NCBI RefSeq assembly: GCF_963921235.1
Contig: NC_086107.1
Coordinates: 115,942,001 to 116,006,000 of the forward strand
DNA: 64,000 bases
Direction: 5' to 3'
DNA from: Mobula hypostoma
Lineage: Eukaryota
In this document: in pieces, positions 1 to 64,000 of the stretch
Numbering within the stretch: the first letter of the stretch is position 1
Layout: every line of letters starts with the position of its first letter
Notes under the pieces: model-generated
The model's input: only the letters and a program-made list of their open reading frames with translations
The model's database searches: none
What the model was told of the DNA's origin: nothing
Program-made: the position numbers and the translations under genes

Positions 1-1665
1 GAGGGTGCGGGGAAAGGGACGGGGAGGGTGCGGGGAAAGGGACGGGGAGGGTGCGGGGAAAGGGACGGGGAGGGGTTGGGGGAAAGGGACGGGGAGGGTG
101 CGGGGAAAGGGACGGGGAGGGTGCGGGGAAAGGGACGGGGAGGGTGCGGGGAAAGGGACGGGGAGGGTGCGGGGAAAGGGACGGGGAGGGTGCGGGGAAA
201 GGGACGGGGAGGGTGCGGGGAAAGGGACGGGGAGGGTGCGGGGAAAGGGACGGGGAGGGTGCGGGGAAAGGGACGGGGAGGGTGCGGGGAAAGGGACGGG
301 GAGGGTGCGGGGGTTAGGGACGGGGAGGGGGAGGGGGGGGAGGGGGAGGGGGAAGAGGGGGAGGGGTTGGGGGAAGGGACGGGGAAGGGACGGGGAGGGT
401 GCGGGGGAAGGGACGGGGAGGGTGCGGGGGTTAGGGACGGGGAGGGTGAGGGGGAAGAGGGGGAGGGGTTGGGGGAAGGGACGGGGAGGGTGCGGGGGAA
501 GGGACGGGGAGGGTGCGGGGGAAGGGACGGGGAGGGTGCGGGGAAAGGGACGGGGAGGGTGCGGGGAAAGGGACGGGGAGGGTGCGGGGGTTAGGGACGG
601 GGAGGGGGAGGGGGAAGAGGGGGAGGGGTTGGGGGAAGGGACGGGGAGGGTGCGGGGGAAGGGACGGGGAGGGTGCGGGGGTTAGGGACGGGGAGGGTGA
701 GGGGGAAGAGGGGGAGGGGTTGGGGGAAGGGACGGGGAGGGTGCGGGGGAAGGGACGGGGAGGGTGCGGGGGAAGGGACGGGGAGGGTGCGGGGAAAGGG
801 ACGGGGAGGGTGCGGGGAAAGGGACGGGGAGGGTGCGGGGAAAGGGACGGGGAGGGTGCGGGGTTAGGGACGGGGAGGGTGCGGGGTTAGGGACGGGGAG
901 GGTGCGGGGGTTAGGGACGGGGAGGGTGCGGGGGTTAGGGACGGGGAGGGTGCGGGGGTTAGGGGGTTAGGGACGGGGAGGGTGCGGGGGTTAGGGGGTT
1001 AGGGACGGGGAGGGTGCGGGGGTTAGGGACGGGGAGGGTGCGGGGGTTAGGGACGGGGAGGGTGCGGGGGTTAGGGACGGGGAGGGTGCAGGGAAAGGGA
1101 CGGGGAGGGTGCGGGGTTAGGGACGGGGAGGGTGCGGGGGTTAGGGACGGGGAGGGTGCGGGGGTTAGGGACGGGGAGGGTGCGGGGGTTAGGGGGTTAG
1201 GGACGGGGAGGGTGCGGGGGTTAGGGGGTTAGGGACGGGGAGGGTGCGGGGGTTAGGGACGGGGAGGGTGCGGGGGTTAGGGACGGGGAGGGTGCAGGGA
1301 AAGGGACGGGGAGGGTGCGGGGGAAAGGGACGGGGAGGGTGCGGGGGTTAGGCACGGGGAGGGTGCGGGGGTTAGGGACGGGAAGGGTGCGGGGGTTAGG
1401 GACGGGGAGGGTGCGGGGGTTAGGGACGGGGAGGGTGCGGGGGTTAGGGACGGGGAGGGTGCGGGGAAAGGGACGGGGAGGGTGCGGGGAAAGGGACGGG
1501 GAGGGTGCGGGGAAAGGGACGGGGAGGGTGCGGGGGTTAGGGACGGGGAGGGTGCGGGGGTTAGGGACGGGGAGGGTGCGGGGGTTAGAGACGAGGAGGG
1601 TGAGGGGGTTAGAGACGAGGAGGGTGAGGGGGTTAGAGACGAGGAGGGTGAGGGGGTTAGGGACA
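1..1665 (+). repeat. G-rich minisatellite, 23-24 bp (GAGGGTGCGGGGAAAGGGACGGG / ...GGGGGTTAGGGACGGG)
   Basis: Tandem units visible; lies in the last eif3c intron. Confidence 0.95.
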
Positions 1666-2103
1666 GGGAGGAGGTGGGGGAAGGGATGAGGAGGGGTGGG
1701 GGAAGGGACGGGGAGGAGGGTGTGGTGAGAGGGAATGAGGAAGGGATTTAGGGGGAGGGGAGAGAGTCAGCATCATTGACCACCAACCTCCCCATCTCTT
1801 CACATACTCCCTCCTCCACTGGCACCCCGTTGGATGCCAAACCCTCTGTAGTGAACCACCCTCGACTGGTCCGCTCCATAGGAACACCCCCCACCCCCCA
1901 GGAATGTCTCCTGATCAGGAATCCTGCCCTGGAACCCACCCCAAATGAGGCATCCCCCCCCAACCATCACCAAATGAGGAATTTCCCCCCAGACACCCTG
2001 GATGAGGAATTTCATGTTTAAGACATCCCACCTGGGAACAATCTGGACCGAGACATCCCACTCTGGGACGCCTCGACCCCACCCCAGACCCTTCTCCACT
2101 TAC

Positions 2104-2269
2104 CGCGGCTGAAGTAACCCCCGTAGGAGCCCTGCTTGAGGTCGAAAACCCTCTCATTGTTCTCCACAAGGTTGCCCAGTTTTTCAGCTAGCTGGAGGGC
2201 CAGGTTCTGCAGGGAAGTGGGTTCTGTCCGATGCATCACAACCGTCTGTGTCGGCTGGTCCAGAGAGGC
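2104..2269 (-). CDS. eif3c: eif3c coding exon 19
   Basis: [18 protein letters not shown]...[11 protein letters not shown]; donor GTAAGT, so another exon follows outside the window. Confidence 0.97.
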
Positions 2270-5200
2270 CTGGGGAAGGGGGGGGGGTCAGTATGAGGTA
2301 CAACCCCCAGCCACCCACCCACCTCTCTGCCCAGCGCTCCCCCCATGGTGCTCTACCTCAGCCACCCTGGGGTGTAGACAGTGTGAAGTACACTCTGCCA
2401 CACTTCCTCACCAACCTTCTGCTGTTGGGAGGGAAGGGGTTGCCAGTCTGAGGTATCACCAACACACCAACCCTCTGCCCCTCCTCTCCACCTCTCAGCT
2501 GTGTGCAGGAAGGTAGTGGAGGGGATTTACTCCAAAATACAGACCCCAGCCCTCATTGGTAGTCCCTCCCCGACCCCCTACACCTGCTTTCTCAGCCTCC
2601 CTCCATCCCTCTAACTACCCACCCCTCTTTCCTTAATCCCCCCACCCCTTCACCCTCCCTAATCTCCTCCACCCCTCCATCTCTCCTCAACCCCACCCCT
2701 CCACCCTCCCTCTCCTTAATTCCCTCCACCCCTCCTTCACCCTCCCTCTCCCCTCAAACCCCCACCCCTCCCTCTCTCAACACCCATCCCTCCTTCACCC
2801 TCCCTCTCCTCAATCCCCCACCCCTCCTTCACCCTCCCTTTCTCCTCAAACCCCCCACCCCTCCCTCTCTCAACCCTCTCCCTCACCATCAGCTCCTCGT
2901 TGATGATCATCTTGCTGATGATGCTGTGCACATTCTGAATCTCCAGCTGGAACATGTTGGCTAAAGTCTCCATACTGGGAGGGAGGAGGAGAATGGGGAG
3001 GAAGAACATGGGGTGGGGGAGAGTGTGGGGCAAGGAAGCATCAGGGGAGGGCACAGGAGCGGGGGGGGTAGGGAAAGTAAGTTGCATCATCACATTAAAA
3101 ACTCATTTATCACAACCCTATGGAAATACGTCAGCTATCTGGTCAGGTCATACTGCACAGGGCACATCCAATATAATCAAAGATCCAACCTACCCCAGAC
3201 ATTCTCTCTTCTCCCCTCTCCCATCAGGCAGGAGATACAGAAAGCTGAAAGCATGAACCTCCAGGCTCAAGGACAGCTTCTAGACCACTGTTATTAGACC
3301 ATTACAATAGGATGGACTCTTGGCCTCGCAGTCTACCTCATCGCGGCTCTTGTACGATCAGATAGATTCTTGGCCTCATGATCTACCTCATCACGGCTCT
3401 TGTACGATCAGGTAAATTCTTGGCCTCATGATCTACCTCATTGTGGCCTTGCACCTCACCGTCTGCCTGCACGGCAACTTTATTCTGCATTGTTATTGTT
3501 TTCCCTTGTTCTCCCTCAGTACAGTGCAATGATCTGATCTGTTTGAACAGTATGTAACAAGCTTTTCACTGTATCTCAGTACCTGTGACAACAATTAGCC
3601 AATTGCAACACTGTCTAACTTAGTCTCTGACTACTGCCGCGACATCGCCCTCAGCCAAACGTACGACCGCCCTCCTCTCTCTTTCCTGCGTCTCTATCCC
3701 AGCTGAACCACCCGTAGCCCGGACCATTGATCTGCCAGTCCAGTCCCTCCCTCAGCCACGGTTCCAGCAAGCCCCAAATATCCCAGTCCCGTGTAGCTGT
3801 CCTCACCCAGAAGATACAAACGCCTGAAAGCCTAAACCAGCAGGCTTCAGGACAGCTTCTGCCCTGCTGTTACCAGACTACTGAATGGTCCTCTGGTACG
3901 CTAAGAGGACGTCACACCTATCCTGATATGACCATGCCTGAAGTGCACTTTCTCGGTGGCTGTCATACTTTATTTTGTATTCTGTTATTGTCTGACCACT
4001 TCTTGAATCAACCGGCAAAGCCTCAGTACAGTAACACCGTGACTTCTCTGTTCTGTTCTGTACTGCCCTTGGAAATACAGACAATCTCCAGTCTGGGACC
4101 ACAGTTTGAATGCAGAAACGTACCAAGCTGCAGAGAGCAGTGGTGATAGACACATCCCTCCCCACTACCATTCGTATCTGTGTAATGACCGGATCCGTAT
4201 GAACAAGTTTCTCACCAAATCTCTGTATGATAAGCCAACCACAATAATTGTGTTCTTCCTTGTAAAGAATTGTCACGTTGATGTATTTGCTGTGAGTGCT
4301 GTGTATCTGATGCTGAGAGTCTGAGATGTTGCTGCAGATACGTTTTTCACTGTACCTCCCACACGGACCACCCCACAGTTCCAGAGTTCTCACCTGATGC
4401 AGTCATAAACACTGCTGTACGTGAAGAGGTAAGTACGGAGCGACTCCTCCTGAATCTTCCTGTGGCAGAAAACAGACAGACACAGTCTCATCAGGTCCCA
4501 GGACAGAGACAGGCAGGGGTCTAATCCCATTCTCACAGTCCCACCAGGTCCCGGGACAGAGACAGGCAGGGGTCTAATCCCATTCTCAGAGTCCCACCAG
4601 GTCCCGGGACAGAGACAGGCAGGGGTCTAATCCCATTCTCAGAGTCCCACCAGGTCCCGGGACAGAGACAGGCAGGGGTCTAATCCCATTCTCAGAGTCC
4701 CACCAGGTCCCGGGACAGAGACAGGCAGACCCCCAGACGGGGCGGGGGGGGGGGGGGGGAGAGAAAGTGTCAGTGTTGCCTGGGAATCAGGCTCTGTACC
4801 TGACTAGCATTTCCCGGACTTTGTCAGCTGCTGGAAAGAGATCCCAGACTTTGGCGTTCATCTTCTCGTTGATGATAAAGTTCTTGCAGGTTTTCCAGTC
4901 GCCCATCTTCATGGCCTTGGAGGCAGCCACCACGTGTTCTCGCATACTCTCGGGGGGACCTGCAGGGCCACAGCCAGGGTCACTGGGCAGGCAAACGAAT
5001 GGGGGGGGGCGGGTGGAGGAGGGAGGGATCAGTGGGAGGTGTAACAAATGGGTGGAGGAGGGGAGGGAAGAGGGAAGAGGGAAGAGGGAAGAGGGAAGAG
5101 GGAAGAGGGAAGAGGGAGAGGGAGAGGGAGAGGGAGAGGGAGAGGGAGAGGGAGAGGGAGAGGGAGAGGGAGAGGGAGAGGGAGAGGGAGAGGGAGAGGG

Positions 5201-8200
5201 AGAGGGAGAGGGAGAGGGAGAGGGAGAGGGAGAGGGAGAGGGAGAGGGAGAGGGAGAGGGAGAGGGAGAGGGAGAGGGAGAGGGAGAGGGAGAGGGAGAG
5301 GGAGAGGGAGAGGGAGAGGGAGAGGGAGAGGGAGAGGGAGAGGGAGAGGGAGAGGGAGAGGGAGAGGGAGAGGAGGGGAGGGGAGGGGAGGGGAGGAGAG
5401 GGAGAGGGAGAGGGAGAGGGAGAGGGAGAGGGAGAGGGAGAGGGAGAGGGAGAGGGAGAGGGAGAGGGAGAGGGAGAGGGAGAGGGAGAGGGAGAGGGAG
5501 AGGGAGAGGGAGAGGGAGAGGGAGAGGGAGAGGGGGGGAGGGGAGGGGAGGGAGAGGGAGAGGGAGAGGGAGAGGGAGAGGGAGAGGGAGAGGGAGAGGG
5601 AGAGGGAGAGGGAGAGGGAGAGGGAGAGGGAGAGGGAGAGGGAGAGGGAGAGGGAGAGGGAGAGGGAGAGGGAGAGGGAGAGGGAGAGGGAGAGTAGGGG
5701 AGGGAGAGTAGGGGAGGGAGAGTAGGGGAGGGAGAGTAGGGGAGGGAGAGTAGGGGAGGGAGAGTAGGGGAGGGGAGGGAGAGGGAGAGTAGGGGAGGGG
5801 AGGGAGAGGGAGAGGGAGAGGGAGAGTGGGGAGGGGAGGGAGAGGGAGAGTAGGGGAGGGGAGGGAGAGGGAGAGTAGGGGAGGGAGAGGGAGAGTAGGG
5901 GAGGGGAACTGGAACGGAAGGAGGGGTTAGGGAGTAGGGAAGATGACGGGAGAGGGAGAGTAGGGCAGCGAATGGGAACGGAGAGAAGAGGAAGAAGTGG
6001 GGTGGGAGGTGAAGGAGGGATTAACATGGAGGAGCACGGTGTCTGTAGGGTGGGGAGGGGAAGGATGAAGGGATGGAGTGAGTTTCTCGTCCACCCTCAG
6101 CCGGTAGTGGACCGTCTCTGGGTGGAAAGGACAGGGATGGAAGAGGAGGGGGAGGGTAGTTACTCACCCAGGAGGGGCTGCCTCTCGCCCACCCTCAGCT
6201 GGTGGTGGAACTGCTTGCTGATCATGCGGCGGCGGGCATCGAACTCGTGGCCGGCCATGTAGGGGATCTCGAGGAGCATGGCAGACACCAGGTAGACGCA
6301 CTCAAGCAGCTCCAGGTTGATGTGCATGTGGAAGGGGATCTGGCGGCGCTTCTCGATCTTCTCCTGTTCCTGGTTTCGCTCCTGCATGTTGCGCATCAGC
6401 AGGCCCTGGCCCAGCAGCTCCTTGGCCCGGCCACTTGACTGGATGTCCAGCAGCGCGTTGTGAGCATCCTTGATCATCCCCTGGCGGAAGGCACAGATCC
6501 CCAACTGTACCATCGTCCGGTTGTACAGGATCTAGGGCGAGGAGAAACCATCCCATCACACACTCCCGGGGTCAGACACAGAGTGAATCTCCCTCCACAC
6601 TGTCCCATCACACACTCCAGGGGTCAGACACAGAGTGAATCTCCCTCCACACCGTCCCATCACACACTCCAGGGGTCAGACACAGAGTGAATCTCCCTCC
6701 ACACCGTTCCATCACACACTCCCGGGGTCAGACACAGAGTGAATCTCCCTCTACACCGTCCCATCACACACTCCCGGAGTCAGACACAGAGTGAAACTCC
6801 CTCCACACCGTCCCATCACACACTCCCGGGGTCAGACACAGAGTGAAGATCCCTCCACACCGTCCCATCACACACTCCCGGGGTCAGACACAGAGTGAAT
6901 CTCCCTCCACACCGTCCCATCACACACTCCCGGGGTCAGACACAGAGTGAATCTCCCTCCACACCGTCCCATCACACACTCCAGGGGTCAGACACAGAGT
7001 GAATCTCCCTCCACACCGTCCCATCACACACTCCAGGGGTCAGACACAGAGTGAATCTCCCTTCACACTGTCCCATCACACACTCCAGGGGTCAGACACA
7101 GAGTGAATCTCCCTCCACACCGTCCCATCACACACTCCCGGGGTCAGACACAGAGTGAATCTCCCTCCACACCGTCCCATCACACACTCCAGGGGTCAGA
7201 CACTGAGTGAATCTCCCTCCACACCGTCCCATCACACACTCCCGGGGTCAGACACAGAGTGAAGCTCCCTCCACACCGTCCCATCACACAGTCCCGGGGT
7301 CAGACACAGAGTGAAATTCCCTCCACACCGTCCCATCACACACTCCCGGGGTCAGACACAGAGTGAATCTCCCTCCACACCGTCCCATCACACACTCCAG
7401 GGGTCAGACACAGAGTGAATCTCCCTCCACACCGTCCCATCACACACTCCCGGGGTCAGACACAGAGTGAATCTCCCTCCACACCGTCCCATCACACACT
7501 CCCGGGGTCAGACACAGAGTGAATCTCCCTCCACACCGTCCCATCACACACTCCAGGGGTCAGACACTGAGTGAATCTCCCTCCACACCGTCCCATCACA
7601 CACTCCCGGGGTCAGACACAGAGTGAAGCTCCCTCCACACCGTCCCATCACACAGTCCCGGGGTCAGACACAGAGTGAAATTCCCTCCACACCGTCCCAT
7701 CACACACTCCCGGGGTCAGACACAGAGTGAATCTCCCTCCACACCGTCCCATCACACACTCCCGGGGTCAGACACAGAGTGAATCTCCCTCCACACCGTC
7801 CCATCACACACTCCCGGGGTCAGACACAGAGAGAAACTCCCTCCACACCGTCCCATCACACACTCCCGGGGTCAGACACAGAGTGAATCTCCCTCCACAC
7901 CGTCCCATCACACACTCCCGGGGTCAGACACAGAGAGAAGGTCCCTCTACACCGTCCCATCACACACTCCCGGGGTCAGACACAGAGTGAATCTCCCTCT
8001 ACACCATCCCATCACACACTCCCGGGGTCAGACACAGAGAGAAGGTCCCTCTACACCACAGCACAGTGCAGACCCTATTAAATTTCTTCCCTCTCACCTT
8101 AGATCTGTGGCCTCCAGTTCTTGATTCCCCAACCCTGCAGAAAACGACTGACACATTCACTGTCTGTGCCCCTCGTAGTTTTATTCACCTCTGTAAGTTA

Positions 8201-11200
8201 TCTCAATCTCTGAGAAATAAAGTCCCAGCCTGCCCAACCTCTCTCCTTCGAGTGTCGTAAATCGCCTCTGCACTCCTTCCAGCTCAACGACATCTTTTCT
8301 GTAGCAGGGCGACCACAGTGTGCCGAACACTTCTACCCGTGACTCCACTTTCAGGGAACCGCAGACTGGTAACCCCAGGTCCCTCTGGGCTCCTGTCCCA
8401 CCCACGGTGCCCACATGTTCTCAGGTCAGGCAGAGTGACACATCTTTCTCCCACCCCTCCCATGAGGGCGAGACCCAGGTGACTCAATCTCTCCTCACCG
8501 GTTAATCCTGTCAACTTCAAAATCTACCTGGTGAACCTTCTCTGAGGTATGTCCATTGCCGGCAGCTGCCTCCCTCCCCACCGGACTGAGGTGTACCACC
8601 CTTCCTGAGGTCCCAGCAAAATCACAGACCACTTTTATTCTCAGATGCTCAACGGCAGGTCGGTTCTGGTTGCCAGGATGTGGACGTTTCAGAGGGGGTA
8701 CAGAGGAGGATGCTGCCTGGTTTGCAGAGCCTGTCTCATGAGGATAGGGTGGGCAAGCTAGCGGCTTTCTCTCTGGAGCAGAGGAGGATGAGAGGTGATG
8801 TGATAGAGGTGTATAAAGTAAGAGACAGCCCAAGACTTTTCCCCAGTGCAACAATGGCTAATTCCAGAGGACGGACAGACACACACACACACACACAGTG
8901 CCAGAGGCCAGCACAGAGCCCATATTCCTGGAGAGGCAACGGAAGCCACTCACCTGTACCGGGGGGTCGGCGTGCTGGATGTTGTCCTGCAGGTGAGACA
9001 TGAGCATGAGGTCACGGGCCTGGAACCAGCGGTTGTGCAGGGCATGGTGATAGATGTGACACAGGATGGCACAGGTGCGGATACGGTCCGTCCGGTCCTT
9101 TGAGTAGATGAACTTGCAGAGACGGTCCATCAGCACAGCACTGTCCTCCCCTTCGCTCTCCGCCTGGTCCTGCTCTGACTGCAGGAGGGGTAGAGTGTCA
9201 GTGAGTGTCACACTCCTCCTCTCCCTACTCCCCTCACCTCTCTCCCCTTCCTGTTCCACCCTCCACCTCGCTCTCTCTGCCTGGTCCTGCTCTGACTGAG
9301 GGAGGGGAACATGCTCCCCACTCCATTCCCTGTCTCTCTCCCCCCCACCCCCTGTCTCTTTCCCAGCCCCTGCTCTCTATCTAGAGGATGAGAAGGGGAG
9401 AAGGGGGTTCCAGTGAGGGGGCAACCACCCCCCTATCCCCCTCATGGCTTTCCCACTCCTGCTATTCCTCTCATTGCATCCCTCACCCTCTTCTCTGCAC
9501 CCACGCCCCTCCAATTTCCCTCCCTCTCAGACCATCCGCCACCCTCTCTCCCCGCTCACTGCCCCTCTCCCCATCTCCCCCTTTCACTCTCCCACCCTCT
9601 TTCCCTGCCCTCCCATTACCTGTCTCCTCCCGTCATCATCCCCCCCTCCACCCCACTCTCTGTGGGAGTTGCGGTAGAGGTCAAAGTCAAGGTCCATTGG
9701 CAGCGTGTAGTCAACCTAGACAAGCGGAGCCCGCAAACTGAGAGCTTTTCTAGAATGGTCTGTGAAGAACTTTACACAGAGATGTGGAAGATGTGAAAGG
9801 TCATGGACAAATGCTTTACTAACTTCAAAATACCATGGGTGGGTTGTCAACTCGTAGTTTCTATTGATTTTTATCACCCTAATTGTGAATGGTGATTGAT
9901 CAGGCAAGTCAGTAATTGAAACCTATATAGTTTATCAAGTGGTCAATATTGGTAACTTCTCTGTAAAGACGACATTCCTCTGCTCGAGCTGCAGAACAGT
10001 GGTGGGTGACAGACGCATTCTGTTCCCCTCATGCACAAGTAAAATAACGTATGTCTGCAGAATGAGTGTGTGTTAATTGGCAATGACAAACTGTCTCTCT
10101 TTCCTCTCCCAGCCCATCTCCCACTTCTCCCTACCCTCTCGTCCTGCCACTCCTCCCCCCCTCACCTTGGACTGGTCGGAGGGAGCCTGCAGCCTCTGGT
10201 GAGCCTTATAGTCGAACTTGTAGTAGGTGTGCATGATCCGCCGCAGGTAGGCCCGGCAGATCTCGTCAGTGCTGCCCTTCCGCTCCAGGTACTCCTGCAG
10301 ACGCTGCACAATGTGGCAGACCCGCCACTCGTCCTTCAGATTCTCCACGTACTCTGCACCGGGGGGGGGGAGAGCGGGAGGGGGAGGGGGAGAGGGGGGA
10401 GGGGGAGAGCGGGAGGGGAGGGAGAGAGGGGGAGGGGGAGAGAAGGAGGGGAGGGAGAGCGGGAGGGGGAATAGGGAAAAGGTGGGGATGGGAAGAAATT
10501 GGTGGGGAGGGTTACATCCACCCTCACGGTGAGCAACAATGCCCTCCTCACTCCCACTACACCCTTTGTCCTCACACCCTCCACCCCATCCCCTCCTCGT
10601 CCCCAATCGGTCTCCACCTCCACTTCCCCCCCATGCTTCCCCTCCATTTTTCCCCAGGGTGGGGGTGGTAGCAGCTTACCCTGTGAGTGGGGGTCGGTGT
10701 TCTGCATGATTTTGGTAAACTCCTCGTCCATCCGCTCGACCAGTGTCAAGATGCAGCCCCGCACGCGGTACGGCTGTGTGAGAGCAGGAGAGAGTCAGCA
10801 TAGAGAGCGCCAGAGGAGAGAGGAGCGGAAGGAAAAGTGGAGGGAGGGAGGGACAGAGGAAGGAGGTGAGAGAGGGAGGGACAGAGTTATGAGGTGGGGA
10901 GGGAGTAGAAATGGGTGAGGGAGGGATAAGGGAGGGAGGGAGGAGCTGAGGGAGGGAGGGACAGAGGAAGGAGGTGAGGTAGGAAGGGAGGAGGAGGAGG
11001 GGGAGGGAGGAGGTGAGTGAGTGAGTGCGACGAGGAGGTGACAGAGGGTTCGACAATGTTGTTACCAGCTCAGGATTGCTCAGGTTCTCCGATTCCTCCC
11101 CAATGTTCTCCCCGATGAAGATGTTCGGACTCTCGAAGAGGATGTCGAGGAGATTGTCCACACAGCCCAGGCACTTCCTCCACATATCTTGCTGCAGGGG

Positions 11201-14200
11201 AACAGAGGCAGAAAGAGTTCACTGAGTGTGTGATGGGACGGTGTGGAGGGAGATTCACTGAGGCTGACCCCGGGAGTGTGTGATGGGACGGTGTGGAGGG
11301 AGTTTCACTCTGTGTCTGACCCCGGGAGTGTGTGATGGGACGGTGTGGAGGGAGATTCACTCTGTGTCTGACCCCGGGAGTGTGTGATGGGACGGTGTGG
11401 AGGGAGATTCACTCTGTGTCTGACCCCGGGAGTGTGTGATGGGACGGTGTGGAGGGAGATTCACCCTGTGTCTGACCCCGGGAGTGTGTGATGGGACGGT
11501 GTGGAGGGAGATTCACTCTGTGTCTGACCCCGGGAGTGTGTGATGGGACGGTGTGGAGGGAGATTCACTCTGTGTCTGACCCCGGGAGTGTGTGATGGGA
11601 CGGTGTGGAGGGAGATTCACTCTGTGTCTGACCCCAGGAGTGTGTGATGGGACGGTCTGGAGGGAGATTCACTGTGTCTGACCCCAGGAGTGTGTGATGG
11701 GACGGTCTGGAGGGAGCTTCACTCTGTGTCTAACTCCAGGAGTGTGCGATGGGACGGTGTGGAGGGAGCTTCATTGTGTGTCTGACCCCGGGAATGTGTG
11801 ATGGGACGGTGTGGAGGGAGATTCACTCTGTGTCTGACCCCGGGAGTGTGTGATGGGACGGTGCGGAGGGAGTTTCACTCTGTGTCTGACCCCGGGAGTG
11901 TGTGATGGGACGGTGTGGAGGGAGATTCACTGTGTCTGACCCCGGGAGTGTGTGATGGGACGGTGTGGAGGGAGTTTCACTCTGTGTCTGACCCCGGGAG
12001 TGTGTGATGGGACGGTGCGGAGGGAGTTTCACTCTGTGTCTGACCCCGGGAGTGTGTGATGGGACGGTGTGGAGGGAGATTCACTGTGTCTGACCCCGGG
12101 AGTGTGTGATGGGACGGTGTGGAGGGAGATTCACTGTGTCTGACCCCGGGAATGTGTGATGGGACGGTGTGGAGGGAGTTTCACTCTGTGTCTGACCCCG
12201 GGAGTGTGTGATGGGACGGTGCGGAGGGAGTTTCACTCTGTGTCTGACCCCGGGAGTGTGTGATGGGACGGTGTGGAGGGAGATTCACTGTGTCTGACCC
12301 CGGGAGTGTGTGATGGGACGGTGTGGAGGGAGATTCACTGTGTCTTACCCTGGGTGTGTGGTGGGTTGGTCTGGATGGAGATTCTAGGACTTACCTTCAT
12401 GCAGGAAGCGAGGTTGGGGTTGTAGTCGTACAGAGAAGCCACGATGTTGAACTTGATCTTCAAAATGATGCCATCACCAAGCTCATGTGCGGTGGCGATG
12501 GTACACAATTCTGTCAGCATCTCAATCTGGGCAGCCCTGCAGGGAAAGTCATGGGGAAGGGCAGGGAGGGGGGGGAGGGAGAGCGGGCGATGGGGGGAGA
12601 GGGAGAGCGGGCGATGGGGGGAGAGGGAGAGCGGGCGATGGGGGGAGAGGGAGAGCGGGCGATGGGGGGAGAGGGAGAGCGGGCGATGGGGGGAGAGGGA
12701 GAGCGGGCGATGGGGGGAGAGGGAGAGCGGGCGATGGGGGGAGAGAGAGAGCGGGCGATGGGGGGAGAGAGAGAGCGGGCGATGGGGGAGGAGAGGTAGG
12801 CGATGGGGGGAGAGGAGAGTGGGTGGAGGGAGCAGGACGGCAATAAGAACGTTCACCAGTCAAGTGCAGCTCCTAATCACCCAGGAACTCGATCGGCAGC
12901 CATGGCTGCCTCCCTCCCTCCCTCCGTCCTCCAGTCCACTCGACAACACGCCCAATCCTGACCCCCTTTGCCCCTGAAAGACAAGGGAAAGTGCTCCCAC
13001 CGCTATCCATTGGCATTCTCCCCCGCATGATGAACCACCGTCTGCTCACCCTTGCTGAACACCCCACCATCCCCCCCCCATGCCATTCTGGAGACTCTTC
13101 ACCAGAACGGGGCCATGGCGGAGGGTGTGATTCACCGACACCCCCCCCCCCCCGCCAAACCCTCCAGGGGGACTGCAGGTCAGTATCATCCCCAATCAAC
13201 CATCACCATCTTGGGTTTCAGCAAATTCCGCAGGTCTCCACTGACCCTCACTAACTCAGTCCAGATGTACCAAAGCTTGGACCAGCAACTACTCTGCCCA
13301 AGACCGCAAGAAACTGCAGAGCTGAGAGCACAGTTCAAGCAACCCCCCCCCCCAAAAGTCAACACTTCCTACTGCCTTGTGAAAGCAGGCAGCATAATCA
13401 CAGACCCCACCCACCTCGGACCCCCACCCGCCCCCGGCGTTCCAACAGACCCCCGCCCGCCCCCGGCGTTCCCTCAGACCCCCGCCCGCCCCCGGCGTTC
13501 CCTCAGAGCCCTGCCCGCCCCCCCGGCATTCCCTCGGATCCCCACCCGCCCCCGGCGTTCTGACGGACCCCTGCCCGCCCCCGGCGATCCCATTGACGCC
13601 CGCCCCCGGGCGTTCCCTCTGACCCCCGCCTGCCCCCCCCCGGCGTTCCCTCGGACCCCCGCCCACCCTCGGTGCTTTAACTGGTTCCATCACCATGGCA
13701 ATCTGAACAGACAGGGAAGAAAAAGAGCAGAGTAGCGGACTCAGCCCAATAATCACAGGCACTTCCCTCCCCAACATCAGTTGTATCTATAAGACAGGCT
13801 GCCTCAAGAAGGCAATGTCTCCCATCAGAGATCTCCAGCATCGGGCCATGCCTTCCTCCCGCACCTCCCATCGGGCCGCGCCCTCTTCCCACAGCTCCCA
13901 TCGGGCGGGAGGTACAGAAGCCTGACGTCCCACACCACCAGGTTCAGGAACAGCGACTTCCCTTCAACCGTTCGGTTCTTGAACCAACAGCACAATCCAA
14001 GTCACTGTCCCCGAACGGAAACACCCTGACCACTTTGCACTCTAATAGAATTCCATCTCTGTTCCAACTGTGCTGTTTCTTGTAAAAACTTGGGTACAAC
14101 TGATGTTAAACTGATGCTTTGAAGCAGTGAGTGTTGAGTATCTGATGCTGTGTGCCTGTGACACAGCTGAAAGGACATTTCTCACTGCACAATGTCTCTC

Positions 14201-17200
14201 TCCCTCCATTGTCTGCACACCCACGTGTCCCTCCAACATTGTCTCTATCGTACCTGTTCCCACCACCACCCTCAGCAGCACGTTCCAGACACCCTCCACT
14301 CCGTGTCAAAAACCTGCCCCGCTTATCTCCTTTCAATTTACCCCCCTCAGCGTAAACACATCCCATTATCAGACGTTTCCACTGGGCTACAGATACTCTA
14401 TCAGCCTGTCCCTAAATGTCGATCACGTTTCCCTTCATCATTCGTTACTCCGGTTTGTCCCACCTCCCCACCGAGCTCCCACTGGTGAACCTCTCCAAAG
14501 CCCCCACACCCTTTCTGTAATGAGGCCAGCAGAATCCAATTCAATAGCCCTAGTGCGGTCTGACCAGAGTTTTACACGGCTGCAACGCAACTCCAAAACT
14601 CTTGTACACAAAAGCCCAACCAATTAAGGCAAGCGTGCCGTACGCCTTCTTTACCACCCCGTCCACTTGTGTGGTGACAAGGTGTCGTGTCAGAGGCTGC
14701 GCAGGGACTGAGGTGCCCTTACCTGTCAGTTCCCTTCTTCCCTCGGGCCTGGAGAATCTCGTTCAGCTTCTTCAGGACCACCGAGTGATTGATCTCAGTC
14801 CCCTTGGCAAACATCTTGGGCTTCTCCTGAACGCAGAACAATAACAGTAGACCCATGGCAGAGAGTGGGGACGCAGGGGAAGGGAGGGAACAGAGCATGC
14901 GAGGTGACCATTCAGGGGAGGGGGGCGAAAGCAGGGGGTTAAAGGAGGGGACAGGGTTGAGGAGGAGGCGGCGCAGTTTAGGTGGGGCAGGGGTGAGGGA
15001 GAAGGGGCGAGGAGAGGAACAGACATTTTGCTCATGTTTCAAGTCGTGCTCTCTGAAGAGAGAGAGGGCAGGGTGACTGGGGGAATGGGCGGGGGTTACG
15101 GGGAGAGAACAGGGAGGGACAGACTATGGGGATTTGAGCAGCAGAAAGCAGGGAGGGAAAGGGGAGAGGGTGGAGGTGACACGAGGGGGAACGAGGAGGT
15201 GGGGGGAGATGAGGAGGTCGGGGGGTGGGGCGAGGAGGTCGGTGGGGGACGAGGGGACACAGAGAGGGAAAGCGCGGGTGGGGAGGGGAGAAGCTGTGGT
15301 ACGTACCGACACCATGGGAGCCCCTCCTTTCACCGGTTTCCACTCGCCGCCCTCATCTCCCTCCTCCTCGCCCTCTTCTGCCTTCCTCTTGTCCTTGCGC
15401 TCCAGTCGTTTCTTCAGCTTGTCGTCCCGTTTCTTGTCGGCAGCCCTCTTCTCCTCCTCTGTCGGCTGCCTGCAGGGAGCATCGTTGGGGGAACATTGGC
15501 TCTTGTAACCAACCCCCCCCACAGCCCTCCCCCCCAGAAAGCCCCCTCCCCATCAGGTGAACTCCCTGATCGACCCTCCGCACCAGATCTGCCCCTCATC
15601 ACTCTGACCCCCCCCAACCTGCAACACCATCTGTCCCCCTCCACCATAACCCCCGCAATCTGCCCCTCCCCACCCTGTGACCCTGCCAAATCAGCCCCTC
15701 CCCACACTGAACCCCTCCCTCCAGCCCTTACTCACTTCTTGAGAAACTTGTGGGCGAGGGAGATGTATTTGCTGTCATCATCATCTGATTCAGAGTCCGA
15801 ATCATCGGAGGGGGACCCCCAATCTTCATCATCGTCGTCATCCTCATCTTCCTCATCATCCTGGGGGGGGGGAAGATGGGTTGGCGAAGAGTCAGTCTAA
15901 ACCTAACAAACCTGAGAACGCGAGGGGGAACGAAGGGGATCCGAAAGTTGTGTTGCAGCTTTGTAAAACTCTGATCAGGCCTCATCTGGAATATTACATT
16001 CAGGTCTGGGTGCCTCATTACAGGAAGGGTGTGGGGGCTTTGGAGAGGGTGTGGAGGTTTTGAAGAGGGCGCAGAAGAGGCTCACCAGGATGCTGCCTGG
16101 ATTAGAGGGTACCAGCTGTAAGGACAAACGCAGGTTGTTCTCTGGAAGGGTAGAGGCTGAGGGGAGATCTGATAGAGGTTTACAAGGTTACAAGAGGCAC
16201 AGATAAAGCAAACATCCAGTATCTTTATCTCCAGTGTGGAAATCTCCGATATCAGAGGGCTTGCACTTGAGGTGAGCGGGGGTAAGTTCGAAGGAGATGT
16301 GCAGAGCGAGTTGTTTGGTTTTACAGAGGGCGGTGGTTGCCTGATATGTGCTGCTGGAGGTGATGGTAGAGACAGATACGACAGTGACTGGGGTGTTTGA
16401 AGAAGCTGTTAGCCAGAGACATGGATGGACAGGGAATGGAGGGAGATGGACACTGTGTAGGCAGAAGGGATTTGGTGTCAATAGCAGTCGGTTCAGGACA
16501 ACATCATGTGCCAAAGGCCTGTTGCTGTATTCTAATGTTCAGTGTTTTAAGAGTAGGGACATCACGTTGGGGTCGTTCAAGATGTTAGTGAGGCCGCACT
16601 TGGAGTACTGTGTACAGTTTTAGTCACCCTGTGGAGAGAGTGCAGAGGAGATTTACGAGGATGTGGTCACAACTCGAGGGACAGGGTTATGGAGAGGAGT
16701 TGGGCAGGTTGGGAGTGTAAAAGGCTGAGGGCTGACCTCACAGAGCTGTATAAAACCACGAGAAGCACAGACGGGGTAAATTCTTCCTCAGGGCTGGGGA
16801 ATCAAGAACTGGAGGGCACAGGTTTAAGGTTACAGAGGAGAGATTTAATAGAGACCTGAGGGGCAACTTTTTCCACCCAGAAAGTGGTCTGTTCTGGGAA
16901 GGTACATTTACAACATTGAAAAGCCACTCGGGTAGATGGGGAGAAATGGTTGAGAGGGATACGGACCAAACACAAGTAAGTGGGACCGACTCGGATGGGA
17001 TCTGTGTTGGCACAGACCAGGCTCCATGTTGTGTGACTCTGACATTACCCCCGTTCTCAGAGGAATGCCGGGGGGGGGGCACAGAGGAGAGGGGGAAGGG
17101 GGCAACTGTCAGAAGGCATTCCGGAGATAAAATCCAAAGGTGAACTCTGACCTCCTGGGCCTTGGCCTTCTTGGGCTCTGGGACAGCCTCCATTTTCTTC

Positions 17201-20200
17201 TTCAGGAAGACGGCAGCTGTCATCTCATCTTCGTCCTCCTCTTCCTCTGAGGATTCTGTAGGGGTGGGAAGGAGATGAAGGGGAGGGAGAGGGAGAGGGA
17301 GAGATAAAGGAGGAAGGGGAATTGAATGTATGACTTTTCCAGTTTCACACCATAGTCGGGGCATGTTCGATATTGGGTGAAGGAGGTCAGGCCGCGGGGC
17401 AAGGGGCGGGCGGGGCACAGAGGCGGCAGGGGGGATGGGGAGGGGAGACCCCAGTGAGAGAAGGGAATGTGGGTGAGGGATATGGTGGGAGTGGGAAGGA
17501 GTTCTGACCTTCATCCTCCTCCGCTTCTTCCTCTTCCTCTGCAGACTTTTCCGGGTTCTAGAACGAGAAAGGAACATCAGAGATGGGGTGGAGGAGGATG
17601 TTCTCTCCTCTCTGAATACTAGCCATCCCCGCCCCATGGCAGAGATGCCCCACAGTGTGGGGCAGAGTTCTCCTCTTGTTAAACAGCACTGAGAGCCCTG
17701 TGCAGGGCTCTCCTCCCGTCAGACTGCACTGAGACCTGTCAGGCATTCGGGGTGCCCTGAGCGGGATTCCCCCCTACCTCTCTGTAGGCGATGAGCTCCT
17801 GTTCGAAGTCCCGGTTGTACTTCCGGATCTTCTGCCTCATGGTGGCCAAGGCCTTGGAGTTATTCTTGTTCATCTTCTTCCTGCCTTCCCGATCCTCCCA
17901 CACCTGTCAGAACCAGAATCAGGTTTATTATCACCCGCAGGTGTCCTGAAATTTGTAAACCTAGCAGCAGCAGTTCAATACAATACCTAACATAGACGAG
18001 AAAAAACACAAAATAAAGTAAACCAATTACAGTATACACATATTGAATAGATTAAAACTCCTGCAAAAACACAAATAATATACATACATATTTAAAAAGT
18101 GAAGTACTGTGCACGGGTTCAATGTCCATTCAGGAATCGGATGGCAGAGGGGAAGAAGCTGTTCCTGAATCACTGAGTGTGTGCCTTCAGGCTTCTGTAG
18201 CTCCTACCTTATGGTAACAGTGAGAAAAGGGCATGTCCTGGGTGCTGGAGGTCCTTAATAATGGACGCTGTCTTTCTGAGACACCGCTCCCTAAAGATGT
18301 CCAGGGTACTTTGTAGGCTGGTGCCCAAGATGGAGCTGACTAGATCTACAACCCTCTGCAGCTTCTTTCGGTCCTGTGCAGCAGCCCCTCCATACCAGAC
18401 AGTGATGCAGCCTGTCAGAATGCTCTCCACGGTACAGCTATAGAAGTTTTTGAGTGTATTTGTTGACATGCCAAATCGCTTCAAACTCCTAATGAAGTAT
18501 AGTCGCTGTCTTGCCTTCTTTATAACTTCATCGATATGTTGGGACCAGGTCAGATCCTCAGAGATCTTGTCACCCAGGAACTTGAAACTGCTCACTCTCT
18601 CCACTTCTGATCCCTCTGTGAGGATGGGTATGTGTTCCTCCGTCTTACCCTTCCTGAAGTCCACAATCAGCTCTTTCGACTTTCTGACGTTGAGTGCAGG
18701 GTTGTTTCTGTGACACCACTCCACTAGTTGGCATATCTCACTCCTCTACGCCCTCTCGTCACCACCTGAGATTCTACCAACAATGGTTGTATCATCAGCA
18801 AATGTATAGATGGTATTTGAGCTCAGCATAGCCACACAGTCATGGGTATAGAGAGAATAGAGCAGTGGGCTAAGCACACACCTCTGAGGCGCACCAGTGT
18901 TGATTGTCAGCAAGGAGGAGATATTATCACCAATCCACACAGATTGTGGTCTTCCGGCTATGAAGTCGAGGATCCAGTTGCAGAGGGAGGTACAGAGGCT
19001 CAGGTTCTGTAACATCTCAATCAGGATTGTGGGAATGATGGTATTAAATGCTGAGCTATAGTCGATGAACAGCATCCTGACGTAGGAGTTTGTGTTGTCC
19101 GGGTGGTCTAAGGCTGTGTGGAGAGCCATTGAGGTTGCGTCTGCCATTGACCTGTTGTAGTGATAGGCAAATTGCAATGAGTCCAGGTCCTTGCTGAGGC
19201 AGGAGTTCAGTCTAGTCATGACCAAACTCTCAAAGCATTTCATCACTGTACATGCTACACTGATTGGCCTAGTCTCAAATAATGAGGCAGCCTACAGAGA
19301 AGTCATCACCTTGACACAGTGGTGTCAAGAAAACAGCCTCTCCCTCAATGTCACAAAAACAAAGGAGCTGTGGACTACAGGAGGAATAGAGACAGGCTCA
19401 CCCCTATTGGCATCAATGGATCTGGGGTTCAGAGGGTGAACAGCTTTAAGTTCCTCGGCATAAACATCACCCAGGATCTCACTTTGAAATGAAAATATTT
19501 ATTTGTTTCCATTGAGAGCTCTGGCACCCGAGGAGGGCAACAAAAGGGAATGAGGGAAGAGTCAGGAGGTTGCAGAGGGCTGCGGCAGGTGCTTGAGGGG
19601 GAGGGGAGCAAGGGGGCCTCACCTCATTCACCATGTCCTCTAGATCGACCAGGATACGGATGTAGAACTTGGGAATGCCCTCCTTGTCTACGATGCTCTT
19701 GGACTTCAGGTAAGCTTTGCCCAGACTCTCAAACTCCTCCAGGCACTTGGCCATGTCCCGGATTTTCATTGCATTGCGGATGGTCTTGATGATGTTCATC
19801 AGCTCATCGAACCTTATGCATGGAGGGAGGGAGATGGACAGGTGAGATAGGGAGGCAAGAGGATGAGGAAGAGGGAGCAGGGAGAGAGGGGAGGAGAGGG
19901 AGGCAGGGGATGTGTAAAGAGGAAGGGATATGTAGAGTGGGGGAGAAGAGGGTGGCGGGGTAGGGAGAGGGTGGGGGGACTGGGAAGGTGTGGCGGAGGG
20001 AGGGGTGACAGAGGCAGGGAGAGGTTAGGAGGGGAGAGGGTGGGGGGACTGGGAAGGTGAGGAGGGGAGAGGGTGACAGAGGCAGGGAGAGGTGAGGAGG
20101 GGAGAGGGTGGGGGGGTAGGGAGAGGGTGGGGGGACTGGGAAGGTGTGACGGAGGGAGGGGTGACAGAGGCAGGGAGAGGTGAGGAGGGGAGAGGGTGGG

Positions 20201-22659
20201 GGGACTGGGAAGGTGTGGCAGAGGGAGGGGTGACAGAGGCAGGGAGAGGTGAGGAGGGGAGAGGGTGGGGGGGTAGGGAGAGGGTGGGGGGACTGGGAAG
20301 GTGTGGTGGAGGGAGGGGTGACAGAGGCAGGGAGAGGTAAGGAGGGGAGAGGGTGGGGGGACTGGGAAGGTGTGGTGGAGGGAGGGGTGACAGAGGCAGG
20401 GAGAGGTGAGGAGGGGAGAGTGTGGGGGGACTGGGAAGGTGTGGCGGAGGGAGAGGTGACAAGGGGAGAGGGTGGGGGGACTTGGAAGGTGTGGTGGAGG
20501 GAGGGGTGACAGAGGCAGGGAGAGGTGAGGAGGGGAGGGTGCGATGGAAACGGGAAGGCTATCACGGTCACTCACCTCTTGTCTTTGGCGCTCCGCACCA
20601 CTCTTTTGGCATCTTCTTCTTCATCGCTGACCAACAATGGCCTGGAGGGGAAAGGAAGGCGAAGAGACAGCTCAGAACTTCAGCAGCTGATAGACCTTGC
20701 CCACCCACTCTTCCTTCTCCTTGGGACTGCTGAGTTCAAGAGAGGACAGAGCTACGGGTATGAACATCACCAATTGCCTGTCCTGGCGCAAGCACCCATG
20801 TGACAGACAAGGAAACTCACAGCAGTGCCTCTACTTCCTCAGACGACTCTGTGGCAGCGTTGATGCCATTACAGCTCAGAGCCGCAGAGCTCAGAGTTCG
20901 GGGCCGCCCGTCAGGTGTCAGAGTTCGGGGCCGCCCGTCAGGTGTCAGAGTTCGGGGCCGCCCGTCAGGTGTCAGAGTTCGGGCCGCCCGTCAGGTGTCA
21001 GAGTTCGGGGCCGCCCGTCAGGTGTCAGAGTTCGGGGCCGCCCGTCAGGTGTCAGAGTTCGGGGCCGCCCGTCAGGTGTCAGAGTTCGGGGCCGCCCGTC
21101 AGGTGTCAGAGTTCGGGGCCGCCCGTCAGGTGTCAGAGTTCGGGGCCGCCCGTCAGGTGTCAGAGTTCGGGGCCGCCCGTCAGGTGTCAGAGTTCGGGCC
21201 GCCCGTCAGGTGTCAGAGTTCGGGGCCGCCCGTCAGGTGTTTGAACGTACTTGCCGTGACTGCGAGGGTTTCCTCCCGCAATCGAAAGACGTACCAGTTA
21301 GAAGATTAATGAATTGTTCAGTGATTATGTCCACAACCAGCTCCTTTGTTTTTGCTGAGTGTAAGGGCTTGTTCCAGGATGTACATTTAAAACAATAGAT
21401 TTGACACGCCACCCCCCCCCCCACCCCATTGACACTTGCAGATACACCAGAGTGTCCTGTCTGGATGCATCATCACCACTCGTACGGCAGCTGCTCTGCC
21501 CGTGTCAAGAAACCACAGAGTTGTGGACACGGTTCAGCACATCACAGAATCTACCCGACTCTGTCTAACTTCCTGCTGCCTCGGTAAAGCAGCCAGCATC
21601 ATCACAGACCCTTGCCACCCCGGACCGGGCATTCAGTCCTCTCCCCTCCCATAGCCTGCAAGCAAGTTCCGCCAGGCTCAAGGACAGCTTCTACTCCCGA
21701 GCACAATAAACTCACTTGCCCTCGCACCTTATTGTCTCTCTGTGCTGCCCTTTCTCCGTAGCTGCTGCACTCTATTCTGCATTCTGTTACTGCTCTACCT
21801 CAGTGCACAGGTTAACCGTCTGACCTGTGTGAACTGCATGTGAGACAAGCTCTTCACTGCACCCCAGTACCTGTGACAACGACAAACCAATCTGTTTTGG
21901 GAGACTCGACCTGTCCCCAACAAAGCCCGCTGCTGTGTGCGATGAAGACAGGTATGTCACACACACACGCCTCCCTCAGCAACTTGTCGACTGCTGCAGC
22001 CACTTTCAGGCTGGTGTGAGCGCAACATTTCACAGCACCAGTCACTAGGGTTCTGTTCCCTCCGGTACCTGCAAGGAGCTCCGAATCCTGTCCGTGACCC
22101 CGGTATCTGTACAGAGCTCCAAATCCTCTCCCTGACTCCGGTATCTGTACAGAGCTCCGAATCCTCTCCCTGACTCTGGTATCTGCAAGGAGCTCGGGAA
22201 TCCTCTCCCTGACTCCGGTATCTGCAAGGAGCTCGGGAGTCCTCTCCGGTACCCTCCCACTCCACATCACAAAGCTGTACGGTTCTGGGCGTGCTACAGT
22301 GGGGCTGGAAGTTTGGCGGCCCTGCAGGCTTCACCCAGCAGCCGCAGAGTGTTTTACTGTATATCGTGTGGACAGCATACAGAACAAATAAAACTAATCT
22401 ATCTTTTCCAGACGGGAATGGTCAAGTCCGTCTCCCTGCCCTCACCCGCTGGCCAACCTGATGCATGTTCCAACCCCATTCCCAGGGATAAGGGAGGGGC
22501 GGGCGATGACAATGGCTCTCCCCACCCCCAACCTCCAAACCCCACTCCACTCACTTACTGTCGAGAGAAGCCTCCTGCCCCTGCCTTGGGTAGCACCTCC
22601 TCCCCAGAGGATGAGGATTCAGATTCACTGTCCGAGCCAGTGGCAAAGAATCGAGACAT
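2104..22659 (-). CDS. eif3c: eukaryotic translation initiation factor 3 subunit C, spliced, 19 coding exons in window, 3'-partial
   Basis: Joined exons give 2647 nt (882 codons +1), from [15 protein letters not shown] to [11 protein letters not shown], collinear with vertebrate eIF3c including the PCI region. All introns are GT-AG with consistent phases. Kozak context GCCACCATG. The last exon (~30 aa in mammals) was not found in 1-2103. Confidence 0.98.
2887..2974 (-). CDS. eif3c: eif3c coding exon 18
   Basis: [29 protein letters not shown]. Confidence 0.97.
3140..3605 (+). mobile_element. LINE 3' fragment (Rex1/Babar-like) with internal 50-bp triplication
   Basis: [26 protein letters not shown] motif; 50-bp units at 3318, 3368 and 3418. 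Confidence 0.75.
3805..4360 (+). mobile_element. degenerate LINE 3' fragment(s), same family
   Basis: agaagatacaaacgcctgaaagc...caggcttcaggacagcttct resembles 3230-3280. Confidence 0.6.
4394..4459 (-). CDS. eif3c: eif3c coding exon 17
   Basis: [21 protein letters not shown]. Confidence 0.97.
4492..4728 (+). repeat. 53-bp tandem repeat, ~4.5 copies
   Basis: CAGGTCCCGGGACAGAGACAGG... recurs at 4492, 4545, 4598, 4651 and 4704. Confidence 0.95.
4800..4959 (-). CDS. eif3c: eif3c coding exon 16
   Basis: [22 protein letters not shown]...DKVREMLV. Confidence 0.97.
5058..5910 (+). repeat. (GGAGAG)n polypurine microsatellite
   Basis: Direct inspection. Confidence 0.95.
6168..6531 (-). CDS. eif3c: eif3c coding exon 15
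   Basis: [18 protein letters not shown]...[13 protein letters not shown]. Confidence 0.98.
6549..8057 (+). repeat. 52-bp satellite array A (~29 copies)
   Basis: Unit CACTCCCGGGGTCAGACACAGAGTGAATCTCCCTCCACACCGTCCCATCACA. Confidence 0.97.
8075..8870. mobile_element. CR1-type LINE fragments (minus 8075-8400, plus ~8640-8870)
   Basis: [20 protein letters not shown] on minus; MLPGL...[17 protein letters not shown] on plus. Confidence 0.75.
8954..9178 (-). CDS. eif3c: eif3c coding exon 14
   Basis: [22 protein letters not shown]...[14 protein letters not shown]. Confidence 0.97.
10166..10353 (-). CDS. eif3c: eif3c coding exon 13
   Basis: YVENLKDE...[22 protein letters not shown]. Confidence 0.97.
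10680..10773 (-). CDS. eif3c: eif3c coding exon 12
   Basis: [31 protein letters not shown]. Confidence 0.97.
11066..11191 (-). CDS. eif3c: eif3c coding exon 11
   Basis: [42 protein letters not shown]. Confidence 0.96.
11225..12350 (-). repeat. 52-bp satellite array B (~22 copies, inverted relative to A)
   Basis: Reverse complement of the array A unit; fills almost the whole intron 11192-12394. Confidence 0.97.
12395..12536 (-). CDS. eif3c: eif3c coding exon 10
   Basis: [10 protein letters not shown]...[22 protein letters not shown]. Confidence 0.97.
12575..12815 (+). repeat. 24-bp minisatellite (GAGCGGGCGATGGGGGGAGAGGGA), ~9 copies
   Basis: Direct inspection. Confidence 0.92.
13415..13672 (+). 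repeat. ~29-bp degenerate CpG-rich tandem repeat (GACCCCCGCCCGCCCCCGGCGTTCCCTC)
   Basis: About 8 imperfect copies. Confidence 0.8.
13780..14690. mobile_element. LINE fragments: Rex1-like 3' end (+, ~13780-14190) and CR1-like (-, ~14230-14690)
   Basis: ggtacagaagcctgacgtcccacaccaccaggttcaggaacag is a near-exact reverse complement of 45580-45680; CR1-type motifs on minus. Confidence 0.65.
14723..14826 (-). CDS. eif3c: eif3c coding exon 9
   Basis: [34 protein letters not shown]. Confidence 0.97.
15307..15469 (-). CDS. eif3c: eif3c coding exon 8
   Basis: [17 protein letters not shown]...[15 protein letters not shown]. Confidence 0.95.
15736..15860 (-). CDS. eif3c: eif3c coding exon 7
   Basis: [24 protein letters not shown]...LAHKFLK. 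Confidence 0.94.
15940..17040 (+). mobile_element. two consecutive CR1-type LINE 3' fragments
   Basis: [23 protein letters not shown] and [15 protein letters not shown] motifs. Confidence 0.85.
17152..17255 (-). CDS. eif3c: eif3c coding exon 6
   Basis: [34 protein letters not shown]. Confidence 0.93.
17509..17557 (-). CDS. eif3c: eif3c coding exon 5
   Basis: [19 protein letters not shown] acceptor, GTCAGA donor, phases fit neighbours. Confidence 0.92.
17778..17903 (-). CDS. eif3c: eif3c coding exon 4
   Basis: [42 protein letters not shown]. Confidence 0.97.
17907..19250 (-). mobile_element. 5'-truncated Rex1/Babar-type LINE with RT domain and intact 3' tail
   Basis: [58 protein letters not shown]; tail AATAAACCTGATTCTGGTTCTGA; in-frame stop at 18746. 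Confidence 0.93.
19251..19483 (+). mobile_element. diverged Rex1-type RT fragment, opposite orientation
   Basis: [17 protein letters not shown]...[17 protein letters not shown] and FKFLGINIT. Confidence 0.8.
19623..19812 (-). CDS. eif3c: eif3c coding exon 3
   Basis: [19 protein letters not shown]...LEDMVNE. Confidence 0.97.
19955..20540 (+). repeat. G-rich composite minisatellite (GGGACTGGGAAGGTG / GGGGTGACAGAGGCAGGGAGAGGTGAGG)
   Basis: Direct inspection. Confidence 0.9.
20576..20641 (-). CDS. eif3c: eif3c coding exon 2
   Basis: [25 protein letters not shown] flanks. Confidence 0.96.
20850..21320 (+). mobile_element. degenerate tRNA-derived V-SINE-like element containing a 27-bp array (20891-21240, ~13 copies)
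   Basis: Downstream tttgaacgtacttgccgtgactgcgagggtttcctcccgcaatcgaaagacgtaccag resembles the V-SINE core as I recall it; array unit TCAGAGTTCGGGGCCGCCCGTCAGGTG. Confidence 0.65.
21435..21895 (+). mobile_element. Rex1-type LINE 3' fragment
   Basis: SVLSGCII...[13 protein letters not shown]; continues the fragment at 20760-20850 ([10 protein letters not shown]). Confidence 0.75.
22070..22250 (+). repeat. ~39-bp tandem repeat, ~4.5 copies
   Basis: GAGCTCCGAATCCTCTCCCTGACTCCGGTATCTG units. Confidence 0.85.
22559..22659 (-). CDS. eif3c: eif3c coding exon 1 (exon starts 22667)
   Basis: [47 protein letters not shown]; donor GTAAGT. Confidence 0.96.
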
Positions 22660-22959
22660 GGTGGCACCTGTGGGAAGAGAGGAGCGGGAAATGAACCCCA
22701 GTCCTGAAGCATCCACAACCTCCCCTGTTCCCTGAGACCTGCCTCCATGCTGATCCTCCCACCAGCCTGACCTTCATCCTCCACCCAAACCCCCCTCTCC
22801 TCCCACCTCCACTGCTTCCCCCATTTCTCCTATGACCTGGTCCCCAGAGAGCCCCCTCATCAATCTTCCCCACCCCCCCTGTTCCACACAGGCCCTTCTC
22901 CACTCCAGCCTGACCTTCTCCTTCCTGCTCCCCCCACTCAGCTCCAACCCCATCCTGTT

Positions 22960-23925
22960 TCCCACAGCCCTTCTCCCTCTAACCTCCCCTACCCCTCCTC
23001 CTCAGTCTCTCTCCCTCACTATATCCTCCTCCTCCTCCCACACCTCTTTCAACCTCTCGTACTCCCTCTCCCTCATCTGCCCACCCTCTTCCCCTCGCTC
23101 CCTTCCCTTTCCTTACCCCACCCACCCCAACCTTCCTTCCCTCTCCCTAACCCTCCTCCTTCCCTCTCCCTCCCCAACCCTCCTCCTTCCCTCTCCCTAC
23201 CCCCTCCCCAAGTCTCCATCCCGCCCTAACCTTCCTTCCCTCTCCTAACCCCTACCCGCTCCCTGACCCTCCTTCCCTCTCCCTACCCCTACCCCCTCAA
23301 CCCTCCTTCCCTCTCCCTCCCTAACCCTCCTCCTTCCCTCTCCTCACCCCTCCTTCCCTTTCCCTCCCTCTCCTCCCTACCTGTCCCTCTCCCTCCTTCC
23401 CTCTCCCTACACCTACCCCCTCCCAAACCCTCCTTCCTTCTCCCTCCCCTCCTCCCTCCCTCTCCCTACTCCTACCCTCTCCCCGACCCTCCTTCCTTCT
23501 CTCTCCCCTCCTCCCTCCCTCTCCCTACTCCTACCCCCTCCCCAACCCTCTTTCCTTTTCCCTCCCCTCCTCCCTCCCTACTCCTACCCCCTCCTCAACC
23601 CTCCATTCCTCTCCCTACCCCTCTCCAACCCTCCTTCCTTCTCCCTCCCTACTCCGAACCCCTCCCCAACTCTCCATCCCTCTCCCTACTCCCTCCCCAA
23701 CCCTCCATCCCTCTCCCTACCCCCTCCCCAACCCTCCATCCCTCTCCCTACCCAACCCTCCATCCCTCTCCCTACTCCCTCCCCAACCCTCCATCCCTCT
23801 CCCTACTCCCTCCCCAACCCTCCATCCCTCTCCCTACCCCCTCCCCAACCTCCCTCCATCCCTTTACCTTCCCCTCCCCCAACCCTACTTCCGTCTCCCT
23901 CCCCTCCTTCCATCTCTCCCTACCC
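22960..23925 (+). repeat. C/T-rich low-complexity repeat in the first eif3c intron
   Basis: CCCTCCTTCCCTCTCCCTAC-type units. Confidence 0.85.
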
Positions 23926-24029
23926 CGTTTGTTGTCCTCCACCACCCGCTCACGACCCACCTCCGTCCGCACGTCACTTTCTTTCCCTCACTATCTTCCT
24001 TTCTCCAAGTTATCCCCCCACAACCTCAC

Positions 24030-24200
24030 CGTTTTCCTCACGCTGCCGGAGCCGTCTTGCTGGAAATGACGTACTGGGACCGGAAATCGTAACTCCTAGT
24101 CGCCATCTTTGTGATGGGCGCGCGCGAACAGCGAGCTGCGGGATGTTCAACGCCATCTTTTATGCAGGCGGCAGCGGGAACCGGGATCACCCCGCCCCCC
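24030..24200 (-). promoter_or_regulatory. eif3c: eif3c promoter and probable non-coding exon 1
   Basis: CpG-rich patch; donor CG|GTGAGG at 24029; two YY1-type CGCCATCTTT at 24101 and 24151; ETS-type CCGGAA at 24080; the ATG exon has an acceptor 8 nt upstream of ATG and so needs an upstream exon. Confidence 0.72.
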
Positions 24201-24777
24201 AAAAACTATTGAAACCAATCTTTATCAGTGCAAACTGTTATACTTTGCATTGCTCAACGAACCTGACCCTTAACCTTTAACCCTGAGTCCCCGAACACTC
24301 ATCCTGCAGCAACCAACCTTGAACTCCATATTCTATGGGGTGGGAGAACCGGGGGGGGGGGGTAAGAGAGCGTCAGAGAATGGGGATGGAGAGGAGGGAG
24401 GAGGTGGGAGGGTGAGGGAGACAGAGGGGTAAGGAGGGGAGGGCAGAGATATGAAAGTCTTCCCAGTCCCAAGAACAAACTAGACAGCCAGAGAAATGAT
24501 GTATCCCCACCCCTCCCAACAAGAGGTGGGACCAAACCCCTATCACCCTCAATTCCCCTCATACCTACAGTTCATTGAGAGTGGATAGTCTGTTATCTTC
24601 TTCTCCACCCCGTCCCCCTGCCTTCCATCCCCACATCTCTCCTCACCTCCCTCCCATCTCCATCACATCCCTCTGTCAGTTTTCTTCCTGGTCATCCCCC
24701 TCTCTCCAGCAATCCCTCCCCATCCCTGTCTCCAGTGATGAGTTTCTCCCCACAACTGCATGCGATAAACCAGAGAC

Positions 24778-27664
24778 AGGGGAGGGGAGAGAGGGATAGG
24801 GGAGGGGAGGGGAGGGATGGGGAGGGGAGGGGAGAGAGGGATAGGGGAGGGGAGGGGAGGGATGGGGAGGGGAGGGGAGGGATGGGGGAGGGGAGGGATG
24901 GGGAGGGGAGGGATGGGGAGGGGAGGGGAGGGATGGGGGAGGGGAGGGGAGAGAGGGACGAGGGAGGGGAGGGGAGAGAGAGAGACTGGGGGGAGAGAGA
25001 GACATGGGGAGGGGAGGGGAGAGAGGGATGGGGAGGGGAGGGGAGAGAGGGATGAGGGAGAGGAGGGGAGAGAGGGATGGGGAGGGGAGAGAGAGAGATG
25101 GGGGAGGGGAGGGAGAGAGGGATGGAGAGGGGAGGGGAGGGGAGAGAGGGATGGGGAGGGGAGAGAGAGATGGGGGAGGGGAGGGAGAGAGGGACGGGGG
25201 AGGGGAGAGGGAGAGATGGGGAGGGAGAGAGAGATGGGGAGGGGAGGGAGAGAGATGGGGAGGGGAGGGAGAGAGATAGGGGAGGGAGATGGGGAGGGGA
25301 GGGAGAGAGATAGGGGAGGGAGATGGGGAGGGGAGGGAGAGAGATAGGGGAGGGAGAGGGGGAGGGGAGGGAGAGAGAGAGAGACGGGGAGGGGAGGGAG
25401 GGAGAGAGAGACGGGGGAGGGGAGGGGAGGGAGAGAGAGACAGGGAGGGGAGGGAGAGAGAGATGGGGGAGGGGAGGGGAGAGAGAGATGGGGGAGGGGA
25501 GGGAGAGATGGGGGAGGGGAGGGAGAGAGAGATGGGGGAGGGGAGGGAGAGAGAGATGGGGAGGGGAGGGGAGAGAGGGATGGGGAGGGGAGGGGAGAGA
25601 GGGATGGGGAGGGGAGGGGAGAGAGGGATGGGGAGGGGAGGGGAGAGAGGGAGGGGAGGGGAGAGAGGGATGGGGAGGGGAGGTGAGAGAGGGATGGGGA
25701 GGGGAGAGAGAGAGAGAGATGGGGGAGGGGAGGGGATGGAGAGAGGGACGGGGGAGGGGAGGGGGAGAGATGGGGAGGGAGAGAGAGATGGGGGAGGGGA
25801 GGGAGAGAGATGGGGGAGGGGAGGGAGAGAGATGGAGGGGAGGGAGAGAGATGGAGGAGGGGAGGGGAGGGAGAGAGATGGGGGAGGGGAGGGAGAGAGA
25901 TGGGGAGGGGAGGGAGAGAGATGGGGAGGGGAGGGAGAGAGATGGGGAGGGGAGGGAGAGAGGTGGGGGAGGGGAGGGAGAGAGGTGGGGGAGGGGAGGG
26001 AGAGAGAGAGAGACGGGGAGAGGGAGGGAGAGAGACGGGGAGAGGGAGGGAGAGAGAGACGGGGAGGGGGAGGGAGAGAGAGACGGGGGAGGGGAGGGAG
26101 GGAGAGACGGGGAGGGGAGGGAGGGAGAGACGGGGAGGGGAGAGAGAGAGACGGGGAGGGGAGAGAGAGAGACGGGGAGGGGAGGGAGAGAGATGGGGGA
26201 GGGGAGGAAGAGAGAGATGGGGGAGGGGAGGAAGAGAGAGATGGGGAGGGGAGGGAGAGATGGGGGAGGGGAGGGAGAGGAGGGGAGGGAGAGGGAGATG
26301 GGGGAGGGGAGGGAGAGAGAGATGGGGAGGGGAGGGAGAGAGAGATGGGGAGGGAGAGAGATGGGGAGGGGAGGGAGAGAGATGGGGGAGGGGAGGGAGA
26401 GAGAGATGGGGAGGGAGAGAGATGGGGAGGGGAGGGAGAGAGAGATGGGGAGGGGAGGGAGAGAGAGATGGGGGAGGGGAGGGAGAGAGATGGGGGAGGG
26501 GAGGGAGAGAGAGATGGGGAGGGGAGGGAGATGAGATGGGGGAGGGGAGGGAGAGAGAGATGGTGGAGGGGAGGGAGAGAGAGATGGGGAGGGGAGGGAG
26601 AGAGATGGGGAGGGGAGGGGGAGAGAGATGGGGAGGGGAGGGAGAGAGAGATGGGGAGGGAGAGAGATGGGGAGGGGAGGGAGAGAGAGATGGGGGAGGG
26701 GAGGGAGAGAGATGGGGGAGGGGAGGGAGAGAGAGATGGGGAGGGAGAGAGATGGGGAGGGGAGGGGAGGGGGAGAGAGATGGGGAGGGGAGGGAGATGA
26801 GATGGGGGAGGGGAGGGAGAGAGAGATGGGGAGGGAGAGAGATGGGGAGGGGAGGGAGAGAGAGATGGGGAGGGAGAGAGATGGGGAGGGAGAGAGATGG
26901 GGAGGGAGGGGGAGAGAGATGGGGAGGGGAGGGAGATGAGATGGGGAGGGGAGGGAGAGAGAGATGGGGAGGGGAGGGAGAGAGAGATGGGGAGGGGAGG
27001 GAGAGAGAGATGGGGAGGGAGAGAGATGGGGAGGGGAGGGAGAGAGAGATGGGGAGGGGAGGGAGAGAGAGATGGGGAGGGGAGGGAGAGAGATGGGGGA
27101 GGGGAGGGAGAGAGATGGGGGAGGGGAGGGAGAGAGAGATGGGGGAGGGGAGGGAGAGAGAGATGGGGAGGGGAGGGAGAGAGAGATGGGGAGGGAGAGA
27201 GATGGGGAGGGGAGGGAGAGAGAGATGGGGAGGGAGAGAGATGGGGAGGGGAGGGGGAGAGAGATGGGGAGGGGAGGGAGATGAGATGGGGAGGGGAGAG
27301 AGAGAGAGATGGGGGAGGGGAGGGAGAGAGAGATGGGGAGGGGAGGGAGAGAGAGATGGGGAGGGGAGTGAGAGAGAGATGGGGAGGGAGAGAGATGGGG
27401 AGGGGAGGGAGAGAGAGATGGGGAGGGGAGGGAGAGAGAGATGGGGAGGGGAGGGAGAGAGAGATGGGGAGGGGAGGGAGAGAGATGGGGGAGGGGAGGG
27501 AGAGAGATGGGGGAGGGGAGGGAGAGAGAGATGGGGGAGGGGAGGGAGAGAGATGGGGAGGGGAGGGAGAGAGAGATGGGGAGGGGAGGGACAGAGAGAT
27601 GGGGAGGGGAGGGACAGAGAGATGGGGAGGGGAGGGACAGAGAGATGGGGAGGGGAGGGAGAGA
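24778..27664 (+). repeat. intergenic polypurine minisatellite (GGGGAGGGGAGGGAGAGAGAGAT)
   Basis: About 2.9 kb of ~21-25 bp units. Confidence 0.95.
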
Positions 27665-27899
27665 CTTTACTGAGGCAGCAACTCCAAATCAGTGGCTGAA
27701 GTCTCACAGGTCGAGACCCTTTCTCACAGATTCCTGTGAAGCAACACTAGTCACCGAGCTCCAGGCAGAATCTGCTCCACCCTCTGCCTTCTGTGGAGAA
27801 GCTGTGCACAATTCCGAATGCACGTAGCGGAGTTTCCCTGCATGCCATCCCTCCTGACGTTCTGAATGAGTGTGATAGGTCAGCTGGTTGACTGGTGTG

Positions 27900-28478
27900 A
27901 TAGCATCAGTAACACCAAGGCATTGATTGTGGACTTGGGGGAACGGGGGACAGTGGGCAGTGGTGGAAAGGATAACCAACTTCGGTCTCCTGGCTGTCAG
28001 CATCTGAGGATGCCATCGTGAAGGAGGTGAGCCAGTGGCTCTACATTTGGAGTCGGAGGTGGTTTGCTGGGTCACAAGTTTCTACAGATGAGAACATTCT
28101 GACTGGTTGCAACACCGTCTGGTCTGGAGTTGTCAATGCACAGCATTGCCAGAGGCTGCAAAAGGGCAGAAGATTCAGCCAGCTCCATCACGGGCACATC
28201 TCTCCCCACCATCCAGGAAATCTTCACCAGGCAGTGTCCATTAAAGACCCTCACCACCCGGGACACGTCCTCTCATTACTACGGTCACGAAGGAGGAACA
28301 GGAACAGCTTCCTCCCCTCCGCCACAGATTTCCGAACAGACATTGAACCACGAACAGCACCTCGTTTGCACCATTTCTTTATTGATTGTAACTTACAGTA
28401 TTGTGTTTGTATTGCACTGTACTGCTGCACAAGACAACTAATTTCACAGCACGTTAGTGATATTAAACCAGATTCTGA
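27900..28478 (+). mobile_element. degenerate Rex1-type LINE 3' part
   Basis: ENILTGCNTVW, IKDPHHPGH; tail gtgatattaaaccagattctga. Confidence 0.78.
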
Positions 28479-28519
28479 GTGTGTCCCCCTTCCTCATCCA
28501 TTCCACCATCTCCAGAGGA

Positions 28520-29295
28520 CCCAGGTTCCCTAAAATTGGGGTCACGGGTAGACAGGGCGAAGAAGATGATGTTTGACACCCTGGCCAGCATCGGCCAGGG
28601 CACCGAGTACAGGGCTGGCATCGGCCAGGGCACCGAGTACAGGGGCTGGCATCGGCCAGGGCACCGAGTACAGGGGCTGGCATCGGCCAGGGCACCGAGT
28701 ACAGGGGCTGGCACATTATGTAGCAGTTGTACAAGATGTTGGTGAGACTGCACTTGGGAGTCCGGATGAAGGGGCTTCCATAGGTGCTGCCCCCTGCTGA
28801 GCTGCTCCAGCAGTTTGTGTGTGTCGCCTGGGAGTATTGCCTTCACTTTTGGCAACTCTGCTACGGGAAAGATGCTGTGAAGCTGGAAAGAGTGCGGGGG
28901 AGATTGACGAGGGTGCTGCCAGGACTCGAGGGACTGAGTTATGGAGATCGGTGGGTAGGCTGGGACGTTACTCCCTGGAGTGTAGGAGACTGAGCGGTGA
29001 CCTTACAGAGGTGAATAAAACCACGAGGGGCACAGATAGGGTAAAAGTGCACAGTCTTTCCCCCCAGGGTTGGGGAATCAAGAACCAGAGGGTACAGGTT
29101 TGAAATGAGGGGGGAAAGATTTAATAAGGCCGCTTGGGCAGCTTTTTCACCCACCAGCAGACAGACCGAGCTGCCAGAGGAAGTGTCTGAGGCAGGTTCA
29201 TTAACAACATTGAAAAGGCACAGGCAGGAAGGGTTAAGACAGACATGGGCGAAATGGGACTGGATTTAGGCAGGCCGTGCTGTGACTGCAAGACT
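28520..29295 (+). mobile_element. CR1-type LINE fragment with internal 31-bp array (28577-28712) and 74-bp insertion
   Basis: KDAVKLERVRGRLTRVLPGLEGLSY, YSLECRRLSGDLTEV. Confidence 0.85.
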
Positions 29296-29403
29296 AAAGC
29301 CCACCCATGAGCAGTCCCTGTGTAACCAGCCCGCAGAATGGGGTAGAGCAGACATGGGGGGAGGAGGGGAGCCAGCCAGAGGGGTTCGTGGGCAGTGTGT
29401 GTG

Positions 29404-29523
29404 TCAGCCAAGTTGGCACAGCCAGTTGTGGAAGGGGAGAGCGACTGCACCCGAAATGGCGATTCCCATCGTGTCCGCGATGCTGGCCGCTCCCATCGCA
29501 AATTCTCGCTCCCGGTCACTAGT
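29404..29523 (-). CDS. cln3: cln3 coding exon 16 (stop)
   Basis: [39 protein letters not shown]. Confidence 0.97.
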
Positions 29524-32500
29524 CTGGGGGAGAGAGAGGGTGTGAAAGAAAGGGTTAGAGGAGATACACTGAATGGAAACACACAAACTGCCCTGGGAGA
29601 GCCACAGGAACCCTGGTTCACTCTCTCCTCTCTCAGAACAAACTCCCCCTCACATACTGAACGACGTCGCCGACGTTCAGAGGACAAAGCTGGAGGTTGA
29701 AGAGTCAAGTCCAGAGGGACAGGTTCGAAGCTCGAAGCCCCTGGATCTGTGTGCACAGAGGGGAATTAAGGGCCATGGGGAAGAGGCAGGGAGGTGGAGA
29801 CGAGTCCATGGTCGGATCAGCCATGATCGTATTGAATGGCGTGGCAGGCTCGAAGGGCCGGATGGCCGACTCCTGCTCCGGCATCTTCTGTCTTTATGCG
29901 TGCTCGGTAGCTGAAGGCCTGGTGTCTGAGAGTCCAGGCCGGGGGCTGGAGGCTCGGTTCCTGACCTCTCAGGGTCTGGAGTAATGGAGGCCTGTCCTGA
30001 AGCTCTGCGGGTGTGAGGGTAGGAAAAGGGAATCTATTAATGTGTTTTATTTTACTGCTGTTCTGTTGTTTCTGCTGTTCTGTTGTTCTATGGAAGCTAT
30101 GGGCACGCGATGTGGCCACCGGAATGTGCGACTCGCCTCTCTCTCTAACCCAGGTGACACTGGGCAGCGATGGGGAGATGGAAATGGCTGATTTACCCCT
30201 CTCTCTCTATCCCAAAAAACTGCTGGGGTTTTCCTCCACACCGTCTCCAACACCAACACCTCCTCCGTTCCTGGGGAGACTCACCTCCTCAGAGATGTTG
30301 TTGAAGGTGTTCACATACCCTGCTCCTCCAAGCAGACCTTCGTACAGGATAATGGCGAACACAATCCAGATCGTCGGCAGATATGAAAACCAAACCACGG
30401 AGAGCAGGAAAAACAAATTCACAAACTGAGAAAGAGAACAAGTTAACGGTTATATACAGAATGAAACTCCCTCCACAGCGTCCCATCACACACTCCCAGG
30501 GTCAGACAGAGTGAATCTCCCTCCACACCGTCCCATCACACACTCCCGGGATCAGACACAGAGTGAATCTCCCTCCACACCGTCCCATCACACACTCCCG
30601 GGGTCAGACACAGAGTGAAACTCCCTCCACACCGTCCCATCACACACTCCCGGGGTCAGACACAGAGTGAATCTCCCTCCACACCGTCCCATCACACACT
30701 CCCGGGGTCAGACACAGAGTGAATCTCCCTCCACACCGTCCCATCACACACTCCCGGGGTCAGACAGAGAGTGAATCTCCCTCCACACCGTCCCATCACA
30801 CACTCCCGGGGTCAGACACAGAGTGAATCTCCCTCCACACCGTCCCATCACACACTCCCGGGGTCAGACAGAGTGAATCTCCCTCCACACCGTCCCATCA
30901 CACACTCCCGGGATCAGACACAGAGTGAATCTCCCTCCACACCGTCCCATCACACACTCCCGGGGTCAGACACAGAGTGAATCTCCCTCCACACCGTCCC
31001 ATCACACACTCCCGGGGTCAGACACAGAGTGAAGTTCCCCGCATCACCCACCACTGTCTGCGGCCTCCATCCTATCACATAAGGATGAGAATACCTGCAA
31101 GACTGCGGGAATCCAGATACGATGAATCCGAAAGCATTTTGCAGATGATCTTGATGCAAACACACCAGCCTGGTATATTGTCTGATACCTGTGGCGGGGT
31201 GAGGGAGATCAGTGACAGAGAGACAGGGGGAGGGAGAGGGTGGGACAGAGAGAGAAAGAGAACAAAAGGGAGAGAGAGAGAGACACACACACACACACAG
31301 AGCCAGAGATTTGAGTGGTGAGGAGAGCTCCTGGAAGAGGTGGATGGATAAAGCAAGAGAGAGGAGAGTAGAGCCAGTGAGAGATTTCAGACAAGGTGGG
31401 GATGGTAAAGATCCGGGGGGGAAGGGTGGGAGGACGTGGGGGGGGAGAGAGGAGGGGGTGGAGAGAGGAGGGGGGGAGAGAGGAGGGGGGAGAGAGGAGG
31501 GGGAGAGAGAGGGGAGAGAGGAGGGGGGAGAGAGGAGGGGGAGGGAGGAGGGGGGAGAGAGGAGGGGGAGAGAGGGGGGAGGAGGAGGGGGGAGAGAGGA
31601 GGGGGGAGAGGGGGGGGAGAGGAGGGGGAGAGAGGAGGGGGGAGAGAGGAGGGGGAGAGAGGAGGGGGAGAGAGGGAGAGAGAGGGGGAGGAGGGAGGGG
31701 GGGAGGGGGAGGAGGAGGGGGAGAGAGGGGGGGGAGAGAGGAGGGGGAGGGAGGGAGAGAGGAGGGGGGAGAGGGAGGGGGGGGGGGGAGAGGAGGGGAG
31801 AGAGGGGGGAGAGAGGAGGGGGGGAGGAGGGGGGAGAGGGGGGGGGAGAGGAGGGGGAGGAGGGGAGAGGAGAGGGGGGAGGGAGAGAGGGGGGGAGAGA
31901 GGAGGGGGAGAGAGGAGGGGGAGAGAGGAGGGGGGAGAGAGGAGGGGGAGAGAGGGGGAGAGAGGGGGGGAGAGAGGAGGGGGGAGAGAGGAGGGGGGAG
32001 GAGGGAGGGGGGGGAGGGAGGGGAGAGGAGGGGGGGAGAGGAGGGGGGAGAGGAGGGGGGGGAGAGGAGGGGGGGAGAGAGGAGGGGGGAGAGAGGAGGG
32101 GGGAGAGAGGAGGGGGGGAGAGAGGAGGGGGGAGAGAGGAGGGGGAGGGAGGAGGGGGAGAGAGGAGGGGGGGGAGAGAGGAGGGGGGGAGAGAGGAGGG
32201 GGGGAGAGAGGAGGGGGGGAGAGAGGAGGGGGGGGAGAGAGGAGGGGGGGAGAGAGGAGGGGGGGAGAGAGGAGGGTGGAGAGAGGAGGGTGGAGAGAGG
32301 AGGGTGGGGGAGAGGAAGGGTGGGGGAGAGAGGAAGGGTGGGAGAGAGGAAGGGGGAGAGAGAGGAAGGGGGAGAGAGAGGAAGGGGGAGAGAGAGGAAG
32401 GGGAGAGAGAGGAAGGGGGAGAGAGAGGAAGGGGGAGAGAGAGGAAGTGGGGAGAGAGGAAGTGGGGAGAGAGGAAGTGGGGAGAGAGGAAGGGGGAGAG

Positions 32501-35500
32501 AGGAGGAGGGGGGAAGGGGGGAGAGAGGAGGAGGGGGGAAGGGGGGAGAGAGGAGGAGGGGGGAAGGGGGGAGAGAGGAGGAGGGGGAAGGGGGAGAGAG
32601 GAGGAGGGGGGAGAGGAGGAGGGGGAAGGGGGGAGAGAGGAGGAGGGGGGGAGAGAGGAGGAGGGGGAAGGGGGAAGGGGGAGAGAGGAGGAGGGGGAAG
32701 GGGGAAGGGGGAAGAGGGGGGGAGAGAGGAGGGGGGAGAGAGGAGGAGGGGGGAAGGGGGGAAGAGAGAGGAGGGGGGAAGGGGGGAGAGAGGAGGGGGG
32801 AAGGGGGGGAGAGGAGGAGGGGGAAGGGGGGAGAGAGGAGGAGGGGAAGGGGGGAGAGAGGAGGAGGGGGGAAGGGGGGAGAGAGGAGGAGGGGGAAGGG
32901 GGGAGAGAGGAGGAGGGGGGGAGAGGAGGAGGGGGAAGGGGGGAGAGAGGAGGAGGGGGGGAGAGAGGAGGAGGGGGAAGGGGGAAGGGGGAGAGAGGAG
33001 GAGGGGGAAGGGGGAAGGGGGAAGAGGGGGGGAGAGAGGAGGGGGGAGAGAGGAGGAGGGGGAAGGGGGAAGGGGGGGAGAGAGGAGGAGGGGGGAAGGG
33101 GGGAAGAGAGAGGAGGGGGGAAGGGGGGAGAGAGGAGGGGGGAAGGGGGGGGAGAGGAGGAGGGGGAAGGGGGGAGAGAGGAGGAGGGGAAGGGGGGAGA
33201 GAGGAGGAGGGGGGAGGGGGGAGAGAGGAGGAGGGGGGAGGGGGGAGAGAGGAGGAGGGGGAAGGGGGAAGGGGGAGAGAGGAGGAGGGGGAAGGGGGAA
33301 GAGGGAGAGAGGAGGAGGGGGAAGGGGGAAGAGGGGGGAGAGAGGAGGAGGGGGAAGGGGGAAGAGGGGGAGAGAGGAGGGGGGAGAGAGGAGGAGGGGG
33401 AAGGGGGAAGGGGGGAGAGAGGAGGAGGGGGGAAGGGGGAAGAGGGGGGAGAGAGGAGGGGGGAAGGGGGAGAGAGGAGGGGGGAAGGGGGGAGAGGAGG
33501 GGGGAAGGGGGGAGAGCGGGGGGAAGGGGGGAAGAGGAGGGGGAAGGGAAGGGGGGAGAGAGGAGGGGGGAGAGAGGAGGGGGGAGAGAGGAGGGGGAGA
33601 GAGGGGGGAGAGAGGAGGGGAGAGAGGGGGGGAGAGAGGAGGGGGAGAGGGAGGGGGAGAGAGGAGGGGGAGAGAGAGGGGGGAGAGAGGAGGGGGGAGA
33701 GAGGAGGGGGGGAGAGGAGGGGAGAGGGAGGGGGGGAGGGAGGAGGGGGGGGAGAGAGGAGGGGGGGAGAGAGGAGGGGGGAGAGAGGAGGGGGGAGAGA
33801 GGAGGGGGGGAGAGAGGAGGGGGGAGAGAGGAGGGGGAGAGAGGGGGGGAGAGAGGGGAGGGAGGAGAGGGGGGGAGAGAGGAGGGGGGGAGAGAGGAGG
33901 GGGGAGAGAGGAGGGTGGGAGAGAGGAGGGTGGGAGAGAGGAGGGTGGGAGAGAGGAAGGGTGGGAGAGAGGAGGGTGGGGGAGAGGAAGGGTGGGGGAG
34001 AGAGGAAGGGTGGGAGAGAGGAAGGGGGAGAGAGAGGAAGGGGGAGAGAGAGGAAGGGGGAGAGAGAGGAAGGGGGAGAGAGAGGAAGGGGGAGAGAGAG
34101 GAAGGGGGAGAGAGAGGAAGGGGGAGAGAGGGGAAGTGGGGAGAGAGGAAGTGGGGAGAGAGGAAGTGGGGAGAGAGGAAGTGGGGAGAGAGGAAGTGGG
34201 GAGAGAGGAAGGGGGAGAGAGGAGGAGGGGGGAAGGGGGGAGAGAGGAGGAGGGGGGAAGGGGGAGAGAGGAGGAGGGGGGAAGGGGGGAGAGAGGAGGA
34301 GGGGGAAGGGGGAGAGAGGAGGAGGGGGGAGAGGAGGAGGGGGAAGGGGGGAGAGAGGAGGAGGGGGGGAGAGAGGAGGAGGGGGAAGGGGGAAGGGGGA
34401 GAGAGGAGGAGGGGGAAGGGGGAAGGGGGAAGAGGGGAGAGAGGAGGGGGGAGAGAGGAGGGGGAGAGAGGAGGAGGGGGGAAGGGGGGAAGAGAGAGGA
34501 GGGGGGAAGGGGGGAGAGAGGAGGGGGGAAGGGGGGGAGAGGAGGAGGGGGAAGGGGGGAGAGAGGAGGAGGGGAAGGGGGGAGAGAGGAGGAGGGGGGA
34601 AGGGGGGAGAGAGGAGGAGGGGGAAGGGGGGAGAGAGGAGGAGGGGGGAGAGGAGGAGGGGGAAGGGGGGAGAGAGGAGGAGGGGGGAGAGAGGAGGAGG
34701 GGGAAGGGGGAAGGGGGAGAGAGGAGGAGGGGGAAGGGGGAAGGGGGAAGAGGGGGGAGAGAGGAGGGGGAGAGAGGAGGAGGGGGAAGGGGGAAGGGGG
34801 GAGAGAGGAGGAGGGGGGAAGGGGGGAAGAGAGAGGAGGGGGGAAGGGGGGAGAGAGGAGGGGGGAAGGGGGGGGAGAGGAGGAGGGGGAAGGGGGGAGA
34901 GAGGAGGAGGGGAAGGGGGGAGAGAGGAGGAGGGGGGAGGGGGGAGAGAGGAGGAGGGGGGAGGGGGGAGAGAGGAGGAGGGGGGAGGGGGAGAGAGGAG
35001 GAGGGGGAAGGGGGAAGGGGGAGAGAGGAGGAGGGGGAAGGGGGAAGAGGGAGAGAGGAGGAGGGGGAAGGGGGAAGAGGGGGGAGAGAGGAGGAGGGGG
35101 AAGGGGGAAGAGGGGGAGAGAGAGGAGGAGGGGGAAGGGGGAAGAGGGGGGGAGAGAGGAGGGGGGAGAGAGGAGGAGGGGGAAGGGGGAAGGGGGGGAG
35201 AGAGGAGGAGGGGGGAAGGGGGGAAGAGGGGGGGAGAGAGGAGGGGGGAAGGGGGAGAGAGGAGGGGGGAAGGGGGGAGAGGAGGGGGGAAGGGGGGAGA
35301 GGAGGGGGGAAGGGGGGAAGAGGAGGGGGGAAGGGGGGGAAGAGGAGGGGGGAAGGGGGGGAAGAGGAGGGGGGAAGGGGGGGAAGAGGAGGGGGGAAGG
35401 GGGGAAGAGGGGGAGAGAGGAGGAGGGGGAAGGGGGAAGAGGGGGGAGGCCTGGGGGGGAAGAGGGGGGTGGGGGAGAGGAGGAGGGGGGAAGAGGGGGG

Positions 35501-38500
35501 TGGGGGAGAGGAGGAGGGGGAAGAGGGGGGGTGGGGGAGAGGAGGAGGAGGGGAGAGGAGCAGGGGGGGAGAGGAGGAGGGAGGGGGGAGAGGAGGAGGG
35601 AGGGGGGAGAGGAGGAGGGAGGGGGGAGAGGAGGAGGGAGGGGGGAGAGGAGGAGGGGGGGGGAGAGGAGGAGGGGGGGAGAGGAGGAGGAGGGGGAGAG
35701 GAGGAGGAGGGGGGGAGAGGAGGAGGAGGGGGAGAGGAGGAGGAGGGGGGAGAGGAGGAGGAGGGGGAGAGGAGGAGGAGGGGGAGAGGAGGAGGAGGGG
35801 AGGAGGAGGAGGGGGGGAGATGACGTGGGGAGGAGGGGGGGAGATGACGTGGGGAGGAGGGGGAGAGATGACGTGGGGAGGAGGGGGGGAGATGACGTGG
35901 GGAGGAGGGGGGGAGATGACGTGGGGAGGAGGGGGGGAGATGACGTGGGGAGGAGGGGGGGAGATGACGTGGGGAGGGGGGGAGATGACGTGGGGAGGGG
36001 GGAGATGACGGGGGGAGGGGGAGATGACGTGGGGAGGGGGGGAGATGACGTGGGGAGGGGGGGAGATGACGTGGGGAGGGGGGGAGATGACGTGGGGGGG
36101 AGGGGGGGAGATGACGTGGGGGGGAGGGGGGGAGATGACGTGGGGGGGAGGGGGGAGATGACGTGGGGGGGAGGGGGGAGATGACGTGGGGGAGGGGGGG
36201 AGATGACGTGGGGGGGAGGGGGGGAGATGACGTGGGGAGGAGGGGGGGAGATGACGTGGGGAGGAGGGGGGGAGATGACGTGGGGAGGAGGGGGGGAGAT
36301 GACGTGGGGAGGAGGGGGGAGATGACGTGGGGAGGAGGGGGGGAGATGACGTGGGGAGGAGGGGGGGAGATGACGTGGGGAGGAGGGGGGGAGATGACGT
36401 GGGGAGGAGGGGGGAGATGACGTGGGGAGGAGGGGGGGAGATGACGTGGGGAGGAGGGGGGGAGATGACGTGGGGAGGAGGGGGGGAGATGACGTGGGGA
36501 GGAGGGGGGGAGATGACGTGAGGAGGGGGGGAGATGACGTGAGGAGGAGGGGGGAGATGACGTGAGGAGGAGGGGGGGAGATGACGTGAGGAGGAGGGGG
36601 GGAGATGACGTGGGGAGGAGGGGGGGAGATGACGTGAGGAGGAGGGGGGGAGATGACGTGGGGAGGAGGGGGGAGATGACGTGGGGAGGAGGGGGGAGAT
36701 GACGTGGGGAGGGGGGGAGATGACGTGGGGAGGGGGGGAGATGACGTGGGGAGGGGGGGAGATGACGTGGGGAGGAGGGGGGAGATGACATGGGGAGGGG
36801 GGGAGATGACATGGGGAGGGGGGGAGATGACATGGGGAGGGGGGGAGATGACGTGGGGGGGAGGGGGGGAGATGACGTGGGGGGGAGGGGGGGAGATGAC
36901 GTGGGGAGGAGGGGGGGAGATGACGTGAGGAGGAGGGGGGGAGATGACGTGGGGAGGAGGGGGGGAGATGACGTGGGGAGGAGGGGGGGAGATGACGTGG
37001 GGAGGAGGGGGGGAGATGACGTGGGGAGGAGGGGGGGAGATGACGTGAGGAGGGGGGGAGATGACGTGAGGAGGAGGGGGGAGATGACGTGAGGAGGAGG
37101 GGGGGAGATGACGTGGGGAGGAGGGGGGGAGATGACGTGAGGAGGAGGGGGGGAGATGACGTGAGGAGGAGGGGGGGAGATGACGTGAGGAGGAGGGGGG
37201 GAGATGACGTGGGGAGGGGGGGAGATGACGTGGGGAGGAGGGGGGAGATGACATGGGGAGGGGGGGAGATGACATGGGGAGGGGGGGAGATGACGTGGGG
37301 AGGGGGGGAGATGACGTGGGGAGGGGGGGAGATGACGTGGGGAGGGGGGGAGATGACGTGGGGAGGGGGGGAGATGACGTGGGGAGGGGGGGAGATGACG
37401 TGGGGAGGAGGCTGGGGGTAACGATGAGGTCCGAGGCAACACTCACCACCTGTACTGGGCGCTGTGACCCAGGAAGCAGGTCGGGAAATACAGGAGTTCA
37501 AACTGGCAAGGTGGGAGAGACACGGTTAGTGTGGAGACAAACCTCAACCCTCACACTCTTCTCTCACCCCACCCTCGTTACTCACCCTTCTCCGTACTGT
37601 CCTCACACCCCCCCCGTACCTGACTTATTCACTGTCGCTTTTGCTGCCCACTGTCCCCTCCCTCCTCCCCCTGTCCCCACCCCTCCCTTCATACCTCACC
37701 CCCACTGTCCCCACCCCTACCTTCATACCTCACCCCCTCTGTCCCCACCCCTCCCTTCAAACCTCACCCCCACTGTCCCCACCCATCCCTTCATACCTCA
37801 CCCCCTCTGTCCCCACCCCTCCCTTCATATCTCACCCTGTCCCCTCCCTTCCAGCCCCTGTTCCCACCCATCCCTTTATACCTCACCCCCTCTGTCCCCA
37901 CCCCTCCCTTCATACCTCACCCCGTCCCCTCCCTTCCAGCCCCTGTCCCCACCCATCCCTTTATACCTCACCCCCTCTGTCCCCACCCCTCCCTTCATAC
38001 CTCACCCCGTCCCCTCCTTTCCAGCCCCTGTCCCCACCCATCCCTTCATACCTCACCCCCTCTGTCCCCACCTCTCCCTTCATACCTCACCCCGTCCCCT
38101 CCTTTCCAGCCCCTGTTCCCACCCATCCCTTCATACCTCACCCCGTCCCCTCCCTTCCAGCCCCTGTCCCCACCCATCCCTTCATACCTCACCCCCTCTG
38201 TCCCCACCCCTCCCTTCATACCTCACCCCCTCTGTCCCCACCCCTCCCTTCATACCTTACCCCGTCCCCTCCCTTCCAGCCCCTGTCTCCACCCATCCCT
38301 TCATACCTCACCCCGTCCCCTCCCTTCCAGCCCCTGTCCCCACCCATCCCTTCATACCTCACCCCCTGTCCCCACCCCTCCCTTCATACCTCACCCTGTC
38401 CCCTCCCTTCCAGCCCCTGTCCCCACCCATCCCTTCATACCTCACCCCCTCTGTCCCCACCCCTCCCTTCATACCTCACCCCGTCCCCTCCCTTCCAGCC

Positions 38501-41500
38501 CCTGTCCCCACCCATCCCTTCATACCTCACCCCCTCTGTCCCCACCCCTCCCTTCATACCTCACCCCGTGCCCTCCCTTCCAGCCCCTGTCCCCACCCAT
38601 CCCTTCATACCTCACCCCCTCTGTCCCCACCCCTCCCTTCATACCTCACCCCGTCCCCTCCTTTCCAGCCCCTGTCCCCACCCTAACCTTCATACCTCAC
38701 CCCCTGTCCCCACCCCTCCCTTCATACCTCACCCCGTCCCCTCCCTTCCAGCCCCTGTCCCCACCCATCCCTTCATACCTCACCCCCTCTGTCCCCACCC
38801 CTCCCTTCATACCTCACCCCGTCCCCTCCCTTCCAGCCCCTGTCCCCACCCATCCCTTCATACCTCACCCCCTCTGTCCCCACCCCTCCCTTCATACCTC
38901 ACCCCGTCCCCTCCCTTCCAGCCCCTGTCCCCACCCATCCCTTCATACCTCACCCCGTCCCCTCCCTTCATACCTCACCCCTCTGTCCCCACCCCTCCCT
39001 TCATACCTCACCCCATCCCCTCCCTTCTTCCCCCTGTCCCCACCCCTCCCTTCATACCTCACCCCCTCTGTCCCCAGCCTTCTCCGACTTCCCACCATTC
39101 CCCATTGCTGCCATTCCCCCCCACAGCACTCACCTTTCCCTCCCTTCACTGTCTGCACCGTCCCCACCCTTCCCTACGTAGCCACAGCTCCCCCTCTCCC
39201 TCACCCCGTCCATCCACTCCTCCTCCCCTCACTCCTGATACTCACCAAGCCCTGGTTAATGAAATACTCGGCAAAGTAAATGAGTGACAAAGGAACCGTG
39301 TACTTCAGAAACCGCTGTGGAAAAAATGTCACCATCAGTCCAGAGAGCTGCCAATACAGACGGTTCCCTCACCCTCAACCCCCAGCCCCAGTCTGTAGCC
39401 AGTGTGAGCATCGAGAGCCCCCGGGACAGGTACCACACACACACACACTCCTCCCACTAACTCACTCCCCCCCCCCCGCGTCTGTAGCCAGTGTGAGCAT
39501 CGAGAGCCCCCGGGACAGGTACCACACCGTACCTGAATTATTTGCATCTTGTTGCTGAAATTCAGGTGTGACTCCATGGATCCTGTAGGAATGAATTCCA
39601 TCCGTCAGTAAAATGCCGCCATTGGCGGGCGGTCAGAGCGAGGGACAGCAGGGGTCAGCGTCTCACCTGAACCCCCCGATGGGATCAGGGGTTGCTCTTC
39701 CAGTCCTTCATCCCGGTCCCTGCGTGCTGCGCTCCCATCCACGTTTTCCAGACCCCAGTTCGAGAAGGTTGGAGGCAAAACCAGGAGGCAGAAGTAACTG
39801 GAAAGGAGTGAATGAGTAAGAGGGGGCAGTGCGGTCGTGCGCGAGGGGTGTGGAGGGGGAGGGGAGAGGGGGAGGGGGAAGGGAAGAGAGAAGTGGGAGG
39901 AAAGGCCTCAGGGGTGGTTGTGGGGGGAGCGAGGGAAGTAGGCGAAAGATTTTAAACTCTGAACCCTCCCCCACCAATCACACCATCTGTCTGTCCTCTC
40001 CCCTCCCTCCCCCACCTCTTCCCCACCCAGCTCTCCCCACCACCTCGCTACCCTCTCCCCACCCCGCCGTTACCTGGCCCACTGTATGACGGGGACGAGC
40101 ACCATCAGCTGCAGGGTGTGTCGGGGAGTGAGGGCGCCCTGCGTCAGCCCCGAGTAGGAGAGGGCCCCGAACAGGCCAGCAGCGCCCGTACCAGATGCCC
40201 AACCCCACACAACCTCCCTGTGGGGGGAGAGGACAAGGTCACTCAGCGCACAGTCACCGAGACGGAGAGGGAGGGTGTGACGGGGGTGTGGGGGGGACGA
40301 AGGGTCGGGAGGGATGTAGGAGTGGGAGAGGGTGACAGAGATGGGGGTGAGGTGTAGGGGAGGATGCATGTGATGGAAAGGGGTGGAGGTGTAGAGGAGT
40401 TGAGGGGTGACAAAGATGGAGAGGGGTGTAGCAGAGGGAGGGGGTGACAGGGAGGTGTTCACAGAGATAGGGAGGAGTGTAGGATAGGGTCTGACAGGGA
40501 TGGAGGAGGAGGGGGAGGAGAGGGAGGGGGGGAGGGGGGAAGGGGAGTAGAAGGGGGAGGGGGAGGGGAGGGGGAGGGCGAGAAGGGAGGGGAGGGGAGG
40601 GGTAGGGACAGACTCACGTTTGGAAGTGTGCTGTCAGTGACAGAAAGGTGTACTCCCCCAGGCCTGAGGAGACACTTGCAAACACCACCCCTGTGAACAG
40701 AAAACAACATTGGTATCACACATTTTCATTTACGGGGGTGGGGGGAGCCGGTCGGTAGAGGCATGCAGGACAGAGGGCGATGAGCGGGAGATGGTGACAG
40801 AGACGGAGGAGGAGGGGGGTGACAGGACTGAGGGGGGGGGGTGTAGGAGGTTTGACGGCGATGGGGAGGGGTGATGGGTGGGAAGTGAGGATTCAGTCGG
40901 GGAGGGGATGGGGGATTCAGACGGGGAGGGGAGGGGGGATTCAGTCGGGGAGGGGAGGGGGGATTCAGTCGGGGAGGGGATGGGGATACAGTCGGGGAGG
41001 GGATGGGGGATTCAGTCGGGGAGGGGATGGGGGATTCAGACGGGGAGTGGAGGGGGGATTCAGTCGGGGAGGGGAGGGGGGATTCAGTCGGGGAGGGGAT
41101 GGGGGATACAGTCGGGGAGGGGAGGGGGGATTCAGTCGGGGAGGGGATGGGGATACAGTCGGGGAGGGGATGGGGGATTCAGACGGGGAGTGGAGGGGGG
41201 ATTCAGTCGGGGAGGGGAGGGGGGATTCAGTCGGGGAGGGGATGGGGGATACAGTCGGGGAGGGGAGGGGGGATTCAGTCGGGGAGGGGAGGGGGGATTC
41301 AGTCGGGGAGGGGATGGGGGATTCAGTCGGGGAGGGGATGGGGGATACAGTCGGGGAGGGGATGGGGGATACAGTCGGGGAGGGGAGGGGGGATTCAGTC
41401 GGGGAGGGGATGGGGGATTCAGACGGGGAGTGGAGGGGGGATTCAGTCGGGGAGGGGATGGGGGATTCAGACGGGGAGTGGAGGGGGGATACAGTCGGGG

Positions 41501-44500
41501 AGGGGATGGGGGATACAGTCGGGGAGGGGAGGGGGGATTCAGTCGGGGAGGGGATGGGGGATACAGTCGGGGAGGGGATGGGGGATTCAGACGGGGAGTG
41601 GAGGGGGGATTCAGTCGGGGAGGGGAGGGGGGATTTCTCACCCAGGATGCTGATCCAAGTTACGACGGAGAAGGAGACGACAATAAAGCTGGTGAGTGCC
41701 GAGAAACAACAGAACAATACACGGTACCTGGGGAGAGGAGAGAGAATGAGGGGTGGGGAGAGAGTGACGGGTGGGGGAGAGAGTGACAGGTGGGGGAGAG
41801 AGTGACAGGTGGGGGAGAGAGTGACGGGCGGGGGGGGAGTGACGGGCGGGGGGGGAGTGACCGGCGGGGGGGAGTGACCGGCGGGGGGGAGTGACCGGCG
41901 GGGGGGAGTGACCGGCGGGGGGGAGAGTGAAGGGGAGAGAGTGATGGGTGGGGGAGAGAGTGACGGGTGGGGGGGGAGTGGCGGGTGGGGGGGGAGTGGC
42001 GGGTGGGGGGGGAGTGACGGGCGGGGGGGAGAATCACCGGCGGGGGGGGGAGAGTGACGGGGGGGAGAGTGACGGGTGGGGGGAGTGACGGGCGGGGGGG
42101 AGTGACGGGCGGGGGGGGAGTGACGGGCGGGGGGGAGTGACGGGCGGGGGGGAGTGACGGGCAGGGGGGAGAGTGAAGGGGAGAGAGTGACGGGTGGGGG
42201 AGAGAGTGACGGGCGGGGGGGAGTGACGGGCGGGGGGGGGAGTGACGGGCGGGGGGGGGAGTGACGGGCGGGGGGGGGAGTGACGGGCGGGGGGGAGTGA
42301 CGGGCGGGGGGAGTGACGGGCGGGGGGGGAGTGACGGGCGGGGGGGGAGTGACGGGCGGGGGGGAGTGACGGGCGGGGGGGAGTGACGGGCGGGGGGGAG
42401 TGACGGGGGGGGGGAGTGACGGGCGGGGGGGAGTGACGGGCGGGGGGGAGTGACGGGGGGGGGGAGTGACGGGCGGGGGGGGAGTGACGGGCGGGGGGGG
42501 CGAGTGACGGGCGGGGGGGCGAGTGACGGGCGGGGGGGGAGTGACGGGCGGGGGGGAGTGACGGGCGGGGGGGAGTGACAGGCGGGGGGGAGTGACAGGC
42601 GGGGGGGAGTGACAGGCGGGGGGGAGTGACAGGTGGGGGGGGAGTGACAGGTGGGGGGGGAGTGACAGGTGGGGGGGGAGTGACGGGCGGGGGGGAGTGT
42701 AGGAGCAGATTAAGGGGAGGGAGGGAGAGTGGGGGAGGAGGCAGGCGAGGAGGAGGGAGCGCAGTGAGGGGGAGAAGGGGAAGGATGGAGTGAAGAGCAA
42801 ATTGGGCCGAGAGAGGCTGGGGCGCAGGGCTCAGGCAGTGGAGGGAGATACAGACTCACCCGTAGGGCAGGAGGTGGATGAGGAAGGGGCTGACGAGTTT
42901 GATAATCAGGGTGGGCAGGATGTCAGCGAGGAGAATCGCCTGTAGGGTGGGGAGGGGGGTGGGAAGAGAGGAATGAGGATGGAGGGCCGAGGGTGAGGGA
43001 GGGGTGGGGGAGGGGGAGTGAGTGAGGGAGAGGGTGGAGAGGGGGAGTGAGGGAGAGGGTGGAGGGGGGAATGAGGGAGAGAGTGGGGGGAGTGAGGGAG
43101 AGAGTGGGGGGAGTGAGGGAGAGGGTGGGGAGGGGGAGTGAGGGAGAGGGTGGGGAGGGGGAGTGAGGGAGAGGGTGGGGAGGGGGAGTGAGGGAGAGGG
43201 AGAGAGTGGAGGTGAGTGAGTGAGGGGGAGGGTGAGGGAGTGGGTGAGGAGAGTGGGGAGGGGTGTCGGGACAGAGTGGATGGAGAGGGAGTGACATTAC
43301 TGATAAATTTTACTTCCCCCTCTCCCCTCCCATGCCCCCACCATCCCACGTCCATGCCCCTTGCCCTCCACCACACGTCGCGTCGCGCCCAGCTGACACT
43401 CACCGCAGTGGAGATGGAGTTACAGTCGAAACGTCCACCTCTATTCGTGCCACCCCCTGGGACAGAGGCACTGGGCATCTGGGTGCTGTTGGGTGGGGGA
43501 GTCTGGGTAGGGAAGAGGCAGAGAGAGAGAATGGGAGATGGAGGGGTGGGGAAAACAGAGGAGATGAGAGGGAGAGGTTGAGAGGTGGGGAGAAAGGAAG
43601 GAGGTGCAAGATAGAGGGAGAGAGGAAGACGATGAGAAAGAGGTTGGGGAGATAATTATACTCAGCGTTACTGTAATACCAGTGGGACAAACAGACACAT
43701 GTCAACAGTGTGGTGTAGCCAGCAGTTCAGAGTATTGTTGCCTTTTCTATCTCACGCCAAGGGAACGTATCCTCTTGGACTTCACAGATCACACTTTTAA
43801 ACAGGGGTCTTGTGAGGAGCTTTGGCATTGGTCAGACCACGGCTGGATGGGGGAGGACCAGGGACTGTGAATTGTGCTGAGGGTGTTTAGGTCTGGTTAT
43901 TCAGGAAGGTACAAGAGGTCCATGCACGGCCATCTCACATGTAAAGTGGCAATCTTGGACCAGGCTCGTCAGCTGCGGCAGGGTTGGAATGCTGTCGCCT
44001 CCTACAAAGCGAAACCACACGACATAGATGACAAGGTTTCGCTCCACGTCTCGCTTTGACAGACAGAACATAAGAGGCACCTTCACGAGCACCTACAGTC
44101 CCCGACAACACTGTAACTTCAGCTTCTGTCGCGGATGTGAGAGCATCCCTCAGGATGGTAAACCCACGAAAGCATCCGGCCCAGCAGGGTTATCTGGCCG
44201 AGTACTGAAGACCTGGCTGGAGATCTTCAACCTCACCCATCCTCAGCTTGAGGGCCCCCTTGCTTCAAGCAGGCTTCAGTTCTGCCACTGCCCAAGAACG
44301 AGGTGGCCTCAGTGACTATTGCTAGTAGCATTTACACCCACAGTGATGGTGTTTCGAGAGGTTGGTGATTAAACGTCTCAACTCCTGCCTGAGGAGTGAC
44401 TTGGATCCGCTCCAATTTGCCTGCAGGAGAAACAGGTCAACAGCAGGTGCCATTTCATTGGCCCCACTCAGACCTGAAACAGGTTGACAATGAAGACTCG

Positions 44501-47500
44501 TACATCAGGAAGCTGTTCATCGACTACAGCTCAGCATTCCACACTATCATCCCCTCAAAACTCATCAGGAAACTCTTCGATACCTCCTTTCCTTACTTGC
44601 AGACCCAGTCAGTTTGGATCAGCAACACCGTGTGCTTAGCCCTCTGATCTACTCGCTTTACACTTACGACTGCGAGGCTACGCACAGCTCCAATGCAGTA
44701 TGTAAGTTTTCTGACGACACAACTGTTTGCAGTGATGTCGGTTGGAAACCTGGTTTGGATGGTGCCACAACAACCACTTCTCGCTCAATATCAGCGAAGC
44801 CAAACAACTGATTAGTGACAGGAAGAAAGTGCAGCTCCATGAGCCAGTCCTTGGAGTTAACTTTAAATTCCTGGCTGTTATGGTATCAGAGGATCTGTCC
44901 TGGGACCAGTACATACAAAGAAGGTACAACAGCACCTCCACTTCCTCAGAAGTTTGCATAGATTTGGGACATCATCTGAAACGCTGACAAACTTGTGGAT
45001 GCACAGTCCAGTATCCTGCCTGGTTGTATTGCAGCCTGGTGTAGAAATGGCCAGCAATGGAAGGCTACAGATATGGCCCAGACCATCACAGGCAAAGTCC
45101 TCTCCACCACTGAGTGCAGTTACAAGGAGCAGTCTCCGTCATGAAAGACCCACACCATCCAGGCCCTGCTCTATGAGCGGGAAGCTGCAGTCCCACACCA
45201 CCAGTGATTACCCCTCGACCATCAGACTCCCGAGCCAGTGTGGATAACGTCACTCAGCCAACACAACAGCCTACAGACTCACTCGCAAAAACATCTTACA
45301 ACTCACCTTCTCAGTATTTCTCTAATTTTGTAGTTTGCCCTGTTTTGCACATCCGTTGTTTTTGCGTACAGATGTTAAAAATTATATTTTGTCTATATTT
45401 CTGTAAACACATAAAAAAATGAATCTGTGTAGAATAACACATCTGAACTTTGATAATGTATTTAAATTTGAGTAAGGCACATCATGTCAGATACACGTTA
45501 CAGAAAAACATAAATTACATACAGATTTCACAAGAACAGAAACTCCATTGGAGCACAAAGTGGTCAGAGTGCTTCAGTACTCAGTGATTCGGATTGTGCT
45601 GTTGGTTCAAGAACCGAATGGTTGACGGGAAGTCTCTGTTCCTGAACCTGGTGGTGTGGGACGTCAGGCTTCTGTACGTCCCGTCTGATGGGAGCTGTGG
45701 GAAGGTGGCATGGCCCGGATGCTGGGATCTTTGACGGTGGACGTTGTCTCCGAGGCCCCTCCGATGGTGGGGAGGCACGTGCTCATGATACCTTCTGGTA
45801 AGATGGCAGCGTGTTCGGACATGGATGCCTTTGTTCTCTGTCAAATGTCTTGTTTTTACGATCTGGACTCCGAGAAGTTTCAGTACTGCGGATCTACCCC
45901 ATCGGTGAGATGCTCAGTGGTGCAGGAGCTGGACGGGGTGCTGGTCGAGCTGCTGCCTGCTATAGGAAGCCATCGTGGTCGGTGCGCGAAGGCAGCGTGC
46001 GGTGTAGCCGTGGGTGATTGTCTTGGATGTTTCTCGTGCAATCGCAAGAGCCTGGTGAATATTGATCAGGTAAGATGCCACAGGCCTGCTTCCCTCGGTG
46101 GATCAGGGTAGCATGGCGTCTGGCGTGGTTGGGAGCTGCCCTCCAGTGCTTGATTGGTGGAATGACAGGCCAGATTGTGCGCGCTGTCGGGAACTGCACC
46201 TCAATTTGCGGGAAATGTTGTTCAGGGACTCAGGCTGTATAAGGTTTTTTTTGTGTGAAATAGACAATAGACGATAGGTGCAGGAGTAGGCCATTTGGCC
46301 CTTCGAGCCAGCACCGTCATTCACTGTGATCATGGCTGATCATCCACAATCAGTATCCAGTTCCTGCCTTATCCCCATAGCTTTTGATTCCGCTATCTTT
46401 AAGAGCTCTATCCATCTCTTTCTTGAAAGCATCCAGAGACTTGGCCTCCACTGCCTTCTGGGGCAGAGCATTCCACATATCCACCACTCTCCGGGTGAAA
46501 AAGTTTTTCCTCAACTCCGTTCTAAATGGCTTACCCCTTATTCTCAAACTGTGCCCTCTGGTTCTGGACTCACCCATCAGTGGGAACATGCTTCCTGCCT
46601 CCAGTGTGTCCAATCCCTTAATAATCTTATACGTTTCAATAAGATCCCCTCTCAGCCTTCTAAATTCCAGAGTATACAAGCCCAGTCGCTCCAATCTTTC
46701 AACATATGACAGTCCCGCCATCCCGGGAATTAACCTTGTGAACCTACGCTGCACTCCCTCAATAGCAAGAATGTCCTTCCTCAAATTTGGAGACCAAAAC
46801 TGCACACGGTACTCCAGGTGTGGTCTCACTATTTTGAATGTGCTGTGTATGTTTTGCATCTTGATCCCAGAGGAACACTATCTCATTCGGCTGTATCCAT
46901 GTACGATTATTAAACTGGATCTGACTGTACCGAGTACACGCCTCTCTGCAACTTGTTACATTCCTGCGCATTCAAACTGCCATCACAGACCGCAATGCGA
47001 CCAGTCAGGACATTCCCAACAGGACATTTGTGAAAGTTTCTTGGTGTTTGCTGACGAGCCAACCTCCAGAAGAAGTAAATACACTGGAATGCCCTGCGTC
47101 ATCTATGCTTTTTGCCGCCTCAGTAAAGTTCAAAGTAAATTTATTATCAAAGTTTGAACATGTTTATAGCAGGACTTTTAGCAGTGCGAAGGAACAGTGG
47201 GATCTTGGGGCCCACGTCCCTGGATAAGCTCAAAGTTTCCACACCAGTTGACAGGAGTATGGTATACGGTGCATTGGCCTTCGTTCGTCAGTGGATTGAG
47301 TTCCAGAGCAGCGAGGTAATGCTGTAGCTCTAAAAATCCCTGGATAGACCACACTCGGAATATCGTGTTCAGTTCTGGTTGTCACATTATGAGCTTTAGA
47401 GAGGGTGCAGAGGAGATTCACCAGGATGTTGCCTGGATTAGAGAGGGTGTAGAGGAGATTCACCAGGATGCTGCCTGGATTAGAGAGGGTGTAGAGGAGA

Positions 47501-50500
47501 TTCACCAGGATGCTGCCTGGATTAGAGAGGGTGCAGAGGAGATTCACCAGGATGCTGCCTGGATTAGAGAGGGTGTAGAGGAGATTCACCAGGATGCTGC
47601 CTGGATTAGAGAGGGTGCGGAGGAGATTCACCAGGATGCTGCCTGGATTAGAGAGGGTGCGGAGGAGATTCACCAGGATGCTGCCTGGATTAGAGAGGGT
47701 GCAGAGGAGATTCACCAGGATGCTGCCTGGATTAGAGAGGGTGCAGAGGAGATTCACCAGGATGCTGCCTGGATTAGAGAGGGTGCGGAGGAGATTCACC
47801 AGGATGCTGCCTGGATTAGAGAGGGTGCGGAGGAGATTCACCAGGATGCTGCCTCGATTAGAGAGGGTGCGGAGGAGATTCACCAGGATGCTGCCTGGAT
47901 TAGAGAGGGTGCAGAGGAGATTCACCAGGATGCTGCCTGGATTAGAGAGGGTGCAGAGGAGATTCACCAGGATGCTGCCTGGATTAGAGAGGGTGCAGAG
48001 GAGATTCACCAGGATGCTGCCTGGATTACAGAGCGTGTCTTATGAGGAAAGGTTCACTGAGCTAACGATTTTCTCTTTGGAGTGAAGGATGAGAAATGAC
48101 TTGATAGAGGTGGTAAGAGATATAGACCGAGTGGACAGTCAGAGACATTTTCTCAGAGACTTTGGTTAATGGCAAATACAAGAGGGCAGAATTTTAGGGT
48201 GACTGGAAGAAAGCATGGAGGGGGATGTCAGAGGTAGTTTATTTTAAAATAACAGAGCGTGGTGGGTGTGTGGAACACACTGACAGGAGTGGAGGCAGAT
48301 GTAGAAACATTAGGGCATTTATAAGACTATTAGATAGGCACATGGGGATGACAGAAAAATGGAGTGATGCTTGAGAGAGAATGACCTTGGAGTAGAACAC
48401 TGACGGCCGAGGGGCCTGTAATGGGCTCTGTGATCTGCTCCACATAATCCACCCTGCATGTTAAAATGTACAACCTGGAAAGTCATTTCCTTGCAGGCAG
48501 TTACAGGGAAAAAGAAACAAAATTTTTACAAAAAAAATCTATGCAAAAACCAAACAACTAATAGGCAAAACAAGACAAACTGCAAATAAAAATAATACTG
48601 AGAACAGGACAGCGAGTTGGTGGGCTGGTGGGCTCATCGTGGTGAATCGGGTTATCCACACTGGTTCAGGAGCCTGATGGTTCTATGCTAGTAACTGTCC
48701 CTGAGCCCGGTGGGGTGGGAGGGGGGGAAACAAAAGGTCTCTGTAAAGCAGTCAGTATAATCAAAGACACCCCCCCACCTCAGACATTCTCTACTCACCC
48801 CACTTCCATCAGGCAGAAGACCGATCAGGCTCAAGGTCAGCGTCTGTCCTGCTGGCATAATCTTACTGAAAGGTAGCCGAGCGGACTCTCGACCTCACAG
48901 CCTATCTGGACCTCATTGACCTTACTGTCTGCCTGCACCGCACTCTCCCTGTAACTGCGACACTTCATTCTGCATTCCCTTGTTCTAACTCAATGCACTG
49001 TGTAATGATCGGATCCGGATGAAAGTTTGTAAGACCAGCACTGTACACGTGAGAATAAACCAATTCTCTGTTTCAAATCACCATCACCTGTGTGCTGGTT
49101 ACAGACAGGAGGGACCTTGACCCTGAGAGTATAACATCACCGTGGACAGGTCGAAAGAAAGGACCAGGAGATTCTGCGGATCTGAGGGGGGATTTTTCTC
49201 CCTGGGGAGAAGGGACACAAGAACGCTCGACCTCAGTACATGCTGAAGCCAGAAACTCCCCCAGCACTGGAACAGCCGAGAAGGAGCAGGGAATGCTGGA
49301 AGACACAGGGCCTGTTCTTGGACTGGGTACATCAGGGGAAGAGACCCAGTGCAGAATGTTCGGGATCAGGGAAAGGATGGGTACCTACCGGTCTAGTAGT
49401 GTTTGCACCCTCCTGCGTGGAGAGAATATCATGGGCAGCACTTAACATGATTACGTAGGAGAAGTTGTTACAGAGGCCAAGAATCCTGGGGTGGGGGTGG
49501 GGGGGGGAGAGGAGAGGAGGAGGCAGAGTTGGGGTGGGGGGGAGAGGAGAGGAGGAGGGAGAGTGGGGGTGGGGGGGAGAGGAGAGGAGGAGGGAGAGTG
49601 GGGGTGGGGGGAGAGGAGAGGAGGAGGGAGAGTGGGGGTGGGGGAGAGAGGAGAGGAGGAGGGAGAGTGGGTGGGGGGAGAGGAGAGGAGGAGGGAGAGT
49701 GGGGGTGGGGGAGAGAGGAGAGGAGGAGGGAGAGTGGGGGTGGGGGGAGAGGAGGAGGGAGAGTGGGGGTGGGGGGAGAGGAGGATGGAGAGTGGGGGTG
49801 GGGGAGAGGGGAGGAGGAGGGAGAGTGGAGGTGGGGGAGAGGAGAGGAGGAGGGAGAGTGGGGGTGGGGGAGAGGAGAGGAGGAGGGAGAGTGGGGGTGG
49901 GGGAGAGGAGAGGAGGAGGGAGAGTGGGGGTGGGGGAGAGGAGGAGGGAGAGTGGGGGTGGGGGAGAGGAGAAGAGGAGGGAGAGTGGGGGTGGGGGAGA
50001 GGAGAGGAGGAGGGAGAGTGGGGGTGGGGGGGAGGGGAGAGGAGGAGGGAGAGTGGGGGTGGGGGAGAGGAGAGGAGGAGGGAGAGTGGGGGTGGGGGGG
50101 AGGAGGGAGAGTGGGGGTGGGGGGAGGAGGGAGAGTGGGGGTGGGGGGAGAGGAGAGGAGGAGGGAGAGTGGGGGTGGGGGGGAGAGGAGAGGAGGAGGG
50201 AGAGTGGGGGTGGGGGAGAGGAGAGGAGGAGGGAGAGTGGGGGTGGGAGGTGGGGGTGGGGGAGAGGAGAGGAGGAGGGAGAGTGGGGGTGGGGGAGAGG
50301 AGAGGAGGAGGGAGAGTGGGGGGGGGGAGAGGAGAGGAGGAGGGAGAGTGGGGGTGGGGGGGAGAGGAGAGGAGGAGGGAGAGTGGGGGGGGGGAGGGAG
50401 AGGAGGGAGAGTGGGGGTGGGGGGAGGGAGAGGAGGAGGGAGAGTGGGGGTGGGGAGGGAGAGGAGGAGGGAGAGTGGGGGTGGGGGAGAGGAGAGGAGG

Positions 50501-53500
50501 AGGGAGAGTGGGGGGGGGGAGAGGAGAGGAGGAGGGAGAGTGGGGGTGGGGGGGAGGAGGGAGAGTGGGGGTGGGGAGGAGGAGGGAGAGTGGGAGAGTG
50601 GGGGTGGGGGAGAGGAGAGGAGGAGGGAGAGTGGGGGTGGGGGGAGAGGAGAGGAGGAGGGAGAGTGGGGGTGGGGGGGAGAGGAGAGGAGGAGGGAGAG
50701 TGGGGGTGGGGGGAGAGGAGAGGAGGAGGGAGAGTGGGGGTGGGGGGGAGAGGAGAGGAGGAGGGAGAGTGGGGGTGGGGGAGAGGAGAGGAGGAGGGAG
50801 AGTGGGGGTGGGGGAGAGGAGAGGAGGAGGGAGAGTGGGGGTGGGGGGGGGAGAGGAGAGGAGGAGGGAGAGTGGGGGTGGGGGGAGAGGAGAGGAGGAG
50901 GGAGAGTGGGGGTGGGGGTGGGGGAGAGGAGAGGAGGAGGGAGAGTGGGGGTGGGGGAGAGGGAGGAGGAGGAGAGTGGGGTGGGGGGGGAGGAGGAGAG
51001 GAGAGGAGGGAGAGTGGGGGTGGGGGTGGGGGGAGAGGAGAGGAGGAGGGAGAGTGGGGGTGGGGGAGAGGAGAGGAGGAGGGAGAGTGGGGGTGGGGGG
51101 GAGAGGAGAGGAGGAGGGAGAGTGGGGGTGGGGGAGAGGAGAGGAGGAGGGAGAGTGGGGGTGGGGGGAGAGGAGAGAGGAGGGAGAGTGGGGGTGGGGG
51201 GGAGGAGGGAGAGTGGGGGTGGGGGGGAGAGGAGAGGAGAAAGGGAGAGTGGGGGTGGGGGAGAGGAGAGGAGGAGGGAGAGTGGGGGTGGGGGGGAGAG
51301 GAGAGGAGGAGGGAGAGTGGGGGTGGGGGAGAGGAGAGGAGAGGGAGAGTGGGGGGGGGGAGAGGAGAGGAGGAGGGAGAGTGGGGGTGGGGGAGAGGAG
51401 AGGAGGAGGGAGAGTGGGGGTGGGGGGAGAGGAGAGGAGGAGGGAGAGTGGGGGTGGGGGAGAGGAGAGGAGGAGGGAGAGTGGGGGTGGGGGGAGAGGA
51501 GAGGAGGAGGGAGAGTGGGGGTGGGGGAGAGGAGAGGAGGAGGGAGAGTGGGGGTGGGGGAGAGGAGAGGAGGAGGGAGAGTGGGGGTGGGGGAGAGGAG
51601 GGAGGAGGGAGAGTGGGGGTGGGGGAGAGGAGAGGAGGAGGGAGAGTGGGGGTGGGGGGAGAGGAGAGGAGGAGGGAGAGTGGGGGTGGGGGGAGAGGAG
51701 GAGGGAGAGTGGGGGTGGGGGAGAGGAGGAGGGAGAGTGGGGGTGGGGGGAGAGGAGAGGAGGAGGGAGAGTGGGGGTGGGGGAGAGGAGAGGAGGAGGG
51801 AGAGTGGGGGTGGGGGGAGAGGAGAGGAGGAGGGAGAGTGGGGGTGGGGGGAGAGGAGAGGAGGAGGGAGAGTGGGGGTGGGGGGGAGAGGAGAGGAGGA
51901 GGGAGAGTGGGGGTGGGGGAGAGGAGAGGAGGAGGGAGAGTGGGGGTGGGGGGAGAGGAGAGGAGGAGGGAGAGTGGGGGTGGGGGGGAGAGGAGAGGAG
52001 GAGGGAGAGTGGGGGTGGGGGGAGAGGAGAGGAGGAGGGAGAGTGGGGGTGGGGGGAGAGGAGAGGAGGAGGGAGAGTGGGGGTGGGGGAGGAGGGAGAG
52101 TGGGGGTGGGGGAGAGGAGAGGAGGAGGGAGGTGGGGGTGGGGGAGAGGAGAGGAGGAGGGAGAGTGGGGGTGGGGGGGAGAGGAGAGGAGGAGGGAGAG
52201 TGGGGGGGGGGGGGGAGGAGGAGAGGAGGAGGGAGAGTGGGGGGGGGGGAGAGGAGAGGAGGAGGGAGAGTGGGGGTGGGGGGAGAGGAGAGGAGGAGGG
52301 AGAGTGGGGGTGGGGGAGAGGAGAGGAGGAGGGAGAGTGGGGGTGGGGGAGAGGAGAGGAGGAGGGAGAGTGGGGGGGGGGAGGAGAGGAGGAGGGAGAG
52401 TGGGGGGAGAGGAGGAGGGAGAGTGGGGGTGGGGGAGGAGGAGAGGAGGAGGGAGAGTGGGGGTGGGGGAGAGGAGAGGAGGAGGGAGAGGAGGAGGGAG
52501 AGTGGGGGGAGAGGAGAGGAGGAGGGAGAGTGGGGGTGGGGGAGAGGGAGGAGGAGGGAGAGTGGGGGTGGGGGGAGAGGAGAGGAGGAGGGAGAGTGGG
52601 GGTGGGGGAGAGGAGAGGAGGAGGGAGAGTGGGGGTGGGGGGGAGAGGAGAGGAGGAGGGAGAGTGGGGGTGGGGGGAGAGGAGAGGAGGAGGGAGAGTG
52701 GGGGTGGGGGAGAGGGAGGAGGAGGGAGAGTGGGGGTGGGGGGGAGGAGAGGAGGAGGGAGAGTGGGGGTGGGGGAGAGGAGAGGAGGAGGGAGAGTGGG
52801 GGTGGGGGGGGAGAGGAGAGGGGAGGAGGGAGAGTGGGGGTGGGGGGAGAGGAGAGGAGGAGGGAGAGTGGGGGTGGGGGGAGAGGAGAGGAGGAGGGAG
52901 AGTGGGGGTGGGGGGAGAGGAGAGGAGGAGGGAGAGTGGGGGTGGGGGGAGAGGAGAGGAGGAGGGAGAGTGGGGGTGGGGAGGGAGAGGAGGAGGGAGA
53001 GTGGGGGTGGGGGAGAGGAGGGAGAGTGGGGGTGGGGGGAGAGGAGAGGAGGAGGGAGAGTGGGGGTGGGGGAGAGGAGAGGAGGAGGGAGAGTGGGGGT
53101 GGGGGAGAGGGGGAGGGAGAGTGGGGGTGGGGGGAGGAGAGGAGGAGGGAGAGTGGGGGTGGGGGAGAGGAGAGGAGGAGGGAGAGTGGGGGTGGGGGAG
53201 AGGAGAGGAGGAGGGAGAGTGGGGGTGGGGGAGAGGAGAGGAGGAGGGAGAGTGGGGGTGGGGGAGAGGAGAGGAGGAGGGAGAGTGGGGGTGGGGGGAG
53301 AGGAGAGGAGGAGGGAGAGTGGGGGTGGGGGGAGAGGAGAGGAGGAGGGAGAGTGGGGGTGGGGGAGAGGAGAGGAGGAGGGAGAGTGGGGGTGGGGGAG
53401 AGGAGAGGAGGAGGGAGAGTGGGGGTGGGGGAGAGGAGAGGAGGAGGGAGAGTGGGGGTGGGGGAGAGGAGAGGAGGAGGGAGAGTGGGGGTGGGGGGAG

Positions 53501-56500
53501 AGGAGAGGAGGAGGGAGAGTGGGGGTGGGGGAGAGGAGAGGAGGAGGGAGAGTGGGGGTGGGGGAGAGGAGAGGAGGAGGGAGAGTGGGGGTGGGGGAGA
53601 GGAGAGGAGGAGGGAGAGTGGGGGTGGGGGGGAGAGGAGAGGAGGAGGGAGAGTGGGGGTGGGGGGAGAGGAGAGGAGGAGGGAGAGTGGGGGTGGGGGG
53701 AGAGGAGAGGAGGAGGGAGAGTGGGGGTGGGGGAGAGGAGAGGAGGAGGGAGAGTGGGGGTGGGGGGAGAGGAGAGGAGGAGGGAGAGTGGGGGGGGGGA
53801 GAGGAGAGGAGGAGGGAGAGTGGGGGTGGGGGGAGAGGAGAGGAGGAGGGAGAGTGGGGGTGGGGGAGAGGAGAGGAGGAGGGAGAGTGGGGGTGGGGGG
53901 AGAGGAGAGGAGGAGGGAGAGTGGGGGTGGGGGAGAGGAGAGGAGGAGGGAGAGTGGGGGTGGGGGAGAGGAGAGGAGGAGGGAGAGTGGGGGTGGGGGG
54001 AGAGGAGAGGAGGGAGTGGGGGTGGGGGGGGGGGGAGAGGAGAGGAGGAGGGAGAGTGGGGGTGGGGGAGAGGAGAGGAGGAGGGAGAGTGGGGGTGGGG
54101 GGAGAGGAGAGGAGGAGGGAGAGTGGGGGTGGGGAGAGGAGAGGAGGAGGGAGAGTGGGGGTGGGGGAGAGGAGAGGAGGAGGGAGAGTGGGGGTGGGGG
54201 AGAGGAGAGGAGGAGGGAGAGTGGGGGTGGGGGAGAGGAGAGGAGGAGGGAGAGTGGGGGTGGGGGGAGAGGAGAGGAGGAGGGAGAGTGGGGGTGGGGG
54301 AGAGGAGAGGAGGAGGGAGAGTGGGGGTAGGGGGGAGAGGAGAGGAGGAGGGAGAGTGGGGATGGGGGGCAGGAGAGGAGGAGGGAGAGTGGGGGTGGGG
54401 GGGAGAGGAGAGGAGGAGGGAGAGTGGGGGTGGGGGGGAGGAGAGGAGGAGGGAGAGTGGGGGTGGGGGGGAGGAGGGAGAGTGGGGGTGGGGGGGAGAG
54501 GAGAGGAGGAGGGAGAGTGGGGGTGGGGGAGAGGAGAGGAGGAGGGAGAGTGGGGGTGGGGGAGAGGAGAGGAGGAGGGAGAGTGGGGGTGGGGTGGAGA
54601 GGAGAGGAGGAGGGAGAGTGGGGGGTGGGGGGGAGAGGAGAGGAGGAGGGAGAGTGGGGGGTGGGGGGGAGAGGAGAGGAGGAGGGAGAGTGAGGGTGGG
54701 GGAGAGGAGAGGAGGAGGGAGAGTGGGGGTGGGGGGGAGAGGAGAGGAGGAGGGAGAGTGAGGGTGGGGGAGAGGAGAGGAGGAGGGAGAATGGGGGTGG
54801 GGGGAGAGGAGAGGAGGAGGGAGAATGGGGATGGGGGGAGAGGAGAGGAGGAGGGAGAGTGGGGGTGGGGGAGAGGAGAGGAGGAGGGAGAGTGGGGGTG
54901 GGGGAGAGGAGAGGAGGAGGGAGAGTGAGGGTGGGGGAGAGGAGAGGAGGAGGGAGAGTGAGGGTGGGGGAGAGGAGAGGAGGAGGGAGAGTGGGGGTGG
55001 GGGAGAGGAGAGGAGGAGGGAGAGTGGGGGTGGGGGGAGAGGAGAGGAGGAGGGAGAGTGGGGGTGGGGGAGAGGAGAGGAGGAGGGAGAGTGGGGGTGG
55101 GGGGAGAGGAGAGGAGGAGGGAGAGTGGGGGTTGGGGGGAGAGGAGAGGAGGAGGGAGAGTGGGGGTGGGGGAGAGGAGAGGAGGAGGGAGAGTGGGGGT
55201 GGGGGGGAGAGGAGAGGAGGAGGGAGAGTGGGGGTGGGGGAGAGGAGAGGAGGAGGGAGAGTGGTGGTGGGGGGGAGAGGAGAGGAGGAGGGAGAGTGGT
55301 GGTGGGGGGAGAGGAGAGGAGGAGGGAGAGTGGGGGTGGGGGGGAGAGGAGAGGAGGAGGGAGAGTGGGGGTGGGGGAGAGGAGAGGAGGAGGGAGAGTG
55401 GGGGTGGGGGGAGAGGAGAGGAGGAGGGAGAGTGGGGGTAGGGGGAGAGGAGAGGAGGAGGTAGAGTGGGGGTGGGGGGAGAGGAGAGGAGGAGGTAGAG
55501 TGGGGGTGGGGGGGAGAGGAGAGGAGGAGGGAGAGTGGGGGTGGGGGAGAGGAGAGGAGGAGGGAGAGTGGGGGTGGGGGAGAGGAGAGGAGGAGGGAGA
55601 GTGGGGGTGGGGGAGAGGAGAGGAGCAGGGAGAGTGGGGGAGAGGAGAGGAGGAGGGAGAGTGGGGGTGGGGGAGAGGAGAGGAGGAGGGAGAGTGGGGG
55701 TGGGGGAGAGGAGAGGAGGAGGGAGAGTGGGGGTGGGGGAGAGGAGAGGAGGAGGGAGAGTGGGGGTGGGGGAGAGGAGAGGAGGAGGGAGAGTGGGGGT
55801 GGGGGAGAGGAGAGGAGAGGGAGAGTGGGGGTGGGGGAGAGGAGAGGAGGAGGGAGAGTGGGGTGGGGGAGAGGAGGAGGAGGGAGAGTGGGGGTGGGGG
55901 AGAGGAGAGGAGGAGGGAGAGTGGGGGTGGGGGAGAGGAGAGGAGGAGGGAGAGTGGGGGTGGGGGAGAGGAGAGGAGGAGGGAGAGTGGGGGTGGGGGG
56001 GAGAGGAGGAGGGAGAGTGGGGGTGGGGGGAGAGGAGAGGAGGAGGGAGAGTGGGGGTGGGGGGAGAGGAGAGGAGGAGGGAGAGTGGGGGTGGGGGGAG
56101 AGGAGAGGAGGAGGGAGAGTGGGGGTGGGGGGAGAGGAGAGGAGGAGGGAGAGTGGGGGTGGGGGGAGAGGAGAGGAGGAGGGAGAGTGGGGGTGGGGGG
56201 AGAGGAGAGGAGGAGGGAGAGTGGGGGTGGGGGGAGAGGAGAGGAGGAGGGAGAGTGGGGGTGGGGGGGAGAGGAGAGGAGGAGGGAGAGTGGGGGTGGG
56301 GGGGAGAGGAGAGGAGGAGGGAGAGTGGGGGTGGGGGAGAGGAGAGGAGGAGGGAGAGTGGGGGTGGGGGGAGAGGAGAGGAGGAGGGAGAGTGGGGGTG
56401 GGGGGGAGAGGAGAGGAGGAGGGAGAGTGGGGGTGGGGGGGAGAGGAGAGGAGGAGGGAGAGTGGGGGTGGGGGGGAGAGGAGAGGAGGAGGGAGAGTGG

Positions 56501-59500
56501 GGGTGGGGGAGAGGAGAGGAGGAGGGAGAGTGGGGGTGGGGGGGAGAGGAGAGGAGGAGGGAGAGTGGGGGTGGGGGGAGAGGAGAGGAGGAGGGAGAGT
56601 GGGGGTGGGGGGAGAGGAGAGGAGGAGGGAGAGTGGGGGTGGGGGGGAGAGGAGAGGAGGAGGGAGAGTGGGGGTGGGGGGGAGAGGAGAGGAGGAGGGA
56701 GAGTGGGGGTGGGGGGGAGAGGAGAGGAGGAGGGAGAGTGGGGGTGGCGGGGAGAGGAGAGGAGGAGGGAGAGTGGGGGTGGGGGGGAGAGGAGAGGAGG
56801 AGGGAGAGTGGGGGTGGGGGAGAGGAGAGGAGGAGGGAGAGTGGGGGTGGGGGAGAGGAGAGGAGGAGGGAGAGTGGGGGTGGGGGGGAGAGGAGAGGAG
56901 GAGGGAGAGTGGGGGTGGGGGGAGAGGAGAGGAGGAGGGAGAGTGGGGTGGGGGGAGAGGAGAGGAGGAGGGAGAGTGGGGGTGGGGGGGAGAGGAGAGG
57001 AGGAGGGAGAGTGGGGGTGGGGGGGAGAGGAGAGGAGGAGGGAGAGTGGGGGTGGGGGGGAGAGGAGAGGAGGAGGGAGAGTGGGGGTGGCGGGGAGAGG
57101 AGAGGAGGAGGGAGAGTGGGGGTGGGGGGGAGAGGAGAGGAGGAGGGAGAGTGGGGGTGGGGGAGAGGAGAGGAGGAGGGAGAGTGGGGGTGGGGGAGAG
57201 GAGAGGAGGAGGGAGAGTGGGGGTGGGGGGGGAGAGCAGAGGAGGAGGGAGAGTGGGGGTGGGGGGGAGAGGAGGAGGGAGGGTGGGGGTGGGGGGAGAG
57301 GAGAGGAGGAGGGAGAGTGGGGGTGGGGGAGAGGAGAGGAGGAGGGAGAGTGGGGGTGGGGGGGAGAGGAGAGGAGGAGGGAGAGTGGGGGTGGGGGGGA
57401 GAGGAGAGGAGGAGGGAGAGTGGGGGTGGGGGAGAGGAGAGGAGGAGGGAGAGTGGGGGTGGGGGGAGAGGAGAGGAGGAGGGAGAGTGGGGGTGGGGGG
57501 AGAGGAGAGGAGGAGGGAGAGTGGGGGTGGGGGGAGAGGAGAGGAGGAGGGAGAGTGGGGGTGGGGGGAGAGGAGAGGAGGAGGGAGAGTGGGGGTGGGG
57601 GGGAGAGGAGAGGAGGAGGGAGAGTGGGGGTGGGGGGGAGAGGAGAGGAGGAGGGAGAGTGGGGGTGGGGGGGAGAGGAGAGGAGGAGGGAGAGTGGGGG
57701 TGGCGGGGAGAGGAGAGGAGGAGGGAGAGTGGGGGTGGGGGGGAGAGGAGAGGAGGAGGGAGAGTGGGGGTGGGGGAGAGGAGAGGAGGAGGGAGAGTGG
57801 GGGTGGGGGAGAGGAGAGGAGGAGGGAGAGTGGGGGTGGGGGGGGAGAGCAGAGGAGGAGGGAGAGTGGGGGTGGGGGGGAGAGGAGGAGGGAGGGTGGG
57901 GGTGGGGGGAGAGGAGAGGAGGAGGGAGAGTGGGGGTGGGGGAGAGGAGAGGAGGAGGGAGAGTGGGGGTGGGGGGGAGAGGAGAGGAGGAGGGAGAGTG
58001 GGGGTGGGGGGGAGAGGAGAGGAGGAGGGAGAGTGGGGGTGGGGGGAGAGGAGAGGAGGAGGGAGAGTGGGGGTGGGGGGAGAGGAGAGGAGGAGGGAGA
58101 GTGGGGGTGGGGGGAGAGGAGAGGAGGAGGGAGAGTGGGGGTGGGGGGAGAGGAGAGGAGGAGGGAGAGTGGGGGTGGGGGGAGAGGAGAGGAGGAGGGA
58201 GAGTGGGGGTGGGGGAGAGGAGGAGGGAGAGTGGGGGTGGGGTAGAGGAGAGGAGGAGGGAGAGTGGGGTGGGGGGGAGAGGAGAGGAGGAGGGAGAGTG
58301 GGGGTGGGGGGAGAGGAGAGGAGGAGGGAGAGTGGGGGTGGGGGGGAGAGGAGGAGGGAGAGTGGGGGTGGGGGGGAGAGGAGAGGAGGAGGGAGAGTGG
58401 GGGTGGGGGGGAGAGGAGAGGAGGAGGGAGAGTGGGGGTGGGGGGGAGAAGAGAGGAGGAGGGAGAGTGGGGGTGGGGGGGAGAGGAAGAGAAGGTCACA
58501 ATCTGGCTGACAAAGCCTCCACAAATGTATCACACACTTAAGACTGATATATACTTGTGCGACAAATGTACACCGTAGCCACGTACCCTACGCTGTACCC
58601 TACACCAAACCCTACACCGTAGCCTGATATGCTCCTCTCCCAAAATGTAACCACATGTTGCGGCGATGCAGACCAAAATTATGGATGACCCTGTGCTTGA
58701 TGCCAGTCTGTAGCTCGCTCCTGCAGCCTGTTGACTTCCACCTGAAGCTAAAACTGGAATGGTGATTCCCAGTCTCTGAGCATACTGTGCGTACACTGAT
58801 GCGAAATAAATGGTTGGAGACGATGAACCAAATCGTCAAACCTACCTGCCAACATCTGAAAATATTTGAAATGCATTTTCTTGTCCATGTCTCTCGCGAA
58901 GAAACTCAACACAGTGGCATAGAAACCCCACCGCCAACTAGCCTTTTGGCGGTGAATTGCAGAGCAACGCAGACACAACTACGTGTGCTCACTACGGTGT
59001 AGGGCTACGCACAAGTATAAATCAGGCCTTTAGACACAGAGTAAAGCTCCCATCGCACACTCCCGGGGTCAGACAGAGTGAATCTCCCTCCACACCGACC
59101 CATCACACACTCCCGGGGTCAGACACAGAGTGAATCTCCCTCCACACCGTCCCATCACACACTCCCGGGGTCAGACACAGAGTGAAGCTCCCTCCACACC
59201 GTCCCATCACACACTCCCGGGGTCAGACACAGAGTGAATCTCCCTCCACACCGTCCCATCGCACACTCCCGGGGTCAGACACAGAGTCAATCTCCCTCCA
59301 CACCGTCCCATCACACACTCCCGGGGTCAGACACAGAGTGAATCTCCCTCCACACCGTCCCATCACACACTCCCGGGGTCACACACAGAGTGAATCTCCC
59401 TCCACACCGTCCCATCACACACTCCCGGGGTCAGGCTCAGAGTGAATCTCCCTCCACACCGTCCCATCACACACTCCCGGGGTCAGACACAGAGTGAATC

Positions 59501-61155
59501 TCCCTCCACACCGTCCCATCACACACTCCCGGGGTCACACACAGAGTGAATCTCCCTCCACACCGTCCCATCACACACTCCCGGGGTCAGGCTCAGAGTG
59601 AATCTCCCTCCACACCGTCCCATCGCACACTCCCGGGGTCAGACACAGAGTGAAACTCCCTCCACACCGTCCCATCACACACTCCCGGGGTCAGACACAG
59701 AGTGAATCTCCCTCCACACCGTCCCATCACACACTCCCGGGGTCAGACACAGAGTGAATCTCCCTCCACACCGTCCCATCACACACTCCCGGGGTCAGAC
59801 ACAGAGTGAATCTCCCTCCACACCGTCCCATCACACACTCCCAGGGTCAGACACAGAGTGAATCTCCCTCCACACCGTCCCATCACACACTCCCGGGGTC
59901 AGACACAGAGTGAAGCTCCCTCCACACCGTCCCATCACACACTCCCGGGGTCAGACACAGAGTGAATCTCCCTCCGGACCGTCCCATCACACACTCCCGG
60001 GGTCAGACACAGAGTGAATCTCCCTCCACACCGTCCCATCACACACTCCCGGGGTCAGATACTGAGAGAAACTCCGAAAACAACCTTCCAGTTTATCAGA
60101 ATATACTTACCAGAATCCGATGATGTTTCTCCAGTAGGTCCTTCGATCTGGAATAAGGAAGTCATTCCAGTGATAGGCAGGGATTGGGAAGGGAGAGAGG
60201 CAATGGAAAACAGGTCAGTGAAAATGGGCGAGGGGAGACGGACCAGTGAGGCGAGGGGAGTTGGGATGTGTGTGGGGAGAGTGTGCAGGAAGGGTATTGG
60301 GTCACTTACCCAGCACGTTCCAGACTATCGGAGCTGCCCTCTCATCTGAGTAAAGAGGGATAGAGTGGCATAGAATAGCAGGTCCCCTACCGGTCCCTCA
60401 CACCTCCCCCACCAATCTGTCCCGTCCTCACACCCTCCGCCACCATCCTGTCCCGTCCCTCGCACCCTCCCCCACCATCCCGTCCCCGCACCCTCCCCCA
60501 CCGCCCCATCCCTCGCACCCTCTCCCACCATCCCGTCCCCGCACCCTCCCCCACCATCCTGTCCCCGCACCCTCCCCCACCGCCCCATCCCTCACACCCT
60601 CCCCCACCATCCCGTCCCATCCCTCGCACCCTCCCCCACCATCCCGTCCCGTCCCTCGCACCCTCCCCCACCATCCCGTCCCGTCCCTCGCACCCTCCCC
60701 CACCATCCCGTCCCGTCCCTCGCACCATCCCCCACCATCCCGTCCCGTCCCTCGCACCCTCCCCCACCATCCTGTCCCGTCCCTCGCACCCTCCCCCACC
60801 ATCCCGTCCCCGCCCCCTCCCCCACCGCCCCATCCCTCGCACCCTCCCCCACCATCCCGTCCCTCGCACCCTCCCCCACCATCCCGTCCCCGCACCCTCC
60901 CCCACCATCCCGTCCCGTCCCTCGCACCCTCCCCCACCATCCCGTCCCGTCCCTCGCACCCTCCCCCACCATCCCGTCCCGTCCCTCGCACCCTCCCCCA
61001 CCCTCCCGTCCCTCGCACCCTCCCCCACCCTCCCGTCCCGTCCCTCGCACCCTCCCCCACCATCCCTGCCGCTCTTTTGCTCGAACACTCCTTCTCCAAC
61101 ATTCAACCCTTCCCTCACCCTCAGTGGAGGCATCCCCTCCACCGGGCGTTTCCAT
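29404..61155 (-). CDS. cln3: battenin (CLN3 lysosomal/endosomal transmembrane protein), spliced, 16 coding exons, 441 aa, complete
   Basis: Exon sizes 37,36,37,97,75,80,86,73,144,131,50,69,56,94,141,120 = 1326 nt. Motifs [62 protein letters not shown] and terminal CQLG*. Most exon sizes equal those I recall for human CLN3. Confidence 0.97.
29750..29900 (+). mobile_element. CR1/SINE shared 3' tail fragment
   Basis: gatcagccatgatcgtattgaatggcg...ctcgaagggccggatggccgactcctgctcc matches the reverse complement of 46275-46345. Confidence 0.7.
30285..30425 (-). CDS. cln3: cln3 coding exon 15
   Basis: FVNLFFLL...[22 protein letters not shown]. Confidence 0.97.
30458..31035 (+). repeat. 52-bp satellite array C (~11 copies)
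   Basis: Same unit as array A. Confidence 0.96.
31095..31188 (-). CDS. cln3: cln3 coding exon 14
   Basis: [31 protein letters not shown]. Confidence 0.96.
31435..35815 (+). repeat. ~4.4-kb almost pure polypurine (G/A) tract
   Basis: GGAGAGAGGAGG/GGGGAA units with very few pyrimidines. Confidence 0.96.
35815..37410 (+). repeat. ~20-23-bp minisatellite GGGGGAGATGACGTGGGGAGGA (~70 copies)
   Basis: Nearly every unit carries ATGACGTG. Confidence 0.96.
37447..37502 (-). CDS. cln3: cln3 coding exon 13
   Basis: [18 protein letters not shown](W). Confidence 0.96.
37660..39078 (+). repeat. C-rich composite minisatellite (CCCTTCATACCTCACCCC core)
   Basis: Direct inspection. Confidence 0.93.
39246..39314 (-). 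CDS. cln3: cln3 coding exon 12
   Basis: [23 protein letters not shown]. Confidence 0.96.
39533..39582 (-). CDS. cln3: cln3 coding exon 11
   Basis: [16 protein letters not shown]; phases fit. Confidence 0.9.
39667..39797 (-). CDS. cln3: cln3 coding exon 10
   Basis: YFCLLVLPP...[15 protein letters not shown] (cytosolic loop with dileucine signal). Confidence 0.93.
40074..40217 (-). CDS. cln3: cln3 coding exon 9
   Basis: [26 protein letters not shown]...VPVIQWA. Confidence 0.96.
40618..40690 (-). CDS. cln3: cln3 coding exon 8
   Basis: [23 protein letters not shown]. Confidence 0.96.
40888..41635 (+). repeat. 24-bp minisatellite (GGGGAGGGGATGGGGGATTCAGTC), ~31 copies
   Basis: Direct inspection. 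Confidence 0.94.
41642..41727 (-). CDS. cln3: cln3 coding exon 7
   Basis: [28 protein letters not shown]. Confidence 0.95.
41750..42700 (+). repeat. ~18-19-bp minisatellite (GGGGGGAGTGACGGGC)
   Basis: Direct inspection. Confidence 0.94.
42860..42939 (-). CDS. cln3: cln3 coding exon 6
   Basis: [26 protein letters not shown]. Confidence 0.96.
43404..43478 (-). CDS. cln3: cln3 coding exon 5
   Basis: [25 protein letters not shown]; phase 0-0. Confidence 0.92.
44040..45470 (+). mobile_element. degenerate Rex1/Babar-type LINE
   Basis: [68 protein letters not shown]; many frameshifts. Confidence 0.85.
45580..45790 (-). mobile_element. Rex1-type LINE 3' fragment
   Basis: [28 protein letters not shown]. 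Confidence 0.75.
46259..46830 (-). mobile_element. young 5'-truncated CR1-type LINE 3' end
   Basis: Uninterrupted [14 protein letters not shown]...[13 protein letters not shown]...FKKEMD frame, followed by a 3' UTR and a (CTATTGT)-like tail. Confidence 0.92.
47150..48445 (+). mobile_element. CR1-type LINE fragment with internal 42-bp array (47398-48027, 15 copies)
   Basis: Unit encodes [14 protein letters not shown]; flanks carry agaccacactcggaatatcgtgttcagttctgg and FSLE motifs. Confidence 0.9.
48740..49065 (+). mobile_element. Rex1-type LINE 3' fragment
   Basis: KAVSIIKD; similar to 3170-3600. Confidence 0.65.
49389..49485 (-). CDS. cln3: cln3 coding exon 4
   Basis: [32 protein letters not shown]. 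Confidence 0.96.
49488..58494 (+). repeat. ~9-kb minisatellite, ~33-35 bp (GGGGAGAGGAGAGGAGGAGGGAGAGTGGGGGTG)
   Basis: Direct inspection; roughly 260-270 units by length. Confidence 0.97.
58541..59029. mobile_element. MITE, PIF/Harbinger-like non-autonomous DNA transposon
   Basis: Imperfect TIRs AGACTGATATATACTTGTGCG / CGCACAAGTATAAATCAGGCCT; subterminal CACCGTAG / CTACGGTG; TTA on both sides. Confidence 0.8.
59032..60060 (+). repeat. 52-bp satellite array D (~20 copies)
   Basis: Same unit as array A. Confidence 0.96.
60111..60147 (-). CDS. cln3: cln3 coding exon 3
   Basis: [11 protein letters not shown](W), matching human HWKNAVGFW; donor GTAAGT. Confidence 0.92.
60310..60345 (-). CDS. 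cln3: cln3 coding exon 2 (36-nt symmetric exon)
   Basis: CTCTTTACTCAG acceptor, G|GTAAGT donor; (D)[11 protein letters not shown]; phase 1-1. Confidence 0.62.
60395..61066 (+). repeat. C-rich ~27-32-bp minisatellite (CGCACCCTCCCCCACCATCCCGTCCCGTCCCT)
   Basis: Direct inspection. Confidence 0.92.
61119..61155 (-). CDS. cln3: cln3 coding exon 1 (ATG)
   Basis: GTCGTCATGG Kozak; [12 protein letters not shown]; phase-1 donor G|GTGAGG matching the next exon; next to a CpG island. Poorly conserved region. Confidence 0.72.
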
Positions 61156-61700
61156 GACGACGTTCAGCTCCAGGGCGACCCTTCTATTTCTGCTTCCGTT
61201 GTTGCACTCAACGAGGTCCCCGCGGACCGCTTCAGCCCCACACAACAGTTCCGACGGGTTTATTTAGAAACAGGGCTCCTCCCTTCCCTTTCTTCCATCG
61301 AACACCTTCCACGTCCTCCCTTATGAAAGTTTCATCAACACTCTCCTGCTCTGTTAATCACCTCAAGGTTCCAATAAACACCAGATAACAACCTAGGAAC
61401 CAAATATAGACCAGACTCTGCCAGTAGCAAAGATGGCCGCTGGCTAGTTTGGCATAGTTGCCAGCAATAATCTTAGTGGCAGCCGCCGCCAGGCACCCGC
61501 GCCAAGGAACCGCCGACATTGTACAAGAGCGGCGAAAAGGCGGTGCCGACCTCCACCTTTACCGCCGCCCAGCGGCCCCGACCTCCACTGCTACCGCCGC
61601 GAGTGGCTGGCGGACTGCACTGCACCGCTCCGCGCCTGGGGACGCCGGCCCGGCCGCCATCTTGGTGCCCACAAGGCGGTGGTTTTTCCCTCAGAGGCAC
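61140..61700. promoter_or_regulatory. CpG-island promoter of cln3, probably bidirectional
   Basis: Dense CpG; YY1-type motifs in opposite orientations (AAGATGGCCG at 61430, CGCCATCTT at 61655); lies between the cln3 ATG exon and plus-strand exons at 63.3-64 kb. Confidence 0.68.
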
Positions 61701-62527
61701 CGAGAGAGCTGGAATTGTTATTCCCAGGACTATTGATGGATGGATTGTGGGGTCAGAGGGAGGATTGAGTTACCTCAGTATCATTGACTGGAGTTGGGTT
61801 GTCCTCAGGACCACTGATGGGGCAGGGAATCTTTGGGAGATATCTTGACATGGATTCGGAGTAGACGGGGGATTATTCTGCCCTCACGGGGTTGAGGGAG
61901 ATACTTTGGCCTGAGATTCGTCTACAAGTAGAGTGAACCAGTTTTTGCCTCATGATCATGAAGGATAGATTGGGGACTGAAGGACTATTGAGATATTTTG
62001 GCCTCGGGACAACTGGGAGGTGGTTGGGATAGATCAGTTCTTCACTCTAGACCATTGAAGGGTAGATTGGAGGCAGAGTAGAGGTTGCTGTGGTGTCCAG
62101 ACCATAGGGATGGTGGAGGTATTTTGGCCATTGGGGGAGAGATTGGGGAATAAGGGCTGGGTTGGGTTCAAGACCATTGTCGGAGGTTGGGGAGGTGCTT
62201 TGTTCTCAGGACCAGTCTCTCCTCACAGAGCCGGAGGGATTAATCGCAGCAACCACTGTAAGGATAGACCTGGGGAGGACCTCCACTTAATGTCTGAAAT
62301 CCCTCAGGAGACTCCCTTCCCTCAATTCAACACCTCCTACATCGCACCATCACCCTCAGCCCCTGACCACAGGGGGAGGGGTGGGACCTCTGTGATGTCA
62401 GGGGTCTATTCTGACATCAAGGCTTTAATCTCCCTGGCCCCTACATCCTCTGGGATGTTTCCCCATGGATCAGGTGGATAGGTGTTCAGAACGGAGACCA
62501 GATGTGAGTGCGGACAATGCCAAGGGA

Positions 62528-63215
62528 ACTTCACTCTGTGTCTGACCCCGGGAGTGTGTGATGGAGGGTGTGTCACTCTGTGTCTGACCCTGGGAGTTTG
62601 TGATGGGACGGTGTGGAGGGAGATTCACTCTGTGTCTGACCCCGGGAGTGTGTTGATGGTTCGGTGTGGACCGAGCTTCACTCTGTGTCTGACCCCGGGA
62701 GTGTGTGATGGGACGGTGTGGAGGGAGATTCACTCTGTGTCTGACCCCAGGTGTGTGTGATGGGACGGTGTGGAGGGAGATTCACTCTGTGTCTGACCCC
62801 GGGAGTGTGTTGATGGTTCGGTGTGGACCGAGCTTCACTCTGTGTCTGACCCCGGGAGTGTGTGATGGGACGGTGTGGACCGAGCTTCACTCTGTGTCTG
62901 ACCCCGGGAGTGTGTGATGGGACGGTGTGGAGGGAGATTCACTCTGTGTCTGACCCCAGGTGTGTGTGATGGGACGGTGTGGAGGGAGCTTCACTCTGTG
63001 TCTGACCCCGGGAGTGTGTGATGGGACAGTGTGGAGGGAGATTCACTCTGTGTCTGACCCCGGGAGTGTGTGATGGGACGGTGTGGAGGGAGCTTCACTC
63101 TGTGTCTGACCCCGGGAGTGTGTGATGGGACAGTGATGAGGGATATTCATACTGTGTCTGACGACGGGAGTGTGTGATGCTATGGTGTGGTGAGAGATTC
63201 ACTCTGTGACTGATG
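62528..63215 (-). repeat. 52-bp satellite array E (~13 copies, inverted relative to D)
   Basis: Reverse complement of the array A unit; decays at its right end. Confidence 0.95.
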
Positions 63216-63426
63216 GCAGGGTTAGGGGTGATATCCAGTAATCAAACTTCCTGACTGACGTGCCCACTGGTTGTGTTGTGTCTGTTGGTGGACAGGAATG
63301 TGGTGTAGAGGAGGAAGAACTGGATGTTCATGAGAGCTGACGGCACAGCTAAAGAGTGGAGTGGCAACGGGAGGCAGAGCACGGACATTAACAGCAGACC
63401 CCTGTAACCGCTGCTATCCAACCAGC

Positions 63427-63468
63427 ATGCTGTTGTATCTACTCGTCAGCCTGCTGGGGATCAGTGTG
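63427..63468 (+). CDS. putative first coding exon of an unidentified gene (hydrophobic N-terminus)
   Basis: AGCATG with A at -3; MLLYLLVSLLGISV; donor GTG|GTGAGT; in-frame stop upstream; acceptor at 63295. Confidence 0.55.
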
Positions 63469-63893
63469 GTGAGTATTCAGGTAGTGATTGTGTGTGAGAG
63501 AGAGAGAGGGGGAGAGGAATGGTGAGGGAGATAAATAGAGAACTGGTGAGAGAGGGGGAAATGGAGGGAGGGAGAGAGAGAGAATGAGAGAATGTCAGCG
63601 TGCCTGGAGGGTGTGGCAGAGAGGAAGAGAGGAAAGTGACAGAATCAGAGAGAGGTGGAGTTGGGGAGAGAGAGTGATAGAAATAATCAGGAGAAAGTGA
63701 GGATAGAAGTACACTGTGGGAGGGAGAAATTTAGTGAAATGCACAGAGGGAGGGGATATGTCAATGGACCCAGCGAGGGAAAGCCTCTGCTCTGGACCAG
63801 TGGGTAGAGGGGGAGGAGGGAGGCACTCACAGTGAGGTGTATCTGACAGAACTTGGGGGATACTTAACGAAGCCTTCCTCCCGTCTCCCACAG

Positions 63894-64000
63894 CTCTTGG
63901 CCATCGCCCTCTACCTGATCAGAGGTCGGTCCCATTCCCAACAGCTTCCCGAGGTGTCCCGGCTGGATGCTGAACAGGATCTCATGCAGTCAAATATTGT
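63894..64000 (+). CDS. putative next coding exon of the same gene (runs off the window or ends at an internal donor)
   Basis: Strong acceptor CCTTCCTCCCGTCTCCCACAG|; phase-0 frame LLAIALYLIRGRSHSQQLPEVSRLDAEQDLMQSNI continues the hydrophobic segment. Confidence 0.55.

Follow-up and report, generated by a model that had tools for sequence, protein, structure and literature searches.

The locus

The window, by which we mean the whole 64-kb stretch of DNA analysed here, carries on its minus strand the essential gene eif3c, two of whose introns hold arrays of a 52-bp repeat in opposite orientation. Pfam eIF-3c_N matched four of the five eif3c exons scanned, and protein P0005, labelled Mobula hypostoma eIF3c, is 100% identical to exons 10–15; in this protein the four exons between the arrays, here termed the block, are residues 391–601. 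Exon numbers, including the ‘11’ and ‘14’ at the ends of the block, count coding exons.

eif3c coding exon 10: 12395..12536, minus strand; spliced to exon 11 in each transcript assembly (four of four), with a loose end behind 11193
Array B: 11224..12384, minus strand; 22.6 copies of the 52-bp unit, filling coding intron 10, C-rich sense on the pre-mRNA
eif3c coding exon 11: 11066..11191, minus strand; 126 nt, phase 0-0, residues 391–432; candidate back-splice acceptor
eif3c coding exon 12: 10680..10773, minus strand; 94 nt, phase 0-1
eif3c coding exon 13: 10166..10353, minus strand; 188 nt, phase 1-0
eif3c coding exon 14: 8954..9178, minus strand; 225 nt, phase 0-0, residues 527–601; candidate back-splice donor
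Array A: 6547..8057, minus strand; 29.1 copies of the 52-bp unit, located towards the 3′ end of coding intron 14; the pre-mRNA carries its G-rich sense
eif3c coding exon 15: 6168..6531, minus strand; spliced to exon 14 in each transcript assembly (four of four), with a loose end before 8954

The initial annotation described inverted arrays bracketing a four-exon block. Opposite orientation within eif3c introns was borne out, with one correction to the coordinates: array B does not end at 12350 but runs through ∼34 nt more of degenerate units, to 12384. The edges of array B lie 11 nt past the exon-10 donor and 33 nt short of the exon-11 acceptor; those of array A lie 897 nt past the exon-14 donor and 16 nt short of the exon-15 acceptor. 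Because array A is this far from exon 14 and this near to exon 15, only array B hugs the block. The arrays are spaced 3,167 nt apart. Six of the 21 full units of array B are 50 bp long, and array A contains 29 CTGAC motifs, which resemble the branch-point consensus.

Reading frame of the block

Exons 11–14 have AG/GT ends, and both outer sites of the block are used in linear splicing. Their lengths (126 + 94 + 188 + 225) sum to 633 nt with phase 0 at both ends, as annotated. The endless ORF proposed for a circle of these exons also holds: frame 0 contains no stop, each other frame contains four, and seven ATGs are in frame, so that the block combines a length divisible by three, freedom from stops and an in-frame ATG, the sequence properties of a rolling-circle ORF. 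Joining 12395 to 6531 in a skipped message does, as claimed, keep the reading frame.

The annotation had further treated the inverted orientation, the equal phase and the stop-free frame as remarkable, and this we do not uphold, each being ordinary for the repeat and the gene. Intron pairs of eif3c share phase in 54 of 153 cases (36 of them in phase 0); 57 of 171 exon blocks are frame-symmetric, and every one of these 57, when circularised, lacks a stop. A stop-free circle is almost automatic because the phases are equal, and was rejected as a separate signal. The 633-nt, phase-0, stop-free block is an outcome of eif3c exon layout that comes up one time in three.

A dispersed 52-bp minisatellite

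The window contains at least five arrays of one dispersed 52-bp minisatellite. Besides A and B, these are:

Array C: 30456..31033, minus strand; 11 copies of the 52-bp unit in a cln3 intron, ∼30 nt before the acceptor; oriented like A
Array D: 59048..60075, minus strand; 20 copies of the 52-bp unit, following a GT donor near 60110, inferred to be of cln3; oriented like A
Array E: 62520..63213, plus strand; ∼13 more diverged copies of the 52-bp unit; oriented like B, inverted relative to D

The five arrays are spread across 57 kb of the window, total 4,972 nt (7.8% of it) and show 89–96% matches at period 52. The units stand head to tail at high identity, in separate arrays and in both orientations, as expected of a minisatellite; 26 of the 90 full units in the arrays of the window are identical, and a 20-mer of the repeat has 91 matches where 0.07 would be expected, far above sequence chance. 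There are 131 tandem-repeat rows in the window (GC 0.46–0.75). Array E probably lies within an early intron of a plus-strand gene, whose putative downstream exon piece gave no match in a Pfam scan. Metagenome contigs scanned with 35- and 20-base patterns yielded no copy of the repeat.

Three arrays point one way (A, C and D) and two the other (B and E), three of the four neighbouring pairs are inverted, and the two within-gene pairs differ, that in eif3c being inverted and that in cln3 direct. Where 64 kb hold five arrays and most neighbours are inverted, the opposition of A and B amounts to a coin toss, a chance estimate based on five arrays in one window.

Nor are A and B specially matched. 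Their mean unit identity (0.946) is below that of either with the cln3 arrays (A-C 0.960, A-D 0.958, B-C 0.952, B-D 0.950), and per base their predicted duplex is no better (B-A −2.16, B-C −2.22, B-D −2.19 kcal/mol/nt); special matching was rejected on these grounds. The commonest private variant of A, present in eight units, is missing in B, and the commonest of B, in six units, is missing in A. These comparisons bear on whether B arose as a local inverted duplicate of A, or was homogenised with it by gene conversion, making the pair a DNA-level substrate for flipping or deleting exons 11–14. Identity of ∼95% at a spacing of 3,167 nt would suit such an origin, which the closer likeness of each array to those in cln3 and the unshared private variants argue against; the intervening exons, moreover, stand in gene order and are expressed so. 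We consider this origin very unlikely.

Were array B misoriented in the assembly, there would be no inverted pair. Both edges of B fit the unit only in the orientation of B (scores of 62 and 72 against 12 and 16) and blend into unique splice-site sequence, and the array is 1.2 kb long with a variant pattern of its own. Misorientation was rejected as a likely reading on the edge scores and the grading of the edges into splice-site sequence, and we regard it as extremely improbable.

Predicted pairing of the arrays

The A and B arms are complementary at 93–97% across gap-free stretches of 420–442 nt. Their predicted pairing comprises 1,128 pairs at −2505 kcal/mol, in line with the ∼1.1 kb of duplex that the annotation thought possible; the arrays folded singly reach −220 and −554 kcal/mol. 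For both whole introns the prediction gives 1,154 pairs, with 15 helices of at least 30 pairs, the longest of 155, and only 21 G-U pairs. Eight registers of the predicted B:A pairing lie within 70 kcal/mol of one another. A long, stable, multi-register duplex between A and B is possible on these predictions, and the block is flanked on both sides by reverse-complementary intronic sequence longer than the 30–40 nt expected at inverted-repeat-flanked circRNA loci.

A duplex of this length and regularity would be unusual, and array B lies 33 nt from the candidate back-splice acceptor; both observations count against a chance reading of the pair.

Transcript and protein evidence

Eight read runs from two studies were listed for the locus, all of them without a record of being RNA and each containing less than half of the sequence words. 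Runs X1–X4, from one study, gave spliced contigs and were therefore treated as RNA; X5–X8 (share 0.09–0.10) were left out. Contigs were compared over 8100–11220, between the arrays, and skipping was judged from unbroken contigs only. The assembly listings exclude 104 loose ends and 813 pieces, and in X4 one joint was dropped at repeats.

In each of the four assemblies one unbroken contig of 1,917–2,721 nt starts in exon 10, crosses the whole block and continues into exon 15. Word depth along these linear contigs is 366–775, with no other letter between the arrays over the region compared. The joint of exons 12 and 13 is missing from the joint list, yet the contig sequence is continuous across it. 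No back-splice joint is among the joints listed for any of the four assemblies, whose contigs drop rare forms and whose library type is not recorded. Skipping of the block as a major product was likewise not seen, the contigs being unbroken past both block ends in all four runs of the one study. Ordinary linear splicing dominates eif3c exons 10–15 in this study, whose four assemblies retain no form but the linear message. A major circle or skip is excluded in these four samples; a rare one is compatible with them, and trace circles and editing at eif3c are plausible. The annotation's idea of a satellite acting through duplex formation in the role of Alu keeps its pairing premise; the circle and the skip that it predicted were not seen in the four assemblies.

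The skipped protein was also looked for among 120 proteins. Six without a match to exon 10 were left out of the count, being uninformative on the skip junction. None of the other 114, all homologues, lacks the block: the spacing is exactly 211 residues in 79 of them and at its shortest 169.

These results weigh on the proposal that the arrays form a working splicing switch, by which some tissue or condition makes abundant circ-eif3c (exons 11–14) and in-frame skipped mRNA, which would tune the output of eIF3c; the satellite would stand in for Alu. The predicted duplex, with its near-equal registers, would lend itself to this, as would an intron 10 made almost entirely of array B. Removing one Alu of an inverted pair reduced skipping in seven of eight reporters described in part of PMC13019944, and passages of PMC4201285 report circles supported also by DNA-transposon repeats and scrambled complementary sequence; the same passages indicate that an inverted pair is no guarantee of a circle. 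Against a switch, no branch is kept at either block end in any of the four assemblies, A and B have not co-evolved, and the skipped protein is absent among the 114 homologues. We judge it unlikely.

Rolling-circle translation of the block into a functional concatemer of eIF3c residues 391–601 appears less probable still, to the point of being hardly credible. The 633-nt frame, stop-free with its seven ATGs, would permit it, and rolling-circle products have been reported for endogenous human circles (bioRxiv 10.1101/473207). The circle itself is unseen in the assemblies, however, and any symmetric coding block of the gene would give a stop-free one. That source also shows rolling ORFs to be common (closed to rolling ∼3.4:1 among endogenous circles) and two of three rolling products tested to be degraded by the proteasome.

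Proposed explanation

We think it probable that A and B are a chance inverted pair of minisatellite arrays in a gene whose linear splicing is dominant, with a minority duplex giving at most trace circles, skips or edited intron RNA, which probably have no function. Copies of the repeat stand at separate sites in both orientations, and A and B match each other no better than they match other arrays. Array B could pair only before intron 10 is spliced, and array A starts ∼3.1 kb after the exon-11 acceptor; since the pairing window of B would close with removal of intron 10, and A comes this much later, co-transcriptional splicing would usually win. In the losing fraction, at odds that we put at about even, a duplex would form in one of several near-equal registers, draw the donor of exon 14 close to the acceptor of exon 11 and lead to some back-splicing and A-to-I editing. 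A skipped protein would be without positions 278–494 of the 593-position eIF-3c_N profile, for which a cost is likelier than a function.

Published rates favour this explanation. Passages of PMC8365531 give overall back-splicing rates of 0.09–0.26% in three mammals, lower as the amount of splicing of a gene increases. On the other side, pairing of 30–40 nt suffices in minigenes according to a portion of PMC4201285, and enrichment of inverted Alus at skipped exons grows with proximity to splice sites in the sections of PMC13019944 on this subject.

As it stands the locus is of little importance, being probably a chance inverted pair in a normally spliced housekeeping gene. A wider role can be imagined. 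Alu is not known from sharks and rays, and the 52-bp minisatellite might be the ray's equivalent: a tandem, multi-register repeat, scattered in introns on chromosomes dense in genes, from which a large share of the long intronic dsRNA would come and which would set which exons are back-spliced, skipped or edited, circ-eif3c with its endless frame being one product. We hold this to be unlikely. If inverted pairs of the repeat turned out, across the genome, to predict back-splicing and editing, or to be purged from genes, tandem satellites would have to be counted among the repeats that influence splicing in vertebrates, and the eif3c locus would then be a ready test case.

Comparison with known systems

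Among the matches listed in literature searches, no paper on an EIF3C circle was found, and none describing the 52-bp repeat or a tandem satellite as a circle-pairing element. The main text of a bamboo-shark circRNA paper (PMC7759564) contains no match to ‘eif3’, ‘flanking’ or ‘complementary’.

Passages of PMC10620051 describe small shark chromosomes as rich in simple tandem repeats, and the window resembles the small elasmobranch chromosomes treated there in being GC-rich and gene-dense with many tandem repeats; the 52-bp family and RNA-level effects are absent from its passages on elasmobranch tandem repeats. With the rcORFs of endogenous circRNAs, as presented in part of bioRxiv 10.1101/473207, the block has in common a length divisible by three, a stop-free host frame and in-frame ATGs; in contrast to them, it is known as a sequence property only. 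Exon skipping associated with inverted Alus in primates, in the portion of PMC13019944 that concerns it, resembles eif3c in resting on chance inverted pairs of an abundant dispersed repeat with one partner near a splice site, whereas in eif3c, a housekeeping gene, the block spans four exons, with skipping unseen in four assemblies and 114 homologues.

The circRNA loci human ZKSCAN1, HIPK3 and EPHB4 and mouse Sry, in the passages of Liang and Wilusz (2014, PMC4201285) that describe them, share with eif3c reverse-complementary flanking introns and canonical splice sites; that source also indicates that circularisation does not depend on Alu and can be supported by different repeats. Unlike those loci, eif3c is a candidate at the level of sequence, and its pairing partners are 52-bp tandem arrays ∼4 times the length of an Alu that could pair in many registers.

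Layout of the arrays and the enclosed exons

Tandem arrays of a 52-bp unit occur five times and together make up 7.8% of the window.

6547-8057: array A, eif3c intron 14, 52-bp unit, 29.1 copies (Tandem Repeats Finder)
11224-12384: array B, eif3c intron 10, opposite orientation to array A, 52-bp unit, 22.6 copies (Tandem Repeats Finder)
30456-31033: array C, 52-bp unit, in a cln3 intron
59048-60075: array D, 52-bp unit, after a donor inferred as cln3
62520-63213: array E, 52-bp unit, probably within a plus-strand gene

Between arrays A and B, on the minus strand, lie eif3c exons 11-14 (126, 94, 188 and 225 nt, each bounded by AG/GT), a block summing to 633 nt with phase 0 at both ends. The protein P0005, labelled Mobula hypostoma eIF3c, matches exons 10-15 with 100% identity and has the block as residues 391-601, so that the window comes from this species or one very closely related; four of the five eif3c exons scanned match Pfam eIF-3c_N, the block taking up roughly positions 278-494 of 593. 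As a circle the block has no stop in the host frame, and its skipping leaves exons 10 and 15 in frame. The inverted arrays around a stop-free four-exon block are thus present as the initial annotation described them, and the exon phases confirm its in-frame skip.

The phase-0, stop-free block is real and carries little weight as a signal. Among coding exons 2-19, 57 of 171 contiguous blocks are divisible by three, back-splicing creates a junction stop in none of these 57, and 54 of 153 intron pairs share a phase (phase 0 in 36). With two arrays present in eif3c, we estimate the chance of their being inverted around an ‘endless ORF’ at roughly one in six (0.5 x 0.35). Stop-free circles are common in human, closed ORFs outnumbering rolling ones by about 3.4 to 1 in the part of the source consulted (bioRxiv 10.1101/473207). 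The frame argument contributes little.

Predicted pairing

The gap-free arms of arrays A and B are 93-97% complementary across a loop of 3,167 nt. Array B, which occupies most of the 1,203-nt intron 10, extends from 11 nt past the exon-10 donor to 33 nt short of the exon-11 acceptor; array A runs from 897 nt past the exon-14 donor to 16 nt short of the exon-15 acceptor. Folding predicts a B:A duplex of 1,128 pairs at -2505 kcal/mol (arrays alone, -220 and -554), with 15 helices of at least 30 pairs and eight registers within less than 70 kcal/mol; it is the strongest intron-intron pairing among introns 9 to 15 (runner-up, -1306). On this modelling, the proposed long, multi-register duplex in the pre-mRNA is physically sound.

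Array A contains 29 CTGAC motifs, which we take to be branch-point-like, and the exon-15 branch point therefore probably lies within its last units; the last unit is unpaired in the best whole-intron duplex. Separately, the first, degenerate unit of array B holds a second GTAAG donor-like site (about 12348, minus strand), 46 nt into intron 10, whose use would shift the frame.

RNA and protein evidence

Eight runs were listed by the run search; in four of them, from a single organism and study, the share of words present is 0.20-0.25, close to that of the exons. Assembled contigs of these four runs, X1-X4, were compared over 8100-11220, between the arrays. Each run gave one contig across exons 11-14 (1,917-2,721 nt, word depth 366-775), with no other letter and with exon 10 and exon 15 as its two loose ends; in X1, the stretch ahead of exon 11 is 1,179 nt long and matches coding exons 1-10, which total 1,178 nt. 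Among the joints listed for X1-X4 none runs backwards, as the back-splice (8954 to 11191) would, in contigs that lose rare forms, from libraries of unrecorded type and with one repeat joint dropped in X4. Contigs are unbroken at the block ends in all four runs; a circle or skip (12395 to 6531) plentiful enough to persist through assembly would probably have interrupted them there. The contigs thus follow the linear exon 10-15 path in four of four runs, which argues against an abundant circle or skip in these samples, rare forms lying below contig sensitivity.

By sequence the locus is inverted-repeat-flanked and has a rolling ORF; because the back-splice junction was not seen, we do not class it as a circRNA locus. 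A functional rolling-circle protein from the block is highly improbable, since the circle that it requires is not seen in the X1-X4 contigs and two of the three rolling-circle products tested, in the portion of that study available, were degraded by the proteasome (bioRxiv 10.1101/473207).

Exon 10 is matched by 114 of the best 120 homologues, and none of these 114 lacks the block, its spacing being exactly 211 residues in 79 and 169 at the shortest. These sequences are mostly from bony fish and tetrapods, so the result bears on conservation of the block, not on rare ray isoforms.

Two partial exon copies were noted in eif3c introns on the minus strand. One, at 9307-9260 in intron 13, repeats the exon-14 acceptor and first ∼35 nt, 117 nt ahead of the true acceptor; its use would insert 39 in-frame, stop-free codons, and among the joints listed the four assemblies have only the normal 10166-to-9178 joint for exons 13-14. 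The other, about 6120-6085, is a ∼38-nt copy from the 3′ portion of exon 15, lying just inside intron 15.

Origin of the inverted pair

Sequence comparison indicates no special match between arrays A and B. Their mean unit identity is 0.946, versus 0.950-0.960 when either is compared with C or D; the commonest private variant of each is absent from the other, and per base B pairs no worse with C or D than with A. Three of the four neighbouring array pairs are inverted; two pairs lie within a gene, one of them inverted and the other direct. Arrays A and B probably belong, independently of one another, to a dispersed family and face each other by chance. The variant patterns tell against a local inversion or DNA-level role of the pair, which we think improbable, and misassembly of array B is very unlikely, its edges matching the unit only in B's orientation. 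A regulated splicing switch at eif3c would suit the strength of the duplex and the position of array B, but the unbroken contigs and the lack of special matching make it doubtful.

In four of the five arrays an end lies no more than about 35 nt from a splice site, and every array except B is G-rich in the sense of its host transcript, known or inferred; a sample of five is too small to call either a bias. The host of array C matches Pfam CLN3 in two of three exon pieces scanned. A second inverted pair is made up of arrays D and E, which lie about 2.4 kb apart across an apparent divergent promoter region of cln3 and the plus-strand gene; the two would not be carried on a single transcript. That gene appears as exon-like pieces at 63320-64000 and runs beyond the window; a 35-residue piece of it had no Pfam match.

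Elsewhere lie very long G/A-rich arrays with GC skew near 1, at 49499-58495 (9.0 kb), 31439-37411 (6.0 kb) and 24772-27664 (2.9 kb), the first two within the inferred cln3 span. A 42-bp array (47396-48037, 15 copies) has a unit that resembles a piece of a LINE reverse-transcriptase region. Simple tandem repeats are described as enriched on small shark chromosomes in the part of that paper seen (PMC10620051).

Proposed mechanism and comparison with Alu pairs

Array B could pair solely before intron 10 is removed, and array A begins about 3.1 kb past the exon-11 acceptor, so co-transcriptional splicing would mostly take B out first. Where it fails to do so, the duplex may form and cause some back-splicing, skipping and editing, as at Alu-flanked loci; whether trace amounts of such products arise we regard as evenly balanced. 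eIF3c is essential, and an in-frame loss of 211 residues from its middle would escape nonsense-mediated decay and likely leave a broken subunit.

Both parts of this scheme have support in the literature. In the sections consulted of the papers cited here, various kinds of short inverted repeat are enough for circles to form but do not guarantee them, slow splicing of the flanking introns being needed (PMC4201285); inverted Alus are associated with skipping, more strongly near splice sites (PMC13019944); and back-splicing amounts to 0.09-0.26% of spliced reads overall in three mammals, declining as a gene's splicing amount rises (PMC8365531). Circles have been catalogued in one shark, in a paper whose main text, as far as available, mentions neither eif3 nor flanking repeats (PMC7759564), and the literature accessible to us, partly in extract, yielded no paper on the 52-bp repeat or on tandem satellites as a pairing element.

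The inverted pair in eif3c is real and ordinary. This locus by itself is no demonstration that the 52-bp satellite does genome-wide for rays what Alu does for primates, a role we consider unlikely; the A/B pair works, at most, as an Alu-type complementary pair does.
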